In this document: positions 1 to 64,000 of the stretch, piece by piece
Layout of the letters: each line of letters opens with the position of its first letter
Position numbering within the stretch: position 1 is the stretch's first letter
Source of the DNA: Alphaproteobacteria bacterium
Lineage (GTDB): Bacteria > Pseudomonadota > Alphaproteobacteria > UBA6615
Length of the DNA: 64,000 bases
NCBI GenBank assembly: GCA_965222215.1
Contig: OZ244931.1
Location: 2,789,964 to 2,853,963 of the forward strand
Direction of reading: 5' to 3'
The notes under the pieces: generated by a model
What the model saw: only the letters and a program-made list of their open reading frames with translations
Told to the model about the DNA's origin: nothing
Database searches by the model: none
Made by a program: the position numbers and the translations under genes

Positions 1-527
1 TCGACCGCGCGGGCCCGAACGGACTCCGCCACTTCCTCGAAATTGGCGATCTCCTCGTCGAAGCCGCCTTTCAGATTTTCGAGCTGGGCGCCCGCGTTGG
101 CGACCGCGTTCTCCAGCGCCTGCGCGTAGGCCAGCAGCCCCTCACCGACATCCGTGAGCCCCGCCGCCGCACGGCGGTGCGGGTTTTCCATTCGCCAGAT
201 CTGTTGTTCCAGGATCGCCAGATCGTAGGCCGTCTGGTTGTCACGGACCGCCCAGGCCGCGAGCGCGAACAAAAGCGCCGGCGGCGCGAGGGCGCCGGCA
301 ATGAGTGCGCCGATTTCATGGGGAAGCAGTTGCGGGACAACGTCCCAGCCAATGGTCGCACCCACATACCAGGCGCTGACCGCAATCCAGAGCAGCGCGA
401 CGATGGCAAGCAGCCACCCCAGAATGGTGGGAAGGACGCTCCGCCGTCCGACCTGCTCGTAGGAATTCGGCTCACCCCGGTACACGCCGTCCGCCTCGTC
501 CGGCCAATCCCCCTCGCGATCGGACAT
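1..527 (-). CDS. hypothetical membrane protein, N-terminal part (gene continues beyond the left edge)
   Basis: My own reverse-strand translation from the ATG (complement of 525-527) reads MSDREGDWPDEADGVYRGEPNSYEQVGRRSVLPTILGWLLAIVALLWIAVSAWYVGATIGWDVVPQLLPHEIGALIAGALAPPALLFALAAWAV... and stays open to position 1. It shows two hydrophobic helices followed by an Ala/Glu-rich helical region. It starts 5 nt after the mutase stop. It is missing from the track because it is edge-truncated. Confidence 0.5.
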   Translation of the reverse strand, partial: MSDREGDWPDEADGVYRGEPNSYEQVGRRSVLPTILGWLLAIVALLWIAVSAWYVGATIGWDVVPQLLPHEIGALIAGALAPPALLFALAAWAVRDNQTAYDLAILEQQIWRMENPHRRAAAGLTDVGEGLLAYAQALENAVANAGAQLENLKGGFDEEIANFEEVAESVRARAV

Positions 528-531
528 CGGA

Positions 532-2700
532 TCAGGCAGCCGCGCGCCGGTTCTGACGAACCATTTCAAGCACCTCGCCGGCGGCAGCCGGAATATTCGT
601 GCCGGGTCCGTAAATCGCCGAGACGCCATGCGATTTCAGGAACTCGTAATCCTTGGCCGGAATGACGCCACCGCAGATCACGATCACGTCCTCGGCGCGT
701 TCGGCCTTCAGCGCCTCGACCAGCGCCGGAACGAGCGTCTTGTGACCCGCGGCCTGGGTCGACACGCCGATCACATGCACATCGTTTTCGACCGCCTGAC
801 GGGCCGCTTCTTCCGGCGTCGCGAACAGCGGCCCAATATCCACGTCGAAGCCCAGGTCGGCGAATGCGGTCGCGATCACCTTGGCCCCGCGGTCGTGTCC
901 GTCCTGGCCGAGCTTGACCACGAGCATGCGCGGGCGGCGGCCTTCCTCTTCCGCGAACGCCTCGATGTCGCCCACAACCTTGGCGAAGCCCTCGTCGTCC
1001 TCGTAGGCGGAGGCATAGACGCCGGAGATCGACTTCACGGTCGCCTGATGCCGGCCGAATACTTTTTCCATGGCATCGGACATCTCCCCCACGGTGGCCC
1101 GGGCACGTGCCGCATCGACACACGCCCCGAGCAGGTTGCCGTCGCCGCTTTCGGCGATCTTGGTCAGCGCCTCCAGCGCCGTTGTGCAGGCCGCATCGTC
1201 GCGCTCGGCGCGAATACGCTCCAGCCGCGCGATCTGCGATTCCCGCACCTTGCTGTTGTCGATATCGAGGACATCGATCTCGTCCACCTCGTCGGGCACG
1301 AACCGATTGACGCCGACGATCACGTCCTCGCCCCGGTCGACTCGCGCCTGACGGCGAGCCGCCGCTTCCTCGATCCGCAGCTTGGGCATGCCGGAATCGA
1401 CGGCCTTGGTCATGCCGCCCAGTTCCTCCACCTCGCCGATCAGCTTGCGCGCTTCCACGATCAGGCTGTTGGTCAGGCTTTCGACGTAGTAGGAGCCGGC
1501 CATCGGATCCACCACATTCGTGATTCCGCTTTCGTGCTGCAGGATGAGCTGGGTATTGCGCGCGATCCGCGACGAGAAGCGGGTCGGCAGCGCGACCGCC
1601 TCGTCGAAGGAATTCGTGTGCAGGGACTGGGTGCCGCCCAGGGTCGCGGCCAGCGCCTCGATCGTGGTCCGGACGATATTATTGTAGGGGTCCTGCTCGG
1701 TCAGCGACACGCCCGACGTCTGGCAATGGGTCCGCAGCATCAGCGAGCGTTCGTCCTGGGCGTCGAACTCGTCGCGCAGCAGGTGCGCCCACAGAAAGCG
1801 CGCGGCGCGCAGCTTGGCGATCTCCATGAAAAAATTCATGCCGATGCCGAAGAAGAAGGACAGGCGCGGCGCGAATTTGTCCACGTCCAGCCCCGTCGAG
1901 CGCGCGGCGCGGACGTATTCGACGCCGTCGGCCAGCGTGAAGGCCAGTTCCTGCACCGCCGTCGCGCCCGCCTCCTGCATGTGATAGCCGGAGATCGAGA
2001 TCGAGTTGAACCGTGGCATGTGTTCGGCAGTGTAGCCGATGATATCCGCGACGATCCGCATCGAGGGCTCGGGCGGGTAGATATACGTGTTGCGGACCAT
2101 GAACTCCTTGAGGATGTCGTTCTGGATGGTCCCGGACAGCTTGTCCTGCGAGACGCCCTGCTCCTCGGCCGCGACGATGTAATTCGCCATGACCGGGAGC
2201 ACCGCGCCGTTCATGGTCATCGACACGCTCATCTCGTCGAGCGGAATGCCGTCGAACAGGATTTTCGCGTCTTCGACGCTGTCGATGGCGACACCGGCCT
2301 TGCCGACATCGCCGACGACGCGGGGGTGGTCGCTGTCGTAGCCGCGGTGTGTCGCGAGATCGAACGCCACCGACAGGCCGCGCTGCCCGCCTTCAAGGGC
2401 CTTCCGGTAAAACGCGTTGGATTCTTCGGCCGTCGAAAAACCCGCGTATTGGCGCACGGTCCAAGGCCGGCCGGCATACATCGTCGCGCGCGGTCCGCCC
2501 ACGAAGGGCGGGAAACCGGGCAGGCTGTCGCGCCAGGCGATGTCCTCGAGATCGGCCTCGGTGTAGACCGGCTTGATCGCGATTCCTTCCGGGGTCTCCC
2601 AGACGAGATCATCGGGATCGCGCTCGCGCAGTTCCTTGTCGGCGCGCGCACGCCAATCTTCGAGGGTATTCTTAGGGAATTCCGCCATTTTCCGGCTCAC
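532..2700 (-). CDS. scpA: methylmalonyl-CoA mutase large subunit with C-terminal cobalamin-binding domain
   Basis: 722-aa ORF with full-length MCM-alpha character ([36 protein letters not shown]). The C-terminus carries a DxHxxG B12 motif ([11 protein letters not shown]). The start at 2700 is GTG; an ATG at 2688 is an alternative. Confidence 0.95.
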
Positions 2701-2775
2701 AACGCTCTTTAACGGATGCCGGAAAGTATAGTCCTTGCGGCGTGGCGGGTCTATCGAGCCCCCATGATCCCCGGA

Positions 2776-4584
2776 TCAGACCGATGCCATGCGCCGGAAC
2801 GGCACCGGCGCATCGAAGCCGCGCAGTTCCGCGCTTTCCTCCGACAGCGCGCGGCCGTCCAGCAATCCCGCGACTGCCGGGTCACCGGCCACGGCCTCGG
2901 ACAGCACGATGTCGCCGCCCTCGCTCTGCCCCTGCAGGCGGGCAGCCATGTTCACGGTGGTTCCGAAATAGTCGAACCGCTCGTTGAGCGTGACGGCGAT
3001 ACAGGGGCCTTCGTGAACACCGATCTTGATCGTCACGGCATTGTCACTGCCCGCCGTGCCGGCATGTTCCGCGTTGAAGCCCGCGACCGCATCCTGGATG
3101 TCTATGGCTGCGGCAAGCGCCTGAGCCGGATCGGTAAACGCCGCCATGACGGCATCGCCGATGGTCTTGACGACCGCGCCATCGTGATTTCGCACGATCT
3201 GGGTCAGCACCGCGAAATGATCGCGCACGAGACCGTAGGCCCGCGCATCGCCGATGGCTTCGTAGAGTGCGGTTGAACTGCGCAGGTCCGTGAACATGAG
3301 CGCAACGCGCTGGATCGAGACCTCGTCGCCGGGCCGCAAGACCTGGTCCGAGAACAGATCCCGGAACGCCTGCAGCGCCGTCACCCGGTCGGCGGTCAGC
3401 GCATCACGCTCCCAGACCAGCTCTTCGACGACAAAAATACGATCATGGGGGCTGTCGTTCGTCAGGACCAATTTGCCCGTGTCCGCGGCCGGTCCGGCGG
3501 ACACCGCGTCCGCCGTAACCGTCACCGCCGGGAAACCGTCGCCGGTATACTCGATATCGGTTTCCGGCCCCGCCTCCAGGGTACGCAGGCGATAGGGGCC
3601 CGGCGGGAACGCGGCGTCCAGTTCGCGCGTCTCACCCGCCGGAACGGCGATCTGCGAGACGATATGCGGGGTGCTCATCGGGCCGAACAGGCAGTATTCG
3701 CCGAACGCGATCGGGCGGATGCCCGGCGCCGGCTGGAAGCTCAACTCCACGTTGCGGGAAAATTCGCGATCGTAGTCGATGTTGCAGGTGCCGCAGTGTG
3801 CGCCTGTCGGCAACTCATCGAGGCCGCTGGATATGGATTTCGCGACCCTGCACCGCGGACACAGGATATCCCAGCGCAGGTTCAGCAGGCCGACGCGCGT
3901 GGCCTCAAGACACAGTTCGATGGCGTGGCGTTCCGGCACCGACCAGCGCCGCGCAAGGGCGAGCGGGCGAATTTTGACGACATCGACCTCCTGCCCCGTC
4001 GTGGCGAGTGTCGCCAGCGGCGATGCCAGGCCATGTCCGTGCTGCGATTTCTCGATCAGTTCAACCGCCCTTTCAAGGCGTTGTTTGGCGTCGTCGTCGA
4101 GCGCCGGAGGCGGGACGTCGAAAGGCGCGTCGCGTTCCCCGCTGACAAACTGCTCGACCTTGCGCACCATCGCGCCGAACTGCTTGCCGACGGACTTGAA
4201 AAACACGGTGCGCAGCACGAGCTCGCCGAGAAGGCCGCTCGCCTCGGCGCTCAACGTGTAGGTGCACTTGCTGCCGTCGCCGTCCGGTTCCAGGCGCAGG
4301 TGTGCGCACAACATCTTCAGCGGGCCCCTGGTAAAATGACGCCGGTGCTCGAACCACTGGTTGGTTACCCAGTTGACCGGCTCCTCGCGCCATTCGAGCG
4401 CCATCCTGCCCTGCTTGCCGCGTCCCTCGTAGAGCACCGAGCCGTCGGGCTGCGGCGTTTCGATGATCTCGTGCTTGGGAAGACCCGCCGCCTCGTTGAA
4501 GCGCGCCGTGTCGGAGAGGAACGGCCAGAGCTTTTCCGGCGGGTGTTTGAATATCCAGATCCACTCTTGACTATGGACCGCCAT
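2776..4584 (-). CDS. class III adenylate cyclase with an N-terminal SRPBCC-like domain and a Cys4 middle domain
   Basis: C-terminal cyclase motifs are ALMFTDLRSSTALYE, VKTIGDAVMAAF and ERFDYFGTTVNMAARLQ. The middle region holds CPRC...CGTC. The N-terminus (EKLWPFLSDTARFNEAAGLP) looks like a START/polyketide-cyclase fold. I chose the ATG at 4584 (MAVHSQEW); the track start is 4605. Confidence 0.85.
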   Translation of the reverse strand: MAVHSQEWIWIFKHPPEKLWPFLSDTARFNEAAGLPKHEIIETPQPDGSVLYEGRGKQGRMALEWREEPVNWVTNQWFEHRRHFTRGPLKMLCAHLRLEPDGDGSKCTYTLSAEASGLLGELVLRTVFFKSVGKQFGAMVRKVEQFVSGERDAPFDVPPPALDDDAKQRLERAVELIEKSQHGHGLASPLATLATTGQEVDVVKIRPLALARRWSVPERHAIELCLEATRVGLLNLRWDILCPRCRVAKSISSGLDELPTGAHCGTCNIDYDREFSRNVELSFQPAPGIRPIAFGEYCLFGPMSTPHIVSQIAVPAGETRELDAAFPPGPYRLRTLEAGPETDIEYTGDGFPAVTVTADAVSAGPAADTGKLVLTNDSPHDRIFVVEELVWERDALTADRVTALQAFRDLFSDQVLRPGDEVSIQRVALMFTDLRSSTALYEAIGDARAYGLVRDHFAVLTQIVRNHDGAVVKTIGDAVMAAFTDPAQALAAAIDIQDAVAGFNAEHAGTAGSDNAVTIKIGVHEGPCIAVTLNERFDYFGTTVNMAARLQGQSEGGDIVLSEAVAGDPAVAGLLDGRALSEESAELRGFDAPVPFRRMASV

Positions 4585-4659
4585 GCGGAACCCCCTGAGG
4601 CGCATTGAAAAATCTTTTCGGTACGCGCTCTGTCCTACATGGAATACGCAAACAAATAG

Positions 4660-5535
4660 CTACCAGATCAGGCCCGGGATCGCGAAGGTCGGACGCGCGG
4701 GCGCGTCCATGAGCAAGTCCTCCAGCGCCGAAGCAGACGGTAACTGGCCATAGGAAATTCCCAGGCGTTCGCCCGCGATGCCGCTGACCACGAACGCGGA
4801 ATCGAGCCCGGCGGCCGCGGCGCCCGCGATATCAGTGGCGAGCCCGTCCCCGATCATCAGGACCTTGTCTTTCGCGGGCGCACCGAGCGCGGACAGCACC
4901 GCATCGAAGACGGGCGCATACGGCTTGCCGTGCCACGCGACATCCCCGCCGAACCGCCCTTCATACGCCTCGGCCATGGCGCCGGCGCAAATTTCGCGCT
5001 GATCGCCGCGCAATACTTCACGGTCCGGATTGGTGCAGACCATCGGCAAGCCGCGCGCGGACGCGGCTTCGAGTTCCGGAAGATAATCATCCAGCGTGTC
5101 ACCCGCCTCGCGGGGACCGGTGCAGACCACGAAGTCCGCATCGGCGATCGCGGCTTCACGTGCGATACCGGGATTGTCGAGCATCGGGCGGTGCCGGTCC
5201 GGGCCGATAAAGGCCGCTGCCGTCCCGAGCTTCGCATGCCAGGGATCCGCGCGGTCGCGGATCGCACGCCAGGCAACCTCGCCGGAGCAGAAGATATCGT
5301 CGTAGATCGTATCCGGGACCCCGATGCTGTCGAGCACGGTGCGCACGCCGGAGACACGGAAAGGCGCGTTCGACAGCAGCACGACCCCGGTCCCCGCCGC
5401 CTTGAACTCGGCGAGGCACTCGATCGCGCCCGGCAGGGGACTGATTCCGTTATGTAATGTGCCCCACAGATCGACGATCAGATGGTCGTATCGCCCTTCG
5501 ACAAGCGAGAGACGCGGGAGAAGTTCGGTCGTCAT
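4660..5535 (-). CDS. HAD-superfamily hydrolase (subfamily IIA-like)
   Basis: 291 aa. The N-terminal DLWGTLHNG motif is of the DxDGT(L/V) type. Also present are VLLSNAP and the C-terminal GDGLATDIAGA. Confidence 0.8.
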   Translation of the reverse strand: MTTELLPRLSLVEGRYDHLIVDLWGTLHNGISPLPGAIECLAEFKAAGTGVVLLSNAPFRVSGVRTVLDSIGVPDTIYDDIFCSGEVAWRAIRDRADPWHAKLGTAAAFIGPDRHRPMLDNPGIAREAAIADADFVVCTGPREAGDTLDDYLPELEAASARGLPMVCTNPDREVLRGDQREICAGAMAEAYEGRFGGDVAWHGKPYAPVFDAVLSALGAPAKDKVLMIGDGLATDIAGAAAAGLDSAFVVSGIAGERLGISYGQLPSASALEDLLMDAPARPTFAIPGLIW

Positions 5536-5616
5536 GGACGCGGCACCGGCAATAGCTGAACTGCCCGCGCGTATGCCACGCGCGGCGCGTCGTTGAAAGC
5601 CGGTTATGTACTGGAA

Positions 5617-6882
5617 TCAGTCGGAGCGGCTGAGGCGCGGCTCGCCGAACAGGTAGCCCTGCCCGAAATCGATACCGTAATCGAGCAATTCGACGAGCTG
5701 CTTTTCGTCCTCGATCTTCTCGACGATCAGGTCCAGCCCGTCGCGGTCGAGCCATTCCTTGATATCGGATGCGGCGATGCCCGTTCCCAGCGCGCCCTTG
5801 TCGGACAGGAAGAACTGCGCATCCACCTTCACGAAGCGGAAGTTCTTGGCGGAAAGGCCCGGCAGGTCGAGGTTCAGATGCGTCAATTGGTCGAGCGAGA
5901 ACCGGAATCCGAGATCCGCGAGACGGGCCAGGTTGCCGACGGTTGCCGGCGGCGCGGATTCAATATCGGCCTGACCGAACTCGAAAAACACCTTGGGCGC
6001 CAGATCCGGGTTCTCGGAGACGAAGTCGACGAAATCGCCGATAAAGCTGGTGTCGGTTAGGCTGTCGCGCGAAATGTTGCAGAAGAAGGCCGTGTCATAG
6101 TTGCGGCGCTGGGTTCGGCGGACCAGCTGCACACAGCGGAACAGCAGCATGTTGTCGATGGCCGTCACAAGGCCTTCGCGCTCCGCGACCTCGATATACT
6201 GGCCCGGGCCGATCACGCGGCCGTCCTCGGCGCGAATGCGCGTATAGCACTCGTAGTAGCGGTTCTTGCGCTGCGGCAGGCTGACGATCGGCTGAAGATA
6301 AACGTCGACCCGGTCGAGCCGCAGCGCCTCCTGCACAATATCGAGAACCTCGGCATCCTCGGCGGAACGCAAATCCTCGCCCGACGGCGCGGAAACTGAC
6401 TTGCCGCCTTCGACGGCGACAAGCTTCGGCCGCTCCGCGACCTGCATCTGGCCGGTCATGAGCGCGGCTTCCGCCTGCTTCTTCGAAAAGCTCTCGATCA
6501 GGCCCTGAAGGACCTTCACTTCGGATACCATCTGCGAGACGCGCTGTTCGCCCGCCTTGCCCACCTGTTCCAGCGCCTGGCGCATCTGCAGCGCCTGGGT
6601 CTGGGTGTTCAGCAGATCCTCGGCGATCTCTTTGGTCTGCCGGCGGACAATGGTCATTTCCTCGGCGACCTTGCGGTTTCGCTCACTCTGCGTGAACGCA
6701 TACTGCGCGAACACGCAAGCGAGAAAGATGATCCCGCCGACGAACGGCGCGGACGCCTCGGTGACGAAGGAAACATAGACCGGCGCCAACAACGCAATCG
6801 CGGAAGCGAAGACGAAATAGGACGCGGCAATTATGGCGTGCAGGATCAGTGGCATGGCTCTGACCGACACTCTGATGGCCAA
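5617..6882 (-). CDS. membrane-anchored EAL-domain protein (putative c-di-GMP phosphodiesterase)
   Basis: Two N-terminal TM helices and a coiled-coil segment precede the EAL-domain motifs. These are YLQPIVSL..YYECYTRI, EREGLVTAIDNMLL, FRFSLDQL, FVKVD, LIVEKIEDE and GIDFGQGYLFGEP. Confidence 0.85.
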   Translation of the reverse strand: MAIRVSVRAMPLILHAIIAASYFVFASAIALLAPVYVSFVTEASAPFVGGIIFLACVFAQYAFTQSERNRKVAEEMTIVRRQTKEIAEDLLNTQTQALQMRQALEQVGKAGEQRVSQMVSEVKVLQGLIESFSKKQAEAALMTGQMQVAERPKLVAVEGGKSVSAPSGEDLRSAEDAEVLDIVQEALRLDRVDVYLQPIVSLPQRKNRYYECYTRIRAEDGRVIGPGQYIEVAEREGLVTAIDNMLLFRCVQLVRRTQRRNYDTAFFCNISRDSLTDTSFIGDFVDFVSENPDLAPKVFFEFGQADIESAPPATVGNLARLADLGFRFSLDQLTHLNLDLPGLSAKNFRFVKVDAQFFLSDKGALGTGIAASDIKEWLDRDGLDLIVEKIEDEKQLVELLDYGIDFGQGYLFGEPRLSRSD

Positions 6883-6983
6883 GCCTTGCGATATGGTTAA
6901 CGGATTTTACTGTTTCCCGGGCTCCCGGGATCAACCCGGGGCTTGGGGCACCCCGTCATTGCGAGCTCAACGTCAATGCGCAG

Positions 6984-8162
6984 CTACCGCGCCGCCGGCA
7001 GCACCTGCTCGACCAGTTCCGCCCAGTAGGTCACGCCGATGGGGATGACCTCGTCGTTGAAATCGTATCCGGGGTTGTGAAGCATGCAGCCGCCGGCCGT
7101 GTCGCCATTGCCGACCCAGATATACGACCCCGGCTTCTCGCGCAGCATGAACGCGAAGTCCTCACCGCCCATGCTCGGTACCGGGCTGCGGTCGATGGCG
7201 TCGGCGCCCACGACCGCCGTCGCCGCGGCAACCGCCTGTTCGGTCTCCTCAGCCGTGTTGACCGTCGCGGGATAGAGCTTGTCGTAACGAAGTTCCGCCG
7301 TGGCGCCATAGGCGGCGCACACGCCGTCCGCGATGCGCTTCATCGCCGGCGCGACACTGTCGCGTACCTCCTCGCGGAAAGTTCGGACCGTGCCGGCCAG
7401 GTGCACCTCGCCGGGAATGACGTTGTAGGCGTCGCCGCCGTGAATCTGGGTGACGGTGACGACCAGTGCATCGACCGGGTCGGTGTTGCGGCTGGCGATG
7501 GACTGCAGCGCGCCGACCACCTCGGACGCCACGAGGATGCTGTCGACGGCCTGATGCGGCATCGCGCCGTGTCCACCCTTGCCGCGAATCACCAGGTCGA
7601 AGCTGTCCATGGCCGCCATCATCGGGCCCGCTGTGGCCGCAACCTTGCCGACCGGCATCCCCGGCCAGTTGTGCATGCCGTAGACCGCCTCGACCGGGTA
7701 TTTCTCGAACAGGCCTTCCCGGACCATGACCTCGGCACCGCCCTCGCCCTCCTCGGCGGGCTGGAAGATGAAATGCACCGTGCCGTCGAAATTTTGCGTC
7801 TCGGCGAGATACTTGGCCGCGCCCAGAAGCATCGTCGTGTGCCCGTCATGGCCGCAACCGTGCATCTTGCCGGGCACCGTGGAGGCGTGGGCGAAGTCGT
7901 TCCCTTCGGTCATCGGCAGCGCGTCCATGTCGGCGCGCAGCGCGATGGCCCGGTTGCCGGTCCCGACCTTGAGCGTGCCCACGACACCGGTCCTGGCCAG
8001 CCCGGTCTCGATCTCGATCCCGAAGCTCTCCAGACGCTCGGCGACCAGCGCCGCCGTCCGTTCTTCCTCGAAGGCCAGCTCGGGATGAGCATGGAAATCG
8101 CGCCGCCACTCGGTCAGCAGGTCGTGGTCGCGTTTGATCTCGTCGCGGATGTTCATTCTCAT
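6984..8162 (-). CDS. M20 family amidohydrolase (N-acyl-amino-acid/hippurate hydrolase-like)
   Basis: Motifs are HAHPELAFEE, ALRADMDALPM and HGCGHDGHTTMLLGAA, in a protein of 392 aa. Confidence 0.9.
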   Translation of the reverse strand: MRMNIRDEIKRDHDLLTEWRRDFHAHPELAFEEERTAALVAERLESFGIEIETGLARTGVVGTLKVGTGNRAIALRADMDALPMTEGNDFAHASTVPGKMHGCGHDGHTTMLLGAAKYLAETQNFDGTVHFIFQPAEEGEGGAEVMVREGLFEKYPVEAVYGMHNWPGMPVGKVAATAGPMMAAMDSFDLVIRGKGGHGAMPHQAVDSILVASEVVGALQSIASRNTDPVDALVVTVTQIHGGDAYNVIPGEVHLAGTVRTFREEVRDSVAPAMKRIADGVCAAYGATAELRYDKLYPATVNTAEETEQAVAAATAVVGADAIDRSPVPSMGGEDFAFMLREKPGSYIWVGNGDTAGGCMLHNPGYDFNDEVIPIGVTYWAELVEQVLPAAR

Positions 8163-8178
8163 TCCTCTCTTCCGGCGC

Positions 8179-9003
8179 TCACAACACCCGGTGGTTGGCC
8201 ACCGGGATGCGCGCGCGCACGTCCTTCATATAGTCCAGGTCTATGTCCGCCGTCGCGTGGCCCGTGCCCTCGGCGGCCTGGGCGAGCACATGACCCCACG
8301 GGTTCACGATCATCGAGTGCCCCCAGCTCGCCCGTTCGTCGTTGCCCTCGAAATAGGTCCCGGTCTGGGCTGCGGCCACCACGTAGGTCTGGGTCTCGAT
8401 GGCGCGGGCGCGCAGCAGCACCTCCCAATGGTCCTTTCCGGTCTGCAGGGTAAACGCGGCGGGCACCATCACCACGTCGGCCCCCTCCCGCGCCAGGGCC
8501 GTGTAAAGCTCGGCGAAGCGCAGGTCGTAGCAGATGCTGCACCCGACGGTGGTGCCCTCCGCGTCATAGGTCACGATCTCGCGCCCCGCGCCGAACGTGT
8601 CGGATTCCCGGTAGTCGCGCCCGTCCGGCGTGGTTACGTCGAACAGGTGAATTTTTCGGTAGCGGGCAAGTTCGTCACCGGCCCGGTTGAAGGCGATCGT
8701 CGTGTTGTAGAAATCGTCGCCGTCTCGTTCGACGAAGCTGCCGCCATGAACGAACACGCCTTGGGAACGCGCAATCCCACGCAGGGCCTCATAAGCGTCG
8801 CCGCCTTCGGCCCCGTCGACCGGGAGCGCCTCCGCCGCGGCGCGCTTGTCGTCGACCGTCGACCCCATGAACGCGAACACTTCCGGGAACACCAGCATGT
8901 CCGGGGCGTCCCGCTCCACGGCCCGGGCCGCCAGCTCGCGCGCCTGGGCGAGATTGGCCGCCTTGTCGCTGCGGGTGTTCATCTGGATGGCGCTGATTTT
9001 CAT
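8179..9003 (-). CDS. carbon-nitrogen hydrolase (nitrilase/omega-amidase superfamily)
   Basis: Starts MKISAIQMN. The catalytic triad context is FPEVF (Glu), YRKIHLF (Lys) and VGCSICYDLRFAE (Cys). I chose the ATG at 9003 over the track start at 9021. Confidence 0.9.
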   Translation of the reverse strand: MKISAIQMNTRSDKAANLAQARELAARAVERDAPDMLVFPEVFAFMGSTVDDKRAAAEALPVDGAEGGDAYEALRGIARSQGVFVHGGSFVERDGDDFYNTTIAFNRAGDELARYRKIHLFDVTTPDGRDYRESDTFGAGREIVTYDAEGTTVGCSICYDLRFAELYTALAREGADVVMVPAAFTLQTGKDHWEVLLRARAIETQTYVVAAAQTGTYFEGNDERASWGHSMIVNPWGHVLAQAAEGTGHATADIDLDYMKDVRARIPVANHRVL

Positions 9004-9068
9004 GACGAACATTCTAGGCACTTGCTACAAGACCCGCTAGCAAGACGCCGAACCCAGGGAGCGTTTTA

Positions 9069-10484
9069 GTGGCAGACGGTCTGATTACCCCCGTCATCCT
9101 GTCCGGCGGGGCGGGCACCCGGCTCTGGCCGATGAGTCGGCGCGACTACCCCAAGCAGTTCCTGCCGCTGGCGGGCGACAACGCGATGCTGCAGGACACC
9201 GCGCTGCGGGTCGCGCTGCCGAACCGTTTCGCGCCGGTGCTGGTCGTGTGCAACGAGGAACACCGCTTCATGGTGGCGGAGCAGCTCCGCCGGCAGGAGC
9301 AGGAGCCGCAGGGAATCCTGCTGGAACCGCTTGGCCGCAACACGGCACCCGCCCTCACCGCTGCCGCGCACTGGCTGCTCGACCGCGATCCCGATGCGAT
9401 CATGCTCGTCTTGCCGTCGGATCATGTGGTGCAGGACGTAAAGGCCTTCCGCGCCGCAGCCTTGACCGCAGCCAGGGCGGCCGATGCCGGGCACCTGGTG
9501 ACATTCGGCATCACACCGCGTGCGCCCGAGACCGGCTTCGGCTACATCACCGCCGGCGATGTTCTGGACGATTTCGACGGCGTCCGGCAGGTCGCCGGTT
9601 TCGTCGAGAAACCGGATCTGAATGCCGCCGAGGAATTTGTCGCCGGCGGCAACCACTTCTGGAACAGCGGCATGTTCGTGTTTCGGGCCGACACGCTGCT
9701 GGCCGAGATCGAGCGCTTCGCGCCGGATATCGCGAGGACGACCCGCGCCGCCCTGGATGGCGGGTCCGAGGATCTCGATTTCTTTCGCCTGGACCGCGAC
9801 ACGTTTGCGAAAGCACCCGCCGAATCCATCGACTACGCCGTCATGGAAAAAACCGACCGGGCCGCGGTCGTTCCGGTCGACATGGGCTGGTCCGATGTCG
9901 GCTCCTGGCGGGCCTTGTGGGAGATCGGCGCCAAAGATAATGCCGGCAACGTGGTTGTCGGCGACGTCATGCAGGTCGGCGCGCGGGACTGCTACCTGCG
10001 CAGCGACGGCACGCTGGTCGCCGCCATCGGTCTGGAGGATTTCGTCGTCGTGGCCTCGACCGACGCCGTGCTGGTCGCTCCCAAGGACGAGGTGCAGCAG
10101 GTCCGCGACATCGTCGAACAACTCGGCAAATCGGGCCGCAGCGAGGCTGTCACCTTCCCCGAGGTCTTCCGCCCCTGGGGCTGGTACAAGACGCTGAACG
10201 CCGGCCCCGGATTTCATGTCAAACGGATCACGCTGCATCCCGGCGGCCGCGTGAACCTGCGCCGCCACCGCCACAGCGCGCAGCACTGGACCGTCGTCAA
10301 CGGCACCGCCCGGGTCACGCTGGACGGCACCGAGCACACGCTGGAACCGGGCGAGTCCATCTCGATCCCGGCCGGCGCGGCCCACGATCTCGCGACCGCG
10401 GACAACCGCGAACTGTCGCTGATCGAGGTGCAGGCCGGCCCGAACGCGGGCCAGGACGAGTTCGAGCGCCTCGAAGACACGTGA
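9069..10484 (+). CDS. manC: mannose-1-phosphate guanylyltransferase / mannose-6-phosphate isomerase
   Basis: N-terminal nucleotidyltransferase motif VILSGGAGTRLWPMSR, with a C-terminal type II PMI cupin (RPWGWYKTL...HRHSAQHWTVV). GTG start. Confidence 0.93.
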   Translation: MADGLITPVILSGGAGTRLWPMSRRDYPKQFLPLAGDNAMLQDTALRVALPNRFAPVLVVCNEEHRFMVAEQLRRQEQEPQGILLEPLGRNTAPALTAAAHWLLDRDPDAIMLVLPSDHVVQDVKAFRAAALTAARAADAGHLVTFGITPRAPETGFGYITAGDVLDDFDGVRQVAGFVEKPDLNAAEEFVAGGNHFWNSGMFVFRADTLLAEIERFAPDIARTTRAALDGGSEDLDFFRLDRDTFAKAPAESIDYAVMEKTDRAAVVPVDMGWSDVGSWRALWEIGAKDNAGNVVVGDVMQVGARDCYLRSDGTLVAAIGLEDFVVVASTDAVLVAPKDEVQQVRDIVEQLGKSGRSEAVTFPEVFRPWGWYKTLNAGPGFHVKRITLHPGGRVNLRRHRHSAQHWTVVNGTARVTLDGTEHTLEPGESISIPAGAAHDLATADNRELSLIEVQAGPNAGQDEFERLEDT

Positions 10485-10587
10485 CCATCCGGCGCATCTG
10501 CCATACCCGGCGCGTACTTGCCCGCATGGGCCCGCGCGCCTAACGTTTGCGCCAACACATCGCACCCGAACCGCGAGAGAAAACGCC

Positions 10588-11991
10588 ATGGCTCCGTCCG
10601 ACCGCACAGGTTTCGCCCCGAATTCCGCCGCCGCGCGCGATATCGAGTACTACCTGCACCCCTTCACCAACCTGAAGATGCACGAGAAGAACGGCCCCCT
10701 GATCGTCAACGAGGGCAAGGGCATCTACGTCTATGACGACCAGGGCAACGAGATCATTGAGGGAATGGCGGGCCTGTGGTGCACGTCGCTGGGCTTCGGC
10801 GAGGAGCGCCTCGCCAAGGTCGCCTACGAGCAGATGCTGCGCCTGCCCTACATGCAGGGCTTCACGCACCGTTCGAACGAGGTGGCGATTGATCTGGCCG
10901 AAAAGCTGATCCAGATCGCGCCGGGCAACATGGGCAAGGTGTTTTTCACCAACTCCGGCTCCGAGGCCAACGACACCCAGGTGAAGATCGTCTGGTACTA
11001 CAACAATGCCCGCGGCAAGCCCGAGAAGAAGAAAATCATCGGCCGCCACAAGGCCTATCACGGGATCACGCTGGCCGCGTCGAGCCTGACCGGCGTCGAT
11101 TACGCCCAGAAGGGTTTCGACGTGCCGCTCGACCGGTTCCTGCACGTCACAACGCCTCACTACTGGCGCGAGGGGCAGGAAGGCGAGAGCGAGGACGAGT
11201 TCTCGACGCGCCTGGCCCAGGAGATCGACGACCTGATCGAGAGCGAAGGCCCGGACACGGTCGCCGCCTTTATCGCCGAGCCCGTCATGGGCGCGGGCGG
11301 GCTGATCCCGCCGCCGGCCGGCTACTTCCAAAAGGTGCAGGCCGTGCTGAAAAAGCACGACGTGCTGATGATCGCCGACGAGGTCATTACCGGGTTCATG
11401 CGCACCGGCAACATGTTCGGCTGCGAGACCTACGACATCCAGCCGGACCTGATCTCCATCGCCAAGGCGCTGTCGTCGGCCTACCTGCCGATCGGCGCGG
11501 TGATGATGACCAACGACGTCTACGAGGTGCTGCGCGAGGGCGGCGACAAGTTCGGCATGTGGAACACCGGCTACACCTATTCCGGCCACCCGGTCTCCGC
11601 CGCCGTCGCGCTGGAGACGCTGCGCATCTACGAGGAGCGCGACCTGCTCGGTCATGTCCGCTCCGTTATGGGCGGCTTCCAGGAGCAGATGGCCTCGTAT
11701 GCGGACCACCCGCTGGTCGGTGAAGTTCGCGGGGTCGGCCTGTTCGCCGCCTGGGAATTGACCCCTGACAAGGAAAACAAGGGCTCATTCGACCCGGCCA
11801 AGCGCGTCGCCTTCCAGATGGCGGCCATGGCCCAGGCGAACGGCCTGATCATGCGCGCGCTGCCGTCGGATTCCATTGCGCTCTGCCCGCCGCTGATCAT
11901 CAGCGAGGCGGAGATCGAGGAAACGGTCAAACGCGCCGCGAAATCCCTCGACGACATCTACAAGTGGGTCCAGGACGAGGGGCTGGTGTAA
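10588..11991 (+). CDS. class III (omega) aminotransferase, PLP-dependent
   Basis: 467 aa. Motifs are FFTNSGSEANDT, IAEPVMGAGG, LMIADEVITGFMRTG and DLISIAKALSSAY (PLP lysine). Confidence 0.9.
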   Translation: MAPSDRTGFAPNSAAARDIEYYLHPFTNLKMHEKNGPLIVNEGKGIYVYDDQGNEIIEGMAGLWCTSLGFGEERLAKVAYEQMLRLPYMQGFTHRSNEVAIDLAEKLIQIAPGNMGKVFFTNSGSEANDTQVKIVWYYNNARGKPEKKKIIGRHKAYHGITLAASSLTGVDYAQKGFDVPLDRFLHVTTPHYWREGQEGESEDEFSTRLAQEIDDLIESEGPDTVAAFIAEPVMGAGGLIPPPAGYFQKVQAVLKKHDVLMIADEVITGFMRTGNMFGCETYDIQPDLISIAKALSSAYLPIGAVMMTNDVYEVLREGGDKFGMWNTGYTYSGHPVSAAVALETLRIYEERDLLGHVRSVMGGFQEQMASYADHPLVGEVRGVGLFAAWELTPDKENKGSFDPAKRVAFQMAAMAQANGLIMRALPSDSIALCPPLIISEAEIEETVKRAAKSLDDIYKWVQDEGLV

Positions 11992-12003
11992 CTGACATCC
12001 CGG

Positions 12004-12128
12004 TCGTCACCCCTGCGCCCACCGCCGCGCTTCGCGCTATGGCGGATAAAAAGGCAGGGGCCCATTAACTCAAGCGCTTGGCCGGGCGTGCGTCGGCGTT
12101 AATGGATGCCTGCCTTCGCAGGCATGAC
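12004..12128. repeat. intergenic repeat family B, copy 1 (TCGTCACCCCTGCG...GGCGTTAATGGATGCCTGCC.GCAGGCATGAC), with a 33-nt insertion
   Basis: By eye it aligns with copy 2 at 26881..26972. Copy 1 carries an extra cccaccgccgcgcttcgcgctatggcggataaa inside the first hairpin loop. It lies 13 nt after the aminotransferase stop. Confidence 0.8.
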
Positions 12129-12208
12129 GAGCGAGCGTGTGACCTCTTACGTACACACCCCATCCGCGCTAACATCCGCGCAGGAAACAGGAAAACGGGA
12201 GCAGCGCC

Positions 12209-12631
12209 ATGAGCGAAGCAGTCGCGTATGATGAAAACGAAGCGCCGGGCTACGAGGTCCGCCGCAAGAACGACCCGCAGTTCGTCGAGGGCCGCCGGGA
12301 TTTCTTCGACTACATCGACCTGGGCACCCAGGAGGCCAGTGGCGGCAAGATGCGCGTCCAGGTCACCCGGGCGAAGGAAGGCCTGGTGAAGCCGACCGGC
12401 TGGCACACGCATATCTGCGAGGGCCAGTTCGTCTACATGCTCGACGGGTTTCTCGATCTCGCATTCGCGGACGGGACGGTGCATCTCGAAGCCGGGGATT
12501 CGATCTACATCCCGGGCGGCGTGCCGCACAACGAGACCGCAACCTCGGACACGTTCGACCTGATCGAGATCTCCATTCCGGCGAAGATGGACACCGAGCC
12601 CTGCGATCCGCCACCGGGAATGCCGGCCTGA
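12209..12631 (+). CDS. cupin domain protein
   Basis: 140 aa. Motifs are GWHTHICEGQFVYMLDG and GDSIYIPGGVPHNE, typical of a single cupin barrel. Confidence 0.75.
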   Translation: MSEAVAYDENEAPGYEVRRKNDPQFVEGRRDFFDYIDLGTQEASGGKMRVQVTRAKEGLVKPTGWHTHICEGQFVYMLDGFLDLAFADGTVHLEAGDSIYIPGGVPHNETATSDTFDLIEISIPAKMDTEPCDPPPGMPA

Positions 12632-12644
12632 CGGCGTCGCTTTC

Positions 12645-12718
12645 GTCATCGCGAGGCGCGAAGCAACGAAGCAATCCAGCGGCTCCGCTCTGGATTGCTT
12701 CGCTTCGCTTGCAATGAC
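12645..12718. repeat. intergenic hairpin repeat family A, copy 1 (GTCAT(T/C)GCGAG...GAAGCAATCCAG-loop-CTGGATTGCTTC...GCAATGAC)
   Basis: Nested inverted repeats are visible directly in the sequence. It lies 14 nt after the cupin stop. Related copies are at 14086, 24230 and 28301. Confidence 0.85.
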
Positions 12719-12843
12719 GAGACAGGTTTTCAACTGCGTCGAGCCGCCGCGATGGATAATTCCGGGCTGACTGCTATATTTTGCGCTGAATACGAAGCGT
12801 CGGTGGCTTGCCCCTCCGTCGGGGCAGCTGGCGAGATGGGCCT

Positions 12844-14055
12844 ATGGATTACGAAAAGCACTTTGCCGATAACCTGAACGGCATGCGCGCCGAGGGAAAC
12901 TATCGCGAATTCGCGGAGCTCGAGCGGCAGTCGGGCAATTTCCCGCGCGCGGTACGCCATGTCGACGGCAAGACCCAGGATATCGTCGTGTGGTGCGCCA
13001 ACGACTATCTCGGCATGGGCCAACACCCCGACGTGATCGCCGCCATGCACGAGGTGCTGGATAAGTGCGGCGCCGGCGCGGGCGGAACCCGCAATATCTC
13101 CGGCACCAATCACTATCACGTCCTGCTGGAAGAAGAATTGGCCGACCTCCACCGCAAGGAGGCCGCACTCTTGTTCACGTCGGGCTACGTCGCCAACTGG
13201 ACGGCGCTCTCGACCCTGGCCTCACGGCTGCCCGAATGCCTCGTGGTGTCGGACGCGCTCAACCACAACTCAATGATCGAGGGCATCCGCCACGGCCGGT
13301 CGGAGAAGGTTGTGTTCCGTCACAACGACCCCGAGCATCTCGACCAGATTCTCTCCGAAGTCGACCCGGAGCGGGCGAAGATCGTGGCGTTCGAATCCGT
13401 CTATTCGATGGATGGCGATATCGCGCCCATCGAGGAGATCGTCGAGGTCGCGGAGAAACATAACGCGCTGACCTATCTCGACGAGGTGCACGCCGTCGGT
13501 ATGTACGGCGAGCGCGGCGCGGGCGTCGCCGAACGTGACGGGGTCATGCACCGTGTCGACATTGTTCAGGGCACTCTGGGCAAGGCGTTCGGCAACGTCG
13601 GCGGATATATCGCCGCATCCGCGAACCTGGTCGATTTTGTGCGCTCCAACGGCGCCGGCTTCATCTTTTCCACTTCGCTGCCTCCACATGTCGCAGCGGG
13701 TGCACGGGCTGCGATCCGCATCCTCAAGGCGGACAATTCACTCCGGGAACGCCATCAGGAGCGCGCCGCGACTCTGAAATCGCGCCTGACGGCGGCGGGC
13801 ATGGAGGTCATGCCGTCCGTCAGTCACATCGTCCCGGTTTTTGTGGGCGACGCGCGGCTCTGCAAGATCGCCAGCGACGAGCTGCTCGACCGGCACGGCA
13901 TCTACGTGCAGCCGATCAACTACCCGACCGTGCCGCGCGGCACCGAGCGGCTGCGCATTGCACCGACGCCGCTGCACGACGACGCGATGATGGATCATCT
14001 GGTCGCCGGGTTCGAGGATGTGTGGACACGGCTGAACCTTCGTTCAGCGGCCTAG
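12844..14055 (+). CDS. hemA: 5-aminolevulinate synthase
   Basis: Begins [23 protein letters not shown]. Other motifs are [37 protein letters not shown] and GTLGKAFG (PLP lysine). I chose the ATG at 12844 over the track start at 12808. Confidence 0.95.
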
Positions 14056-14085
14056 AACCATGCCGCTCCGGTTTCTTATTCCGCT

Positions 14086-14170
14086 GTCATTGCGAGCCGA
14101 AGGCGAAGCAATCCAGAGCGGGCAAGACCGAGACACTGGATTGCTTCGTCGCGTTGCTCCTCGCAATGAC
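14086..14170. repeat. intergenic hairpin repeat family A, copy 2
   Basis: Sequence is GTCATTGCGAGCCGAAGGCGAAGCAATCCAG...CTGGATTGCTTCGTCGCGTTGCTCCTCGCAATGAC. It lies 31 nt after the hemA stop. Confidence 0.85.
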
Positions 14171-14184
14171 GAGGCCGCCTAGCC

Positions 14185-14715
14185 ATGTACCGCGACAAGA
14201 CACTCATCCCCAGCGAGGCCATCCGGCTATGCATGCTGGGCTCGCTCGCGGTGAGACCCTTCATCTATGCCGAACTGGCCCGTGAGGTTCGCGCGTTCAC
14301 CAGCCGAATCGCAGGACCATCGATCGACATGATGGGCTCGTCGATCGAGGTGTTGCGGGCGGAGGGCCTTGTACGCCCGATCGAGGACAAACCCGATCCG
14401 GCTGACGAAACACTGGAACTGACCGAGGCAGGTCGCGAGGAACTTCGCGAACTCCTGATCTCGAATGTGCGCAGTCCCGTGGACGGGGTTTCGCAGCTCG
14501 TCTTCGCACTCAAGCTACGCTTCCTGCACCTGCTGCCGGACGAAGACGCGCACGACCAGATCGTGCGCATGCGCGAGATCAGCGAGACCGAACGGGCCCG
14601 CCTGATCGACCTCAAGTCCCGATACGGAAACGAACCCGGCCGATTCGATGCCTGGCTTGACCTGGAGCTCGCCCAGGTCGAGGACAGGCTCGAATGGCTG
14701 GAGACGATGGACTAG
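14185..14715 (+). CDS. PadR-like winged-helix transcriptional regulator (tentative)
   Basis: 176 aa. The N-terminus (IRLCMLGSLAVRPFIYAELAREV...SIEVLRAEGLV) fits the PadR wHTH pattern, and the C-terminal half is helical. The family call is from pattern memory only. Confidence 0.45.
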   Translation: MYRDKTLIPSEAIRLCMLGSLAVRPFIYAELAREVRAFTSRIAGPSIDMMGSSIEVLRAEGLVRPIEDKPDPADETLELTEAGREELRELLISNVRSPVDGVSQLVFALKLRFLHLLPDEDAHDQIVRMREISETERARLIDLKSRYGNEPGRFDAWLDLELAQVEDRLEWLETMD

Positions 14716-14724
14716 GGCGAGCGC

Positions 14725-15276
14725 CTACTCCGCCGCATCCGGCCAGGCGCCGGCCGCCTTGAGCTCCTCGACCGCCTCCGGCGACCATTCGACGCCCGGC
14801 GTATCGCCGCCGACGACGGCCATGATGGTGCCCCGCGCCTCGCCGTCGCGCGCGCTCATGCACTCGAAGCGGCGCTGGATGCCCGGCGGAAAGGACACCA
14901 CGTCCTTCTCCTCGAGGATGACATGGTCGTCGCCATCCTCGCCTTCCCACTCGAACTTCCAGGTTCCCTCGATCACCACGAAGGTCTCGTTGGTGTCGTG
15001 GGTGTGCATCATGACGCCCTGGCCCGGGTCTGCGGTCACGTAGCCGATGCCGAAGCCCGCCTGAAGATGGGAAATCTTCGGCTTCGCGTCGTCGCCGATC
15101 GGCGAATACACATCCTCCCCCGAAGGCTGGGAAAAGCCGAGCGCGTTGCGGAACGTGCGGTAGTAGCCCTCGACTTTCTGGTCGGGAAGCCCGCTGTCGA
15201 CGGCTTCGATTTCGTCGAACCGCGCCACGCATTTCAGGACGTCTTCTTTCTTGGGTTTGTGTACCGGAATAGCCAT
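14725..15276 (-). CDS. cupin protein, type A (paralog of 15988..16548)
   Basis: Begins MAIPVHKPKKEDVLKCVARFDEIE, with the metal motif MMHTHDTNETFVV. A GGAGGAG RBS lies 8 nt upstream of the ATG at 15276. Close paralog of the gene two positions upstream. Confidence 0.8.
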   Translation of the reverse strand: MAIPVHKPKKEDVLKCVARFDEIEAVDSGLPDQKVEGYYRTFRNALGFSQPSGEDVYSPIGDDAKPKISHLQAGFGIGYVTADPGQGVMMHTHDTNETFVVIEGTWKFEWEGEDGDDHVILEEKDVVSFPPGIQRRFECMSARDGEARGTIMAVVGGDTPGVEWSPEAVEELKAAGAWPDAAE

Positions 15277-15374
15277 GGATCGAATCTCCTCCAGATGGAC
15301 AGGCCGGGAGTCTACGCAGACGGCCCCCGGCCTGAATTGCTTTGGATCAATCCTTTTTCGGTCGACCGGTCTTG

Positions 15375-15953
15375 TCAATCCGCCGGCGCACTTTGCTCGG
15401 CCGTGAACTGAAGGCCCATCCGCTCAATCCCCGCCTTGGCGTCGGCACCGAAGCGTTCCTCAAGCTCGGCGCCCACCTCGGGCGGGTAGTAGACGTCGCG
15501 CAGCGCGTCGTCCGGCTGCCCGGCGATAATCACGAGCAGGGTCGCGTTCTCGGTCTCGGACACGTTCTCGAACTGCCGCATCACGCCCGGCGGAACGGCG
15601 ATGAAGTCGTTCTCATCGAGGACCGTCTCGAACCGGCCGTGATCGCCGTAACGGATGAGGAACTGCCCTTTCAGGCACATGAAGCTTTCATGCGTTTCCA
15701 CATGGGCGTGAATCAGGGGGCCGTCGCCCGGCGGGCAGTCAAGGACATAGACCGAGATCCCGCCGCCCCCGATGGCCGCCCCCGGAACCGCCCCTTCCGA
15801 GACAATCGTGTAGATGCGGTCGGCAGCGATCATGCGCATGGCCTCGGCAGGCACGCCTTCCTTGCGCGCATACTCGTTCTCGCTGAGTTCGAGCTTCGCG
15901 AACCGGGCGATGTGCTTTTCCATCGCCTCGGGGGTGATGTCGACGGTTTTCAT
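15375..15953 (-). CDS. cupin protein, type B
   Basis: 192 aa. Motifs are HIARFAKLEL, LIHAHVETHESFMCLKG and IAVPPGVMRQFEN. Confidence 0.75.
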   Translation of the reverse strand: MKTVDITPEAMEKHIARFAKLELSENEYARKEGVPAEAMRMIAADRIYTIVSEGAVPGAAIGGGGISVYVLDCPPGDGPLIHAHVETHESFMCLKGQFLIRYGDHGRFETVLDENDFIAVPPGVMRQFENVSETENATLLVIIAGQPDDALRDVYYPPEVGAELEERFGADAKAGIERMGLQFTAEQSAPAD

Positions 15954-15987
15954 GGTCGTATCCTCCGCAGGGCCGGAAGGCGGCCGG

Positions 15988-16548
15988 TTATTCGGCCGCC
16001 TGCTCGTCTTCCGGCCACAGGCCGGCTTCCTTCAGCTTCTCGATGGACTCGGGCGAATACTCGCCGCCCGGCTGATCCCCGCCGATGACGCCGAGCAGGA
16101 CGCCCTTTTCCTGCCCTTCGCGCGCACTCTGGCACTCGAACCGGCGCTGGATTCCCGGCGGGAAGGAAATCACGTCTTTCTCTTCGAGGAACACTTCCTC
16201 GTTGCCGTCTTCGCCTTCCCATTCGAGCTTCCAGGACCCCTCCATCACGACGAAGGTCTCGTTGGTGTCATGGGTATGCATCATCACGCCCTGGGTCGGG
16301 CGGGCCGAAACGAAGGCGAGACCGAAACCGGGCTTGAGATGCGTGATGAACGGCTTGGCCTCGTCGCCCACCGGCGAATAGGTCTCTTCGCCTTCCGGCT
16401 GCTGGAAACCGAGCACGTTCGAAAACGTGCGGTGAAACCCTTCGACAGCTGCGTCCGGCAGGCCGCCGTCGGTGTGGTACAGGTCGTCGAAACGCGCGAC
16501 GCACTTGAGGACGTCTTCTTTGGCGGGACGGATAACGGGGATCGGCAT
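15988..16548 (-). CDS. cupin protein, type A-prime (paralog of 14725..15276)
   Basis: Begins MPIPVIRPAKEDVLKCVARFDDLY, with MMHTHDTNETFVVMEG and FPPGIQRRFEC. I chose the ATG at 16548 with a GGAG RBS. Confidence 0.8.
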   Translation of the reverse strand: MPIPVIRPAKEDVLKCVARFDDLYHTDGGLPDAAVEGFHRTFSNVLGFQQPEGEETYSPVGDEAKPFITHLKPGFGLAFVSARPTQGVMMHTHDTNETFVVMEGSWKLEWEGEDGNEEVFLEEKDVISFPPGIQRRFECQSAREGQEKGVLLGVIGGDQPGGEYSPESIEKLKEAGLWPEDEQAAE

Positions 16549-16667
16549 GGCGTGGCTCCGGTTATGTTGGTTTCTGTAGATGACACAATTGGGCCCATTC
16601 AACGCTGTGGCCGGTCGCGCTGCAATAAATCGACGCGAATAGGCTTATTCGTCCCTACAATGTCGCC

Positions 16668-17588
16668 ATGATCGAGGACCGGAAGATCGACCTGCACCTG
16701 CTGCGCTGCCTGGACGTGCTGATCGCGGAAGGCAGCGTCACGCGGGCCGCGGAACGCATGGATATGAGCCAGCCCGGCATGAGCAACGCGCTCGCCCGCC
16801 TGCGCGAAGTCTTCGGCGATCCCCTTCTCGTGCGCACGCCGAAGGGCATGGAGCCGACCGAACGCGCGCTTTCGGTGCGGGGCTCCGTGCGTGAAGCCCT
16901 CGACCGGATCGAGGGCGCGCTGGCGGGCGATGCCGACTTCGACCCGGCGACTGCCTCGTTGAACGTCACCATCGCGACCACGGACTATGCGAGTTTCGTG
17001 CTGATGCCGCCGCTCATGGCGCGCCTCGCGACCGAGGCTCCCGGCCTGACGATCACAATCCGCCCGCCGGATCTTGGGACCATCCGCGAGTGGCTGCAGG
17101 AAGGCAGCGGCGAACTCGTGATCGGTTTCCTGCCCGAAGCCGCGGAGACCCTGAAAACCTCGACGCTCTACCGCGACCGCCTGGTCGTCGTGGCGCGCCA
17201 GGGACACCCGTCCATCGACGGGGCGCTGTCGCTCGACACCTTCGCGGCGGCGCGGCATGTGATTTTCGGGTCCGCGTTCAGCGGGTTGTCGACGCTCGAA
17301 TCCCACCTCGACGACCTGCTCGAGGCCCAGGGCATCGTCCGCCAGGCGGGCATGCGCATTCCGAGTGCGCTGCTGTCTCCCCACCTCGTGGCTGCCAGCG
17401 ACATGATCGCCATCCTGCCGGAGAGGTTCGTAAATTCCCTGCGCGGCGGGCCGACGCTGCAGGCATTCGATCTTCCGTTCGAAGCGCCGGAACTGCCCAT
17501 TGCCATGATCTGGCACGAGCGCACGCAACAGAACGGCGCGATGGCCTGGCTTCGCGAGAAGCTGCGCGAGGTCGCGCGGAGTGTCTAG
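16668..17588 (+). CDS. LysR-family transcriptional regulator
   Basis: N-terminal HTH is LHLLRCLDVLIAEGSVTRAAERMDMSQPGMSNALARLRE, followed by a substrate-binding domain. It is divergent from the three-cupin operon. Confidence 0.9.
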   Translation: MIEDRKIDLHLLRCLDVLIAEGSVTRAAERMDMSQPGMSNALARLREVFGDPLLVRTPKGMEPTERALSVRGSVREALDRIEGALAGDADFDPATASLNVTIATTDYASFVLMPPLMARLATEAPGLTITIRPPDLGTIREWLQEGSGELVIGFLPEAAETLKTSTLYRDRLVVVARQGHPSIDGALSLDTFAAARHVIFGSAFSGLSTLESHLDDLLEAQGIVRQAGMRIPSALLSPHLVAASDMIAILPERFVNSLRGGPTLQAFDLPFEAPELPIAMIWHERTQQNGAMAWLREKLREVARSV

Positions 17589-18365
17589 TCAGTAAAGGTG
17601 CTGGCCGCCGGTCACGAAAATTTCCGTGCCCGTCACGTACCCGAAATCCGGATTGCAGAGCTGGAACACGGTCGCCGCGACCTCTTCCGCCGAACCCATG
17701 CGCCGCATGGGAATTCGGTTGACCAGCGGTTCGTACTCATCGCCGATCATCTCGGTCTCGATCTCTCCGGGCGCGACCGCGTTGACCCGGACGTTGAGTT
17801 CCGCGAACTCCACCGCCATTTCGCGCGTCAGCGCGGAGAGCGCGGCCTTGGACGTCGAATAGGCCGAGCCGGCGAACGGATGGATGGCGTGTCCTGCAAT
17901 CGATGTGATGTTCACGATCGCCGCGCCGCCGCCGGCATCGGGATTGTCTTCATCCGCCTTGCCGGCCTTCGCCAGCGGGGCGGCAAACCCCCGCCCCAAC
18001 GCCAGCGGCGCGAACAGGTTGAGCTGGAAAACCTCTCGCCAGTCATCGATCGGGCCGTTGAGACAGCCCAGCCGTTCCTGGAATTCGGTCTTGGGGGAGA
18101 CGGCCGCGTTGTTGACCAGCGCGTTCAGGGGCGCATCGCCGAGAACGTCCAGGGCCTCGCCGATAAATCGCTCGACATCTACCGGATCGCCCAGGTCAGT
18201 GGGGATGTGCGATGTCCAGTTCGGGTCGCGCTTGCAATGCTCGGGCACCGGGTCGCGGGAGCAGGTGATGATCTGCCAGCCCTCGTCGGAGAATCGCTTG
18301 ACGGTCGCGTGGCCGATACCGCGGCTCGCGCCCGTCAGAATCACGCTGCGGCGAATTTCGTTCAT
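17589..18365 (-). CDS. short-chain dehydrogenase/reductase (SDR)
   Basis: Cofactor motif is VILTGASRGIGHA. Also present are NNAA and the catalytic YSTSKAAL. Confidence 0.9.
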   Translation of the reverse strand: MNEIRRSVILTGASRGIGHATVKRFSDEGWQIITCSRDPVPEHCKRDPNWTSHIPTDLGDPVDVERFIGEALDVLGDAPLNALVNNAAVSPKTEFQERLGCLNGPIDDWREVFQLNLFAPLALGRGFAAPLAKAGKADEDNPDAGGGAAIVNITSIAGHAIHPFAGSAYSTSKAALSALTREMAVEFAELNVRVNAVAPGEIETEMIGDEYEPLVNRIPMRRMGSAEEVAATVFQLCNPDFGYVTGTEIFVTGGQHLY

Positions 18366-18401
18366 GCGCCACAGGTAGATCACCGGCGGCGCATTGGAAA
18401 G

Positions 18402-18662
18402 TCACGATTCTGGATGGGTGTCGATAAAGTGCCGGAGGACCGCGACCAGTTTCGCCATATGGGCATGGTTGCCGTGCGCCCGCGCGGTCTCGATATCGTC
18501 GACGATCATACGCTGAATGCGCCGTTCACCGTCGGGCGTATGGCAAAGATACTGCCCCATCTCCATCGCCACCATCTCGGGCACATGCTCGTGCTCGGCG
18601 ATGGCAGCCACCTCTTCTTCGCTCAATTCGCAGAGCGCCAGGCAATCGTTACGTGTGAGCAT
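18402..18662 (-). CDS. small hypothetical protein (His/Cys/Glu-rich, helical)
   Basis: 86-aa ORF (MLTRNDCLALCELSEEEVAAIAEHEHVPEMVAMEMGQYLCHTPDGERRIQRMIVDDIETARAHGNHAHMAKLV...). Its composition looks coding-like. It lies between pdxH and the SDR gene on the same strand. I recognise no family. Confidence 0.5.
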   Translation of the reverse strand: MLTRNDCLALCELSEEEVAAIAEHEHVPEMVAMEMGQYLCHTPDGERRIQRMIVDDIETARAHGNHAHMAKLVAVLRHFIDTHPES

Positions 18663-18744
18663 TCCGGGGCCTCATCCGTTTCAAGAGCCCCAAGTGTTAC
18701 AGATCGATGAAAACACGCATTGGGATAGATCAAGCGCGGCGCAA

Positions 18745-19326
18745 TCAGGGCTGAAGGCGCTCGACACGCCACCCGTCGCCGTTGCGCAAGAAGAGTTGAC
18801 GGTCATGCAGACGATCCGGTCGATCGGTCCAGAACTCGATCCGCGCCGGCGTCACGCGAAAACCCGACCAGTGCGGCGGCCGCGGAATCTCCGCGCCCTC
18901 GTACTCCGCGGACAGATCGCGGACACGTTGTTCGAGGATTTCGCGCGAATCGACCGGCTGCGACTGCTCCGATGCCCAGGCGCCGATCTGGCTGCCACGC
19001 GGACGGCTTGCAAAATAGGCGTCCGCCTCTTCCGCCGAAACGGGGCCCGCCGGACCGTCGATCCGCACCTGGCGGCCGAGCGATTTCCAATAGAAACAAA
19101 GCGATGCGTTGGGGTTCGCGAGAAGTTCGCCACCCTTCAAGCTGTTGAAATTCGTATAGAAAACGAACCCGCGGGCATCGTGGCCCTTGAGCAGGACCAT
19201 CCGCGTGGACGGCTTTCCGTCCGCCGACACGGTCGCCAGCGTCATCGCGTTCGGGTTGACGGGCTCGGCGGCCACGGCCTCGTTAAGCCATTCATCGAAA
19301 AGGGCAATCGGGTCGGTCTGGGACAT
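18745..19326 (-). CDS. pdxH: pyridoxamine 5'-phosphate oxidase
   Basis: Motifs are [47 protein letters not shown] and [14 protein letters not shown]. Confidence 0.95.
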
Positions 19327-19361
19327 GCCTTAATTCTGCCAGGAAGCCGCAATCCAATAGG

Positions 19362-19377
19362 TGTGACGACAATCATA
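19362..19377 (+). promoter_or_regulatory. CRP-type box TGTGAcgacaaTCATA with a class II promoter geometry
   Basis: The box is TGTGA-N6-TCATA. Exactly 21 nt downstream lies TACGTT (19399..19404). The flank g.GGAACGG and the ...CCCTACGTT motif are shared with the box at 44863. Confidence 0.55.
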
Positions 19378-19478
19378 GCGGAACGGTCATTCGTTCCCTA
19401 CGTTGATAGGTGGACAAAGGGTCGCGCCACGCGTGTGGCACGGGCCTACCTGTACAGAGGCACTACGAGGGAACCATC

Positions 19479-19955
19479 ATGCGCTTGAAAACCATTGCGC
19501 CTATCGCAGCCGCTGCCATGCTCCTGACCGCCTGCGCGCAGGACGGCAACCAGAAACAGACAGCGGGTACCGTCATCGGCGGCATCGGCGGCGCCGTGCT
19601 CGGCTCCCAGATCGGCGGCGGGTCGGGCCGCATCATCGCCACCGCCGTCGGCACCATCGCCGGCGCGCTGATCGGCAGCGAGGTCGGCAAGTCGCTGGAC
19701 AAGGCGGACAAGGCCGAAATGCGGCGCGCCGAGCAGCAGGCCCATCAAGCACCGGTGGGCAAGACCATCGAATGGAACAACCCGGATTCCGGAAACTACG
19801 GAACCGTGACCCCGGTGCGCGACGGCCGCAACACCCAGACGGGCGCCTACTGCCGCGAATACCAGACGACGGTGACCGTCGGCGGCAAGCAGGAAGAAGC
19901 GTACGGCACAGCCTGCCAGCAACCCGACGGCAGCTGGAAGATCGTCGAATCCTGA
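19479..19955 (+). CDS. outer-membrane lipoprotein, 17-kDa surface antigen / glycine-zipper family
   Basis: Signal peptide with lipobox (MRLKTIAPIAAAAMLLTAC). Glycine zipper is GGIGGAVLGSQIGGGSGRIIATAVGTIAGALIGSEVG. The C-terminal surface-antigen-like domain reads IEWNNPDSGNYGTVTP...AYCREYQ...ACQQPDGSWKI. A GAGGGA RBS precedes the ATG at 19479. Confidence 0.85.
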   Translation: MRLKTIAPIAAAAMLLTACAQDGNQKQTAGTVIGGIGGAVLGSQIGGGSGRIIATAVGTIAGALIGSEVGKSLDKADKAEMRRAEQQAHQAPVGKTIEWNNPDSGNYGTVTPVRDGRNTQTGAYCREYQTTVTVGGKQEEAYGTACQQPDGSWKIVES

Positions 19956-19967
19956 TGACAGGGCGCC

Positions 19968-20774
19968 CTAGGGCGTCCTGACCATCACCGCCTGAACCGC
20001 GCCCAGCCGGCCATCGGCGAAATTCGCCCGCAAGTTGGAAATCATTGCCGGGAAGTCGTCACCCATGACATTGCGCAGGCTGGGTCCGGCCGGCTTGCCC
20101 GGCGGCCGGGCGTTGTCGAGCCAGTCACGGGCGAATTCGCTTTCGTCCGTCCACGTGACCTCGTCCCAACCCGCCGCCAGAACGGTTTGGCGCAACATGC
20201 CCGCATCGACCAGATGGCTCTCCGCCGCCCGCCGTGCCCAGGGAACCGGGTAGTCAGCGGCCGCCGTATTCACCCCTTCGACCACATCGAAAAGCGCCAG
20301 GACGCCCCCCGGCCGGACCACGCGCGCGAGCTCCGCGTACAGCGGATCGCGTGCCGCGATATTCATCGCGACATGCTCGGTCCAAACGGCGTCGAACGCC
20401 CCGTCCGCGAACGGAAGCCGCAGGGCGTCGGCCGCACAAAATCGGGTCGCGCCGCTGAGGTCCTTCGCGCACGACAGCGCAGCGGCGATGCGGCAGAAAC
20501 CCGGCGAGAGATCCACGCCCGTCACGTCCCAGCCGCGTTCGCGCACCAGCAGCCGGGCCGGGCCCCCGAGACCTGAACCGACATCCAGTACATTCGCACC
20601 CGGTGCCAGCGACAGCCGGTCGGCGAGCCGCCGGGTCGCCGCCGCACCGCCGATATGGAACTGGTCGAGAGCCGGGCCTATATCCGTCCCGGCGGCAATC
20701 TCCGCCAGGACATCGTCGACGGCGTCAGCGCGCTCATAATGATCGCGAACGGAACCCGGCGACGGTTCGCTCAC
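19968..20774 (-). CDS. class I SAM-dependent methyltransferase
   Basis: Motif I is NVLDVGSGLGGPARLL, in a protein of 268 aa. The start overlaps the upstream gene's stop by 4 nt. Confidence 0.85.
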   Translation of the reverse strand: MSEPSPGSVRDHYERADAVDDVLAEIAAGTDIGPALDQFHIGGAAATRRLADRLSLAPGANVLDVGSGLGGPARLLVRERGWDVTGVDLSPGFCRIAAALSCAKDLSGATRFCAADALRLPFADGAFDAVWTEHVAMNIAARDPLYAELARVVRPGGVLALFDVVEGVNTAAADYPVPWARRAAESHLVDAGMLRQTVLAAGWDEVTWTDESEFARDWLDNARPPGKPAGPSLRNVMGDDFPAMISNLRANFADGRLGAVQAVMVRTP

Positions 20775-22060
20775 GCACGCTCACCGACGACATGCGGTTT
20801 CGCCCGGGTCTGCCGGGTCCGGGAAATGACGTCCTTAACCTTCACACCCAACGTTTCGTCCCGCGCGACATTGTACTCGGCCACGAGTTCCGCGACCGGC
20901 CCCGTCCAGGCCGGGTCTTCGTCCTCATCCAGGAAGGGCTCGCCGGGCCCGTAACCCAAGGCCGTATAGAGCTGCGAAACGGTGAAACCGTCGAGATCGC
21001 GCATCACCACCGGCTCGTCGGCTTCCGTACGTGCAATCACGCCCGAGTCTTCGAGGCGGGCGAGGACGGCGCCGAGACCCGCACCGTCACCGCCCGTCGC
21101 GTCGAGAAGTTCCCGCTCGGGAACTGTTTCGCCGCGATCCGCGGCGTCCAGCAACTTCCCGATGACCTGCAGGGCCCGCAGCAGCGCGCGCGCCGGCGTC
21201 AGCGGACCGAACTCCTCGGCCCGGCGGGCCGCCAGCCATTCAGGTCGGGTCGCGGCCACGATCGCGCCGAACAATACGACCGCCCAGACGAGGTACATCC
21301 AGATGAGGAACACCGGCAGCGCAGCCAGCGAGCCATAGAGGCTCTCGAACGTCCCGGCGTTGGCGAGGTACAGGCCGAACCCGGCCTTCAGCAACTCGAA
21401 CATGACCGCCGCGACGCCGGCGCCGAGGATCGCATAGCGGAACGGGACGCGCCGGTTCGGAAGCGCCACATAGAGGATCGCAAAACCGGCGGCGGCGAAG
21501 ACAAACGGAAGCAGGCGCAAGCCGAACTCGCGAACGAAGCTCAGGTTCACGCCCAGCGCCTCGAAGTTGTTCACCGCGAACAGCGCGGTGCTGAAGGACA
21601 GGCCCGCACCCATCAGCAACGGCCCGAGGGTGAGCGTCGTCCAGTACGCCAGCAGCCGCATGCCGAACGGGCGCGATTTCTCAACACGCCAGATCGCGTT
21701 GAACGCACTTTCGATGGTCGACAGCAACATGATCGCCGTCACCGCCAACCACACAACGCCGAAGACCGTGAGCTCGCTGGTGTTCGATACAAACCGATCG
21801 ACATAGCTCTCGAGTTCCCCGCCGATATGCGGCGCGGCATATGACAGGATGATGTTAAGCAACTTCTGGGTCATCCCGTCGAAGACGGGAAACGCCATCA
21901 TCGTCGAAAAGGCGATGGCAAACAGGGGCACGATCGCGAGCAGTGAGGTGTAGCTGAGCGAGGCTGCGGCAACGAGCACACGATCCTGGGAGAAGCGGCG
22001 CACGACGGTGCGGGCGAAGTTGAATTCGCTGCGCAAGAGGTCGAGTCGATTTTCACCCAT
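20771..22060 (-). CDS. YihY/BrkB-family inner-membrane protein with a ~130-aa soluble C-terminal extension
   Basis: The N-terminal ~300 aa are multi-TM (LSYTSLLAIVPLFAI...YGSLAALPVFLIWMYLVWAVVLFGA). The C-terminal tail is hydrophilic. Confidence 0.8.
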   Translation of the reverse strand: MGENRLDLLRSEFNFARTVVRRFSQDRVLVAAASLSYTSLLAIVPLFAIAFSTMMAFPVFDGMTQKLLNIILSYAAPHIGGELESYVDRFVSNTSELTVFGVVWLAVTAIMLLSTIESAFNAIWRVEKSRPFGMRLLAYWTTLTLGPLLMGAGLSFSTALFAVNNFEALGVNLSFVREFGLRLLPFVFAAAGFAILYVALPNRRVPFRYAILGAGVAAVMFELLKAGFGLYLANAGTFESLYGSLAALPVFLIWMYLVWAVVLFGAIVAATRPEWLAARRAEEFGPLTPARALLRALQVIGKLLDAADRGETVPERELLDATGGDGAGLGAVLARLEDSGVIARTEADEPVVMRDLDGFTVSQLYTALGYGPGEPFLDEDEDPAWTGPVAELVAEYNVARDETLGVKVKDVISRTRQTRAKPHVVGERA

Positions 22061-22205
22061 GGGTCACCTTCGCCAAGAACAACTAAGCCTATCATATCAA
22101 ACGTGAAAACGGGTCACCCGGTTCGGCCCGCCATGCTCTTGTCGGGCCAAGGCGTTGGTGTAGGATGCCGGAAAGCTGGGGAAACTCCCGACCGATGGGG
22201 ATCAT

Positions 22206-23045
22206 ATGAGTTCTGGATCGCAACTGATGGCCGGAAAGCGCGGCCTGATCATGGGGGTCGCGAACGATCGCTCCATCGCGTGGGGAATCGCAAAGGCCGT
22301 CGCCGATGCGGGTGGCGAGATCGCCTTCACCTACCAGGGCGAGGCGCTGGAAAAACGCGTCCGGCCGCTGGCCGAGTCCGTGGGCGCCAATCTCGTGCTG
22401 CCCTGCGATGTCACCGACGAAGCCAGCATGGACGCGCTGTTCGACACACTGAAAAGCGACTGGGGCAGCCTCGATTTCGTGGTGCACGCCATCGCCTACT
22501 CCGACAAGGACGAGCTCAAGGGCCGCTACGTCGATACTTCGCGGGCCAACTTCCTGCGCTCGCTCGACATCTCCTGCTTCTCGTTCACCGATGTCTGCAA
22601 GCGCGCGGCCGAGATGATGAACGACGGTGGCAGTCTGCTGACCCTCACCTACTACGGCGCCGAGCGGGTGATGCCCCATTACAACGTCATGGGCGTCGCC
22701 AAGGCCGCGCTGGAAGCCAGCCTGCGCTATATGGCGGTGGACCTGGGCGGCCAGGGCATCCGCGTCAACGCGATCTCGGCCGGCCCGATCAAGACCCTGG
22801 CGGCCAGCGGCATCGGCGATTTCCGCTATATCCTGAAGTGGAACGAGCTGAACGCGCCGCTGAAACGCAACGTGACCACCGACGAGGTCGGCGGCGCGGG
22901 GCTTTACCTGCTGAGCGACCTGGGAGCCGGCGTGTCCGGTGAAATCCACCATGTCGACAGCGGCTACAACGTCGTCGGCATGGTCGCGGTGGACGCCGCG
23001 GCCGAGGTCGCGGACCTGCTGTCGGGCCTCAAGGCCCCGGATTGA
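22206..23045 (+). CDS. fabI: enoyl-[acyl-carrier-protein] reductase (NADH)
   Basis: Motifs are GKRGLIMGVANDRSIAWGIAKA, HAIAYSDK, YNVMGVAKAALEAS and NAISAGPIKT. An alternative start is at 22227. Confidence 0.93.
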   Translation: MSSGSQLMAGKRGLIMGVANDRSIAWGIAKAVADAGGEIAFTYQGEALEKRVRPLAESVGANLVLPCDVTDEASMDALFDTLKSDWGSLDFVVHAIAYSDKDELKGRYVDTSRANFLRSLDISCFSFTDVCKRAAEMMNDGGSLLTLTYYGAERVMPHYNVMGVAKAALEASLRYMAVDLGGQGIRVNAISAGPIKTLAASGIGDFRYILKWNELNAPLKRNVTTDEVGGAGLYLLSDLGAGVSGEIHHVDSGYNVVGMVAVDAAAEVADLLSGLKAPD

Positions 23046-23089
23046 AGCGGATCGACTGACGCAACGCGCGAACGCATAGGAGCATCGCC

Positions 23090-24220
23090 ATGGCCGGGAA
23101 CAGCTTCGGCCAGATATTCCGGTTCACCACCTGGGGCGAAAGCCACGGGCCCGCAATCGGCGTGGTCGTCGACGGCGTGCCGCCGCGCGTGCCCTTCGCC
23201 GACGCCGACGCCCAGACATTCCTCGACCGCCGCCGCCCCGGCCAGTCGCGCTTCACGACCCAGCGCAAGGAGCCGGACGCGGTGAAGATCATGTCCGGCG
23301 TGTTCGAGGGCGAGACCACCGGCGCGCCGGTCTCGATGATGATCGAGAATGTGGACCAGCGCTCGAGGGACTATTCCGAGATCGCGGCGAAGTATCGCCC
23401 GGGCCATGCCGACTATACCTACGACGCCAAGTACGGCATCCGCGACTACCGTGGCGGGGGCCGGTCCTCGGCACGCGAGACCGCGAGCCGCGTGGCCGCG
23501 GGTGCGCTCGCCCGCAAGGTGATCGAGACACTGACCGGCGGTGCCGTCGAAATCCGCGGCGCGCTGGTACAGGTCGGCGAAATGGCCGTTGCTCCGGATA
23601 TACGCGACTGGGCGCATGCCGCGAACAATCCGCTCTGGTGTCCCGATCCCGGCCTGACTCCGAAATGGGAAAACTATCTCGACGATGTGCGCAAGGCCGG
23701 CTCGTCGGTCGGCGCGATAATTGAGGTGGCAGCCTCGGGCGTGCCGGTCGGGCTCGGCGAGCCGATCTACGGCAAGATCGATTCCGACCTCGCCGCGGCG
23801 ATGATGACCATCAACGCCGTCAAGGGCGTGGAGATTGGCGCGGGCATGGCATCGGCGGCGCTGACCGGCGAGGCCAACGCCGATGAGATGCGCATGGACG
23901 GCGGCGACGTGACGTTTGGCTCCAACAATGCCGGCGGCGTCCTCGGCGGGATCACCACCGGCCAGGACCTGGTGGTACGCTTCGCCGTGAAGCCGACCAG
24001 CTCGATCCTGACGCCGCGCGAGACGGTCGGCCGCGACGGCGCGAACACCGACGTTTCCACCAAGGGCCGCCACGACCCCTGCGTGGGCATCCGCGCCGTG
24101 CCCGTCGGCGAAGCGATGATGGCCTGCGTGATCGCCGACCACCTGCTGCGCCACCGCGCCCAGATCGGCGAATTCGGCTCGCAGGCGCCGTTCGCGAAGA
24201 CGGACAAGGCGGCGGAGTAG
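23090..24220 (+). CDS. aroC: chorismate synthase
   Basis: Motifs are [35 protein letters not shown] and GRHDPCVG. Confidence 0.95.
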
Positions 24221-24229
24221 ACCCTCAAC

Positions 24230-24305
24230 GTCATTGCGAGGAGCGAAGCGACGCGGCAATCCAGCACCTCCGCTCTGGATAGCTTCGCCTGCGGCTCGCA
24301 ATGAC
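24230..24305. repeat. intergenic hairpin repeat family A, copy 3
   Basis: Sequence is GTCATTGCGAGGAGCGAAGCGACGCGGCAATCCAG...CTGGATAGCTTCGCCTGCGGCTCGCAATGAC. It lies 10 nt after the aroC stop. Confidence 0.85.
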
Positions 24306-24401
24306 AACAGCTATTGTCATGCCCGTGCATCACGGTTTTGGTGATAGCCGGACCCGCCTATACTCCCCGCCAAACACCCAACCCCACTCCGGGAGAGCCC
24401 C

Positions 24402-25034
24402 ATGGCGAAGAAACGCGAAACCCCCGATCAGTTGCAGCACATCTCGAAGCTGCCCGTTCCCGACGTCGCGGACGTCGACGAGGACCTGCAAAAATACATG
24501 CGCATTTGCGAGGAGAAGCTTGGTCTCGTCCCGAACGTGATCCGCGCCTTCGCGCTGCGACCGGAGAAGCTGCGGACCTTCATCGCCAAGTACAACGAAC
24601 TGATGCTCGGCGACGCCGCGCAGCTCACGCGGCTGGAGCGGGAGATGATCGCGGTCGTCGTCTCGTCCCACAACCACTGCGTCTACTGCATCACGTCCCA
24701 CAGCCAGGCGGTGCGCGAGCTCTCCGACGACCCGGTGCTCGGCGACATCATCATGATCAACTATCGCGAGGCCAACCTGACCGACCGCCAGCGCGCGATC
24801 CTCGACTACGCCTTCAAGCTGACGTCCAACCCGGCCGAGGTCGGCGACGCCGACCGGCAGAAGCTGTACGACGTCGGCCTGTCGCACGAGGAAATCTTCG
24901 AGGTCACCGACACGACGGCGTATTTCAACTACACCAACCGGATGACCCACGGCCTCGGCATGCTGCCGAACGAAGAGTATTTCGGCATGAACCGCCTGCC
25001 CGACCCGGGCCTGCACAAGGACGCGGCGGAGTAG
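24402..25034 (+). CDS. AhpD-like / carboxymuconolactone decarboxylase-family peroxidase-related protein
   Basis: 210 aa with the CxxC context VVVSSHNHCVYCITSH and typical AhpD-fold helices. Confidence 0.75.
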   Translation: MAKKRETPDQLQHISKLPVPDVADVDEDLQKYMRICEEKLGLVPNVIRAFALRPEKLRTFIAKYNELMLGDAAQLTRLEREMIAVVVSSHNHCVYCITSHSQAVRELSDDPVLGDIIMINYREANLTDRQRAILDYAFKLTSNPAEVGDADRQKLYDVGLSHEEIFEVTDTTAYFNYTNRMTHGLGMLPNEEYFGMNRLPDPGLHKDAAE

Positions 25035-25044
25035 GCAACTCAAA

Positions 25045-25162
25045 CCCTCTCCTCCCGGGAGGAGAGGGTGGCGAGCGACCGCGAGCCGGGTGAGGTGGGC
25101 GAACTCCGACAGGGCCCGGCAACCCACCTCACCCCGACCCTCTCCTCCCCGGGAGGAGAGGG
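25045..25162. repeat. tripartite intergenic repeat family C, copy 1
   Basis: Three parts: CCCTCTCCTCCCGGGAGGAGAGGG (perfect palindrome); then the GGGTGAGGTGGG-loop-CCCACCTCACCC hairpin; then CCCTCTCCTCCCCGGGAGGAGAGGG. The architecture matches 29164..29285. Confidence 0.8.
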
Positions 25163-25231
25163 AGAAAAAGGGCTCCCGTCCATCACAACAGCGCGCGAAC
25201 CTGTTTCCGGCGCGGACGTTCTTCCGGTAGA

Positions 25232-25915
25232 TTGCCCTCGATCCCGGAACGCAGAGCCCTGATTTTGCGCACGAATATCCTTTTCGGCCTGTTCGCCGCC
25301 GCCCTGGCCGTCTTCGCGGCCGTGTCGCCGCGCCCGGCCGGCGCGCATCCCCATGTCTGGATCGACATGCGCACCGAGCTGGTGTTCGACGGCGACGGAC
25401 GGGTCGCCGGCCTGACCATCGACTGGACCTTCGACGAGCTCTACACCGCCTTCGTCGTCGACGACATCGGCGGCGCGGCCGACATCGACCGCGAACGCCT
25501 CGAAGACGTCGGCCGGAGAAGCCTCGCGAACCTGCGCGAGTTCGACTACTTCACGGAGTTTCTCGTCGACGGCACGCCGCAGGAACTATCGACACCGGAC
25601 GCATTCGACATCGTCCTGCGCGAGGGCCGCATGCAGTTGCGGTTCACGCTTCCGCTGGCCGAACCCGTCTCTCCCGCCGATCGGCGCATCAGTTACGCCG
25701 TGTTCGACCCGACATACTTCGTCTCCATCCTGCACACGGAAGACGAACGGACCTTTCTGCCCGCGAATACACCGGCGGATTGCACGACCACGCTCGAGGA
25801 ACCCAACCCGACGAGCGATGCAATCAGCTTTGCACAGTCGCTGGACCTCATGGACTCCGCGCCGGACACGCTGGGGGCCATGTTCGCCGAACGAGTGCGC
25901 CTGACATGCAGCTGA
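25232..25915 (+). CDS. DUF1007-family periplasmic protein (partner of a NicO-type metal transporter)
   Basis: A signal peptide is followed by HPHVWIDMRTELVFDGDGRVAGLTIDWTFDELY. The stop overlaps the downstream start (ATGCAGCTGA). Confidence 0.8.
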   Translation: MPSIPERRALILRTNILFGLFAAALAVFAAVSPRPAGAHPHVWIDMRTELVFDGDGRVAGLTIDWTFDELYTAFVVDDIGGAADIDRERLEDVGRRSLANLREFDYFTEFLVDGTPQELSTPDAFDIVLREGRMQLRFTLPLAEPVSPADRRISYAVFDPTYFVSILHTEDERTFLPANTPADCTTTLEEPNPTSDAISFAQSLDLMDSAPDTLGAMFAERVRLTCS

Positions 25916-26862
25916 CCCGTGTGGACGGTTCCGGCCGCTGGTACCTGGTACCCCTGGCGCTCGGGTTCGCCATCGCACTGGCGTGGCTGGTGCTGGTCCT
26001 CGCCTTTTCCGATGCCTGGGCGCAGATGCTCGGCACGATCCTGACGATGCAACGCGAATTGCAGCAGGACCTTTCCGCCGCGACACGGCTGGCTGCCGAG
26101 CATGGCCTCACCGCGGCCTGGACCCTGATCGGGCTGAGCTTCCTGTACGGCGTTCTCCACGCCGCCGGGCCCGGCCACGGCAAGCTGGTGATCACCACAT
26201 ACCTGCTCAGTCACGAAGGCGCGGTGCGGCGTTCGATCATGCTGTCGGTGCTGTCCTCGCTGATGCAGGGCGTGACGGCCATCGTCCTGATGGAGGCGGC
26301 GCTCGCCATCCTGGGGATCAGCCTGCGCGAGGCGACCGGTGTCGCCAACAAGCTGGAGATGACCAGCTACGCGCTGGTCGTGGTGCTGGGCCTCATCCTC
26401 GCCGGCATGACCCTGCGCCGCTTCGCCCGGCGCGCGCGGACCGGGGACGACGGCGATGCGTGCGGCCATTGCGGGCATGTCCACGCGCACGACGCCCCCC
26501 ACGTACATCGGATTGCGACCATCGCCGAACTGGCGGCGGTCATCTTCTCCGTCGGGATCCGGCCCTGCACCGGCGCAATCCTCGTGCTGGTGCTGGCGAA
26601 TGCGCTGGGCCTGCGCTTCGTCGCATGGTCCGCTGTGCTGGCGATGTCGGTGGGCACCGCCATGACCGTCACCGCGCTGGCACTGGCTGCCGTCTACGCG
26701 CGGCGAACCACCCTGCGGCTGGCCGACCGCTGGCCCGAACAGGGCCGCGGCCTGCCCGTGATGCTCGACGCGATCGCCTTCTGCGGCGGGGTCGCCATCG
26801 TGCTGCTCGGGGTGTCCCTGTTCCAGGGCGCGCTGGCCACGGCGAACCACCCGCTGTTGTAG
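25906..26862 (+). CDS. nickel/cobalt transporter, NicO/RcnA-like family
   Basis: Multi-TM protein with the signature GVLHAAGPGHGK and a His/Asp-rich loop (DDGDACGHCGHVHAHDAPHVH). I chose the ATG at 25906, which is coupled to the upstream stop; the track start is 25780. Confidence 0.85.
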   Translation: MQLTRVDGSGRWYLVPLALGFAIALAWLVLVLAFSDAWAQMLGTILTMQRELQQDLSAATRLAAEHGLTAAWTLIGLSFLYGVLHAAGPGHGKLVITTYLLSHEGAVRRSIMLSVLSSLMQGVTAIVLMEAALAILGISLREATGVANKLEMTSYALVVVLGLILAGMTLRRFARRARTGDDGDACGHCGHVHAHDAPHVHRIATIAELAAVIFSVGIRPCTGAILVLVLANALGLRFVAWSAVLAMSVGTAMTVTALALAAVYARRTTLRLADRWPEQGRGLPVMLDAIAFCGGVAIVLLGVSLFQGALATANHPLL

Positions 26863-26880
26863 GGGCGCGAGAGCACCCAC

Positions 26881-26972
26881 TCGTCACCCCTGCGAAGGCA
26901 GGGGTCCATTGACTCAGGCGCTTGCCCGATCTGGCATCGGCGTTAATGGATGCCTGCCTGCGCAGGCATGAC
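26881..26972. repeat. intergenic repeat family B, copy 2
   Basis: Sequence is TCGTCACCCCTGCGAAGGCAGGGGTCCATTGACTCAGGCGCTTGCCCGATCTGGCATCGGCGTTAATGGATGCCTGCCTGCGCAGGCATGAC. It lies 19 nt after the transporter stop. Confidence 0.8.
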
Positions 26973-26987
26973 AAATTGTGTGGAGCC

Positions 26988-28268
26988 TCAACCTCCCCGC
27001 GCGAACACCCCGACCAGCTCCACATGACCGGACCAGACGAACTGGTCGACGGGCGTGACCCGGTCCAGCGTGTATCCGCCCGACACCAGCGCGGCGGCAT
27101 CGCGGGCAAACGTCGCCGGGTTGCACGACACCGCCACCACCCGCGGCACCACGGATTTTGCCAGATCCCCTGCCTGGGCCGCCGCGCCCGCGCGGGGCGG
27201 GTCGAACACGACGGTCTCGAAGTTCTTCATCTCGTCCGCCGGCAACGGCCGCTTGGCGAGATCGCGCACGTCGGTGGTGACCTGCCCGCCGAACCCGGCG
27301 TTACCCGCCGCCCGGGCGAGCGCCGCCACAGCCGCACCCTCCCCGTCCACGGCGTGGACCGTCGCTCCGCCCGAGGCCAGCGGCAGGGCGAACGTGCCCA
27401 GCCCGCAGTAGAGATCGGCAATCCGCGTGCCCGCCGCCGCGCCGCAAACGAGTCCAGCGAGCGCCGTCTCGGCATCGTTGCTTGCCTGCAGAAAAACGCC
27501 CGGCGGAGGCTCGGCCGCAATGCCGGACAGCGCCAGCACCGGTGCGCGGCGGAGCGCCACCGGCTCGATCCCCTCAGGCGTGCGCCACGACACCCGCGCA
27601 AGGTCTTCCCGCTCCGCGAACATGGCGAGTTCCATCGCCGCATCCGGGCCGGGCGGGTGGTTCGCCCCGATGAGGATATCCGCGCCATTGTCCACCAGTG
27701 TGATGTGCACGTCCCAGCGCGCGCCGGGCGGCACGATGTCGGCCAGCACCGCGCGCAGCTTTGGCACCAGCGCGAACAGGTCCGGGCGCAGGATGTGGCA
27801 GGCCGCGATATCGACGATCCGGTTGCTGCCGCGCTCGTGAAACCCGAAGAAGGTCGGCGCGTTCTTCGCGCGGGGGCGGAACGCCGCAAACTCGGCGCGC
27901 CTTCGGCCGGCCGGGGGCGTCCGCACCAGCGGCGCAACCAGCTCACCGCCAAGCCCGGCACGTTCCAGCGCCGACACGACGAGGCCGCGCTTCCAGATCT
28001 CGTAAGCGTCGTCGGAGAGGTGCTGGATCGCGCAGCCGCCGCACGTCCCGAAATGTTCGCACGGCGGCGCAACGCGGTCCGGCGACGCCGCCACGATATC
28101 CTCCAGCGCCGCCGCGTAGCCTTCGCCGCGTTTCTGCCCCCGCCGCACCCGCACGGTCTCGCCCGGCAGCGCCCCGGCGACATAGAGGCGCGTGCCGCCG
28201 TCGTCGGCGATCCCGTCGCCGCGCGGGCCGAGCGCCGAGACCTTCACGGTAATCGCTTCAGCCATCAC
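26988..28268 (-). CDS. SAM-dependent RNA (uracil-5)-methyltransferase, RlmD/RumA/TrmA family
   Basis: N-terminal TRAM-like segment is ITVKVSALGPRGDGIA. The Fe-S cysteine cluster is CEHFGTCGGCAIQH. The methyltransferase core reads IADLYCGLGTFALPLA and VVFDPPRAG, with the C-terminal VSCNPATFARD. Confidence 0.9.
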   Translation of the reverse strand: MMAEAITVKVSALGPRGDGIADDGGTRLYVAGALPGETVRVRRGQKRGEGYAAALEDIVAASPDRVAPPCEHFGTCGGCAIQHLSDDAYEIWKRGLVVSALERAGLGGELVAPLVRTPPAGRRRAEFAAFRPRAKNAPTFFGFHERGSNRIVDIAACHILRPDLFALVPKLRAVLADIVPPGARWDVHITLVDNGADILIGANHPPGPDAAMELAMFAEREDLARVSWRTPEGIEPVALRRAPVLALSGIAAEPPPGVFLQASNDAETALAGLVCGAAAGTRIADLYCGLGTFALPLASGGATVHAVDGEGAAVAALARAAGNAGFGGQVTTDVRDLAKRPLPADEMKNFETVVFDPPRAGAAAQAGDLAKSVVPRVVAVSCNPATFARDAAALVSGGYTLDRVTPVDQFVWSGHVELVGVFARGG

Positions 28269-28300
28269 GAAACTCCTTACAACCGGTCGACAAGAGAGCT

Positions 28301-28328
28301 GTCATTGCGAGCGCAGCGAAGCAATGAC
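28301..28328. repeat. intergenic hairpin repeat family A, short copy 4
   Basis: Sequence is GTCATTGCgagcgcagcgaaGCAATGAC. Only the outer arms are present. It lies 37 nt downstream of the tlyA stop. Confidence 0.7.
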
Positions 28329-28364
28329 GGTCCAACAAGACTGGTTCCTTCCCAAAAGGCGCCG

Positions 28365-29129
28365 TCATTCTCGGTCGCCCTCGCCGAACACAGCCCCGAT
28401 CAGGAATTCCTTGTTGCCCTCGGGCCCGGTGACCGGGCTTTCGGCCAGCCCCGCCACGCGCCAGCCCGGCAGGCCGTCGAGCCAGCCGCGAATCCGGTCG
28501 CAGATCTCCTCGTGGAGCGCCGGGTCGCGCACCACGCCCTTCTTGCCGACCTGCTCGCGTCCCACCTCGAACTGGGGCTTGATCAGCGCCACCAGCCGCG
28601 CGCCCGGCGCCGCGAACCCCATGGCCGCCGGCAGCACGGTCTGCAGGCCGATGAAGCTGGCATCGCAGACGATGGCATCGACCGGCTCCGGGATATGTTC
28701 TTCGGTCAGGTGGCGGGCGTTGGTCTTTTCCAGCACCACCACGCGGTCGTCGTTGCGCAGCTTCCAGGCGAACTGCCCGTGGCCCACGTCGACGGCGTAG
28801 ACCTTCGCTGCGCCGCGCGCCAGCAGCACGTCGGTGAAGCCGCCGGTGGACGCGCCCACATCGATCGCCACCGCGCCCGTCACGTCGATTCCCAGTTCAT
28901 CCAGCGCATGATCGAGCTTCAGCCCGCCCCGGCTGACCCACGGATGGTCCTGCCCGCGCACCTCCAGCGGCGCGTCGTCGCGAATGGTATCGCCCGCCTT
29001 GGCCACGCGCTGCTCGCCCGAGAACACGTTGCCCGCGAGGATCAGCGCCTGCGCACGGGTCCGGCTCTCCGCGAGCCCCCGCTCCACAAGCGCCACGTCC
29101 GCGCGCGTCTTTTTGCGTTTGTCCGCCAC
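28365..29129 (-). CDS. tlyA: TlyA-family rRNA (cytidine-2'-O)-methyltransferase
   Basis: The S4-like N-terminus is RADVALVERGLAESRTRAQALILAGNV. The FtsJ-type core reads AIDVGASTGGFTDVLL and IVCDASFI. Confidence 0.92.
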   Translation of the reverse strand: MADKRKKTRADVALVERGLAESRTRAQALILAGNVFSGEQRVAKAGDTIRDDAPLEVRGQDHPWVSRGGLKLDHALDELGIDVTGAVAIDVGASTGGFTDVLLARGAAKVYAVDVGHGQFAWKLRNDDRVVVLEKTNARHLTEEHIPEPVDAIVCDASFIGLQTVLPAAMGFAAPGARLVALIKPQFEVGREQVGKKGVVRDPALHEEICDRIRGWLDGLPGWRVAGLAESPVTGPEGNKEFLIGAVFGEGDRE

Positions 29130-29163
29130 GCGCGGGAGATAGCACGGTGCAGCCCCTCTCCCA

Positions 29164-29285
29164 TAGGGAGAGGGGTTTGGGGTGAGGGGTTAAATTCCGT
29201 CCGGGACACCCCCGATAGACCGTAACCCCTCACCCGGCTCACTCCGTTCGCCACCCTCTCCCTATGGGAGAGGGTTACGACCCTC
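29164..29285. repeat. tripartite intergenic repeat family C, copy 2
   Basis: Three parts: CCCCTCTCCCATAGGGAGAGGGG; then the GGGTGAGGGGTTA-loop-TAACCCCTCACCC hairpin; then CCCTCTCCCTATGGGAGAGGG. It lies in the divergent region between tlyA and the dehydrogenase gene. Confidence 0.8.
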
Positions 29286-29340
29286 GGCGTTGTCGGTAAG
29301 ATCACCGCAACAACAACCAGCACGTATCGGGGGAAACGCC

Positions 29341-30261
29341 ATGTCAGAGACCATCGGCATCGTCGGCATGGGCCTCATGGGCCAGGCCTTCATCAAGAAT
29401 CTTCACGAACGCCAGTTCAAGGTGCAGGGCTTCGACGTCGATCCCGCGCGGATGGACCAGCTCGCCGAAGCCGGCGGCACGCCGAAGGACACGCCTGCCG
29501 ACGCCGCGAAGGACGTCGACTGCGTGATCGCCTCGCTGCCGACCAGCGATATCGCCCGCGAGGTGATCTTCGGCGATGGCGGCATCACGGGCGGCGCAAA
29601 AGAGGGCCTCTACGTCCTCGACACCACGACTGCGCGGCCGGAGGATTCCGAGCGTACCTTCTCCGAACTGAAGGACCAGGGCATCCGCTACATGGACGCC
29701 GCCGTCAGCGGCACCTCGACCATGGCCCAGGCCGGCGATCTCGTGGTCATCGCCGGCGGCGAGGCCGACGACTTCGAGGCCTGCCGCAAGTATTTCGACG
29801 GTTTCTCCCGCGCCGCCTACCATATGGGCCCGGCGGGCTCGGGCGCGCGCACCAAGCTGATCATCAACCTGATCCTCGCCGGCAACCGCCTCGCGCTCGC
29901 CGAAGGCATGGTGCTCGGCGAGAAGGCCGGGCTGGAAGCCAACAACCTCCTGGCCGTGCTGCAGGACGGGGCGTGTTCGTCCAAGACGATGGTCGACAAG
30001 GGCCCGAAGATGATCGACGCCGACTATTCCAAGCAGGGCCAGGTGAAGGTGAGCCTGAAGGACTCGCGCCTGATGATGGATATGGGCCAGAAACTCGGCG
30101 CGCCCGTGATGATGATCCAGGTCTATTCCCAGATCATGCAGGCGGCCTACGAGAAGGGCTACGGCGAGAAGGACACGGTCGCCTTCTACGAGATCATGCG
30201 CGGCATGGCCGGCCTTGAGGAACGCGAAGGCATCGACGACGTGCCGTTCGGGAAAGGGTGA
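29341..30261 (+). CDS. NAD(P)-dependent oxidoreductase, 3-hydroxyisobutyrate dehydrogenase family
   Basis: Begins MSETIGIVGMGLMGQAF (Rossmann fold). Also DAAVSGT, GSGARTKLIINL and the C-terminal all-helical domain. I chose the ATG at 29341. Confidence 0.88.
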   Translation: MSETIGIVGMGLMGQAFIKNLHERQFKVQGFDVDPARMDQLAEAGGTPKDTPADAAKDVDCVIASLPTSDIAREVIFGDGGITGGAKEGLYVLDTTTARPEDSERTFSELKDQGIRYMDAAVSGTSTMAQAGDLVVIAGGEADDFEACRKYFDGFSRAAYHMGPAGSGARTKLIINLILAGNRLALAEGMVLGEKAGLEANNLLAVLQDGACSSKTMVDKGPKMIDADYSKQGQVKVSLKDSRLMMDMGQKLGAPVMMIQVYSQIMQAAYEKGYGEKDTVAFYEIMRGMAGLEEREGIDDVPFGKG

Positions 30262-30265
30262 TTCC

Positions 30266-31807
30266 TTGAAGGCACGCGCCGTCTTTCCGTTCCTGCTGAC
30301 ACTTCTTCTCACCCTTCCCACCGCAAAGGCGCAGGACACGCCCGTTGCGGGTCCGCATCTCAGCGGGGACGCATACATCGCGCTGCGGGGGGATGAGCCG
30401 CACAAGGTGGTCGCGTTCGAGGTGGAGACAGGGTCGCGGACATCGTCGCTGGTGCGCGCGGTCGAGATCGGCCCGGACTATGCGGTCGAGACATCCGGCG
30501 AAACCCGCCTGCTCTACGACTTCCGGTTCCGCCGGCTGCTGACCCTGAACCCGGGTGAGCGAAGCTTTTTGAACCAGTCGCTGTTCGGCCACGCGCGCAC
30601 GCGCTTCAGCTTCCTGCAGAACAACCTGACCACGGCCGGCATGGGCATCGCGGGCGGTATCATCGAGGGGCAGTTGGCGGGCGCGATCCGCTTTGTGACC
30701 GAGCACGGCAACGGGATGGCCCATCCCGCCGAGGTTGCGCTGTTCAAGCTGCCGCGCCCGGTATTCGCACTGACGCGCGACGACACCGCGCTGACCGGGA
30801 CGCTCGATGGCGTCCCTGTCCTGACCGCAACCCTGACCGATACCGCCTTTCCCACCGACGACCACGCGCGCAGCTTCGCGGCCTGGCTGGCCTGGGGCGG
30901 GCGGATGCATCCCGCGATCGCAAAGGCGCTTGCCGGCAGCGGCCAGGTTCCCGAACGGATCGAGTTCGCTTTCCCGGAAGAAATGCGCACGCTGAGCCCG
31001 AGCCTCGCCGCACAGCAAGAACTGGAACTGCGCGGCATCGAAATCCGCGCCGCGCGCTTCGACCGTCTGCGCGATTGGGCGTCCAAGATCCCGGCCTGGC
31101 CGCCCCACCTGCCGGAAGAACTGGCGCAGATCATGGTCGACGCCGCCAACGGTACCGCGCCGGGCGGCCCGAAGACCGACGCCGAATTCATCGAAGAGAT
31201 GAACCGGCACATGGAATTCGCCAAGACTCTCGACGCCGTCCTCGTCGGACTGCATGCGAGCCACCCCTACGACGGCTGCTCTGCCGAACACCGGGCGCAG
31301 CCGCTGTGCGCATCGCTCGGCAGCGTCCTGAACGGCGCGCGGCACAACCCCCATGTCAGAAGCCTGTTCGCCGGTTTCGCGGTCGAGCGCGAACGCGAAT
31401 ACCGCCGCGCGGCGGCCATATGGGTGGAACTGCGCCCGCGCGTAACCAACCGGGTCGACGTGCTCGACTTCGCCATCGCGAACGCGCTGGTCGAGGCGCA
31501 CAAGAAATCCCCCCTGAAGGGTGAAATGGCCACGGCCTTCGCCCGGCTGCCCGAGCTGTTCACCCGCGCCCTCGCCGTCGATCCGTACGACCCGGCGCGC
31601 TACCGCGACATCTACAACTACCTGTTCGCCGCCGCCACCGGGCTGTCGGACCGGTATCTGGTGCCCACCCAGGCCCATGCGGTGATCGATCTCGCACGGG
31701 CGCTGCCCGACCGGCCCATGCCGCAGATCATCACGCAAGTATCCGACGCCGACGACCGCATTGCACAGGACTTCCCCGTGCTGTTCCCTGCGACAGTTGC
31801 GCGCTGA
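30266..31807 (+). CDS. hypothetical secreted protein (no recognised family)
   Basis: Long ORF with coding-like composition. A TTG at 30266 is preceded by a GGAAAGGG RBS and gives the signal peptide (M)KARAVFPFLLTLLLTLPTAKA-QD. The track start at 30215 would overlap the upstream gene by 47 nt. Confidence 0.6.
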   Translation: MKARAVFPFLLTLLLTLPTAKAQDTPVAGPHLSGDAYIALRGDEPHKVVAFEVETGSRTSSLVRAVEIGPDYAVETSGETRLLYDFRFRRLLTLNPGERSFLNQSLFGHARTRFSFLQNNLTTAGMGIAGGIIEGQLAGAIRFVTEHGNGMAHPAEVALFKLPRPVFALTRDDTALTGTLDGVPVLTATLTDTAFPTDDHARSFAAWLAWGGRMHPAIAKALAGSGQVPERIEFAFPEEMRTLSPSLAAQQELELRGIEIRAARFDRLRDWASKIPAWPPHLPEELAQIMVDAANGTAPGGPKTDAEFIEEMNRHMEFAKTLDAVLVGLHASHPYDGCSAEHRAQPLCASLGSVLNGARHNPHVRSLFAGFAVEREREYRRAAAIWVELRPRVTNRVDVLDFAIANALVEAHKKSPLKGEMATAFARLPELFTRALAVDPYDPARYRDIYNYLFAAATGLSDRYLVPTQAHAVIDLARALPDRPMPQIITQVSDADDRIAQDFPVLFPATVAR

Positions 31808-31822
31808 ACGAACGGACGACAC

Positions 31823-32995
31823 ATGCCCTCTCCCTCCAAGGCCCTGAACATCGAAGACCTGCGCCGCATGGCGCAGCGGCGGCTCACGAAGGGCCTTTTT
31901 GAGTTCTGCGACCGGGGGTCGGAGGACGATGTGGCGTTGCGGCACAACCGCGACGCGCTGGAGCGTATCAAGCTCAGGTCCCGCGTGCTCAATGACACCT
32001 CGGCGCGCCATACGGCATCGGAGATATTCGGCCAACCCGTCGACATGCCCGTGGTGATCGGACCGACGGGCCCGGCGGGCTTCGTCTGGTACCGTGGCGA
32101 AACGGAACTGGCGAAGGCGGCCGCGAAAGCGGGTATTCCCTTTACCGTCGCGAGCACCGCCAACACGCCGATGGAGCAAATCGTCGAGAACGGTGGTGGC
32201 GGGCGGCTCTGGTACCACCTGTATGTCTGGCGCGACATGGAGGCCTCGCTGAAGGCCGTACCGCGCGCCGAAGCCGCCGGGTTCGAGGCGCTGGTGCTGA
32301 CCGTCGATTCCACCGTGCCCTACAACCGCGAGTTCGACGTGCGCAACGGCGTGACCATGCCGGTGCGCCTCACGCCCCGGAATGTCACGGACATCGTTAC
32401 GCACCCGCGCTGGCTGTTCGGCACCGTGGGGCGGTACCTGATGGCCGACGGCCATATGCCGCGCTACCACAACATCGACATGCCCGAAGGGCTGTCGTCC
32501 ACGGGCGTCCGCGATTTCCTGTTCAAGAACGACACGCTGGACTGGGAGTTTTTGAAGCGGATAAGGGACATGTGGCCGCGAAAACTCGTGCTGAAGGGCG
32601 TGCTGCACGCCGAGGACGCGGCAAAGGCCGTGGAATACGGGGTCGACTGCGTGGTGATTTCCAACCATGGCGGCATCGCCAGCGACGCCGCGCTCGCCCC
32701 CATAGATGTTTTGCCGTCCGTCGTGCGTGAGGTGGGCGACAAGGCAACCGTGATCGTCGATAGCGGCTTCCGGCGCGGGTCGGACATCCTGAAAGGCCTG
32801 GCGCTGGGCGCGGACGCGGTGATCGTCGGCCGGGCAACGCTTTACGGCGTGGCGGCGGCGGGCGAGGCCGGCGCGTCACGGGCACTGCAGATCCTCCATG
32901 ACGAGATGCGCCGCACGATGGGTGTGATGGGCCTGACGTCTGTCGCGGACATCACCCGCGATCATGTCGTGCTGCCGCACGAACACCCGCTGTAA
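31823..32995 (+). CDS. FMN-dependent alpha-hydroxy-acid dehydrogenase/oxidase (L-lactate dehydrogenase-like)
   Basis: Motifs are LVLTVDSTVPYNRE, LKGVLHAEDA, VVISNHGG, VDSGFRRGSDILKGLALGA and GRATLYG. Confidence 0.88.
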   Translation: MPSPSKALNIEDLRRMAQRRLTKGLFEFCDRGSEDDVALRHNRDALERIKLRSRVLNDTSARHTASEIFGQPVDMPVVIGPTGPAGFVWYRGETELAKAAAKAGIPFTVASTANTPMEQIVENGGGGRLWYHLYVWRDMEASLKAVPRAEAAGFEALVLTVDSTVPYNREFDVRNGVTMPVRLTPRNVTDIVTHPRWLFGTVGRYLMADGHMPRYHNIDMPEGLSSTGVRDFLFKNDTLDWEFLKRIRDMWPRKLVLKGVLHAEDAAKAVEYGVDCVVISNHGGIASDAALAPIDVLPSVVREVGDKATVIVDSGFRRGSDILKGLALGADAVIVGRATLYGVAAAGEAGASRALQILHDEMRRTMGVMGLTSVADITRDHVVLPHEHPL

Positions 32996-32999
32996 CGCC

Positions 33000-33440
33000 A
33001 TGCTCGAACTGGTCAGCGAACTCCCCGTCTGGCAACGCGCCGCGCTGCTCCTTGCTGTCGCGATCGGCGCGCATGTGCTTGTGCGTGTTGTGCGGATATC
33101 GGGCACGCGCGCGATGTCGAGCTCGGTGGCGAGCCACATCTCCAAGTCGCGCACCGTGATCAGCCTGATCATAAGCGTGCTGATCTTCGTGCTGTACTTC
33201 GGCGCCGGCGGGCTGACCCTGACAAAGCTCGGCGTATCGATCACCACCTATTTTGCCAGCGCATCGATCATCGGCCTGGCCGTGGCGTTTGGCTCGCAGG
33301 GCCTTGTACAGGACGTGGTCAGCGGGCTGACGGTCGTGTTTACCGACCTGTTCGATATCGGCGACGTGGTCGAGATCGGCGGGCAGGTCGGCGTCGTCGA
33401 AAAATTCGGCATGCGCTTTACCGTGCTGCGCACCCTGTGA
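33000..33440 (+). pseudogene. MscS-family mechanosensitive channel, N-terminal fragment (apparently truncated)
   Basis: TM helices and the pore-helix region are present (IIGLAVAFGSQGLVQDVVSGLTVVFTDLFDIGDVVEIGGQVGVVEKFGMRFTVLRTL). The ORF stops right after the first beta strands of the cytoplasmic domain. No continuation appears in any frame. Confidence 0.45.
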
Positions 33441-33473
33441 TCCATCCCGGTTCTGCGCACGTAGGACCACGCG

Positions 33474-33620
33474 ATGCATCGCAAACCGAACCTTCCGAGC
33501 AAGACCTGCCGAACCTGCGGCCGGCCATTCAAATGGCGCCGCAAATGGGCGTTGTGCTGGGAGGAGATAGCCCACTGTTCGCAGCGATGCCGACGCAACC
33601 GAAACGCGCGGACGCACTGA
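33474..33620 (+). CDS. DUF2256-family small zinc-ribbon protein
   Basis: My own translation gives MHRKPNLPSKTCRTCGRPFKWRRKWALCWEEIAHCSQRCRRNRNARTH (48 aa). It matches the remembered DUF2256 pattern K.C..CGRPF.WRKKW...W..V.YCS..CR. It is below the track's length cut-off. Confidence 0.75.
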   Translation: MHRKPNLPSKTCRTCGRPFKWRRKWALCWEEIAHCSQRCRRNRNARTH

Positions 33621-33621
33621 A

Positions 33622-34113
33622 ATGATCGAACGCATTAAACCGGGCCCGGGCCAGGAATCTGTATGGGACTACCCGCGTCCGCCGCGCGTCGAAGCGGTTA
33701 CGAAGCGCCTCCGGGTTGTGCTGGGCGGTGAAACCATCGCCGATACGACTCGTGGCTTCCGGGTCCTGGAGACCAGTCACCCGCCGGTCTATTACATCGC
33801 GCCGAAAGATGTTGCCGATGGCGTCACGCGCCTCGTGCCCGGCGCCAGCTTCTGCGAGTTCAAGGGGGCGGCCGTCTACTGGGATATCCACACAGCGGGC
33901 GTCCGTGCCGAACGAGCGGCCTGGAGCTATCCCGACCCGACTCCCCCGTTCGCCCCTATCCGTTACCACCTCGCCTTCTATCCTTCCCGAATGGACGCAT
34001 GCTTCGTCGGCGACGAACAGGTCCGGGCACAGGAAGGGGATTTCTACGGCGGGTGGATCACGTCGCGGGTTGTCGGCCCCTTCAAAGGCGCGCCGGGCAC
34101 GCTTGGCTGGTAG
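33622..34113 (+). CDS. DUF427 domain protein
   Basis: Motifs are ESVWDYPRPPRVE, ADTTRGFRVLETSHPPVYYIP, CEFKGAAVYW and AWSYPDP. Confidence 0.85.
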   Translation: MIERIKPGPGQESVWDYPRPPRVEAVTKRLRVVLGGETIADTTRGFRVLETSHPPVYYIAPKDVADGVTRLVPGASFCEFKGAAVYWDIHTAGVRAERAAWSYPDPTPPFAPIRYHLAFYPSRMDACFVGDEQVRAQEGDFYGGWITSRVVGPFKGAPGTLGW

Positions 34114-34123
34114 CAGCCTCTAC

Positions 34124-34996
34124 TCAGGCCGCCAGCAACTCCGCGACCGGGATTCGGGCCGCCTCCGCTTCGGGGCGGGACAGATAGAATTCCGCCAGCA
34201 GACAACCGGACTCAATCTCCGGCGACGGATCGATCCCAACGGCCTCGAGTTGCGCGCGGACGCTTGCCTCCTCGTCGGCAGATCCGAAGCGACGCTGAAC
34301 AAACGTACGGTTTGCGAGTTTCTCCGTCACGTAGCCATGCGATGCCAGGGACTCGGCGATGACATCGACAGGAAACATCCGCAGGACAAAGTTGGCGAGC
34401 CAGGGCTGCCGCCCGCGCGTGATCACCGGCACCAGGCTTTCAAAAGTGCGTTCGGTGACATAGCCAACGCAGCCTGTGGACACCTGCAGGTCCACCGGCG
34501 CCAGGGCGTCGCACATCTCGTCGGTCGGGTTTCCCTCTTCCAGATCAACCGCAAACGCCTCGTCGAGAAGCCCGGCCGATTTTCCGTATCCGATCGCATT
34601 CCGCGCACGGTCCAGTCCGACAACCTCCAGGTTTTCGTCCGCTTCGAGGCTCTCAAAGTACCGCCTGTCATAGGCTACGACGTCCTGGGGGGAGGCCTCT
34701 GCGAGGCGGTCCTGGGTCCAGTGTGCATAGAGATTCGCCATGGTGAGATCGTGCTTGAGCAGCGCCGCGTTCACCCCGTAGGAACAACCGAGGTCGAGAA
34801 CGCGTATCGGCTCATCGGGCCTGCGGCGCAGGTGTCGGACAAGTTTCGCGAACACCGGTTTCGCCCAACCCGGAATGCAGTAGCCGAGCGGCTTTAACTC
34901 GCGAAAATACGCGCGGGGATCGGCCTGATCGTAAATATGGTCCATGGACGCCTTGGCGTCGTTGACCTCTTGGTAGTCCACGTCATTGTCTGTCAT
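34124..34996 (-). CDS. class I SAM-dependent methyltransferase
   Basis: Motif I is VLDLGCSYGVNAALL, in a protein of 290 aa. Confidence 0.75.
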   Translation of the reverse strand: MTDNDVDYQEVNDAKASMDHIYDQADPRAYFRELKPLGYCIPGWAKPVFAKLVRHLRRRPDEPIRVLDLGCSYGVNAALLKHDLTMANLYAHWTQDRLAEASPQDVVAYDRRYFESLEADENLEVVGLDRARNAIGYGKSAGLLDEAFAVDLEEGNPTDEMCDALAPVDLQVSTGCVGYVTERTFESLVPVITRGRQPWLANFVLRMFPVDVIAESLASHGYVTEKLANRTFVQRRFGSADEEASVRAQLEAVGIDPSPEIESGCLLAEFYLSRPEAEAARIPVAELLAA

Positions 34997-35189
34997 CGCT
35001 CTCTCATCGGCCGGACTTATCGTTCACGCGCAAAATTGCAAATCAGTCGTCACGAGGAATCTAACAGACCCGTCCGAAGCACCCAAATTTACAGCGCGTT
35101 CGCCAACGAGGCGCCTCCGTATGCTTGGGATTGTGAACGATGTACAGGCAAGCAGCCGCCAGAAAGCTGCGAAGGCACGGTCAGCCGCG

Positions 35190-37133
35190 TTAGGCGCGTG
35201 CACTCTCGCTGCCGGCTTCGCTCTCACGGCCCAAGGCCGCCAGAACGGTGGCCACGATGTCCGGTGCGGTCAGGCCTGCGAGTTTGTACTGGGCATCCTG
35301 GCTGTCGTGATCGATCCAGATGTCGGGCAGCGTCAGCGGGCGGAACTTCAAGCCACCATCGAGGAGGCCGCCATGAGCCAACTCGGTCATTACCTGGGTG
35401 GCGAACCCGCCGATGGAGCCTTCCTCAACCGTCAGCAGCACTTCATGCTCGCGCGCCAGGCGGTGGACGAGGTCCGCGTCCAGCGGCTTGGCAAAGCGCG
35501 CATCGGCGACCGTCGCACTCAGGCCGTGGGCGGCGAGTTCCTCGGCGGCTTTCAGACATTCCTGCAAGCGCCCGCCGAAGGAAAGAAGCGCAACCGTGCT
35601 GCCTTCCTGCAGAATACGGCCCCTGCCGATCTCAAGCGGCAAGCCGGCCTCCGGCATATCCACGCCGACACCTTCGCCGCGCGGGTAGCGGAACGCGGAC
35701 GGCCGATCGTCGATCTGCGCCGCCGTGGCCACCATGTGAGCCAGTTCCGCTTCGTCCGCCGCGCCCATGACGACCATGTCCGGCAGGCAACCGAGATAGG
35801 CGATATCGAAGGAACCGTGATGGGTCGCGCCATCCGCACCGACCATCCCTGCCCGATCGATCGCAAACCGCACGGGCAGTTTCTGGAGCGCAACGTCGTG
35901 CACGACCTGGTCGTAGGCGCGCTGCAGGAAGGTCGAGTAGATCGCCGTGAACGGCTTGTAGCCCTCCGACGCCAGGCCGGCCGCGAAGGTCACGCCATGC
36001 TGTTCGGCAATGCCGACATCGAAACAGCGGTCGGGATACGCTTCCCCGAAAATATCGAGCCCCGTCCCGGACGGCATGGCGGCGGTGATGGCGACGATCT
36101 TCTCGTCCTTCGCAGCTTCCTTCACCAGGCTCTCGGCAAACACCTTTGTGTAGTTCGGCGCATTGGACCTGGCCTTGACCTGGGCGCCGGTGACCACATC
36201 GAATTTAGAGACCGCGTGGTACTTCTCGTGTCCGCCCTTGTCGGATTCAAAACCCTTGCCCTTCTGGGTCACCACATGGATCAGCACCGGCGCGTTCTGC
36301 TTGCCGTCGCGTACATTGCGCAGCACGGGCAGCAGGTGGTCCAGGTTATGACCGTCGATCGGGCCGATGTAATAGAAGCCCATCTCCTCGAACAGGGTAC
36401 CGCCCGTCACGAAACCCCGTGCGTGCTCCTCCGCGCGCCTTGCCGCATCTTCGAAGCTCTTCGGGAACACGTTCGCCATGTCCTTGGCAACCTGGCGGAG
36501 CGAGCGGTAGCTCTTCGACGAGATCAGGCGCGACAGGTAGGAACTCATCGCACCGACGGCGGGCGCAATGGACATGTCGTTGTCGTTGAGGATCACGACG
36601 AGCCGTGAGTCCGTCGAGCCCGCGTTGTTCATGGCCTCATAGGCCATGCCCGCGCTCATGGAGCCGTCGCCGATGACGCAAACGACGTTGTTGTCGTCCC
36701 CCGACAGGTCCCGCGCCACGGCCATGCCGAGACCGGCGGAAATCGATGTCGAGCTGTGAGCCGCGCCGAAGGGATCGTATTCGCTCTCCACACGGCGGGT
36801 GAAACCGGACAGCCCGCCGCTCTGGCGCAGGGTCCGGATTCGGTCACGACGTCCTGTGAGAATCTTGTGCGGATAGGTCTGGTGACTGACATCCCAGATC
36901 AAACGGTCGCGGGGTGTCTCGAACACATGGTGCAACGCTACCGTGAGCTCGACCACGCCCAGGCCGGCGCCGAGGTGTCCACCGGTGATCGAGACGGCGG
37001 AAATTGTCTCCGCGCGCAGTTCGCCCGCCAGCTGCTTTAGCTGCGCCGGCGTGAAATCGCGCATGTCCGCGGGGACGCGAACGGTGTCGAGTAGCGGTGT
37101 TTTGCTTTCTTCGCTCAAAATTCTTCTCGTCAA
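35190..37133 (-). CDS. dxs: 1-deoxy-D-xylulose-5-phosphate synthase
   Basis: Motifs are [56 protein letters not shown] and DGATHHG. Confidence 0.97.
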
Positions 37134-37164
37134 GACCCCGCCCGTTCAAGGCCGGGGAATACAA

Positions 37165-38082
37165 TCATACGCGTCGGTCGATCAACTGCATCGCTGCAGC
37201 GCGCAGAAGATCAGCCTTTTCACCAAATACTTCAAGGTGTTCGGCCGCCTTTTGCGCGTGATGAATGGCCGCAGTGCGTGCACCCTCGATGCCCATAAGC
37301 GACACCAGCGTGGCCTTGCCCCGCGCGCTGTCCTTGCCGACGGCCTTGCCGGCTTCCTCGGCGTCGCCGACCTCGTCGAGGATGTCGTCGGTAATCTGGA
37401 ACGCCATGCCGTATTCGACCCCGAACGCGCGCAAACGGGCCCTGTCCTCGGGCGTCGCGCCGGCAACCACGGCACCCGCCTCGCAAGACCAGGCAAACAG
37501 GGCGCCGGTTTTCATCGATTCGAGCCGATAAACGGAATTTTCGTCTACGCCCGTTTGCGATTCCGCCTCCAGGTCGAGCATTTGTCCACCCGCCATTCCA
37601 CGCGGACCGCCGGCCCGCGCCAGGCCGAGCGCGAGTTCTGCGCGCACTCCGCCATCCGGATGGGTCGCCGGTTCGGCAAGAACTTCGAATGCCAGGGTCA
37701 GAAGCGCATCTCCCGCCAGGATCGCCGTCGCCTCGTCAAAACGCCGATGCAAGGTTGGCTGGCCGCGCCGCAAGTCGTCGTCATCCATGGCCGGCAAGTC
37801 ATCATGCACCAACGAATAGGTATGCATCATCTCAATCGCCGCCGCGGCGCGCATGGCACATGCGCGCACCCCCCCGCACACATCGGACGATACCACCACC
37901 AGGAAGGGGCGCAGCCTCTTTCCCCCGGCCAGCACCGCGTAGCGCATGGCGTCCCAAAGACGCGTCACGTCGTTCGGCTGCCTGTCGAAGAGCGACAGCA
38001 GGGTCGCATCGAACTCCGCCGCAACTTCGGACAGCGCGGCGTTGAATTCTTCGGCGGTGTTGTTCTGGGATTCGATAGGCAC
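37165..38082 (-). CDS. ispA: farnesyl-diphosphate synthase (polyprenyl synthetase)
   Basis: The first DDxxD context is LVHDDLPAMDDDDLRRGQPTLH and the second is FQITDDILD. Confidence 0.93.
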   Translation of the reverse strand: MPIESQNNTAEEFNAALSEVAAEFDATLLSLFDRQPNDVTRLWDAMRYAVLAGGKRLRPFLVVVSSDVCGGVRACAMRAAAAIEMMHTYSLVHDDLPAMDDDDLRRGQPTLHRRFDEATAILAGDALLTLAFEVLAEPATHPDGGVRAELALGLARAGGPRGMAGGQMLDLEAESQTGVDENSVYRLESMKTGALFAWSCEAGAVVAGATPEDRARLRAFGVEYGMAFQITDDILDEVGDAEEAGKAVGKDSARGKATLVSLMGIEGARTAAIHHAQKAAEHLEVFGEKADLLRAAAMQLIDRRV

Positions 38083-38100
38083 GTCCGGTCAGGGAGGCGG

Positions 38101-38358
38101 TCAGTCAGCCGGGACGGCTTCCGGCTTTCCGTCGGCGCCGAGCGAGATCTTCTCGACCCGGGCCTGGGCCTGGCGAAGCTTGGACTCGCAGTGGCGTTTC
38201 AGCGCCGCGCCGCGTTCATAGGCCGCGATCGCATCATCGAGCGCACTGTCTCCGCCTTCCAGATTCCGAACGATCTCCTCAAGCTGCGCGAGCGCATCCT
38301 CAAAGGAGAGTTGTGCGATATCGGACGGGATCGATTCAGCGGTGTTGTCGTCTGCCAT
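38101..38358 (-). CDS. xseB: exodeoxyribonuclease VII small subunit
   Basis: Sequence includes [44 protein letters not shown]. The classic xseB-ispA-dxs gene order supports the call. I chose the ATG at 38358. Confidence 0.9.
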
Positions 38359-38447
38359 TTGTCGGCCTCTCGTTCCGGGGCACGGGTCTTGTCTCTTGTC
38401 TATCCACGGCACCGGCCGGCGTCAAACATCCACACTGAACAGAAATC

Positions 38448-39374
38448 TCAATCCATAAGGACGTTCACATGCGCGGCGGTGCAATCCCCGAGTGCCTGGA
38501 GATCGTAGCCGCCTTCCAGCGTTGAAATGAGGCGGCCATCGCATTTTCTCTCGGCGATTTTGCGGATTTCTTCCGTTGCCCAGACGAAATCTTCCGTTTC
38601 GAGCGCCAGTTGCGCGAGCGGATCGCGACGATGCGCATCGAACCCGGCGGAAATCATCACCAGATCGGGCTCGAACTTCGCCATCGCCGGCAACACCACA
38701 TCCTTCATGGCCTCGCGAAACGCCGCGGAGTCCGCGCCCGCCCAGAGCGGGGCATTGACGACATTGTTGTGTGCGCCACGCTCCGACTTGTCGCCCGTGC
38801 CCGGATAGAGCGGCCATTGATGGGTCGAGGCATAGAACATGTCCGGCTCGTCCCAGAACATCGCCTGGGTCCCGTTCCCGTGGTGAACATCAAAATCCAT
38901 CACTGCGACACGTTCCGCCCCGTGCGCGGCGCGCGCGTGCTCGGCCCCCACCACCACATTGTTGAACAGGCAAAAGCCCATGCCCTGCTCGGGCTCGGCG
39001 TGATGCCCCGGCGGGCGAATGGCGCAGAACGCGTTGTCGGCCTCGCCCGTCATCACCGCATCGACGGCATCGATCAACGCGCCGGCCGCACGCAGCGCGG
39101 CTTCACCGGACTTGGGAGACACAATGGTATCGGCGTCGATACGGGCATACCCCTCGGCGGGGATCATGCCGAGGACGCGCTCGACATATGTTCCCGGATG
39201 CGCACGGGCGATCTGTTCCCGGGTCGCGGGTTCAGGCGCATGACGCTGCAACCGTTCGAATTCCGGGGCATCCAGGACACTCGAAACCGTACGCAACCGG
39301 TCCGGCGATTCCGGATGGTTCGGCGAAGGTTCATGTTCGATGCAGACCGGGTGGAAGTAATAGCGTGTGCTCAT
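38448..39374 (-). CDS. histone deacetylase-family amidohydrolase (acetoin utilisation/acetylpolyamine type)
   Basis: Motifs are RPPGHHAE, VAVMDFDVHHGNGTQ and EGGYDLQAL. I chose the ATG at 39374. Confidence 0.9.
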   Translation of the reverse strand: MSTRYYFHPVCIEHEPSPNHPESPDRLRTVSSVLDAPEFERLQRHAPEPATREQIARAHPGTYVERVLGMIPAEGYARIDADTIVSPKSGEAALRAAGALIDAVDAVMTGEADNAFCAIRPPGHHAEPEQGMGFCLFNNVVVGAEHARAAHGAERVAVMDFDVHHGNGTQAMFWDEPDMFYASTHQWPLYPGTGDKSERGAHNNVVNAPLWAGADSAAFREAMKDVVLPAMAKFEPDLVMISAGFDAHRRDPLAQLALETEDFVWATEEIRKIAERKCDGRLISTLEGGYDLQALGDCTAAHVNVLMD

Positions 39375-39588
39375 GTCGGGCTTTCGCGCTGCGCGGATAT
39401 GTCGATTCAATATAGCGCGCGCCGGAGCGGCGGGCACGGGGCGTTTCACAAAGCGAACCGACTGGCGAAGTTGTGAGACATCCGTTTGCGCCTGGCGGCG
39501 TATCCTGATTGACAGATGTATGATTTCGGCGTGTTGTCAGGCCGGTTGAAACGGTGACCGAACCCGCCATGCGGGCAGGAGAGTTGAC

Positions 39589-40902
39589 GTGTTCCAGTTG
39601 AATTCGGAATTGCGGATCGCAGCGTTCGGCTGCGCGTTGGTGGCGCTTGTCGCGAGCCCCGCGGTCGGACAATCGACCGAATTGTCGGACAGGGCAAAGG
39701 CGCTGGACGCCAACGGCAACGGCACGCTCGAACGCGAAGAGGCGCGCGGCCCTGTCGCCGCCAATTTCGACACCATCGACAAGGATGGCAGCGGGTCCCT
39801 CGACGGGGCCGAAATTGCCGCGTTTTTCGGTGGTGGCGGACCGCCTCCTGCGACTGTTGTCGTCGACGAAGTGGTCCGTGAGAACATCGGACAGACCACG
39901 CCGGTCATCGGAAGGTTTGTCGCACGGCAGGCAGGCCCGATCGCGGCACGCATCGGCGGTCCCGTGATCGAGATGAATGTGGATGTCGGCGACCGCGTGA
40001 CGGAAGGAACAATCCTCGCGCGTCTCGACCAGGAGAGGCTGGAACTCGAGCGCGACCGCTATGCGGCGATTGTGGTTCAGCAAACCGCAAATCTTACGGG
40101 AGCCCGCGCGGACCTCGCGAAACGGCGCAACGAACTCAAGCGCCTGGAGGGCATTCGCGACTCGGCCGCGTTCTCGAAGGCGCGGTATGACGATCTGGTG
40201 CAGGACGTGGCCGTGCAAAGCGGACAAGTTGCGGAGACGCAGGCCCAGCTCGCACAGGCCGAAACGCAGTTCAAACGCGCCGAGCGCGATCTGACGGATT
40301 CTGAAATCCGCGCGCCTTTTGCCGGCGTCGTCAGCGAGACCCACACCGAAGTCGGGGCCTACCTGTCGGTCGGTGCACCTGTCGTTACCGTCATCAACGA
40401 CCGGTATCTCGATATCGAGGCGGACGTGCCAACCGCTCGATTGGCCGGCATTGAAAAGGGATCGTCAATCACGCTTCGCCTGGACGACGGCACCACCGCC
40501 AAGGCAAAGGTGCGCGCCATCGTGCCGGACGAAAATCCGCGCACGCGCACGCGACCGGTCCGCTTCACGCCGGAGGTCGAAGGGCTGGACCGCGAATTCG
40601 CCGACAACCAGAGCGTCACCGTTCTGATCCCTGTCGGAAACGTGCGGGCCGCCACGACCGTCGCGAAGGACGCGATCATCGAGCGCGGCGGCAAGATGAG
40701 TGTGTTCGTCGCGCGCGATGGCGCGGCCGTCCCCACACCGGTGACGGTTGGAGACGGCACGGGCGAACGGTTTGTCGTTCTCAGCGGCCTCGAGCCGGGC
40801 GACCGGGTCGTGATCCGCGGCAACGAAGGTCTGCGGCCCGGACAACGTCTGAACATCATCACGCAGGGAAACACGCCGGCGAACGGCCGAAGCGGAGGCT
40901 GA
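39589..40902 (+). CDS. RND efflux periplasmic adaptor (membrane fusion protein) with an N-terminal EF-hand pair
   Basis: After the signal/anchor come two canonical EF loops, DANGNGTLEREE and DKDGSGSLDGAE. The MFP core follows (IGGPVIEMNVDVGDRVTEGTILARLD, coiled coil, IRAPFAGVVSE). GTG start. Confidence 0.88.
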   Translation: MFQLNSELRIAAFGCALVALVASPAVGQSTELSDRAKALDANGNGTLEREEARGPVAANFDTIDKDGSGSLDGAEIAAFFGGGGPPPATVVVDEVVRENIGQTTPVIGRFVARQAGPIAARIGGPVIEMNVDVGDRVTEGTILARLDQERLELERDRYAAIVVQQTANLTGARADLAKRRNELKRLEGIRDSAAFSKARYDDLVQDVAVQSGQVAETQAQLAQAETQFKRAERDLTDSEIRAPFAGVVSETHTEVGAYLSVGAPVVTVINDRYLDIEADVPTARLAGIEKGSSITLRLDDGTTAKAKVRAIVPDENPRTRTRPVRFTPEVEGLDREFADNQSVTVLIPVGNVRAATTVAKDAIIERGGKMSVFVARDGAAVPTPVTVGDGTGERFVVLSGLEPGDRVVIRGNEGLRPGQRLNIITQGNTPANGRSGG

Positions 40903-40906
40903 TCGC

Positions 40907-43900
40907 ATGAATCTGATCTCCAGCTCGATTCACCGGCCCATCGCGGTCATTGCCGTCGTGGTCATGGTCATCATGTTCGGCTGGGTCGCGTTGCAGCGAA
41001 TCCCTATCCAGCTCGCGCCGGATGTCCGCCAGCCGGTCATCATTGTCGACACGTCCTGGCCCGGCGCCTCCCCTCTTGAGGTCGAGCGGGAAATCGTCAA
41101 CCGCCAGGAAGAGGTGCTCAAGGGCATCGAAGGCGTGCGCAAGATTGAAAGCCGCGCACGGACCGGGCGCTCCGATATCACGCTTGAGTTCAGTCCCAGC
41201 CAGAACATGGACCGCGCATTGCTGCTGGTCGCCAATCGTCTGGACCGGGTGACGGGGTATCCCGAGGAAGCCGACGAGCCGACCCTGCGCACCTCGGGCA
41301 CCGACGACAATGCGATCGCCTGGTTCATCCTGACCCGCGCCGAAGGCAACGATCGCGACATGATCACCTACGGCGACTTCCTGGAGGACGTCGTCCAGGA
41401 GCGCATCGAACGGATCGCTGGAATTTCAGGCGTCAATATTTTCGGCGAAACCGAACGCGAGATGCGGATCGTCGTCGATCCCGAGCGTCTGGCCCAGTAC
41501 CGCATGACCGTCGAGGATGTCGTGACCCGGCTGCGCGCCGAGAACGCCTCGACCTCCGGCGGCGACGTCGACGAGGGCAAACGCAGCTACGTCGTGCGCA
41601 CCGATGGTGATTTCACGAATGTGGACCAGGTCTACGAGATTGTCCTGCGTTCGGATGCCGACCTCGGCGACGGCCGTATCGGCCGGATCACGGTGCGCGA
41701 TATCGCCGATGTCGAACTCGCCTACAAGAAGGCGCGGGCATTGCCGCACAAGTTCGACAGCCGTGCGATGGCATTCAACATGACCCGGGAACAGGGTGCC
41801 AACGTCCTGTCGGTCATGGACGCGGTGCATCGGGAGATCGCCGACCTGGCGGAAGGCCCGCTGCGCAGCGTGGGTCTGCTGGTGGAGAACGTTTACGACG
41901 AGACGCTCTACGTCAATTCCGCGATATCGCTCGTCCAGCAGAACATCGTCGTCGGCGGCATCCTCGCCGCGCTGATCCTCATGCTGTTTCTGCGCTCGTG
42001 GCGCCCCACGCTCGTGGTCTCTCTTGCGATTCCGGTCTCGGTCGTCGGTTCTTTCGTGGCGATGGCCGCCCTCGGGCGCTCACTCAACGTTATCAGTCTC
42101 GCCGGAATCGCCTTCGCCGTCGGCATGGTCGTCGACGCGGCGATCGTGGTGCTGGAAAACATCTACCGGCTGCGTCAGGAAGGCCTGTCCCGTTCGGAAG
42201 CGGCCTACAAGGGTGCATCGCAGGTCTGGCCCGCCGTCCTTGTCTCGTCCCTCACGACCGTGATGGTTTTCATCCCCATCCTGATCATGGAACTCGAGGC
42301 CGGCCAGCTTTTCCGCGATATCGCCGTCGCCATATCGGTCTCGGTCCTGCTGTCCCTGCTGGTATCCGTGACGGTCATTCCGGCACTGGCGAACCGGCTG
42401 CTTGTCGGCAGTACGGCCGAGGGCGGCAAACCCATGCGGCTTCCGGTCGTCGATGATTTCGCCCGCGGCTTTGTCGCTTTCTGGCAAAACTTCACGCGCC
42501 TGGTTGTGCGCTCGAAACCGCTCGCGCTGGGTGTCGTGGCCGCCATCACGCTTGCGTCCGCATTGTTCACGGTAAGTCTGGCGCCGAAGCTCGACTATCT
42601 GCCCACGGGTAACCGGAACTTCGTGTTCGGCTTCGTCAATGTGCCACCGGGCTACAATCTCGACGAGGTGAACACGATCACGGAGCGAATTGCCGAGCGT
42701 ACCCGGCCGCTCTGGGCCACCGAAACCGGCCCCGAATCGGAGCCGGGAGCGCCTCCCAAGTTCGAGCGCTTCATGCGGGTGCCGTTTTCCGGCCGGGCGT
42801 TCATTGGCGGGACGGCCACCGATCCGAACCGTGCAGCGGAACTCGGCCCGATTCTTGAGGAGGCCGCCGCGCAGGAACCGGGAACGCGGGCGTTTGCGCG
42901 TCAACCCTCGCTTTTCGGGCGTTCCGTCGGGAGCGGGCGGTCTATCGATTTCGACATACGCGGCTCCGACCTTCAGACGGTTTACGACGTCGCCGGGGAC
43001 GTGTTCCAACGCCTCCAGCAGGTGGTTCCCTTCAGCGAGGGGCATCGCACGCGGCCGATTCCAAGTCTCACCTTGTCGGCTCCCGAAGTGCGCGTCGCAC
43101 CGAACCGGGTTCGGCTCGCCGACAACGGACTTTCCGCGCGCTCCCTGGGACAGTCTGTGGACGCATTCAACGACGGCATTCGCGTCGCCGAAATCACGGT
43201 GGACGGCAAGCGCATCGATCTCACGCTGATGGGGCCGCAGGACATGGTGGGCCAGACCCAGGGAATCGGATCCCTGCCGGTTGTCACCCGCGACGGACGG
43301 ATCGTGCCGGTCGAAGGTCTCGCCGATGTGCGGATCACATCGGGTCCGACGGAAATCCGGCGCGCCGACAGGTCCCGTACCGTCACGCTCCAGATCACGC
43401 CGAACGCCCAGATGCCACTGCAGGAAGCTCTCGAAAAAATCGAGTCGGAAGTCGTCGAACCCATGGAGGCAGAAGGATTGCCCAGCGGGGTCACGTTCCA
43501 CCTGACGGGCACGGCCGACAAGCTGCTTGAGACCTGGAACGAGATGGTCATCGACCTGCTGCTGGCGATTGTGATCGTCTACCTGGTGATGGCCGTCCTG
43601 TTCGAGAGCTTCATCTACCCTTTGATCATCATCCTCACGGTCCCCGTCGCGGCGGCAGGCGGGATCGCCGGGCTGGCGATCCTCAACCTGGGGGTCAATC
43701 AGCCGCTCGACATGCTGACAATGCTTGGCTTCGTCATCCTGACCGGGATTGTGGTGAACAACGCCATCCTGCTGGTCCATCAGACCCTCTATCACATACG
43801 CGAAGACGGACTTTCGGCTGACGACGCCATCATGCGCGCGACCCAGAACCGGGTCCGGCCGATCTTCATGTCCACGCTGACATCGGTCTTCGGCATGCTG

Positions 43901-44080
43901 CCGCTGGTTGTGTTCCCGGGTGCCGGCTCGGAACTGTATCGGGGCCTCGGCTCCGTCGTGCTGGGCGGTTTGTCCCTGTCGGCCGTGCTCACCTTGGCGA
44001 TTGTGCCGCCTATGATGTCCATCACAGTCGGCTGGCGCGAACGCGGCGATAACACGCCACCCGCGGCCCCCGCCGAATAG
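40907..44080 (+). CDS. RND efflux permease (AcrB/AcrD/AcrF family)
   Basis: 1057 aa with 12-TM RND architecture. Begins MNLISSSIHRPIAVIAVVVM, with GIAFAVGMVVDAAIVVLENI and the C-terminal half GFVILTGIVVNNAILLV. Confidence 0.95.
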   Translation: MNLISSSIHRPIAVIAVVVMVIMFGWVALQRIPIQLAPDVRQPVIIVDTSWPGASPLEVEREIVNRQEEVLKGIEGVRKIESRARTGRSDITLEFSPSQNMDRALLLVANRLDRVTGYPEEADEPTLRTSGTDDNAIAWFILTRAEGNDRDMITYGDFLEDVVQERIERIAGISGVNIFGETEREMRIVVDPERLAQYRMTVEDVVTRLRAENASTSGGDVDEGKRSYVVRTDGDFTNVDQVYEIVLRSDADLGDGRIGRITVRDIADVELAYKKARALPHKFDSRAMAFNMTREQGANVLSVMDAVHREIADLAEGPLRSVGLLVENVYDETLYVNSAISLVQQNIVVGGILAALILMLFLRSWRPTLVVSLAIPVSVVGSFVAMAALGRSLNVISLAGIAFAVGMVVDAAIVVLENIYRLRQEGLSRSEAAYKGASQVWPAVLVSSLTTVMVFIPILIMELEAGQLFRDIAVAISVSVLLSLLVSVTVIPALANRLLVGSTAEGGKPMRLPVVDDFARGFVAFWQNFTRLVVRSKPLALGVVAAITLASALFTVSLAPKLDYLPTGNRNFVFGFVNVPPGYNLDEVNTITERIAERTRPLWATETGPESEPGAPPKFERFMRVPFSGRAFIGGTATDPNRAAELGPILEEAAAQEPGTRAFARQPSLFGRSVGSGRSIDFDIRGSDLQTVYDVAGDVFQRLQQVVPFSEGHRTRPIPSLTLSAPEVRVAPNRVRLADNGLSARSLGQSVDAFNDGIRVAEITVDGKRIDLTLMGPQDMVGQTQGIGSLPVVTRDGRIVPVEGLADVRITSGPTEIRRADRSRTVTLQITPNAQMPLQEALEKIESEVVEPMEAEGLPSGVTFHLTGTADKLLETWNEMVIDLLLAIVIVYLVMAVLFESFIYPLIIILTVPVAAAGGIAGLAILNLGVNQPLDMLTMLGFVILTGIVVNNAILLVHQTLYHIREDGLSADDAIMRATQNRVRPIFMSTLTSVFGMLPLVVFPGAGSELYRGLGSVVLGGLSLSAVLTLAIVPPMMSITVGWRERGDNTPPAAPAE

Positions 44081-44123
44081 GTATCTCGCGTTCGCCGGGC
44101 CGACGAACTACCATAGGTTCACC

Positions 44124-44822
44124 ATGACCGGGTCCGACCACAGCCTTGCCGGCGTTCCGTTTCTCGAACCGCTCGACAATTCCGCGCGAAAATCGCTGGA
44201 ACAGCGCGCGCGCTGGATGCGCCACAAGCCGGGCGAGACGATCATCGACCGTGAGAGCGAATCGCGCGATGTCTATTTTGTCGTCGAAGGCAGGGTCCGG
44301 GTGGTCAACTTCTCCCTGTCCGGCCGCGAAATCAGCTTCGACGAGATCGATCCCGGCGGCGTCTTCGGCGAATTGGCCGCGCTGGACGGACAACCGCGTT
44401 CGGCCACCATCGTGGCGCTGGCGGACACGCTCGTGGCATCGGTCTCTCCGGACACGTTTGTGAACATGCTCCGCGATCATCCGGATATGGCCATCGGGCT
44501 GATGCAGGAGCTGGCGAAGATCGTTCGCGCCTCGACGGGGCGGATCATGGACCTGAGCACATTGGGCGCCCACAACAGGGTCCATTCGGAAATCCTGCGC
44601 GAAGCGCGCCTCAACGCGGACGACGAATCCAACGAGGCACGCATCACACCGATCCCGGTGCATGCGGATATCGCCGCGCGGGTCAGCACCACGCGCGAGA
44701 CCGTGGCACGCGTGTTCGGCGATCTGGCCAAGCAGGGCCTGGTGAAACGCGAGAAGGATGCGCTCGTCGTCCTTGATCTGGAACGCCTCGAAGATCTCGT
44801 CGACGAAGTTCGCGACTTCTAA
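44124..44822 (+). CDS. Crp/Fnr-family cyclic-nucleotide-binding transcriptional regulator (CRP-like)
   Basis: The cNMP pocket is FGELAALDGQPRSATIVA. The C-terminal HTH recognition helix is TTRETVARVFGDLAKQGLV. This keeps the R-E-x-x-x-R residues that read TGTGA in E. coli CRP (RETVGR). Confidence 0.9.
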   Translation: MTGSDHSLAGVPFLEPLDNSARKSLEQRARWMRHKPGETIIDRESESRDVYFVVEGRVRVVNFSLSGREISFDEIDPGGVFGELAALDGQPRSATIVALADTLVASVSPDTFVNMLRDHPDMAIGLMQELAKIVRASTGRIMDLSTLGAHNRVHSEILREARLNADDESNEARITPIPVHADIAARVSTTRETVARVFGDLAKQGLVKREKDALVVLDLERLEDLVDEVRDF

Positions 44823-44862
44823 ATTATTGAATTTGCTGGGAAACGAAAGTTTTTCGACCGCT

Positions 44863-44878
44863 TGTGACGCCCGTCACT
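44863..44878 (+). promoter_or_regulatory. CRP-type box TGTGAcgcccgTCACT with a class II promoter geometry
   Basis: It lies 41 nt after the crp-like stop. TACGTT sits exactly 21 nt downstream (44900..44905). The 19-mer TGTGACGCC(C/T)GTCACTGTG recurs at 50693. Confidence 0.65.
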
Positions 44879-44955
44879 GTGGAACGGAACCTTCGCCCCT
44901 ACGTTATGGGTGCGACGACGGGATGTCGTCCAGCACCGAGCGGAAGGGAGAACCC

Positions 44956-45051
44956 ATGTCACGGCAAACACGCATCAACCTGGCAGCACTGATTTTGGCG
45001 CTGCCCCTGGTCGTCGCGATGGTTGAAATGACACTCCCCTCAGGGCTCTAG
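44956..45051 (+). CDS. micro-ORF encoding a single-pass membrane peptide (31 aa; 42 aa if started at 44923)
   Basis: A strong GGAAGGGAG RBS lies 6 nt before the ATG. The peptide is MSRQTRINLAALILALPLVVAMVEMTLPSGL. It lies downstream of the CRP box and upstream of a terminator hairpin. Not in the track (<60 aa as a stand-alone ORF). Confidence 0.45.
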   Translation: MSRQTRINLAALILALPLVVAMVEMTLPSGL

Positions 45052-45102
45052 CTTCCCTCGGCGCACACTTCGCATTCATCCCAACCTCCTCCATGGACTT
45101 GC

Positions 45103-45136
45103 GGCCGGTCTCTCACGAGACCGGCCATTTTCTTTG
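45103..45136 (+). terminator. rho-independent terminator
   Basis: Stem GGCCGGTCTC, loop TCAC, stem GAGACCGGCC, followed by ATTTTCTTTG. The T-tract is present only on the + strand. Confidence 0.75.
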
Positions 45137-45146
45137 TCCAGAAAGG

Positions 45147-46667
45147 TCAGAATTCCCAGCGGCGGCTCACGCCGACGGCGAAGCGGTAGTTGTTGTAGGA
45201 GAAGTTCGTGATGTTCGAGAGTTGGCGGTAGGCCTCTGCGCTCAACGTAAACGTCAGGTCTTCGAGTACCCTCGGCACATCGTCGCCGATCGCGGACACC
45301 GGAATGCCGTAGGTCAGCCGCAAACGGCCGAACTTGTCGCTACGCGTGTCGGTGGCAACCGACGGGTCGTTCCGGTCGTACCGGTCATGTCCGATCGTCA
45401 GCGACGTCAGCAGGAAGTCCCCATCCTCGAAGAGCCAGGTGTGCGTGGCCGCAAGCTGGTCGCGGTCGAAAGAATTGAACGCGCGCGAGGCGATCGTGCG
45501 GCCCCGGGTAAAACTCGCGCGCAACCGCTGGGTCGTGTCGAGTACCTGGCTGAAACCCAGCTCGAACTGATAGCTGCGCCCGCTTCTCTGGGTGGCCGTC
45601 GTGTTGCCGGTGATGTTGTTGTAGTACTGGTACTTTGCCTGGGCTTTCCCGAAGACGCCAAAGGTGTTCGAGACATCGCGGTTCCAGTCCAGCGATGCAC
45701 CCTTGGCGACCAGGTACTTCTCACGCGACAGCAGCACGTTTTCGTAGAGGATACGGGGCGTGAAGGTGTCCGGCGCGAAGTCGAGTTCGAACCCGAAATC
45801 CGCGCTGATGGCCTGCAGGTCGAGATCGTCCTGCTGGATCTGCTCACCCTGGTAGTAGACCACTCCGCCGACCATCATGTGGCGCTTTTGCGCACCGAGA
45901 TCGTGCTCGAAGGACAATTGCGCCAGCCCGTTGATCGAGAGGTCGTCGATCCGCGCCGACGTCCCGGACGTGCGCGTCGGCAAACCGAATGCCAGCCGGG
46001 TCTCGGACTTCGGGGACGCGTTCCGGTTCCAGTCATACTGGCCCGAAAGGTTCACGGCGAAGACGAACTTCGTGACCTTGCGGCGATTCTGGATTTGTTC
46101 GAGATAGCGGTCGATCTGCGCGCGCAGGTCGTCCGGCATGTCCAGTTCGCGGACCGCCAGAAGCTCGCGCTCGGCTTCATCCAGGTTGTCGAGGCGGAAC
46201 AGCACAATGGCGAAAAGCACGCGCACGGTCGCCAGATCGGGGCGGATCAACAGGATCCGCTCCAGAGTCGCGCCCGCTCCGCGCACATTTCCTTCGCGAA
46301 TCTGAGTCAGCGCGTAGCGAAAATTCAGATCGATATTGTCGGGGTCGGCCAGGACCTGCTGATAGGTCACTGCGGGGCCGTCACCGAATGTATTCAGGTC
46401 GAGGGCGTCTTCGGCCGCACGGTCGATCTCTTCCGTGCGTTCGATTTCTTCCTCGACCTCGTCGCCACGCTCCTCGACGCCCGTCTGCTGGGCAAGCGCC
46501 GGCGACGCCAGAAATCCGGCGATCAGACAGGCCAACCCGAAACTGCCATACCGGACGCGCCAGCCGAAAGCCGGCGCGTCTCCTTGCGAAAGGAAAACCA
46601 GTGAATGCCCCCAAGATTGAACGGGAATAAAGCACGACGGATCGCGGCGGAGCAAGCAAAGGCGCAT
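45147..46667 (-). CDS. outer-membrane protein: N-terminal TPR region plus C-terminal beta-barrel (tentatively DUF560/Slam-like)
   Basis: Hydrophobic signal segment ends ...GLACLIAGFLASPALAQQ. A TPR-like helical region follows (LNFRYALTQIREGNVRGAGATLERILLIRPDLATVRVLFAIVLFRLDNLDEAEREL). About 310 aa of alternating beta pattern then start at FVFAVNLSGQYDWNRNASP and end SNITNFSYNNYRFAVGVSRRWEF, with a terminal aromatic. It sits 20 nt downstream of the cyclase gene. The exact start is uncertain. Confidence 0.7.
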   Translation of the reverse strand: MRLCLLRRDPSCFIPVQSWGHSLVFLSQGDAPAFGWRVRYGSFGLACLIAGFLASPALAQQTGVEERGDEVEEEIERTEEIDRAAEDALDLNTFGDGPAVTYQQVLADPDNIDLNFRYALTQIREGNVRGAGATLERILLIRPDLATVRVLFAIVLFRLDNLDEAERELLAVRELDMPDDLRAQIDRYLEQIQNRRKVTKFVFAVNLSGQYDWNRNASPKSETRLAFGLPTRTSGTSARIDDLSINGLAQLSFEHDLGAQKRHMMVGGVVYYQGEQIQQDDLDLQAISADFGFELDFAPDTFTPRILYENVLLSREKYLVAKGASLDWNRDVSNTFGVFGKAQAKYQYYNNITGNTTATQRSGRSYQFELGFSQVLDTTQRLRASFTRGRTIASRAFNSFDRDQLAATHTWLFEDGDFLLTSLTIGHDRYDRNDPSVATDTRSDKFGRLRLTYGIPVSAIGDDVPRVLEDLTFTLSAEAYRQLSNITNFSYNNYRFAVGVSRRWEF

Positions 46668-46687
46668 AGGCCTAAGCTACTGAACTC

Positions 46688-48940
46688 TCATTTCGTTTCA
46701 GCGACGTAGACGCCGTCCCAGCCCGGCGGCGGCGGGTCGAACGAATACTGCGAAATCCGCTCGGCATAGAGGTCGTAGAGTTCCTTGATCGCGTCCGGCA
46801 GGTCGAGGCACTCGTTGAGCGCCGCCTGCGCACCATCCCAGTCAGCCGACCTGTAGGCGGTCAGCATGCGTTCGTGAGCCTCGCTCAGGGCCACGAATTC
46901 CGGCTCCGCTGCTTTTTCCGCATCGCCCATCAGCGCGAAAATATGCACGGCCTCGCTCTTTCCCTTCACCGCAATCAGGTCGAGCTCCAGAAAGGCGAAC
47001 TCGTCCACGACCGCGGCGCGCGTCGTCTCTCCCACGACGATCAGCGCGCCGTAGTTCTTCGACTGCCCTTCCAGCCTGGCCGCGAGGTTCACGGCGTCGC
47101 CGAGCACGGAATAGTCGAAGCGCTGGTCGGACCCCATGTTGCCGACCACGCACTCACCCGAATTGAGCCCAACGCCGACGCCCACCATGAAGGCATCGGG
47201 ATCCTCCGCCTTGCGCTCTTCGTTGACCCGGTCCAGGGCGGCAATGACCGCGAGCCCGGCTTCGCAGGCATGCCGGGCATGGTGGGGATCGTCGAGCGGC
47301 GCGTTCCAGAACGCCATGATGCAATCGCCCATGTACTTGTCGATCGTACCGTTACGATCGAGGATTTCACCCGTCAGCGGCGTCAGAATGCGGTTGATGA
47401 GGGCCGTGAGGCCCTGCGGATCGTCACGGTGGGCCTCGGAAATCGCGGTGAAGCCGCGAATGTCGGAGAACAGCAGGGTCATCTCGCGGGTCTCACCGCC
47501 GAGCCGCAGGCGATCCGGTTCCTCGGCAAGCTGCTCGACAAGTGCGGGCGACAAATACTGGCCGAATGCCGAACGGATCTGCCGGCGCTGGTTCTCTGAA
47601 TTCAGGAAGTTGATCAGCGAACTGGACATATAGACCAGCAGCACCACGACCGCCGGATATATCGGGTCGATGAGGATGCGCGAATTGGTATAGGCGAACC
47701 AGCCGACGGCGATACCAATGGCGATGGCGACGATCGACACCAGCGCCCCGGCCGTCGCGCCGAGTTTCGGGAGCAGCAGGATCAGGAAGATGCCCAGCAG
47801 CGCGAAGGCCGAAAGCTCCGCGCCCAGGGTCCAGTCGGGCCGGGTCAGGAACGTATCGGTCAGCATCTGCTCGATCAGTTCGGCGTGCACCTCGACCCCG
47901 GGAATGATGGGATTCAGCGGCGTCGAGCGCAGGTCGAGCAGGCCCGGCGCGCTCGTCCCGATCAGCACGATCGCGCCTTCGAGCCTGTCGGCCTGGGTGA
48001 TCGGTTCGTCCGCGGACCACAACCGCCAGGCCGGCAGGTAACGCTCCGGTTTGTAGCCCGTGTAGTGCAGCCAGACATGGCCCTCGCCGTCCGTCACGAC
48101 CGGCACCTGGCCGACGCTGACGCTGGAGATCCCCGTCGCGGCACCCCCTTCACCGCTCGCGTCCGACATCTTGATCCGGTACGCCCGCGCGCCCTGCGCG
48201 ACGCGCAGCGCCTCCGCCCCGAGGGTCGGGTAGAGCGCGGGGAGCGCGAAGGGGTCCGTATAGTCGGGCTCGGTGCCGGGCGGCACATACTGGGTGAAGA
48301 TCGGCACCCGGCGGATCAGCCCGTCGATTTCCGAGGGAAAGTTGATGTTGCCGAGCCCCGCCGCCGCCTTGTCGAGGATCGGCAGGTTCGAAATCGCGGC
48401 CCGGTTGACCGGCAGGAACAGGTGCGGCGGCGTGCCCCCTATCGCGACGCCCGCCTTCGGCGCCGGCGGTCCTGTCGTGTTTTGCGATTGGGAGAAGGTG
48501 AAACCGGTGACGACCCGCCCGCGCGCGAACGCCTCGGCCAGCGCCTCGTCATGGTCGGGCAGCGCCTCGACATTGACCCGCAGGGCCTCGCCCACCGCGC
48601 CTTCCGGCCAGGCGGACAACACGTTCCGCGGCGACGTGCGGTCCGGCTCGGCGAACAGCACGTCGAACACGACCACGGCCGCGCCCTCCTCGTGGAGGCG
48701 GTCGACAAGGCTCGCGATCCGCGTTCGCGGCCACGGCCACTGCCCGATCTCGGCCAGGCTGGCATCGTCGATATCGAGAATACGTACCGGCAACTGCTCG
48801 AAATGGCGCGGCTCGATCCGCTGGTAGGTGTCGAACGTCCACCAGCGGACAAGCTGCACCGGCGTTGGGTCCTCGATCCGGACGAACAGCGCCAGAAGCA
48901 GGATAACGATCGGTATCAGGCGGGATTTCCATGCACGCAT
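46688..48940 (-). CDS. CHASE2-sensor class III adenylate cyclase
   Basis: An N-terminal TM helix is followed by a ~330-aa periplasmic CHASE2-like domain (ILDIDDASLAEIGQWPWPR, VVVFDVLFAEPD) and three TM helices. The cyclase domain reads MTLLFSDIRGFTAISE, DKYMGDCIMAFWNAP and RFDYSVLGDAVNLAARLE. An ~85-aa helical tail follows. Confidence 0.9.
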   Translation of the reverse strand: MRAWKSRLIPIVILLLALFVRIEDPTPVQLVRWWTFDTYQRIEPRHFEQLPVRILDIDDASLAEIGQWPWPRTRIASLVDRLHEEGAAVVVFDVLFAEPDRTSPRNVLSAWPEGAVGEALRVNVEALPDHDEALAEAFARGRVVTGFTFSQSQNTTGPPAPKAGVAIGGTPPHLFLPVNRAAISNLPILDKAAAGLGNINFPSEIDGLIRRVPIFTQYVPPGTEPDYTDPFALPALYPTLGAEALRVAQGARAYRIKMSDASGEGGAATGISSVSVGQVPVVTDGEGHVWLHYTGYKPERYLPAWRLWSADEPITQADRLEGAIVLIGTSAPGLLDLRSTPLNPIIPGVEVHAELIEQMLTDTFLTRPDWTLGAELSAFALLGIFLILLLPKLGATAGALVSIVAIAIGIAVGWFAYTNSRILIDPIYPAVVVLLVYMSSSLINFLNSENQRRQIRSAFGQYLSPALVEQLAEEPDRLRLGGETREMTLLFSDIRGFTAISEAHRDDPQGLTALINRILTPLTGEILDRNGTIDKYMGDCIMAFWNAPLDDPHHARHACEAGLAVIAALDRVNEERKAEDPDAFMVGVGVGLNSGECVVGNMGSDQRFDYSVLGDAVNLAARLEGQSKNYGALIVVGETTRAAVVDEFAFLELDLIAVKGKSEAVHIFALMGDAEKAAEPEFVALSEAHERMLTAYRSADWDGAQAALNECLDLPDAIKELYDLYAERISQYSFDPPPPGWDGVYVAETK

Positions 48941-49086
48941 GCCAGCAATCTATCTCATGCCCAGACGCCGACCCAAGAAATCTTCGACCCATTGAGAATC
49001 GTGGACAAGCCTTCCTCATCGCCCACCGGGCTCGTTACTCATGTGAGGTGTTGACGCAACCCGGACCGACGCCTAAGCCCTTGGGT

Positions 49087-50649
49087 ATGGTTAGTTATTC
49101 CTTAAAGCGATTCTCCGCCTTCCCGGTTGCGGTAGGCCTTCTCACGATGGCGTCCGGAACATCTCTTTACGCTCAGGGCAGCGAGCAGGCCGGTGTCGCC
49201 GGCGCCGTGCGCGGCGATGTCACCCTGGTGGCGGCGGTCGCGGCCCAGACCCGGGTCGTCGGCGAGAAGATGGGCAGCGGCGACAAGATATTCCTCGGCG
49301 ACGAAATCTCGACCGGCCCGAACTCGGGCATGCAGGTGATGCTGCTCGACGAGACGATATTCACCATCGGCCCCAACGCCGGTCTGGTGATCGACGAGTT
49401 CGTCTACGACCCGGCGACGAACGCCGGCCAGGTGACGGCATCGGTCGTGAAAGGCGCGTTCCGGTTCGTGTCCGGCAAGGTCGCCAAGGAAGAACCCAGC
49501 AAGATGAACGTGAAGACGCCGGTCGGCACCATCGGCATTCGCGGCACGTCGGCGGCCGGGGTGGTCACCCTGCCCGAGCCCGGGGATCCGAACGGCACGA
49601 TTTCCGGCACCTTCGTGCTTCTCGGGCCGGGCGCGGACAACAACGCGGGCGAACGCGCGGGCCGCATTCTGATCACCAACGGCGGAACGACGGTCGAGAT
49701 CACCCGCTCCGGCTTCGGCACGATCATTTCCAGCCCCGACGTCCCCCCGGGGACGCCGGTGCGCCTGGAGCCCGCGCAGGTCGCGGCGCTGACGGCCGCG
49801 CTCGGCACCGACGGCAGCGCGCGCCCGAACAACGACAACGATGGTCAGGGCGAGGGACAAAACGGCCAGAGCGGCGGGGGCAACCAGAACCAGGGGGGCG
49901 ACCAGCAAGCTGGTACCGGCCAGGGTTCAGGTTCATCAGGTGGCGGCACGACAGGAGCGGGGAGCAGCGGACTGGGGCAAGCAACAAATCTGGCCGGCCA
50001 GAATCTCGGGGAAGGCGTCACCAATGCCAACCTGCTCGGACAGATCGCCGGCACACAGAGTAGTGCGAATGACGAGACGTTTGAGGCGGCCGAAGACAGC
50101 GGTACGACATCCAACGTCAACACAGCGGTCGCCACCTTTGACCAGTTGCGGTCGGTGACAACCGGCACCGCGACGTTCAATTTCGGCACAATCCCGCTGC
50201 TGTACGCAGGCGGGGCGCACACGGACAGCGGCGGCAGCTTCGACGCCCAGGCGTTCATCGACTTCGGCGCGCAAACGCTCGACCTGCAGATTGCCAACAT
50301 CCAGTATGAGTTCGATCAGGACGGCAGCGGAAGCAACGCTTCCCTGATCGGCGCCGGCGGCCCACAGATGTTTGTGTTCACGCCGGACGGGGACGACCCG
50401 TTCGACAACACGACCTACCAAAACGACAACGGATTCGTTTCCGGGACCTGGGACTCCCAGGTCGACACGGCCAACTTCTCGACCCCGCCGACAGACGGGT
50501 CGCACGCCGTCATCTCTGCGTCGATTCTCAACGACATTGAAAATAACGTTGTAGCGTCTCAGGGCGTGGTCAGCATGACGATCAGCGACGCCAACAGCGA
50601 CACCGTGATCGTCGGCGGCGGCGTGGCGGCTGCCACAGCAGCGGACTAA
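49087..50649 (+). CDS. secreted FecR-domain protein, paralog 1 (FecR-like domain + Gly/Asn/Gln linker + C-terminal beta-rich domain)
   Basis: Signal peptide is MVSYSLKRFSAFPVAVGLLTMASGTSLYA-QG. The FecR-like core reads VRGDVTLV...GDKIFLGDEISTGPNSGMQVMLLDETIFTIGPNAGLVIDEFVY...VKGAFRFVSGKV...VKTPVGTIGIRGTS. I chose the ATG at 49087; the track start is 48931. Confidence 0.8.
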   Translation: MVSYSLKRFSAFPVAVGLLTMASGTSLYAQGSEQAGVAGAVRGDVTLVAAVAAQTRVVGEKMGSGDKIFLGDEISTGPNSGMQVMLLDETIFTIGPNAGLVIDEFVYDPATNAGQVTASVVKGAFRFVSGKVAKEEPSKMNVKTPVGTIGIRGTSAAGVVTLPEPGDPNGTISGTFVLLGPGADNNAGERAGRILITNGGTTVEITRSGFGTIISSPDVPPGTPVRLEPAQVAALTAALGTDGSARPNNDNDGQGEGQNGQSGGGNQNQGGDQQAGTGQGSGSSGGGTTGAGSSGLGQATNLAGQNLGEGVTNANLLGQIAGTQSSANDETFEAAEDSGTTSNVNTAVATFDQLRSVTTGTATFNFGTIPLLYAGGAHTDSGGSFDAQAFIDFGAQTLDLQIANIQYEFDQDGSGSNASLIGAGGPQMFVFTPDGDDPFDNTTYQNDNGFVSGTWDSQVDTANFSTPPTDGSHAVISASILNDIENNVVASQGVVSMTISDANSDTVIVGGGVAAATAAD

Positions 50650-50692
50650 CGCAAACCGCGGTTTTCCAGTCTTTCCAACAAAAACTTCGCCA

Positions 50693-50708
50693 TGTGACGC
50701 CTGTCACT
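50693..50708 (+). promoter_or_regulatory. CRP-type box TGTGAcgcctgTCACT with a class II promoter geometry
   Basis: It matches the 44863 box at 18 of 19 positions of the 19-mer. TATTTT sits exactly 21 nt downstream (50730..50735). It lies between the two FecR-domain paralogs. Confidence 0.65.
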
Positions 50709-50760
50709 GTGCGATCCGCTGCGCGTGCCTATTTTGAGGCTGCAACAATGGAGACGCACG

Positions 50761-50889
50761 ATGACCTTTCAGGCACCTCACACGTCCGCACGTAATATTC
50801 GATACAGTTTCCTCGCCGTGACCGGTCTCACTGCGGGGGCAACGGCGGGCCTGCTTGGCACGTTGCTGTTGGCTGTGGCGGCCCTGTAG
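50761..50889 (+). CDS. micro-ORF encoding a single-pass membrane peptide (42 aa)
   Basis: A GGAGAC RBS lies 6 nt before the ATG. The peptide is MTFQAPHTSARNIRYSFLAVTGLTAGATAGLLGTLLLAVAAL. It is about 19 nt downstream of the predicted CRP-dependent TSS and 43 nt upstream of paralog 2. Confidence 0.4.
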   Translation: MTFQAPHTSARNIRYSFLAVTGLTAGATAGLLGTLLLAVAAL

Positions 50890-50932
50890 ACGCCCGCGCG
50901 TTTTCAGTCACCGCCTGCTTCGAAGGTCCAAC

Positions 50933-52513
50933 ATGCCCCGGATAAATCCCGCAAAAACCGCGCTCATTCTGTGCAGCCTAATGACCGTGCCCGCGGGCGC
51001 CCTTGCGCAAGATGGCGGCGAGCTTGCGGGCGTCGCGGCCGCCGTGCGCGGCGATGTCACGCTGGTGGCCGCCCTGCCCGCAACCGGCGGCCGCGTAGTC
51101 GGTAAGAATCTCGGCAGCGGCGACAGGATTTTCCTTGGCGACGAGATCGAAACCGGCCCGGAATCGGGCATGCAGATCATGCTGCTCGACGAGACCATAT
51201 TTACCATCGGGCCGAGCTCCGGATTGATTATCGACGAATTCGTCTACGACCCCGCCACCAGCGCCGGCAAGGTCACCGCCTCCGTGGTCAAGGGCGCGTT
51301 CCGGTTCGTCTCGGGACGCGTGGCGAAGGAAGAGCCGAGCAATATGAACGTGCGCACGCCAGTCGGCACCATCGGCATACGCGGCACGTCCGCGGCCGGC
51401 GTCATCTCGCCCGCCGACCCAAACGATCCCGCCAGCCCGCTGACCGGCACTTTCGTTCTGCTGGGGCCCGGCGTGGACAACAATGCCGGCGAACGCGCGG
51501 GGCGTATTCTCGTCACCAACGGCGGGACAACGGTCGAAATCACCCGCTCCGGCTTCGGCACGGTGATCGCCAGCCCGATACTGCCCCCCGGGACTCCGGT
51601 TCGCCTCGAACCCGCGCAGGTCGCCGGCCTGACGGCCGCACTCGGCACGGATGGCGGTGCGCGTCCGCAGCAGGGGGGTGACAATACCCAGGGTTCGGAC
51701 AGTCCGGATGGCGGCGGCTCCGGAGGTTCCCGGAACGATAGCGGCGACGACAATCAGAATCAGGACAATCGAGGCCCGGGCGGAGAACAGGCAAACTCTG
51801 GCACCGCGCCCGGTCCGAACCAACAAGGCGCGCCAGCCGGAAGGCCCTCGGAGCGCATCGCGGGTGTCGACGCAGGCCAGGTCGCCGCGCTCACCGGACA
51901 GAATCTTGGCTCCGGGGCGACAGATGCCCGGTTCCTCGGTCGGGTCGGCACCGCGCAAAACGAGGCGAACCAGCAAGTCCTGGAGGCAGCCGAAGATGCA
52001 GGTATCGCGAGCACCGCCGTGGCCACCGCGATCAGCACGTTCGACCAGCTCCGGCTAATCCAGACCGGTACTGCAACATTCGATATGGGCAATATCTCGC
52101 TCAACTTCCTGAGCGGATCGCACACCAACAGCGGCGGGTCCTATAACGCCAACGCCGTGATCGACTTCGGCGCGCAGACTATCGATCTGAACATTTCAAG
52201 CGTGACCTACTTCTTCAACGGTGGGAACGCCCAGAGTTTTGCTTTCGACCCCGACGCGAACACCGGCGGAGGCGCGCTGGACTCCACCTATGCGAATGAT
52301 TCGGGTTTCGTCGCCGAAACCTGGACGACCAACAACAACGCGGCGAATTTCACGACCGCGCCGACCGACGGCGCATCGGTCCAGATTTCGGCGGCAATCC
52401 TCAATGATGTGGATGCCGGCGTGATCGCCGCGCGCGGTTTCGTGACCATGCGAATCCAGGAAAACGGTGGCGATACAGTGATCGGCGGGTCCGGTGTGGC
52501 CGAGCGCCAGTAA
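50933..52513 (+). CDS. secreted FecR-domain protein, paralog 2
   Basis: Signal peptide is MPRINPAKTALILCSLMTVPAGALA-QD. Its three-part architecture and FecR-like core are near-identical to paralog 1. I chose the ATG at 50933; the track start is 50855. Confidence 0.8.
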   Translation: MPRINPAKTALILCSLMTVPAGALAQDGGELAGVAAAVRGDVTLVAALPATGGRVVGKNLGSGDRIFLGDEIETGPESGMQIMLLDETIFTIGPSSGLIIDEFVYDPATSAGKVTASVVKGAFRFVSGRVAKEEPSNMNVRTPVGTIGIRGTSAAGVISPADPNDPASPLTGTFVLLGPGVDNNAGERAGRILVTNGGTTVEITRSGFGTVIASPILPPGTPVRLEPAQVAGLTAALGTDGGARPQQGGDNTQGSDSPDGGGSGGSRNDSGDDNQNQDNRGPGGEQANSGTAPGPNQQGAPAGRPSERIAGVDAGQVAALTGQNLGSGATDARFLGRVGTAQNEANQQVLEAAEDAGIASTAVATAISTFDQLRLIQTGTATFDMGNISLNFLSGSHTNSGGSYNANAVIDFGAQTIDLNISSVTYFFNGGNAQSFAFDPDANTGGGALDSTYANDSGFVAETWTTNNNAANFTTAPTDGASVQISAAILNDVDAGVIAARGFVTMRIQENGGDTVIGGSGVAERQ

Positions 52514-52519
52514 CCGGCT

Positions 52520-53275
52520 CTAGCCGCGCCCCAGTCCCTTCAGGACCTCGGGCCCGGCCGACTGGATCATCCGGACGTCCGACGTGGGCGTGACCAGGTC
52601 GAACCCGTCCTCGATCATCTTCGCCGCATAATCCGTTCGCGTCGCATGCACGCCCGCGCGAATGCCGGCGGCGTGCGCCGCCTCGCGGATTTGCGCGATC
52701 AGCTCCGCCACCGGCCCATCGAAATTGTCGTGCTTCGGCGGGTGGCCGTGGGAAAACGCCAGGTCGGTCGGTCCGATGTAGAGCGCATCGAGCCCCGGTG
52801 TCTCCGCGATGTCCTTCAGGTTCGCCATGCCCTCCTGCGTCTCGATCATCGCGAAGGTCGCGATTTCGTCGTTGGCCGTCTCCAGATAGGTCGGGCCGCC
52901 GACGATCATCCCGCGATAGGCCCCGTTCGACCGGACGCCGACCGGCGGATACCGGCACGCGGCCACGAAGCGCTCCGCATCCTCGCGGCTGTTCACCATC
53001 GGGCAGATGATCCCGTAGGCGCCCGCGTCGAGCGCGCGCATCATCACCGACGGCTCGTTCCATGGCACCCGCACGATGGGCGTGACGTCGGTCGCCGCCA
53101 TCGCCTGCAGCATCGGCACGGCGTCCGAAAGATCGATGGGGCCGTGCTGCATGTCGATGGTCAGGCAGTCCCAGCCCTGGTGCGCCATGATTTCCGCCAG
53201 AATGGCGCTCGGCGAAGACAGCCAGCCGTTCGCCGCCGCACCGCCCGACGCCCAGATATCCTTCAACTTACTCAT
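52520..53275 (-). CDS. HpcH/HpaI-family aldolase (2-keto-3-deoxy-acid aldolase)
   Basis: Motifs are DCLTIDMQHGPID, IVRVPWNEPSVMMRALDAGAYGIICPMVNS and IGPTDLAFSHG. Confidence 0.88.
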   Translation of the reverse strand: MSKLKDIWASGGAAANGWLSSPSAILAEIMAHQGWDCLTIDMQHGPIDLSDAVPMLQAMAATDVTPIVRVPWNEPSVMMRALDAGAYGIICPMVNSREDAERFVAACRYPPVGVRSNGAYRGMIVGGPTYLETANDEIATFAMIETQEGMANLKDIAETPGLDALYIGPTDLAFSHGHPPKHDNFDGPVAELIAQIREAAHAAGIRAGVHATRTDYAAKMIEDGFDLVTPTSDVRMIQSAGPEVLKGLGRG

Positions 53276-53345
53276 GAAAGCTGCCCCGAATAGGTGAATT
53301 CCGGGCGTCAGTCTGGCATGCGGCCCATGGCCACGCCAGACAGCA

Positions 53346-54734
53346 TCACCCGGCGTCGGACGCCAGCTTGCGCTGCAACGCCGCCTGTTCTTCCCGGGTC
53401 AGCGAATAGCCCCAGATAATTCGGAGCGAGACCAGCTTGAACAGGATCGGACAGACCCCGAACAACAGGGTGAGAGCGAGCAAGGCGTCGGCGTCGTTGT
53501 ACATCTTGGGAACGAAGCCCGCGACGGCAAGCACCTCGAACGAAACGCCGACGACGAATGCCGCGGCAGCCTTCGCCGCCATGCCCCACACCGCAAAGTA
53601 GATACCGGTCCGCCGCTCGCCGGTTTCCAGTACGTCACGGTCGACCGAATCCGCAAGCATCGAGGCCGGCATGGCCAGGTCTGCCCCGAGCGTCAGGCCG
53701 GCGACGATCGCAACGCCCAGAAAAACGACGGTGTCGCCGCTTCCCAGAAACGGCACGATCGAGAATGCCGCGATCGCGATGATGAGCGCCACGCGCCAGG
53801 CGATGTGCTTGCCGAACCGTTTCGCCGTGAACAGCCAGATCGGCGTACCTGCAATCGCCATCGTGAAATAGGTCGTCAGGTAGACCGGTGCCCATTCGGG
53901 CCGCTCCAGCACCTGCCGGATGAAGAAGAAAAACAGGGTCAGCGGAAACGCGTTGGCGACGCCGTTGGCGAAATAGGCTCCCAGAATCTGGAGGAAGGGC
54001 TTGTTCGACCACATGAGACGGACACTGGCGCGCCAGCCGAGTGTATTCTCCGCCCGACGGACGGCGGACGGCGCTTCCCGGATCTTCCACGCGGTGAACA
54101 CGATCGGGACGGGCAAGAGCGCCAACCCCGTCCAGGCGATCAGCTCCAGGGTCGCGCGTTGCGGAAAGTATGTCGTCTCCTGATTGTTCGCGACGACGAA
54201 CAGGAACCCTGCCAGCAGGGTCCCCAACGCGGCGAAAACGTGACGGTAGAGGAACACACGAGAGCGCTCGTGATAGTCGTCGCTGAGCTCGGCCCCCATC
54301 GCCGTATAAGGCATGAAAAGCGCGGTTCCGGAGGCGAACATCACGAAACTCCAGAACGCGAGATAGATCTCGTCAGCACCGGCGGGCGGGATGAACAGCT
54401 TGTAGGAGGCAATCGACAGGGGCAGCCACGCCAGCACCATCCACGGCACACGTCGCCCAAGTCGAGTTCGGGTGCGGTCGCTCAACCAGCCCACAAGCGG
54501 GTCCGTCACGAAATCCCAGACACGGGTCCCCATGATGACGACGCCGGCCACAACCATGGAGATACCCCCGAGGGACGCGTAGACATCGGGCAGGAACATG
54601 AAAAGCCCGATCGCCAGCAGGGAGATCGGCATCGAGGTCGATGAGAAAATCAGCAACGTCGACACGCTCAGGCGTTTTTCGTCATCCTGATCGGCGCCTG
54701 TCCGGCTTGGGGTCATGGCCGGAACCACCGCCAT
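53346..54734 (-). CDS. MFS transporter, glycoside-pentoside-hexuronide (GPH) cation symporter-like
   Basis: 462 aa, about 12 TM helices. The motif WDFVTDPLVGWLSDRTRTRLGRRVPW is the typical GPH D..G..SDR....GRR motif. Confidence 0.85.
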   Translation of the reverse strand: MAVVPAMTPSRTGADQDDEKRLSVSTLLIFSSTSMPISLLAIGLFMFLPDVYASLGGISMVVAGVVIMGTRVWDFVTDPLVGWLSDRTRTRLGRRVPWMVLAWLPLSIASYKLFIPPAGADEIYLAFWSFVMFASGTALFMPYTAMGAELSDDYHERSRVFLYRHVFAALGTLLAGFLFVVANNQETTYFPQRATLELIAWTGLALLPVPIVFTAWKIREAPSAVRRAENTLGWRASVRLMWSNKPFLQILGAYFANGVANAFPLTLFFFFIRQVLERPEWAPVYLTTYFTMAIAGTPIWLFTAKRFGKHIAWRVALIIAIAAFSIVPFLGSGDTVVFLGVAIVAGLTLGADLAMPASMLADSVDRDVLETGERRTGIYFAVWGMAAKAAAAFVVGVSFEVLAVAGFVPKMYNDADALLALTLLFGVCPILFKLVSLRIIWGYSLTREEQAALQRKLASDAG

Positions 54735-55130
54735 CTAATGGAGCGGATCGGAAGACCGGGCGCCGCGTTCCGGCAGGACCGGGGACGGCCCGGACTGGTG
54801 GTGGACGATCCGCCAGTTTCCGGCCTCGATCGCAAACACGTTTGTCGCGACCAGGGCGTGCGCCCCAACCTTCTCGTAGCAAACCACGATTCCGGTCCGG
54901 GGATCAGCGTGCGGCGCGCGCATGTCGATATCGAAGCTGTCGGCCGGGTCGAGGATGGCGCGCCAGCTCGAAAGCACGGCGTCGCGCCCGAACACGGCAT
55001 CGCCGCCAGGATGGATCACGCTGACCGGCGTCGTTTCCGCCCAGATGTCGGCCATCGCGCTCATATCCGCACGCGCAAACGCGGCGTAGAACGCGTCGTT
55101 GGCAAACAGGAGTTTCTGCTCATCGCCCAT
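54735..55130 (-). CDS. SnoaL-like / NTF2-fold (DUF4440-type) protein
   Basis: 131 aa. Sequence includes LLFANDAFYAAFARADMSAMADIWAETTPVSVIHPGGDAVFGRDAVLSSW. Confidence 0.75.
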   Translation of the reverse strand: MGDEQKLLFANDAFYAAFARADMSAMADIWAETTPVSVIHPGGDAVFGRDAVLSSWRAILDPADSFDIDMRAPHADPRTGIVVCYEKVGAHALVATNVFAIEAGNWRIVHHQSGPSPVLPERGARSSDPLH

Positions 55131-55226
55131 CGCCCTGTCCCCCGATACATGGCTAGGTTAACCGGTCGCGAAGACACGCGGCTGTAACGTAATTGTCAAC
55201 GCGCATCTCGCGCGGGAAGATGGCTG

Positions 55227-56696
55227 ATGGTTTCCGAAACGTCTTCCGAACGGCTGCGCGCGCTCGAAGCGCGGGTCCGGCATGAACTCGACCTGCTCAA
55301 TCACCCGAAGGGAGCGTGGGTTCCGCCGCGCACCCACCCATCCGGGCGTCCCGTGTTCGACGTACTGGTGGTGGGCGCCGGACAGGGTGGCCTGGGAACC
55401 CTGTCCGCCCTCCGCCGGGAGAATGTGACGAACATCCTGGCGGTGGATCGCAATCCGGCAGGCCGCGAAGGGCCCTGGAAGACGTTCGCCCGAATGCGGC
55501 TCCTGCGCACCCACAAGGACATCACCGGACCGGCCCTGGGTATCCCCTCGCTGACACCGCGCGCCTGGTACACGGCCAGGCACGGCGAGGACGCCTGGGA
55601 CGCCCTCGTACGCATTCCCCGGACGGACTGGCAGGATTACCTGGACTGGTACCGCAAGGTTCTCGATCTGCCCGTCCGGAACGACACCGAAGTCGGCCCC
55701 CTTGCCGCCGACGAACCGGACAACCCCGACAGCCTGATCCGCGTTCCCCTGACCGACACCCGGGAAGGCGGTCGCACCGAAACGGTGTATGCACGCGAAG
55801 TCGTCCTCGCCAACGGGCTCGAGGGATGCGGCGTCTGGTACATCCCGGACATCATCACGGACAATCTCCCGCCGGACCGCTACGCCCAGGCCAACACGGA
55901 AATCGATTTCACGCTGCTCCGCGACAAGCGCGTCGTCGTCGTCGGTGCGAACGCCGGCGGATTCGACGCCGCAACCGCGGCCCTCGAGGCCGGCGCGGTG
56001 TCGGCCGACCTGCTGGTCCGCCGGGCCGAACTCCCCAGGGTGAACGCACACAAGCCGATCGACAGCGTGGCATGGCTCAAGCATTTCGGCGACCTGGACG
56101 ACGCCACGCGCTGGCGCCTGATGGTCCATATCATGCGCAACAATCAGCCGCCGCCGCAGGACACGTTCGACCTCGCACGGAGCCTCCCGGGGTTCACGAT
56201 GCACGAGAATGCGGGGATGACAGGGGTGCGCCTCGATGGCGACGCGGTGATCGTCGACACGGCCGCCGGCCAGTCGCTGGAGGCCGATTTTGTGATCGCG
56301 GCGACCGGGTTCAGGCACGATTTCCACGCCCGCATCGAGACATCCGGTATCGCCGACGCAATTGCCCTGTGGCGCGACCGCTACACGCCGCCGGCGGAGG
56401 AGGACTGGGAACCCATGGGCACCTATCCCTATCTCGGCACGTCGTTCGAATTCACCGAGAAGTCACCCGGCAGCGCGCCCTGGCTGCATCACATCCACTG
56501 TTTCTCGCTCGGAACGAAACCGAGCCTCGGGCTCACCGGAAGCTCGGCCACATCCATGCGCTACGGCGTACCGCGCCTGGTCCAGGCACTGACGCGGCAG
56601 CTTTTCCTCGATGACGCCGACCGGCATGTACAGGCGATGCTGACCCACGACGAGGTCGACCTGACCTTCACCAGATCCAGCGATCCGGAAGCCTAG
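55227..56696 (+). CDS. FAD/NAD(P)-binding oxidoreductase (flavin monooxygenase-like)
   Basis: The first dinucleotide motif is VLVVGAGQGGLG and the second Rossmann motif is VVVVGANAGGFDAA. Also present is FVIAATGF. Confidence 0.75.
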   Translation: MVSETSSERLRALEARVRHELDLLNHPKGAWVPPRTHPSGRPVFDVLVVGAGQGGLGTLSALRRENVTNILAVDRNPAGREGPWKTFARMRLLRTHKDITGPALGIPSLTPRAWYTARHGEDAWDALVRIPRTDWQDYLDWYRKVLDLPVRNDTEVGPLAADEPDNPDSLIRVPLTDTREGGRTETVYAREVVLANGLEGCGVWYIPDIITDNLPPDRYAQANTEIDFTLLRDKRVVVVGANAGGFDAATAALEAGAVSADLLVRRAELPRVNAHKPIDSVAWLKHFGDLDDATRWRLMVHIMRNNQPPPQDTFDLARSLPGFTMHENAGMTGVRLDGDAVIVDTAAGQSLEADFVIAATGFRHDFHARIETSGIADAIALWRDRYTPPAEEDWEPMGTYPYLGTSFEFTEKSPGSAPWLHHIHCFSLGTKPSLGLTGSSATSMRYGVPRLVQALTRQLFLDDADRHVQAMLTHDEVDLTFTRSSDPEA

Positions 56697-57307
56697 CTGC
56701 CGGGCTGGGCACCCGGCACATGGGCGAAAGCGTCAGCGGGCACGAAATCGAGTTGGCCGCTGCCGCCGGGCTTCAGCCAGTAGAGCTCGACCGTCGAGGT
56801 GACCTGCTTCTCGAAATACAGTAGCCGCAGCGGGTACCAGCCGGGCTCCTTGATTTCCACGGGTACCAGGTCGGAGTACCGGTCGCGATGTACATCCGGG
56901 TCATAGACCACGCGCTTTCCACCGATATGGAGGTCGACACCGTCGTTCGACTGCATCGCAATGGTGTAAGTACCCGCCACCGGGAAATTGATATACCCGC
57001 GAATGTCCGCGCCGACGGAGTCCGCTTGCCCGCTGGTCAGGACATCACCCTCGCCGACGAAATAGTCGAGCATCGCGATCGGTTCACCTTCGACGCCGTC
57101 CTTGTACTTCGCCCATTCGGTTATTTCGCGGGTGTGATCGAACTTGTTGAAATAGTAGGTGACCGCAAGCCCGGGCTTGAGCCGGTCCGCCGAGGGTTGT
57201 GGCGATGCCGGCGAAAGGCCCGTGACCATATCGGCCGCGTTCGCGCCGGCGCCGAAACAAAGCAGCGCCAAAGCCGCAAGCGTGAAACGAGTAACAGTGC
57301 GAAACAT
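56693..57307 (-). CDS. secreted PA14-domain protein
   Basis: Signal peptide is MFRTVTRFTLAALALLCFGAGANA. The PA14-like pattern is LKPGLAVTYY...IRGYINFPVAGTYTIAMQSNDGVDLHIGGKRV...LLYFEKQVTSTVELYW. The start codon overlaps the YciI stop (TGATG). Confidence 0.7.
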   Translation of the reverse strand: MFRTVTRFTLAALALLCFGAGANAADMVTGLSPASPQPSADRLKPGLAVTYYFNKFDHTREITEWAKYKDGVEGEPIAMLDYFVGEGDVLTSGQADSVGADIRGYINFPVAGTYTIAMQSNDGVDLHIGGKRVVYDPDVHRDRYSDLVPVEIKEPGWYPLRLLYFEKQVTSTVELYWLKPGGSGQLDFVPADAFAHVPGAQPGS

Positions 57308-57609
57308 CAATGTCCTCCGTCCGGATTGCCAAACGTCCACATCCAGGGACGCACCTCCGTCTTCGCAAACAGGTCCGCCTTCGTATACGGGTCGTCCTTC
57401 GCCAGCGCGCGGGCGTCGTCGATCGATTCCGCCTCGACCACAAGCAGCGAGCCGGTCATGCGTGAGCCGTCCTCGCTCGGCGTCGATCCGGCGTGGACCA
57501 GTTTCACGTTCTTGCCATGGTCACGCAGGTATTCGAGATGCACGTCGCGGGTCTCGGCGCGCAGTTCGACGCCGTCTTCCCGGTCCGTGTTGACGATGAT
57601 GAAATGCAT
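57307..57609 (-). CDS. YciI-family protein
   Basis: Sequence is MHFIIVNTDREDGVELRAETRDVHLEYLRDHGKNVKLVHAGSTPSEDGSRMTGSLLVVEAESIDDARALAKDDPYTKADLF. A GGGAGGA RBS is present. I chose the ATG at 57609. Confidence 0.85.
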   Translation of the reverse strand: MHFIIVNTDREDGVELRAETRDVHLEYLRDHGKNVKLVHAGSTPSEDGSRMTGSLLVVEAESIDDARALAKDDPYTKADLFAKTEVRPWMWTFGNPDGGH

Positions 57610-57634
57610 GGGTTCCTCCCGAAACCGTTGAACC

Positions 57635-58840
57635 TCAGGCGCGTTCGAGAACGGTGGCGATGCCCTGCCCGACCCCGATGCACATGGTGCACAGCGCGTA
57701 CTTGGCGTCGCGCTCCTGCAACTCGTAGGCCGCCGTCGTGGCAAGCCGCGCCCCGCTGGCCCCCAGCGGGTGGCCCAGCGCAATCGCGCCTCCGTTCGGA
57801 TTGACGTGCTCGGCGTCGTCGGCGATGCCCAGATCTCGGGTCACGGCCAGGGCCTGCGCCGCGAAAGCTTCGTTGAGCTCGATCACATCGATGTCGCCGA
57901 TCTTGAGGCCGAGACGTTCAAGCAGTTTGTGCGTCGCAGGTGCGGGGCCGAATCCCATGATCCGCGGCGGGACACCGGCGGTAGCGGTGCCGACCACCCG
58001 CGCCAGCGGCTTGAGGCCGTACTTCTCGACGGCAGCCTCTGACGCGATGATCATCGCGCACGCACCGTCGTTCACGCCCGACGCATTGCCCGCCGTCACG
58101 CTTCCGCCTTCGCGGAACGGCGTCGGCAGTTTCGCCAGCGTCTCAACGTCGGTGTCGGGGCGCGGATGTTCATCGGTATCGACGGTCAGCGGATCTCCGC
58201 GACGCTGCGGCACCTCGACCGGCACGATTTCCTTCGCCAGTCGGCCGTTGCCCAGCGCTGCCTTGGTGCGAGCCTGGGACCGGGCCGCAAACGCATCCTG
58301 GTCGGCGCGCGAGACCTGAAATTCTTCGGCGACGTTCTCCGCCGTCTCGGGCATCGAATCGACGCCGTATTCGGATTTCATCTTGGGATTGATGAAACGC
58401 CATCCGATGGTCGTGTCCTCGACCTTGGACGACCGCGAAAACGCGCTGGTCGCCTTCGGCATGACGAACGGCGCCCGGGACATACCCTCGACACCACCGG
58501 CCACGATCAGGTCCGCTTCACCGGTGCGGATGGCGCGTGCCGCGGCGGTGAGGGCTTCCAGGCCCGACCCGCACAGGCGGTTCACGGTGGCACCGGGAAC
58601 TTTCGACGACAGGCCCGCCAGCAGCAACGACATGCGCGCCACGTTGCGGTTGTCCTCGCCGGCCTGATTGACGTTGCCGTAGTAGACCTCGTCCACCTCG
58701 TCCCACGCGACACCCGGATTGCGGTCCATCAGCGCCTTGATCGGGATCGCACCGAGGTCGTCCGTGCGCACGCTCGACAGCGAACCTCCGTAGCGTCCGA
58801 ACGGGGTACGAACCGCATCGCAGATAAAGGCTTCGGGCAT
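57635..58840 (-). CDS. acetyl-CoA C-acyltransferase (3-oxoadipyl-CoA thiolase-like)
   Basis: Begins [19 protein letters not shown]. The active Cys is in [11 protein letters not shown], with [17 protein letters not shown] and the C-terminal CIGVGQG. I chose the ATG at 58840 with a GGAGAG RBS. Confidence 0.92.
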
Positions 58841-58872
58841 GGATACTCTCCTGTTCTCGTGTCGCCCCGCGC

Positions 58873-59943
58873 TCAAGCGGCGTGGGGGCGTCGTCCGTGA
58901 AAAGCGTCGTCGAGCAGCGAGCGAATACCGTCGCGAGTGACCGGACGCGGATTATAGTAGGGATTCTGGGTCGCGATATCCGCGGCCTTGTCGAGGTCTT
59001 CTTCCTTCATGCCGACATCGGATAGCGCCATTTTCGCGCCGACCGATTCAGCCAGATCGAACAGGGCCCCGGCCGGATCGTCGGTATCGAGCGCACGTCG
59101 CAGGCGCTCCATGGCTTCGGGCGCGGCCTCCGCATTGTAGGCCGTCGCATGGGGAATGACCGCCGTGTGGGTCTCCGCATGCGGCAGGTTGAAGCTGCCG
59201 CCCAGCGTGTGACAAAGCTTGTGATGCAGCGCCATCCCGACCGCACCCAGCGCAGCGCCGGAAAGGTACGCGCCGTACAGGGCATCGCTGCGCGCCTCGA
59301 TATTGCCGGGTTCCTTCACAACAACCGGAAGCGCTTTCGCCAGCGCACGCACCCCCTCCTCGGCCATCATCGAGACGATCGGGTTCGCGGTCTCGGAATA
59401 CATCGCCTCGACGCAATGGGCGATGGCGTTCATGCCGCTCGGCCCCGCGATAAAATCCGGCAGGGTGAGTGTCAGGTTCGGGTCATAGACCACGGTTGTC
59501 GGCAAAACCTTGTTGTCACGTCCGGTTTTCTTGATGCCGGCCTCGGTCAGCCCCCAGATCGGTGTCATTTCCGAGCCGGCATAGGTTGTCGGCACCGCGA
59601 TGATCGGCAGCCCGAATTCCAGTGCAATGGCCTTGCCCAGCCCGATGGTCGATCCACCGCCGACAGCGACACAGGCGTCCGCGCCAAGCTTTTCCGCTTC
59701 CTTCCGGGCGGCCTGCGCCACCTCGATCGGAACGTGCATTTCGGCCTTATCGTAGACGCCGGCCGAACGCGAACCCAGCCGCGCGGCCACATCCTCGGCC
59801 TGCTCGCGCTGCTGCGGCGTCGAGAGCACGAGCGCCTTGGCGACCCCGAGCCGTTCGACTTCCTCAGCCAGCCGGTCGAGGCTGCCAACGCCGAACACAA
59901 CCCGTCCGGGCAGCGCCTCATATGCAAATTCGCGCATCTGCAA
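58873..59943 (-). CDS. maleylacetate reductase (iron-containing alcohol dehydrogenase family)
   Basis: Begins [20 protein letters not shown]. Other motifs are [26 protein letters not shown] and [16 protein letters not shown]. Confidence 0.88.
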
Positions 59944-60136
59944 CTCCTCCGCGTGTCACGGCCGTGAACCGGCTCTTCGATCTGCGCCGGGACTATCGCA
60001 CAAGGGTGCCCCGCACACCTAGACCGGCGCCCGGAATCCGAACATCGGGCATGCCGCGCGATCATCGCAACACCGGACCGAATGCCCAAGAGAATGTGAT
60101 TACGCACGCGCACGCCGCGCACGATAGGCTCGGGCC

Positions 60137-61543
60137 ATGACAGCATTCCGAAACATCGCGTTTGCCGCATCCCTCGCCCTTGCCGCGGCGGCCTCCCCCA
60201 TTCCTGTATCCGCGCAGCCCACGTCTACGCCACCGGCCACGCGCGATATCAGCAATGAGGAGGTCCAGAAGCTCGCGCGCGACATCCTGCGCGTCGGCAC
60301 GCTGGACCGGAACCGCGTCATGGCGCGGCTCGTCGAGCGTGGAGACACGGACGTTGTCCCGGCCCTGATCCAGTCACTGCGGTTTCTCCAGCAGGATCCA
60401 TGGACAATCACCAGCGCACTCCAGTCGCTCACCGGCGAGAACCATGGGAAGGATTGGAACAAGTGGATGCTATGGCAGGAGGCGCATCCGGAGATCGTGC
60501 CGTTCGAGGGATTCGCCGCCTACAAGGAGTGGGTGCTCACCCATATCGACCCGAACTTCAGCCTGTTTCTTCACGAAGGCGTGGCGCACGCGATCCGGCT
60601 GGAGGAGATCGCCTGGGGCGGCGTCGTCCGGGACGGCATTCCCGCGCTGGTGAACCCCAGGCTGGTCGCGCCCGATCACGCCGAAGCAGCCTATCTGGAC
60701 GCGGGTGAACTGGTTTTCGGGATCGAGATCAACGGTGACGTCCGGGCCTATCCGCTCCGCATGATGGACTGGCATGAGATGTTTAACGACGTGATCGGCG
60801 ACGTGCCGGTCGCGCTGGCCTATTGCACGCTTTGCGGGTCGGGAATCCTGTTCGAGACAGCCGTCGACGGACAGGAGGCACCTTTCGAATTCGGATCGTC
60901 GGGGTTTCTCTACCGCTCGAACAAGCTGATGTTCGACCGCGCAACGAACTCGCTCTGGAACCAGTTCACCGGCCGCCCGGTGGTCGGCGAGCTGGTCGGC
61001 TCGGATATCGAGCTCAAGGTCCGGCCGGTGGCCATCACGACCTGGGCGAAGTGGCTGTCGCGCCACCCGGACACGAGAGTCCTCTCCATCGAAACCGGGT
61101 TTGACCGCGACTACACGCCGGGCAAACCCTACGCGGCCTACCTCAACAGCCCCAACCTGATGTTCCCCGCGCGGGTCAACGACACCCGCCTGGCGGCGAA
61201 GGACTACGTCTACGCGCTGCGGATGGGAGCGGACGAGAAAGCCTGGTCGCTCGCGCTGTTCGAAGACAGCGCGGTGATTCATGACATGGTCGGCGGACGA
61301 GATATCGTACTCGTAGGCGACGCGGCGACCCGCACCGTGCGCGCATACGAATCGGCGGGGCTGGAGTTCGGGCCTCATACGAGCGACGGCGAGCGCCTGG
61401 TCTCCGCCAGCGGGGAGTGGCTCATCACGGAAGACGCGCTGGTCGGTGCAGGCGGCCGCCGCCTGGAACGCCTTCCCGGACATATCGCCTACTGGTTCGC
61501 CTGGCAGAACTTCCGGCCGGAAGCCCCCACCCGCTTCGAATAG
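60137..61543 (+). CDS. DUF3179-domain secreted protein with an extra N-terminal helical region
   Basis: Signal peptide is MTAFRNIAFAASLALAAAASPIPVSA. The DUF3179 core reads RDGIPALVNP, VFGIEINGDVRAYPL, VALAYCTLCGSGILF and SGFLYRSNKLMFDRATNSLWNQ. Confidence 0.85.
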   Translation: MTAFRNIAFAASLALAAAASPIPVSAQPTSTPPATRDISNEEVQKLARDILRVGTLDRNRVMARLVERGDTDVVPALIQSLRFLQQDPWTITSALQSLTGENHGKDWNKWMLWQEAHPEIVPFEGFAAYKEWVLTHIDPNFSLFLHEGVAHAIRLEEIAWGGVVRDGIPALVNPRLVAPDHAEAAYLDAGELVFGIEINGDVRAYPLRMMDWHEMFNDVIGDVPVALAYCTLCGSGILFETAVDGQEAPFEFGSSGFLYRSNKLMFDRATNSLWNQFTGRPVVGELVGSDIELKVRPVAITTWAKWLSRHPDTRVLSIETGFDRDYTPGKPYAAYLNSPNLMFPARVNDTRLAAKDYVYALRMGADEKAWSLALFEDSAVIHDMVGGRDIVLVGDAATRTVRAYESAGLEFGPHTSDGERLVSASGEWLITEDALVGAGGRRLERLPGHIAYWFAWQNFRPEAPTRFE

Positions 61544-61615
61544 CCGACCGGAATTCCCCAGAACGCCCGCGGTGGTGTAGGGTCCGGCATCTAACAATTG
61601 CCGGACCTGTCTGCC

Positions 61616-62539
61616 ATGGCCAAAGCCCAGTTTGCGCGCTTTTCCGACCTGAATTCCCAGGGGGCGCGGTTCGCCGCCGAAATGGGCGTGCCGCTCGGCG
61701 CGTACCAGAAGATGACCGCCGAGCATTTGTTTCTGGTGATGTCGTCGCCGGAACTTGGCGGCCCGTTCGCCACCGATCCCGGCATCTCCGACGATCAGGG
61801 GCTCGTCGCCGCGATCGTGAAATGCTCACCCGGTCAGGGTCCCTATCTGCACGCTCACTACAACACGCTTGAGAACTTCATCTGCCTCGACGGCCGCTTC
61901 CGGATCACCTGGGGCGACACCGGCGAGCATGAGGCGTTTCTCGATCCGCTGGACACGGTGTCGGTCCCGCGCGGCGTGGTGCGCGCGTTCGAAAACGCGT
62001 CGGACGGCCCGGCGCACATCATGGCTTTCATCCGGGGCGACAAGCCGGAGGATTTCGGCGACGTGGCGATGACCCCCGCCGCGGCCGAGGACCTCGACAC
62101 AACGTTTGGCGACGGCACGGCCGAAAAAATCAAGGACATCGGTTGGCGTTTCGACGCGGGCGTGGAAGCGCCAACCGCGAAGGTAAGTCCTGAAGAGATG
62201 GGCGCACGCCTGGCGCGCTTCGCCGACATGAACGCCGACGGAAGCGGACCGCTGCGCCGTTACGCCGTCATGGATTCGGTCGCCGGCGCCGCCATTACCG
62301 GCGACCCGGGCCTGAAGGCCGACATCTTCGAACTCGCGACCGGCGCGGAGGCCGAATTGGCAAGCACTCCCGGAAAACGCACCCTGATGTGCGTCGGCGG
62401 CGGCGTATCGATGTCCTGGGACGGCCAGACGGCCGACACGACCCCATGGGACGCGGTCGCACTGCCGCCGGACACAGGCTGCCGCCTGACCAACACCGGC
62501 GACGAGCCGGCGCAGCTGTTCGCGATGGAGACCGGTTAA
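61616..62539 (+). CDS. bicupin protein
   Basis: Two cupin halves, each preceded by an ARF..(L/M) segment (QFARFSDL; RLARFADM). The first half carries YLHAHYNTLENFICLDG and VPRGVVRAFEN. Confidence 0.75.
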   Translation: MAKAQFARFSDLNSQGARFAAEMGVPLGAYQKMTAEHLFLVMSSPELGGPFATDPGISDDQGLVAAIVKCSPGQGPYLHAHYNTLENFICLDGRFRITWGDTGEHEAFLDPLDTVSVPRGVVRAFENASDGPAHIMAFIRGDKPEDFGDVAMTPAAAEDLDTTFGDGTAEKIKDIGWRFDAGVEAPTAKVSPEEMGARLARFADMNADGSGPLRRYAVMDSVAGAAITGDPGLKADIFELATGAEAELASTPGKRTLMCVGGGVSMSWDGQTADTTPWDAVALPPDTGCRLTNTGDEPAQLFAMETG

Positions 62540-62568
62540 CGGGGGCACAGCAAGACCCGACAACTCCT

Positions 62569-62641
62569 GTCATGGCCGGACTTGATCCGGCCATCTCGTC
62601 CCGGTCCGTGCGGAGATGCCCGGATCAAGCCCGGGCATGAC
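62569..62641. repeat. intergenic hairpin repeat family D (GTCATGGCCGGACTTGATCCGGCCATC...GCCCGGATCAAGCCCGGGCATGAC)
   Basis: Inverted GTCATG/CATGAC termini and internal ATCCGG/CCGGAT arms. It lies between the convergent bicupin and OYE genes. Single copy in this window. Confidence 0.7.
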
Positions 62642-62679
62642 AAACTTCTCGATTGCCCCGGGCGAACAGAAACCGGCGG

Positions 62680-63858
62680 CTAGGCGCCTTCGGTCACGTC
62701 CCGCGCTTCCACGGGTGTGTCGGGAATTCCCGTGGGGTTGGCCTTCCAGTAATCCTCGTAACAGTCCAGCGTCGCGTACGGCATGATCATGCCCGGGTTG
62801 AAAGGCACCGGTTCCTCACCCGCCGCGATCTTCTTCGGCCAGTCGTAGTCGGCCAGCGCCGCCTTCGCGATGGCAACGAAATCGCCCTCTTCGTCAACCA
62901 GCGCCTGCTCGGCCAGGTCCGGATTCTCAAGCTTGCCGTTCGCCATCTGGGGCAGCCCCGAGTAGCGTTTCGCCAGACCCGACAGGCTCTTGTCCGTCCC
63001 GAACACGGGTGAGACGCCGAGATGCGCGCTGCAGTCCAGATAGTCGATCCCGGTTTCCGCCAGCTTCGAGAACACGACCCTGGCGTCGTCGTCGCCGCCC
63101 GGCCACTCGTACTCGAAGTCGTTGACCTTGGTCTGGGAGATACGCACGCCGACCGGCTTGTCCGGCACCGCCGCACGAACCGCCTCCATCACTTCGCAAT
63201 GGTAGCGGATTCGGTTCTCGACCGGCCCACCATACTCGTCGTCGCGCTGGTTGGTGTAGACGGTCAGGAACTCGTCCGGCAGATAGCCGTTCGCGCCGTG
63301 GACCTCGATCCCGTCGAAGCCGATTTCGACGGCCCGGCGCGCCGCCGCGCCGTAGCTGGCAACGACCTCCGCCATCTCGTCGCGGGTAATTTCGCGCGGG
63401 GTCTGGAATACGTCACCGCTGCCGCGATAGCGCGGGATCTGCTTGCCTTTCGGTGTCACCACCGACGGCGCGATCGAGCCGTCGACCCAGTTGTTGCCCT
63501 GATTAATCGCGCCGCAGTGGAATATCTGCATGAAGATCGGCGCACCCTCGGCGTGCACCGCATCCACCACCTTACGCCAGGAATCGCGCTGTTCGTCGGT
63601 CGCAATACCCGGCTGGTAGAGATAACCCTGGCTGTATTTGAGGTCGATGTAGACACCCTCGGTCACGATCAGGCCCCAGCCGCCGCGCGCAAAGGATGCG
63701 TAGTATTCGGCCATCTGATCGGTCGCCAGCCCGTCATCCGTGGCGCTCGTGCGCGTCATCGGCGAGACGACGGTGCGGTTTGCGGTTTCCACGCCCCGGA
63801 TCGCGCCCGGCGCAAAGATGTTGGGGTACTTTTCGACCCCCGGTCCACTCAAGCTCAT
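62680..63858 (-). CDS. NADH:flavin oxidoreductase, Old Yellow Enzyme family
   Basis: Motifs are NRTVVSPMTRTSA, IFMQIFHCGA and FDGIEVHGANGYLPDEFL. I chose the ATG at 63858 with an AAGGAA RBS. Confidence 0.9.
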   Translation of the reverse strand: MSLSGPGVEKYPNIFAPGAIRGVETANRTVVSPMTRTSATDDGLATDQMAEYYASFARGGWGLIVTEGVYIDLKYSQGYLYQPGIATDEQRDSWRKVVDAVHAEGAPIFMQIFHCGAINQGNNWVDGSIAPSVVTPKGKQIPRYRGSGDVFQTPREITRDEMAEVVASYGAAARRAVEIGFDGIEVHGANGYLPDEFLTVYTNQRDDEYGGPVENRIRYHCEVMEAVRAAVPDKPVGVRISQTKVNDFEYEWPGGDDDARVVFSKLAETGIDYLDCSAHLGVSPVFGTDKSLSGLAKRYSGLPQMANGKLENPDLAEQALVDEEGDFVAIAKAALADYDWPKKIAAGEEPVPFNPGMIMPYATLDCYEDYWKANPTGIPDTPVEARDVTEGA

Positions 63859-63868
63859 CTGAAATTCC

Positions 63869-64000
63869 TTATTTCTCGATGGGCACGCCGACGAGGCTGC
63901 CCCATTCGGTCCACGAGCCGTCGTAGCTGCGGACATTTTCGAAACCGAGCAACTCGGTCATGGTGAAGTACGCCAGGGTCGCCCGGTGGCTCAGCCGGCA
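63869..64000 (-). CDS. rhodanese-domain sulfurtransferase, C-terminal end (gene starts beyond the right edge)
   Basis: My own translation gives CRLSHRATLAYFTMTELLGFENVRSYDGSWTEWGSLVGVPIEK*. This is the active-site Cys loop plus the YDGSWTEWG tail typical of thiosulfate/3-mercaptopyruvate sulfurtransferases. Confidence 0.75.
   Translation of the reverse strand, partial: CRLSHRATLAYFTMTELLGFENVRSYDGSWTEWGSLVGVPIEK

Follow-up and report, generated by a model that had tools for sequence, protein, structure and literature searches.

In the 64,000-nt stretch of alphaproteobacterial DNA analysed here (the window), a CRP-type site lies just past the gene for a Crp-like regulator, and the sequence features described below make it likely that this site is the operator of the adjacent CAP-type, cAMP-sensing protein, forming a class II-type activator-dependent promoter for a small mRNA. 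The site sequence, its geometry and conservation, the coding signature of the short open reading frame that follows and the terminator behind it were observed directly, and their positions are given in Table 1.

The site, box 1 (TGTGAcgcccgTCACT), matches the TGTGA-N6-TCACA consensus at 9/10 positions, a match claimed in the first-pass annotation that is read directly from the sequence. It consists of TGTGA (44863-44867), the spacer cgcccg and TCACT (44874-44878), and is separated from the hexamer TACGTT by a gap of exactly 21 nt (44879-44899). The distance from the centre of the box (44870.5) to the start of TACGTT is 29.5 nt, which places the centre at position -41.5 if the hexamer occupies -12 to -7. 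The class II spacing proposed in the same annotation is accordingly exact at this locus, and the distance to a yAnnnT hexamer is retained ungapped in relatives. The 64 kb contain exactly two copies of the motif TGTGA-N6-TCACW (44863 and 50693), where shuffled sequences predict 0.15. The extended 19-mer of box 1 was also said to recur at 50693 with one C/T difference, and this was borne out, the expected number of such recurrences being 0.01. A relaxed scan of the window that allowed two mismatches returned 16 matches compared to 15 expected, which is the chance level, so only sites matching at 9/10 or more positions are meaningful. The background frequency of TAnnnT in the window, which has a G+C content of 65%, is 0.002 per position; such a hexamer is found at exactly +21 for both boxes and for a third site with a 9/10 match.

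With a spacer of 16-18 nt to TACGTT, the best candidate -35 element agrees with TTGACA at only 2/6 positions, and no self-sufficient sigma-70 promoter at box 1 was reported by a sigma-70 consensus scan. The A/T-rich tract upstream of the box could function as an UP-like element for the C-terminal domain of the polymerase alpha subunit. No terminator was found between the stop codon of the Crp-like gene and box 1, so that read-through from the RND-crp operon could also yield RNA containing the micro-ORF.

Table 1. Positions of the features discussed in the text, numbered from the first letter of the window.
Feature	Position	Strand	Remarks
Third same-geometry site, TGTGAcgacaaTCATA, 21 nt, TACGTT	19362..19404	+	9/10 match
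Crp-like regulator gene, 232 aa	44124..44822	+	cNMP-binding domain (Pfam PF00027, 7e-21) and Crp-type helix-turn-helix (PF13545, 3e-12)
A/T-rich tract aaagttttt	44846..44854	+	9-17 nt upstream of box 1
CRP-type box 1	44863..44878	+
Candidate -10 hexamer TACGTT	44900..44905	+	21 nt 3' of box 1
Predicted transcription start, G	44912	+	Seven nt past the hexamer; inferred from geometry
5'-end hairpin GACGAC-GGGAU-GUCGUC	44914..44930	+	Predicted by folding
Micro-ORF 1, MSRQTRINLAALILALPLVVAMVEMTLPSGL, 31 aa	44956..45051	+	Shine-Dalgarno GGAAGGGAG at 44942-44950
CU-rich motif CCCAACCUCCUCC, anti-Shine-Dalgarno-like	45080..45092	+	Predicted single-stranded; unpaired in the MFE fold
Intrinsic terminator GGCCGGUCUC-UCAC-GAGACCGGCC, then AUUUUCUUU	45103..45135	+	Stem-loop 45103-45126 and T-run
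CHASE2-domain class III nucleotide cyclase	46688..48940	-	Pfam CHASE2, 3e-57; Guanylate_cyc, 3e-21
CRP-type box 2, TGTGAcgcctgTCACT	50693..50708	+	Motif count and 19-mer recurrence
Candidate -10 hexamer TATTTT	50730..50735	+	Exactly 21 nt past box 2
Micro-ORF 2, 42 aa	50761..50889	+	Gly/Ala-rich hydrophobic C-terminal half; first gene of the predicted box 2 unit
FecR-domain protein gene, 526 aa	50933..52513	+	Pfam PF04773, 3e-8

Conservation of the site was analyzed in 79 related loci, each with an orthologue of the Crp-like gene (52-90% protein identity). A box matching at 9/10 or more positions was present within 300 nt past the Crp-like stop codon in 39 of the 79 loci, at a median distance of 45 nt. 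The density of boxes was 1.69 per kb after the Crp-like gene and 0.013 per kb elsewhere in the same loci, an enrichment of approximately 129-fold. About 40% of the orthologous loci had no box of even 8/10 after the gene, indicating that the linkage between crp and the box is common, not universal. Relatives that keep the box (54-90% protein identity) differ widely in their gene neighbourhoods; the island containing CHASE2 and FecR genes is found in only some of them, and the core of crp, box and small transcript is widespread. Cultured relatives in which the box was found are Caenispirillum bisanense, C. salinarum, Aestuariispira insulae, Ferruginivarius sediminum and Novispirillum.

An ungapped alignment of 40 sequences, anchored on the box, was used to examine the individual positions. 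The TGTGA and TCAC columns were invariant or nearly so across the 40 sites and the 6-nt spacer varied freely. Downstream, the columns between the box and the -10 hexamer were unconserved and carried almost no information, followed by an A at the -11 position in 35/40 and a T at the -7 position in 32/40. The start column held a purine in 27/40 sequences and the column preceding it a pyrimidine in 33/40. Columns -16 to -8 upstream of the box were A/T-rich (for example, A or T at -11 in 38/40), and a G just past TCAC[A/T] was conserved in 32/40. From this alignment we derived the consensus wGTGAyS-N4-SrTCACwG, 21 nt, yAnnnT. A fixed pattern of this kind for box and -10 element is what selection on a binding site and a -10 element held at a fixed distance predicts.

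The adjacent gene encodes a protein with features of a CAP-type regulator. Its recognition helix, RETVAR, spans residues 191-196 (R191-E192-T193-V194-A195-R196) and is invariant in 25 homologues. When aligned with E. coli CAP, whose helix is RETVGR, residues R191, E192 and R196 correspond to CAP R180, E181 and R185, in agreement with the earlier claim that the regulator retains the RE..R residues. Equivalents of the cAMP contacts are also present in this alignment (E83, R92-S93 and S136-T137). Among solved structures, GlxR and M. tuberculosis Crp are closest (both approximately 1e-21), ahead of Clr (7pza, 6e-17) and CAP (4e-12). The AR2 residues of CAP (H19, H21, E96 and K101) are not conserved: S106 and T111 stand at the positions of E96 and K101, and the region of H19 and H21 does not align. 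In E. coli the AR2 residues make the class II-specific contact with the N-terminal domain of the alpha subunit, so the geometry is that of class II but the protein may contact the polymerase differently than CAP does in E. coli. The genome may also encode further Crp/Fnr paralogues that could occupy this box.

The same arrangement recurs at two additional places in the window. The 21-nt spacing of box 2 to TATTTT was absent from the earlier note. This geometry is kept in two related loci, as TGTGACCCCCGTCACT, 21 nt and TAGATT in L015, and as TGTGACCCCTGTCACT, 21 nt and TAGGTT in L004, where there is also a second overlapping box. Both loci have 42-aa homologues of micro-ORF 2, a sequence that is unnamed in the protein collection. 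Based on its 43-nt spacing after micro-ORF 2, the FecR-domain gene is probably co-transcribed from the box 2 promoter. The third site, at 19362, lies between divergent genes, 75 nt upstream of a lipoprotein-like ORF (19479-19955). Of 76 metagenome loci with the homologous gene, 8 have a counterpart matching at 9/10 or more positions ahead of it, and none was found in flanks totalling approximately 190 kb. The window also contains two FecR-domain genes, one of them preceded by box 2, and a TPR/outer-membrane-like gene. For the CHASE2-domain cyclase, the closest solved structure is the P. aeruginosa adenylate cyclase CyaB, and the substrate lysine in IDKYMGD is kept; the enzyme, a predicted adenylate cyclase, probably supplies the effector.

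The predicted unit downstream of box 1 is approximately 220 nt long and contains a 5' hairpin, the 31-aa micro-ORF, a CU-rich motif and a strong terminator. The earlier suggestion that the box drives a very short unit made up of a micro-ORF and a terminator fits what was found, as both elements are present and 34 of the 40 loci with a box have a strong terminator (dG <= -14) 62-266 nt past the predicted start. A hairpin is found in the same place in most relatives with differing stems (GUGUGGCGA/UCGCCACAC in L001, CCGGC/GCCGG in L003 and CCGGG/CCCGG in Caenispirillum); across relatives its mean z was -1.25, with z < -1.5 in 17/40. Consensus folding of the whole transcript in two clades recovered the terminator only, with little covariation (term -0.29). 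The first-pass annotation had underrated the micro-ORF as a conserved coding gene, the CU-rich 3' module and the presence in the window of at least one further same-geometry site, at 19362.

The product of micro-ORF 1 has a basic N-terminus followed by a single hydrophobic span. Homologous ORFs of 29-33 aa, each with a Shine-Dalgarno sequence, were present in 23 of the 40 box-bearing loci, and one more was truncated by a contig end. Analysis of 15 pairs gave a dN/dS of 0.15-0.45, indicating purifying selection, and identity by codon position followed the order 2 > 1 > 3. Together, the Shine-Dalgarno sequence, the conserved length, the dN/dS and the codon-position pattern indicate that micro-ORF 1 is coding. 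It was not called by the gene caller on the source contig, its exact sequence is absent from the protein collection, and the micro-protein has no NCBIfam match; a few micro-proteins of relatives were found by exact look-up, all labelled only 'hypothetical protein'. In thirteen relatives the ORF is missing and the unit consists of hairpin, CU motif and terminator only. We considered whether the micro-protein might partner the RND pump encoded upstream, in the manner of AcrZ. Only the clade with at least 60% identity conserves a pump at this upstream position; in more distant loci the peptide persists although no pump is encoded within 10 kb, and this idea was set aside.

The 3' part of the unit is itself conserved. 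Conservation of the 3' UTR (0.69-0.78) exceeds that of third codon positions (0.51-0.60). A CCUCC/CUCCC-type motif occurs in the 45 nt ahead of the terminator in 29/35 loci, compared to 12.7% of control windows. The terminator ends the unit 10 nt ahead of the stop codon of the convergent gene. Pairing of the CU-rich 3' UTR with the Shine-Dalgarno sequence of the micro-ORF, which would result in self-sequestration, was unsupported: the mean z for the duplex was 0.07 relative to shuffled UTRs, and z < -1.5 was obtained in 1/23. No sRNA family was detected at Rfam gathering thresholds in the window and 19 related loci, where the only hits were tRNAs and a cobalamin riboswitch at other positions. 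With E-value cut-offs in place of gathering scores, nothing beyond sub-threshold suhB/ar15 matches was obtained. The best match was suhB/MmgR (RF00519) at 45069-45141, with 24.5 bits compared to a gathering score of 41; five relatives scored 22.7-27.9 bits against this model. Membership in alpha-r8 (RF00519) was rejected since these scores fall below the gathering threshold.

We infer the following sequence of events from these features. A rise in cyclic nucleotide, probably cAMP produced by the CHASE2 enzyme (encoded two genes away) or other cyclases, would allow the regulator dimer to bind TGTGA-N6-TCAC. Bound at about -41.5, the dimer would recruit RNA polymerase to a promoter that has a -10 element and no usable -35, and transcription would begin near 44912. 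The resulting transcript of approximately 220 nt would stop at the terminator (45103-45135) and is predicted to encode a 31-residue single-span membrane peptide. The unit would in this way be a Crp-activated, rather than a repressed, small mRNA, and it may double as a regulatory RNA, possibly one that base-pairs in trans. The same regulator probably activates box 2, with micro-ORF 2 and the FecR-domain gene, and the site at 19362, with the lipoprotein gene.

The arrangement is similar to that of class II CAP promoters of E. coli such as galP1 (Busby and Ebright, as cited in PMC4681086 and PMC10127613). Shared features are a TGTGA-N6-TCACA-type site, here at a predicted -41.5, that would replace the -35 element, a candidate -10 element that starts 21-22 nt past the site, the RETVxR helix and the cAMP-contact residues. 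The present case differs in the lack of conserved AR2 residues and in a -10 element of yAnnnT form; the conserved G after TCAC[A/T] takes the place of the A/T-rich flank of the CAP site.

Comparison can also be made with the Clr system of S. meliloti, where the Crp-family gene lies in one cluster with genes for a CHASE2 cyclase and a FecR-domain protein, the latter gene carrying the box of the regulator (PMC5498481). Members of that system are clr, the CHASE2 cyclase cyaD1, the FecR-domain gene smc02177, smc02178 and the sRNA SMelC181; the window resembles it in having a CHASE2 cyclase, two FecR-domain genes and a TPR/outer-membrane-like gene. Clr binds 42-76 nt upstream of transcription starts; small-protein genes and one sRNA gene are activated from these sites, and many Clr targets are small or exported proteins (PMC10127613). 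CAP-type helices read TGTGA, whereas Clr, with the helix RPKVNR, reads the different motif HGTYHC-N4-GRWACA (PMC10187061). The window protein has RETVAR and sites of the form TGTGA-N6-TCAC[AT], so that it differs from a Clr-type regulator in both helix and site. It is only moderately related to Clr, less closely than to actinobacterial GlxR/Crp. In R. centenum, CgrA footprints on a perfect TGTGA-N6-TCACA and its gene adjoins nucleotide cyclase genes (PMC4681086, PMC10187061). CgrA prefers cGMP, has RT for RS in the phosphate-binding motif and has a nucleotide-binding domain that is 17 residues longer (PMC10187061), whereas the window protein, likened to it by features, has RS and adjoins a predicted adenylate cyclase. 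The Crp of M. gryphiswaldense (MGR_1896, PMC4754748) may be a relative of the window regulator; that paper defines no binding site for it.

As an RNA, the unit is comparable to several gamma-proteobacterial examples. CyaR, Spot 42/SpfP, AzuCR and VcdRP are short, terminator-bounded and directly controlled by CRP, in the case of CyaR by activation (cited in PMC10127613), and some of these RNAs encode a 15-30 aa peptide together with a base-pairing region (PMC8916003, PMC12612679). None of the four is related to the present unit in sequence, and the present locus differs from them in the physical linkage of the small gene to that of the regulator. CRP represses the dual-function examples, whereas the present geometry predicts activation. 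The 3' module is like that of MmgR/alpha-r8 (RF00519) and alpha-r15/AbcR (RF02345), both of clan CL00108, in having a single-stranded (U)CCUCCC-type motif directly 5' of a GC-rich terminator. Control of MmgR is exerted by NtrC and AniA and is not known to involve Crp. At the position of the 3' module, the best Rfam match was either suhB or ar15, both in the window and in each of the six relatives examined (22.7-28.7 bits); all scores were below the gathering thresholds of 40-41 bits, and the match rested mostly on the CU motif and terminator.

A potential concern is whether the box is bound by another Crp/Fnr-family paralogue encoded elsewhere, the neighbouring gene not being its regulator. 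Several Crp/Fnr proteins are common in Alphaproteobacteria, S. meliloti having more than 10 (PMC10187061), and the window represents only 64 kb of a genome of about 4 Mb. We nevertheless consider a paralogue unlikely, because the adjacent protein has exactly the helix that reads TGTGA and because the box stays beside the Crp-like gene in relatives as divergent, and with neighbourhoods as different, as those described above, for which a regulator-target pair is the simplest explanation. It is also conceivable that the Crp-like protein binds and represses, blocks read-through from the RND-crp operon, or controls that operon from its 3' end. Operon transcripts would cross the site, given the lack of a terminator ahead of it, and in enterobacteria CRP represses the dual-function RNAs known to be under its control (Spot 42, AzuCR and VcdRP; PMC12612679). 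A pure roadblock, however, needs no -10-like A and T at a fixed 21 nt, which are kept in 32-35 of 40 sequences, and the same geometry is found at box 2 and at the third site between divergent genes. A site at -41.5 without a -35 element is the classical arrangement for an activator, and repression or a roadblock at box 1 appears quite improbable.

The two remaining alternatives discount the site or the peptide. Box 1 is intergenic, on the 3' side of the crp gene, and its GTGAC and GTCAC can pair as a 5-bp hairpin, so it might be a chance palindrome or a 3'-end hairpin of the crp mRNA with no role in protein binding. Such a hairpin would conserve pairing, not identity, but it is the TGTGA and TCAC letters that are invariant and the spacer that is free, and no T-run follows the site; chance, in turn, does not account for two sites where 0.15 are expected or for the local enrichment across the 79 loci. 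The comparative data effectively refute this reading, to which we assign a negligible probability. The short ORF followed by a terminator also calls to mind a leader peptide or attenuator that controls terminator read-through to a downstream gene, and some relatives, such as Caenispirillum, do have a same-strand gene past the terminator. The relatives with a same-strand downstream gene are, however, those without the ORF, and the peptide is under purifying selection with its length kept at 29-33 aa. In the window and close relatives the next gene is convergent (45147-46667, -) and there is nothing to attenuate, and on this basis a leader-peptide attenuator was rejected at the window locus; as an explanation of the micro-ORF it is very unlikely. 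Activation of a small mRNA by the adjacent regulator remains the preferred interpretation.

Few cases of cyclic-nucleotide signalling in Alphaproteobacteria are understood (Clr and CgrA), and most of the direct targets are uncharacterized small genes. Box 1 provides a predicted, clean operator-promoter pair, and the consensus derived from it could be used for regulon prediction in a large, mostly uncultured marine and freshwater group. The site also uncovers a conserved micro-protein gene missed by gene callers and an sRNA-like module absent from Rfam, both tightly linked to the regulator. These sequence data support a mechanism of textbook class II activation in which the controlled gene is an uncatalogued small-RNA/micro-protein gene linked to the regulator. 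We propose tentatively, as a possibility rather than an expectation, that the loci define an uncatalogued RNA family widespread in Rhodospirillales-like alphaproteobacteria, a Crp-activated sRNA with an anti-Shine-Dalgarno seed tethered to its own regulator, in which a 31-33 aa membrane peptide was gained or kept in one large lineage that includes the present genome, giving a dual-function RNA. Such a family would be the alphaproteobacterial counterpart of CRP-CyaR and CRP-Spot 42 and would make part of the cAMP response post-transcriptional. If the RNA acts in trans, it would represent a post-transcriptional arm of cAMP control outside the gamma-proteobacteria.

Box 1, the CRP-type site that follows the Crp-like gene, and the candidate −10 hexamer TACGTT lie exactly where the first-pass annotation had read them, separated by 21 nt, with 29.5 nt from the box centre to the hexamer (−41.5 if the hexamer is the −10 element). 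The window contains two occurrences of TGTGA-N6-TCACW (44863 and 50693), compared to 0.15 expected from dinucleotide shuffles. The recurrence claimed for the extended 19-mer of box 1 also held, the copy at 50693 having one mismatch, with 0.01 such occurrences expected in the window. This second site (box 2) has the same 21-nt geometry, a feature absent from the earlier record; the frequency of TAnnnT is only 0.002 per position in the window, which is 65% G+C. A search of the window allowing two mismatches gave 16 matches compared to 15 expected, which is chance level, so the signal is found only in near-perfect sites.

Features of the window, with coordinates in nucleotides
Feature	Position	Strand	Details
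Third CRP-type site	19362-19377		TGTGAcgacaaTCATA, then exactly 21 nt, then TACGTT (to 19404)
Glycine-rich lipoprotein-like ORF	19479-19955		begins 75 nt after third site
RND operon membrane-fusion protein gene	39589-40902
RND operon AcrB-type pump gene	40907-44080
Fourth site (9/10)	44011-44026		TATGATGTCCATCACA; in end of pump gene, 105 nt before Crp-like start codon
Crp-like gene	44124-44822	+	starts 43 nt past pump gene
Box 1	44863-44878	+	TGTGA (44863-44867), cgcccg, TCACT (44874-44878)
Candidate −10 hexamer	44900-44905	+	TACGTT, 21 nt past box 1
Micro-ORF 1	44956-45051		31 codons; good Shine-Dalgarno sequence
Intrinsic terminator	45103-45135		strong
TPR-containing protein gene	45147-46667	−	506 aa; convergent
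CHASE2-domain class III cyclase gene	46688-48940	−
FecR-domain protein gene, first	48931-50649	+
Box 2	50693-50708	+	TGTGAcgcctgTCACT, then 21 nt, then TATTTT (50730-50735)
Micro-ORF 2	50761-50889	+	42 codons
FecR-domain protein gene, second	50933-52513	+

Conservation of box 1 was examined in loci retrieved from species-representative genomes with a 25-homologue profile. Of 80 loci, 79 were usable, almost all from Rhodospirillales-like alphaproteobacteria and with 52–90% protein identity. A box matching at 9/10 positions or more was present between −5 and +300 of the Crp-like stop codon in 39 of the 79 loci, at a median distance of 45 nt, and inclusion of 8/10 boxes added eight loci. The rate in this interval was 1.69 hits per kb, compared to 0.013 per kb in the other 1.2 Mb of the same loci, a difference of approximately 129-fold. 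Boxes of 9/10 or better were found in 4 of 5 loci with at least 80% identity, 7 of 11 with 60–80%, and 28 of 63 below 60%.

To define the promoter geometry, 40 sequences were anchored on the box and stacked without gaps. TGTGA and TCAC show little or no variation. The six central positions are variable, with C/T-G/C favoured on the left side and G/A on the right. TCAC is followed by A or T and then by G (32/40), after which 20 columns are nearly without information. Column 39 is A in 35/40 sequences and column 43 is T in 32/40; a pyrimidine (T or C) occupies column 38 in 33/40. Read from the alignment, columns 39 and 43, four apart, are the signature of the −11A and −7T of a predicted −10 element fixed 21 nt from the box; this pattern argues for selection that has preserved a −10 element and a site for protein binding in the class II register, the geometry originally claimed. 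Such a conserved box-plus-hexamer pattern would arise neither from an RNA hairpin nor from a palindrome present by chance, and both were rejected. The predicted +1 lies seven nt past the hexamer, which puts the box centre at −41.5; it is a purine in 27/40 sequences and is preceded by a pyrimidine in 33/40. An A/T-rich tract lies 9–17 nt 5' of the box. At the box 1 promoter of the window a −35-like hexamer is absent (best match 2/6), and a sigma-70 consensus scan at box 1 gave no promoter.

The arrangement at box 2 is identical in both relatives that keep this box, loci L015 (TAGATT) and L004 (TAGGTT), and several more perfect boxes elsewhere in distant loci share the box-to-hexamer arrangement. 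In L004, two overlapping CRP-type boxes 15 nt apart (TGTGACGCCCGTCACT, TGTGACCCCTGTCACT; 12831-12861) precede the micro-ORF 2/FecR unit; tandem boxes 23 nt apart are also found in L061 and L063. The third site of the window lies between divergent genes, with a pdxH-like gene on the other side. In 8 of 76 metagenome loci, the homologous gene is preceded by a counterpart of this site matching at 9/10 or more, and the TCATA right half-site recurs there; approximately 190 kb of flanking sequence gave none. The fourth site could be an autoregulatory promoter; its conservation in two related loci (L001 and L002) is confounded by coding constraint (it encodes PMMSIT), and its +21 hexamer is poor (GATAAC).

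The Crp-like regulator combines a cNMP-binding domain with a Crp-type helix-turn-helix. In an alignment with E. coli CAP, CAP E72, R82-S83, and T127/S128 (as S136-T137) are kept, and the recognition helix reads RETVAR, compared to RETVGR in CAP; the regulator differs from CAP at the AR2 residues E96 and K101, which showed no conservation in this alignment. The nearest solved structures by sequence are actinobacterial GlxR/Crp, then Clr, then CAP. The neighbouring cyclase has its greatest similarity to CyaB, an adenylate cyclase of P. aeruginosa, and retains the lysine that specifies adenine. This gene and the divergent first FecR-domain gene share 10 nt at the starts of their longest ORFs (48931-48940), which means that the real start codon of at least one of them must be internal; between the two genes, a CRP-type box of 8/10 or better was not found. 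Residues 60–81 of the RND membrane-fusion protein gave an EF-hand-like match to four EF-hand Pfam models, all sub-threshold.

The upstream RND pump is conserved solely in the clade of approximately 60% identity or more. The CHASE2/TPR/FecR block (45147-52513) has the distribution of an island that was inserted or deleted: among close relatives of the window, which carries it, L001, L004, L007, and L015 have the block and L003, L006, L008, and L065 lack it. In the latter, the HpcH-type aldolase gene that follows the island in the window directly follows the box and micro-ORF. Since pump and island are variably present, Crp-like gene, box, and small transcript make up the conserved core. No terminator was found between the Crp-like gene and box 1, so one terminator serves both the small unit and the upstream operon, as for sRNAs produced from operon 3' ends by their own promoter.

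The very short unit of micro-ORF and terminator suggested by the first-pass annotation was supported by the related loci, a strong terminator (−14 kcal/mol or lower) lying 62–266 nt past the predicted start in 34 of 40 box-bearing loci. The long form (21 loci including the window, 202–266 nt) carries a 29–33-codon ORF with a Shine-Dalgarno sequence; counting loci in which no strong terminator was found, 23 loci have the micro-ORF, and in one more it is cut by a contig end. The peptides are alignable, with a common core K/R-A-L/F-x-L/V-A-L/V-P-L in one hydrophobic span. The dN/dS was 0.15–0.45 in 15/15 within-clade pairs, and identity decreased from codon position 2 (0.85–0.89) to 1 (0.65–0.73) to 3 (0.51–0.60). 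Together, these patterns of substitution and the aligned peptides indicate that micro-ORF 1 is a real coding gene. It is uncalled on the source contig, the public gene caller having left a 300-nt gap empty (window 44823-45146; also L081), and the exact peptide is absent from 15 billion proteins, where relatives appear solely as 'hypothetical protein'.

The short form (13 loci, from Caenispirillum, Novispirillum, and others) is 62–133 nt and has no ORF; the Caenispirillum/Novispirillum type gave no Rfam match at gathering score. In this type, seen in L018, L020, L025, L034, L044, L080, and L031 (Caenispirillum, Novispirillum, and relatives), the predicted ORF-less transcripts of 70–109 nt, approximately 45–140 nt past the box, consist of a 5' hairpin, a near-identical (GGUAUCGG)UAUCCUCUUUCCCUCAAGAGCG, and a terminator. 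Both forms have a hairpin only a few nt from the predicted 5' end, with a stem that varies in sequence between lineages but keeps its pairing, and a CU-rich motif of CCUCC/CUCCC type just before the terminator (29/35 loci, compared to 12.7% of random windows). This motif is predicted to be single-stranded in the window (45080-45092), and conservation of the 3' UTR (0.69–0.78) is above that of third codon positions. The alphaproteobacterial anti-Shine-Dalgarno sRNAs suhB/MmgR or ar15 were the best Rfam match at this spot in the window and all six relatives examined. Scores of 22.7–28.7 bits fell below the gathering thresholds of 40–41, so membership in these families was rejected, and no sRNA family matched the module at gathering score. 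On paper, the 3' module would nevertheless work like those sRNAs.

We propose, as the model with the best support, that a cAMP-bound Crp-like dimer would bind the box at −41.5 and recruit RNA polymerase to a promoter with a −10 and without a −35 element. The product would be a small mRNA that encodes a membrane peptide and whose 3' part may serve as a riboregulator of anti-Shine-Dalgarno type. Two further targets of the regulator would be the lipoprotein gene and the box 2 unit, with micro-ORF 2 and a FecR-domain gene. This organization resembles that of Clr of S. meliloti, a Crp-family regulator clustered with the CHASE2 cyclase CyaD1, which activates smc02177 (a FecR-domain gene), the sRNA SMelC181, and numerous small or exported proteins from sites lying 42–76 nt upstream of the transcription start (PMC5498481, PMC10127613); Clr differs in having an RPKVNR helix and a different motif (PMC10187061). 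CgrA of R. centenum footprints on TGTGA-N6-TCACA (PMC4681086), a site like the boxes of the window. Enterobacterial CRP-controlled sRNAs and dual-function RNAs (PMC8916003, PMC12612679) are likewise small CRP-governed transcripts, but CRP represses the dual-function RNAs, whereas the geometry in the window predicts activation.

Comparative sequence data thus support the Crp class II reading: the box 1 finding is real, and the predicted cis-element is an instance of a textbook mechanism. The start site, translation, cAMP dependence, and binding are inferences, as would be any function of the RNA in trans. What the analysis adds is a conserved, unannotated micro-protein/sRNA-like gene that is predicted to be under the control of this element and is tightly linked to the regulator in many genomes.

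Follow-up and report, generated by a model that had tools for sequence, protein, structure and literature searches.

A conserved Crp-type palindrome with class II spacing heads a membrane micro-ORF and a FecR-domain gene beside a CHASE2 nucleotide cyclase in an alphaproteobacterium

The DNA analyzed here, referred to as the window, is a stretch of 64,000 nucleotides. On its plus strand, an AcrB-type pump gene (40907-44080, assigned by Pfam and synteny) lies upstream of crp, which encodes a Crp-family regulator of 232 residues (44124-44822, plus strand; Pfam cNMP_binding, 7e-21, and HTH_Crp_2, 3e-12). This is followed by a palindrome (box 1) and a micro-ORF. Convergent with these plus-strand elements are two genes on the minus strand, namely a CHASE2-sensor class III nucleotide cyclase (46688-48940; Pfam CHASE2, 3e-57, and Guanylate_cyc, 2.9e-21) and, downstream of it on the same strand, a TPR and beta-barrel outer-membrane protein that is Slam/DUF560-like (45147-46667). 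A 503-residue ORF on the plus strand (45093-46604) was rejected as a shadow of the latter gene, as it is the minus-strand frame that is conserved (62-78% versus 35-53% identity). Beyond the cyclase, two genes for FecR-domain proteins follow on the plus strand. Paralog 1 (49087-50649, 520 residues) lies between the cyclase and a second palindrome, box 2, while paralog 2 (50933-52513, 526 residues, with a signal peptide; Pfam FecR, E = 3.4e-8) lies past it. Gene order continues with an HpcH aldolase and an MFS transporter, again according to Pfam and synteny.

Box 2, the subject of this study, is the Crp-type palindrome TGTGACGCCTGTCACT (50693-50708, plus strand), a 16-mer that matches 9 of the 10 consensus positions of TGTGA-N6-TCACA and begins 43 nt past the stop codon of paralog 1. 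Its half-sites, TGTGA (50693-50697) and TCACT (50704-50708), enclose the spacer cgcctg, and the region as a whole reads ccaTGTGACGCCTGTCACTgtgcgatccgctgcgcgtgccTATTTTgaggctgcaacaatGGAGACgcacgATG. Exactly 21 nt past the box (50709-50729) lies the -10-like hexamer TATTTT (50730-50735, plus strand). When this hexamer is set at -12 to -7, the box is centered at -41.5 and transcription is predicted to start near 50742. A center at -41.5 is the geometry of class II CRP/CAP promoters and the classic activating position. A promoter scan found no -35 match and no sigma-70 consensus -35/-10 pair, either at box 2 or upstream of paralog 1; for box 2, this is as expected of class II promoters. It should be noted that the -10 hexamers are weak matches and that their fixed position is their main definition. 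Further downstream on the plus strand are a Shine-Dalgarno-like GGAGAC (50750-50755), placed 5 nt ahead of the next start codon, a 42-codon ORF (sORF2, 50761-50889) and the ATG of paralog 2 at 50933. The initial annotation had listed the box, the 21-nt gap, TATTTT, the ribosome-binding site and both start codons, and every one of these positions held on re-reading. It had also called box 2 a twin of box 1 with identical spacing, which agrees with the 21-nt gap found in both and with the single spacer base by which the two boxes differ.

Box 1, TGTGACGCCCGTCACT (44863-44878, plus strand), is found 40 nt past crp and is followed, after 21 nt, by TACGTT (44900-44905). This architecture is kept behind crp in nearly all members of the family, even where the identity of the Crp orthologue falls to 57%. 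Behind box 1 is the conserved micro-ORF 1 (sORF1, 44956-45051), encoding a 31-residue membrane peptide, MSRQTRINLAALILALPLVVAMVEMTLPSGL. Past sORF1, there is a conserved stretch, AACCUCCUCC, and then a strong terminator (45103-45126). An Rfam match to mmgR/suhB at this place, the sole hit in a scan of 44700-51100, remains sub-threshold (24.5 bits, as compared to a gathering score of 41). Positions 44956-45141 may encode a dual-function small RNA. Another site, TATGATGTCCATCACA (44011-44026), falls within the 3' end of the acrB-like gene, 113 nt ahead of the start codon of crp. Three relatives (G007, G010 and G005) share this site, which may be autoregulatory or may be kept merely as coding sequence.

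In the regulator, the cNMP phosphate-binding cassette (FGEL...PRSAT) is intact, and its recognition helix, TTRETVAR, shows the R-E-x-x-x-R pattern with which CAP recognizes TGTGA. Its best relatives in the PDB are GlxR (79.8 bits), M. tuberculosis Crp (74 bits) and S. meliloti Clr (7pza, 65.6 bits), with E. coli CAP also among them, and all four are cAMP receptors. No second full Crp-type transcription factor was found in the genome by phmmer. The product of 44124-44822 is thus presumed to be the protein that binds boxes 1 and 2, and box 2 very likely represents a genuine binding site of this cyclic-nucleotide regulator encoded 6 kb away. That the right half of box 2 is always TCACT, rather than TCACA, may point to a specificity somewhat unlike that of CAP.

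The statistics of the motif were considered in both the window and the genome. Allowing at most one mismatch, TGTGA-N6-TCACA occurs four times in the window, as compared to 0.70 expected, and none of 100 shuffles reached this number. For the composite motif (the box, 21 nt and TAnnTn), a search of the 3.9-Mb genome, with 64% G+C, returned four occurrences, two of which are boxes 1 and 2, while 12 third-order Markov simulations gave a mean of 0.08. Of the 50 genome sites with at most one mismatch, 20 are outside ORFs. With a non-ORF share of sequence of 18.5%, as defined by a crude ORF set, this corresponds to a binomial P of 3e-4. Further sites of the same geometry were found ahead of envelope-protein genes, and the predicted regulon looks small and envelope-directed, not catabolic.

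Several of these sites deserve mention in their own right. In the window, TGTGACGACAATCATA (19362-19377), followed after 21 nt by TACGTT, marks a candidate member of the Crp regulon; the ORF behind it encodes 181 residues and is lipoprotein-like, with a glycine-zipper region. Other sites with class II geometry are found on genome sequence C1 at 970602-970617 (minus strand), 3062725 (plus), 2650798 (plus) and 515042-515057 (minus). One of them, a perfect palindrome, is paired with TACATT; past it come a CCUCCC-rich stretch and a strong hairpin, resembling a small RNA, and then a DsbA-like gene. In another, a box with TACCTA stands ahead of an ORF of about 80 residues, counted from an internal ATG, that starts with MRTNIRILAALLTVWVAVIVMM and resembles sORF1. 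The remaining two lie upstream of a multihaem-cytochrome-like gene and of a Sel1-repeat gene.

The locus is syntenic across relatives, and the box 2 unit is kept in eight genomes of three genera (G000 and G008; G054, G059, G016, G056 and G055, which form genus g7; and G015). In all eight, the order is box, 21 nt, TAnnTn, micro-ORF and FecR-domain gene, beside the CHASE2 cyclase. The half-sites TGTGA and GTCACT are invariant and the length of the 21-nt spacer is fixed, while the sequence of the spacer and the flanks drift. The hexamers found at 21 nt are TATTTT, TAGATT, TAGGTT (four times), TAGTTT and TATGTC. The distance from the box to the FecR ATG is 240 nt in the window and in G008, G054, G059, G016 and G055, 239 nt in G056 and 197 nt in G015.

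These data bear on the reading in which the twin boxes have no regulatory role and are relics of a duplication or chance palindromes, or in which box 2 is the hairpin of a terminator for paralog 1. The two boxes are indeed near-identical over 19 nt, and a weak hairpin with a T-rich tail was flagged at 50708-50735. However, boxes 1 and 2 have flanks with no relation to each other, both are kept from genus to genus amid diverged surroundings, and chance would have provided 0.08 rather than four composite motifs. As for a terminator, the palindrome offers a 5-bp stem without a T run directly after it, and where only one FecR gene is present the box falls between divergent genes, a place that calls for no terminator; the palindrome was rejected as a terminator on both these grounds. 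Such a reading is largely refuted by the conservation data, and we consider it extremely improbable.

It can also be asked whether GTGAC-N4-GTCAC is read by a different transcription factor, such that its nearness to crp is a coincidence. The invariant terminal T of TCACT departs from the CAP consensus, and the binding of Crp to box 2 is deduced from sequence. On the other hand, nearly all crp-bearing genomes of the family have a copy of the motif immediately behind that gene, no genome with box 2 lacks a Crp orthologue, the recognition helix is of the kind expected for this class of motif, and the motif fits the experimentally derived core motif of Clr. A reading by another factor is, accordingly, very improbable.

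The arrangement of boxes is not identical in all genera. The g7 genomes and G015 have a second Crp box, which is oriented toward the cyclase and separated by 21 nt from a hexamer of the CAnnTT type, namely CACTTT, CACTCT, CATGTT or CAACAT (loci L043-L048, belonging to G054, G059, G016, G056, G055 and G015; for example, L045:3760-4041). Behind this box and before the cyclase ATG is a conserved micro-ORF for a single-pass membrane peptide of about 50 residues, such as MTRRPAHMRHLASNGIFGNYASRTVLRMYLRWGAASFLALGVISFASVAL. In genus g7, the boxes facing the cyclase and the FecR gene overlap, with an offset of 15 bp. Direct control of the cyclase operon by Crp is thus plausible in these sister genera. 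Neither the cyclase-facing box nor its micro-ORF is present in G000 and G008, the window's genus, so that any feedback in the window genome would have to go through sORF2 and paralog 2. At a greater distance, genes for a CHASE2 cyclase, a FecR-domain protein and a TPR protein form a single operon in, among others, Elusimicrobia, Rhodospirillaceae and Hwanghaeella. The distant FecR/CHASE2 loci that were scanned (Elusimicrobia, SAR116, Hwanghaeella, Dongia and others) showed neither Crp boxes nor an adjacent crp, and the Crp box is thus specific to the window's family.

Two rearranged loci were also seen among relatives. In G007 (L031:10318-11460), the insertion of an IS3-family transposase (orfA/orfB) has destroyed the 5' half of the cyclase on one side and the first FecR copy, likewise 5'-truncated, on the other, and has removed the box region. 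In G017 (L040), a deletion joins a remnant of crp (residues 4-110) to a remnant of the FecR gene (from about residue 146), and the cyclase, the TPR/barrel gene and both boxes are gone.

Most relatives have only one FecR gene, and the box is located between this gene and the divergently oriented cyclase gene. A tree built from the N-terminal domains groups paralog 2 with the single-copy gene of G008 (support 86/81) and leaves paralog 1 outside this pair. Moreover, the sequence past the stop codon of paralog 1 (cgcaaacc...ttttcca) continues the right part of the intergenic region of G008, which places paralog 1 between the cyclase promoter region and the ancestral box. Paralog 2 is the reconstructed ancestral copy of the locus and paralog 1 a later extra copy; the unit of box, sORF and FecR gene is likewise the ancestral arrangement in this reconstruction. 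A third FecR-domain paralog (C1:1529151-1530338, minus strand; L036), 57% identical to paralog 2 over residues 10-434, was found elsewhere in the genome, and 18 kb scanned there contained no Crp box with at most one mismatch.

According to the initial annotation, paralog 1 has no complete box upstream, only an isolated TGTGA at 49042, and the two paralogs therefore appear to be differentially wired. The half-site was seen again, and the 146-nt spacer between the cyclase and paralog 1 contained no box even when three mismatches were allowed. The differential wiring is therefore borne out at the level of sequence, with paralog 2 behind a conserved box and paralog 1 boxless. Nonetheless, since no terminator was found between paralog 1 and box 2, paralog 2 may also be expressed by read-through from paralog 1, which would blur this difference.

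The same facts give room to a reading in which the regulator bound at box 2 represses, or is only a roadblock to read-through from paralog 1, and in which TAnnTn is not its promoter. The palindrome begins 43 nt past the paralog 1 stop codon with no terminator between them, the transcription start at box 2 is a predicted one, and Crp-family proteins can repress. Yet genomes with a single FecR gene have no co-oriented gene upstream and still keep the box and the exact 21 nt to a hexamer with A2 and T6. In addition, -41.5 is the classic position for activation, and activation is what is known of the homologous case in S. meliloti. We therefore take repression or roadblocking to be improbable.

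The gene directly behind box 2, sORF2 (ATG 50761 to TAG 50889, plus strand), encodes a single-pass membrane peptide of 42 residues, MTFQAPHTSARNIRYSFLAVTGLTAGATAGLLGTLLLAVAAL, and is called as a gene in the source genome. Its position holds a 129-nt ORF in seven genomes and a shorter ORF in G015, and GGAG is kept at the position of the ribosome-binding site in G008, G054, G059, G056 and G015. The peptides have in common a basic N-terminus and a Gly/Ala-rich transmembrane helix (best 19-residue hydrophobic window of sORF2, KD 1.82). Pairwise differences by codon position, 17/9/27 (G000 versus G008), 6/2/10 and 6/3/13, show a third-position bias. A word-based search of 5.8 billion protein clusters for homologues of sORF2 returned the window's own protein only, and neither sORF1 nor sORF2 has a match in Pfam or NCBIfam.

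In the initial annotation, the 42-codon ORF was taken for a leader peptide, and this part of the description could not be upheld. Rfam gave no match for the box 2 leader (scan of 44700-51100, E up to 1), no attenuator structure was found, and no convincing terminator lies between sORF2 and paralog 2. Leader-peptide attenuation was rejected, as no alternative terminator/antiterminator structure was found and the peptide sequence itself is conserved, namely as a transmembrane helix. As no attenuator-like structure follows, we read sORF2 as the gene for a conserved small membrane protein, presumably co-transcribed with paralog 2, the latter being the predicted main protein-coding target of box 2.

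When these results are combined, box 2 is best explained as the operator of a class II activator-dependent promoter for sORF2 and paralog 2, a reading to which we assign a probability of about 0.8. A dimeric Crp-family protein with bound cyclic nucleotide would bind TGTGAC-N4-GTCACT, centered at about -41.5, take the place of the missing -35 element and recruit RNA polymerase to TATTTT. Transcription would start near 50742 and yield one mRNA for the 42-residue sORF2 peptide and the secreted FecR-domain paralog 2. The nucleotide would probably be cAMP from the neighboring CHASE2 cyclase; either cAMP or cGMP would fit, and Clr responds to both. As to the product of the cyclase, its specificity residues are Lys in TIDKYMGD and Ser in RFDYSVLGD, as judged by alignment to CyaB (3r5g) and Cya2 (2w01). 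The second of these positions is Thr in P. aeruginosa CyaB and Gly in the guanylate cyclase Cya2. Since Lys and Ser resemble the Lys and Thr of CyaB-type adenylate cyclases, the enzyme is probably an adenylate cyclase.

Most likely, the induced products would act back on signal perception by the cyclase and so form a feedback loop. We propose this because FecR, TPR/beta-barrel and CHASE2 cyclase genes travel together in many bacteria. Structure prediction offers some hints as to how the envelope proteins may be related. The AF2 model of the TPR/barrel protein shows a TPR part and a 14-stranded OmpG-like barrel (pLDDT 73; TM 0.70 to OmpG). Among its domain matches, TPR_19 reached 5e-7, while TPR_Slam, at 0.005, was sub-threshold. 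Pfam SlipAM is matched by three of 11 family members (best E = 1.3e-4), and the window protein is not one of them; TPR_Slam, too, is touched by some members of the family. For full-length paralog 2, the AF2 model is poor (pLDDT 48) and the C-terminal domain alone is usable (pLDDT 70-85; encoded at 52034-52513). The best Foldseek matches of this domain are the C-domain of NHBA, fHbp, hemophilin and the C-lobe of TbpB, although none scores well (E from 2e-3 to 1e-2, and a TM to target that does not exceed 0.42). These four proteins are known Slam/type XI cargo. Searches of PDB sequences with paralog 2 and with the TPR/barrel protein gave nothing significant. The FecR proteins may be cargo of the Slam-like outer-membrane protein, in a type XI secretion pair tied to the cyclase.

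Each of the family's Crp boxes heads a membrane micro-ORF, with sORF1 after crp, sORF2 before the FecR gene and, in the sister genera, a third before the cyclase. One can imagine that the sORF peptides and the FecR protein together serve as an envelope feedback device, in which sORF2 modulates the CHASE2 cyclase within the inner membrane, much as MgrB does with PhoQ, and paralog 2, with its cargo-like C-terminal barrel, is a surface co-sensor exported by the Slam-like protein that is encoded together with the cyclase. We regard this as a speculative and rather doubtful proposal. If true, it would link type XI secretion to cAMP signaling, and the duplication of the FecR gene would set apart one constitutive and one cAMP-induced copy. 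In any case, the paralog pair can serve as a natural experiment on how regulation diverges once a gene has been duplicated.

The closest known system is the Clr locus of S. meliloti (Tian 2012; Zou 2017, PMC5498481; Krol 2016; Werel 2023, PMC10127613). There, clr, cyaD1 (encoding a CHASE2 cyclase), smc02177 (encoding a FecR-domain protein) and smc02178 are neighbors (PMC5498481). The product of smc02177 is a periplasmic FecR-domain protein, and Clr with cAMP activates its gene through a palindromic Clr box (PMC5498481; PMC10127613). Many Clr targets are small proteins (PMC10127613), and NsrA, an outer-membrane barrel protein, is needed for signal perception in S. meliloti (PMC7529298). Both loci have a crp-like gene, a CHASE2 cyclase gene and a FecR gene with a box for the regulator side by side. 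In terms of the operator, box 2, GTGACGCCTGTCAC, fits all six fixed positions of the Clr core motif GTNNCNNNNGNNAC (PMC10127613) but not the extended consensus HGTYHCNNNNGRWACA, from which it departs at position 4 (G, not Y), positions 12-13 (T and C, not R and W) and position 16 (T, not A); it is a CAP-type TGTGA-N6-TCAC site. By score, Clr (65.6 bits) is not a nearer relative of the window regulator than GlxR (79.8 bits). Unlike S. meliloti, the window has a conserved micro-ORF ahead of its FecR gene, has this gene in duplicate with one copy alone behind a box, and comes from an uncultured-type, non-rhizobial alphaproteobacterium.

When compared to the class II CAP promoters of E. coli (such as galP1 and CC(-41.5)), box 2 shares the 16-bp TGTGA-N6-TCAC site with its center 29.5 bp upstream of the first -10 base, the lack of a usable -35 element and, in the regulator, the R-E-x-x-x-R helix and the FGE...RS(A/T) cassette. 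The window differs in its G+C-rich host, its weak TAnnTn -10 element, its promoter-proximal half, which is invariably TCACT, and its predicted regulon, which does not appear catabolic. Clusters of genes for a CHASE2 cyclase, a FecR-domain protein and a TPR protein have been noted in Campylobacterota (PMC9239204). The same three families are found here, whereas the predicted Crp-controlled divergent promoters are specific to the window's family. MgrB/PhoQ offers a further likeness, in that a single-pass peptide of about 40-50 residues is encoded first behind the activator site of its pathway, beside the gene of a membrane sensor; the likeness is no more than an analogy, the sequences being unrelated, and contact between sORF2 and the cyclase is hypothetical.

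The predicted promoter, being well defined and easily mutated, offers a way to probe what FecR-domain partners and small membrane peptides do for CHASE2 sensors. The window would extend the logic of Clr, CyaD1 and SMc02177, in which cAMP from a CHASE2 cyclase acts through a Crp-like regulator on an adjacent gene for a FecR envelope protein, to outside the rhizobia, with an operator that is cleaner and CAP-like and a class II geometry that is strictly conserved. The circuit is a further example of the S. meliloti kind rather than a new type of system, and what it adds to the Clr circuit are the micro-ORFs and the rewired FecR duplicate.
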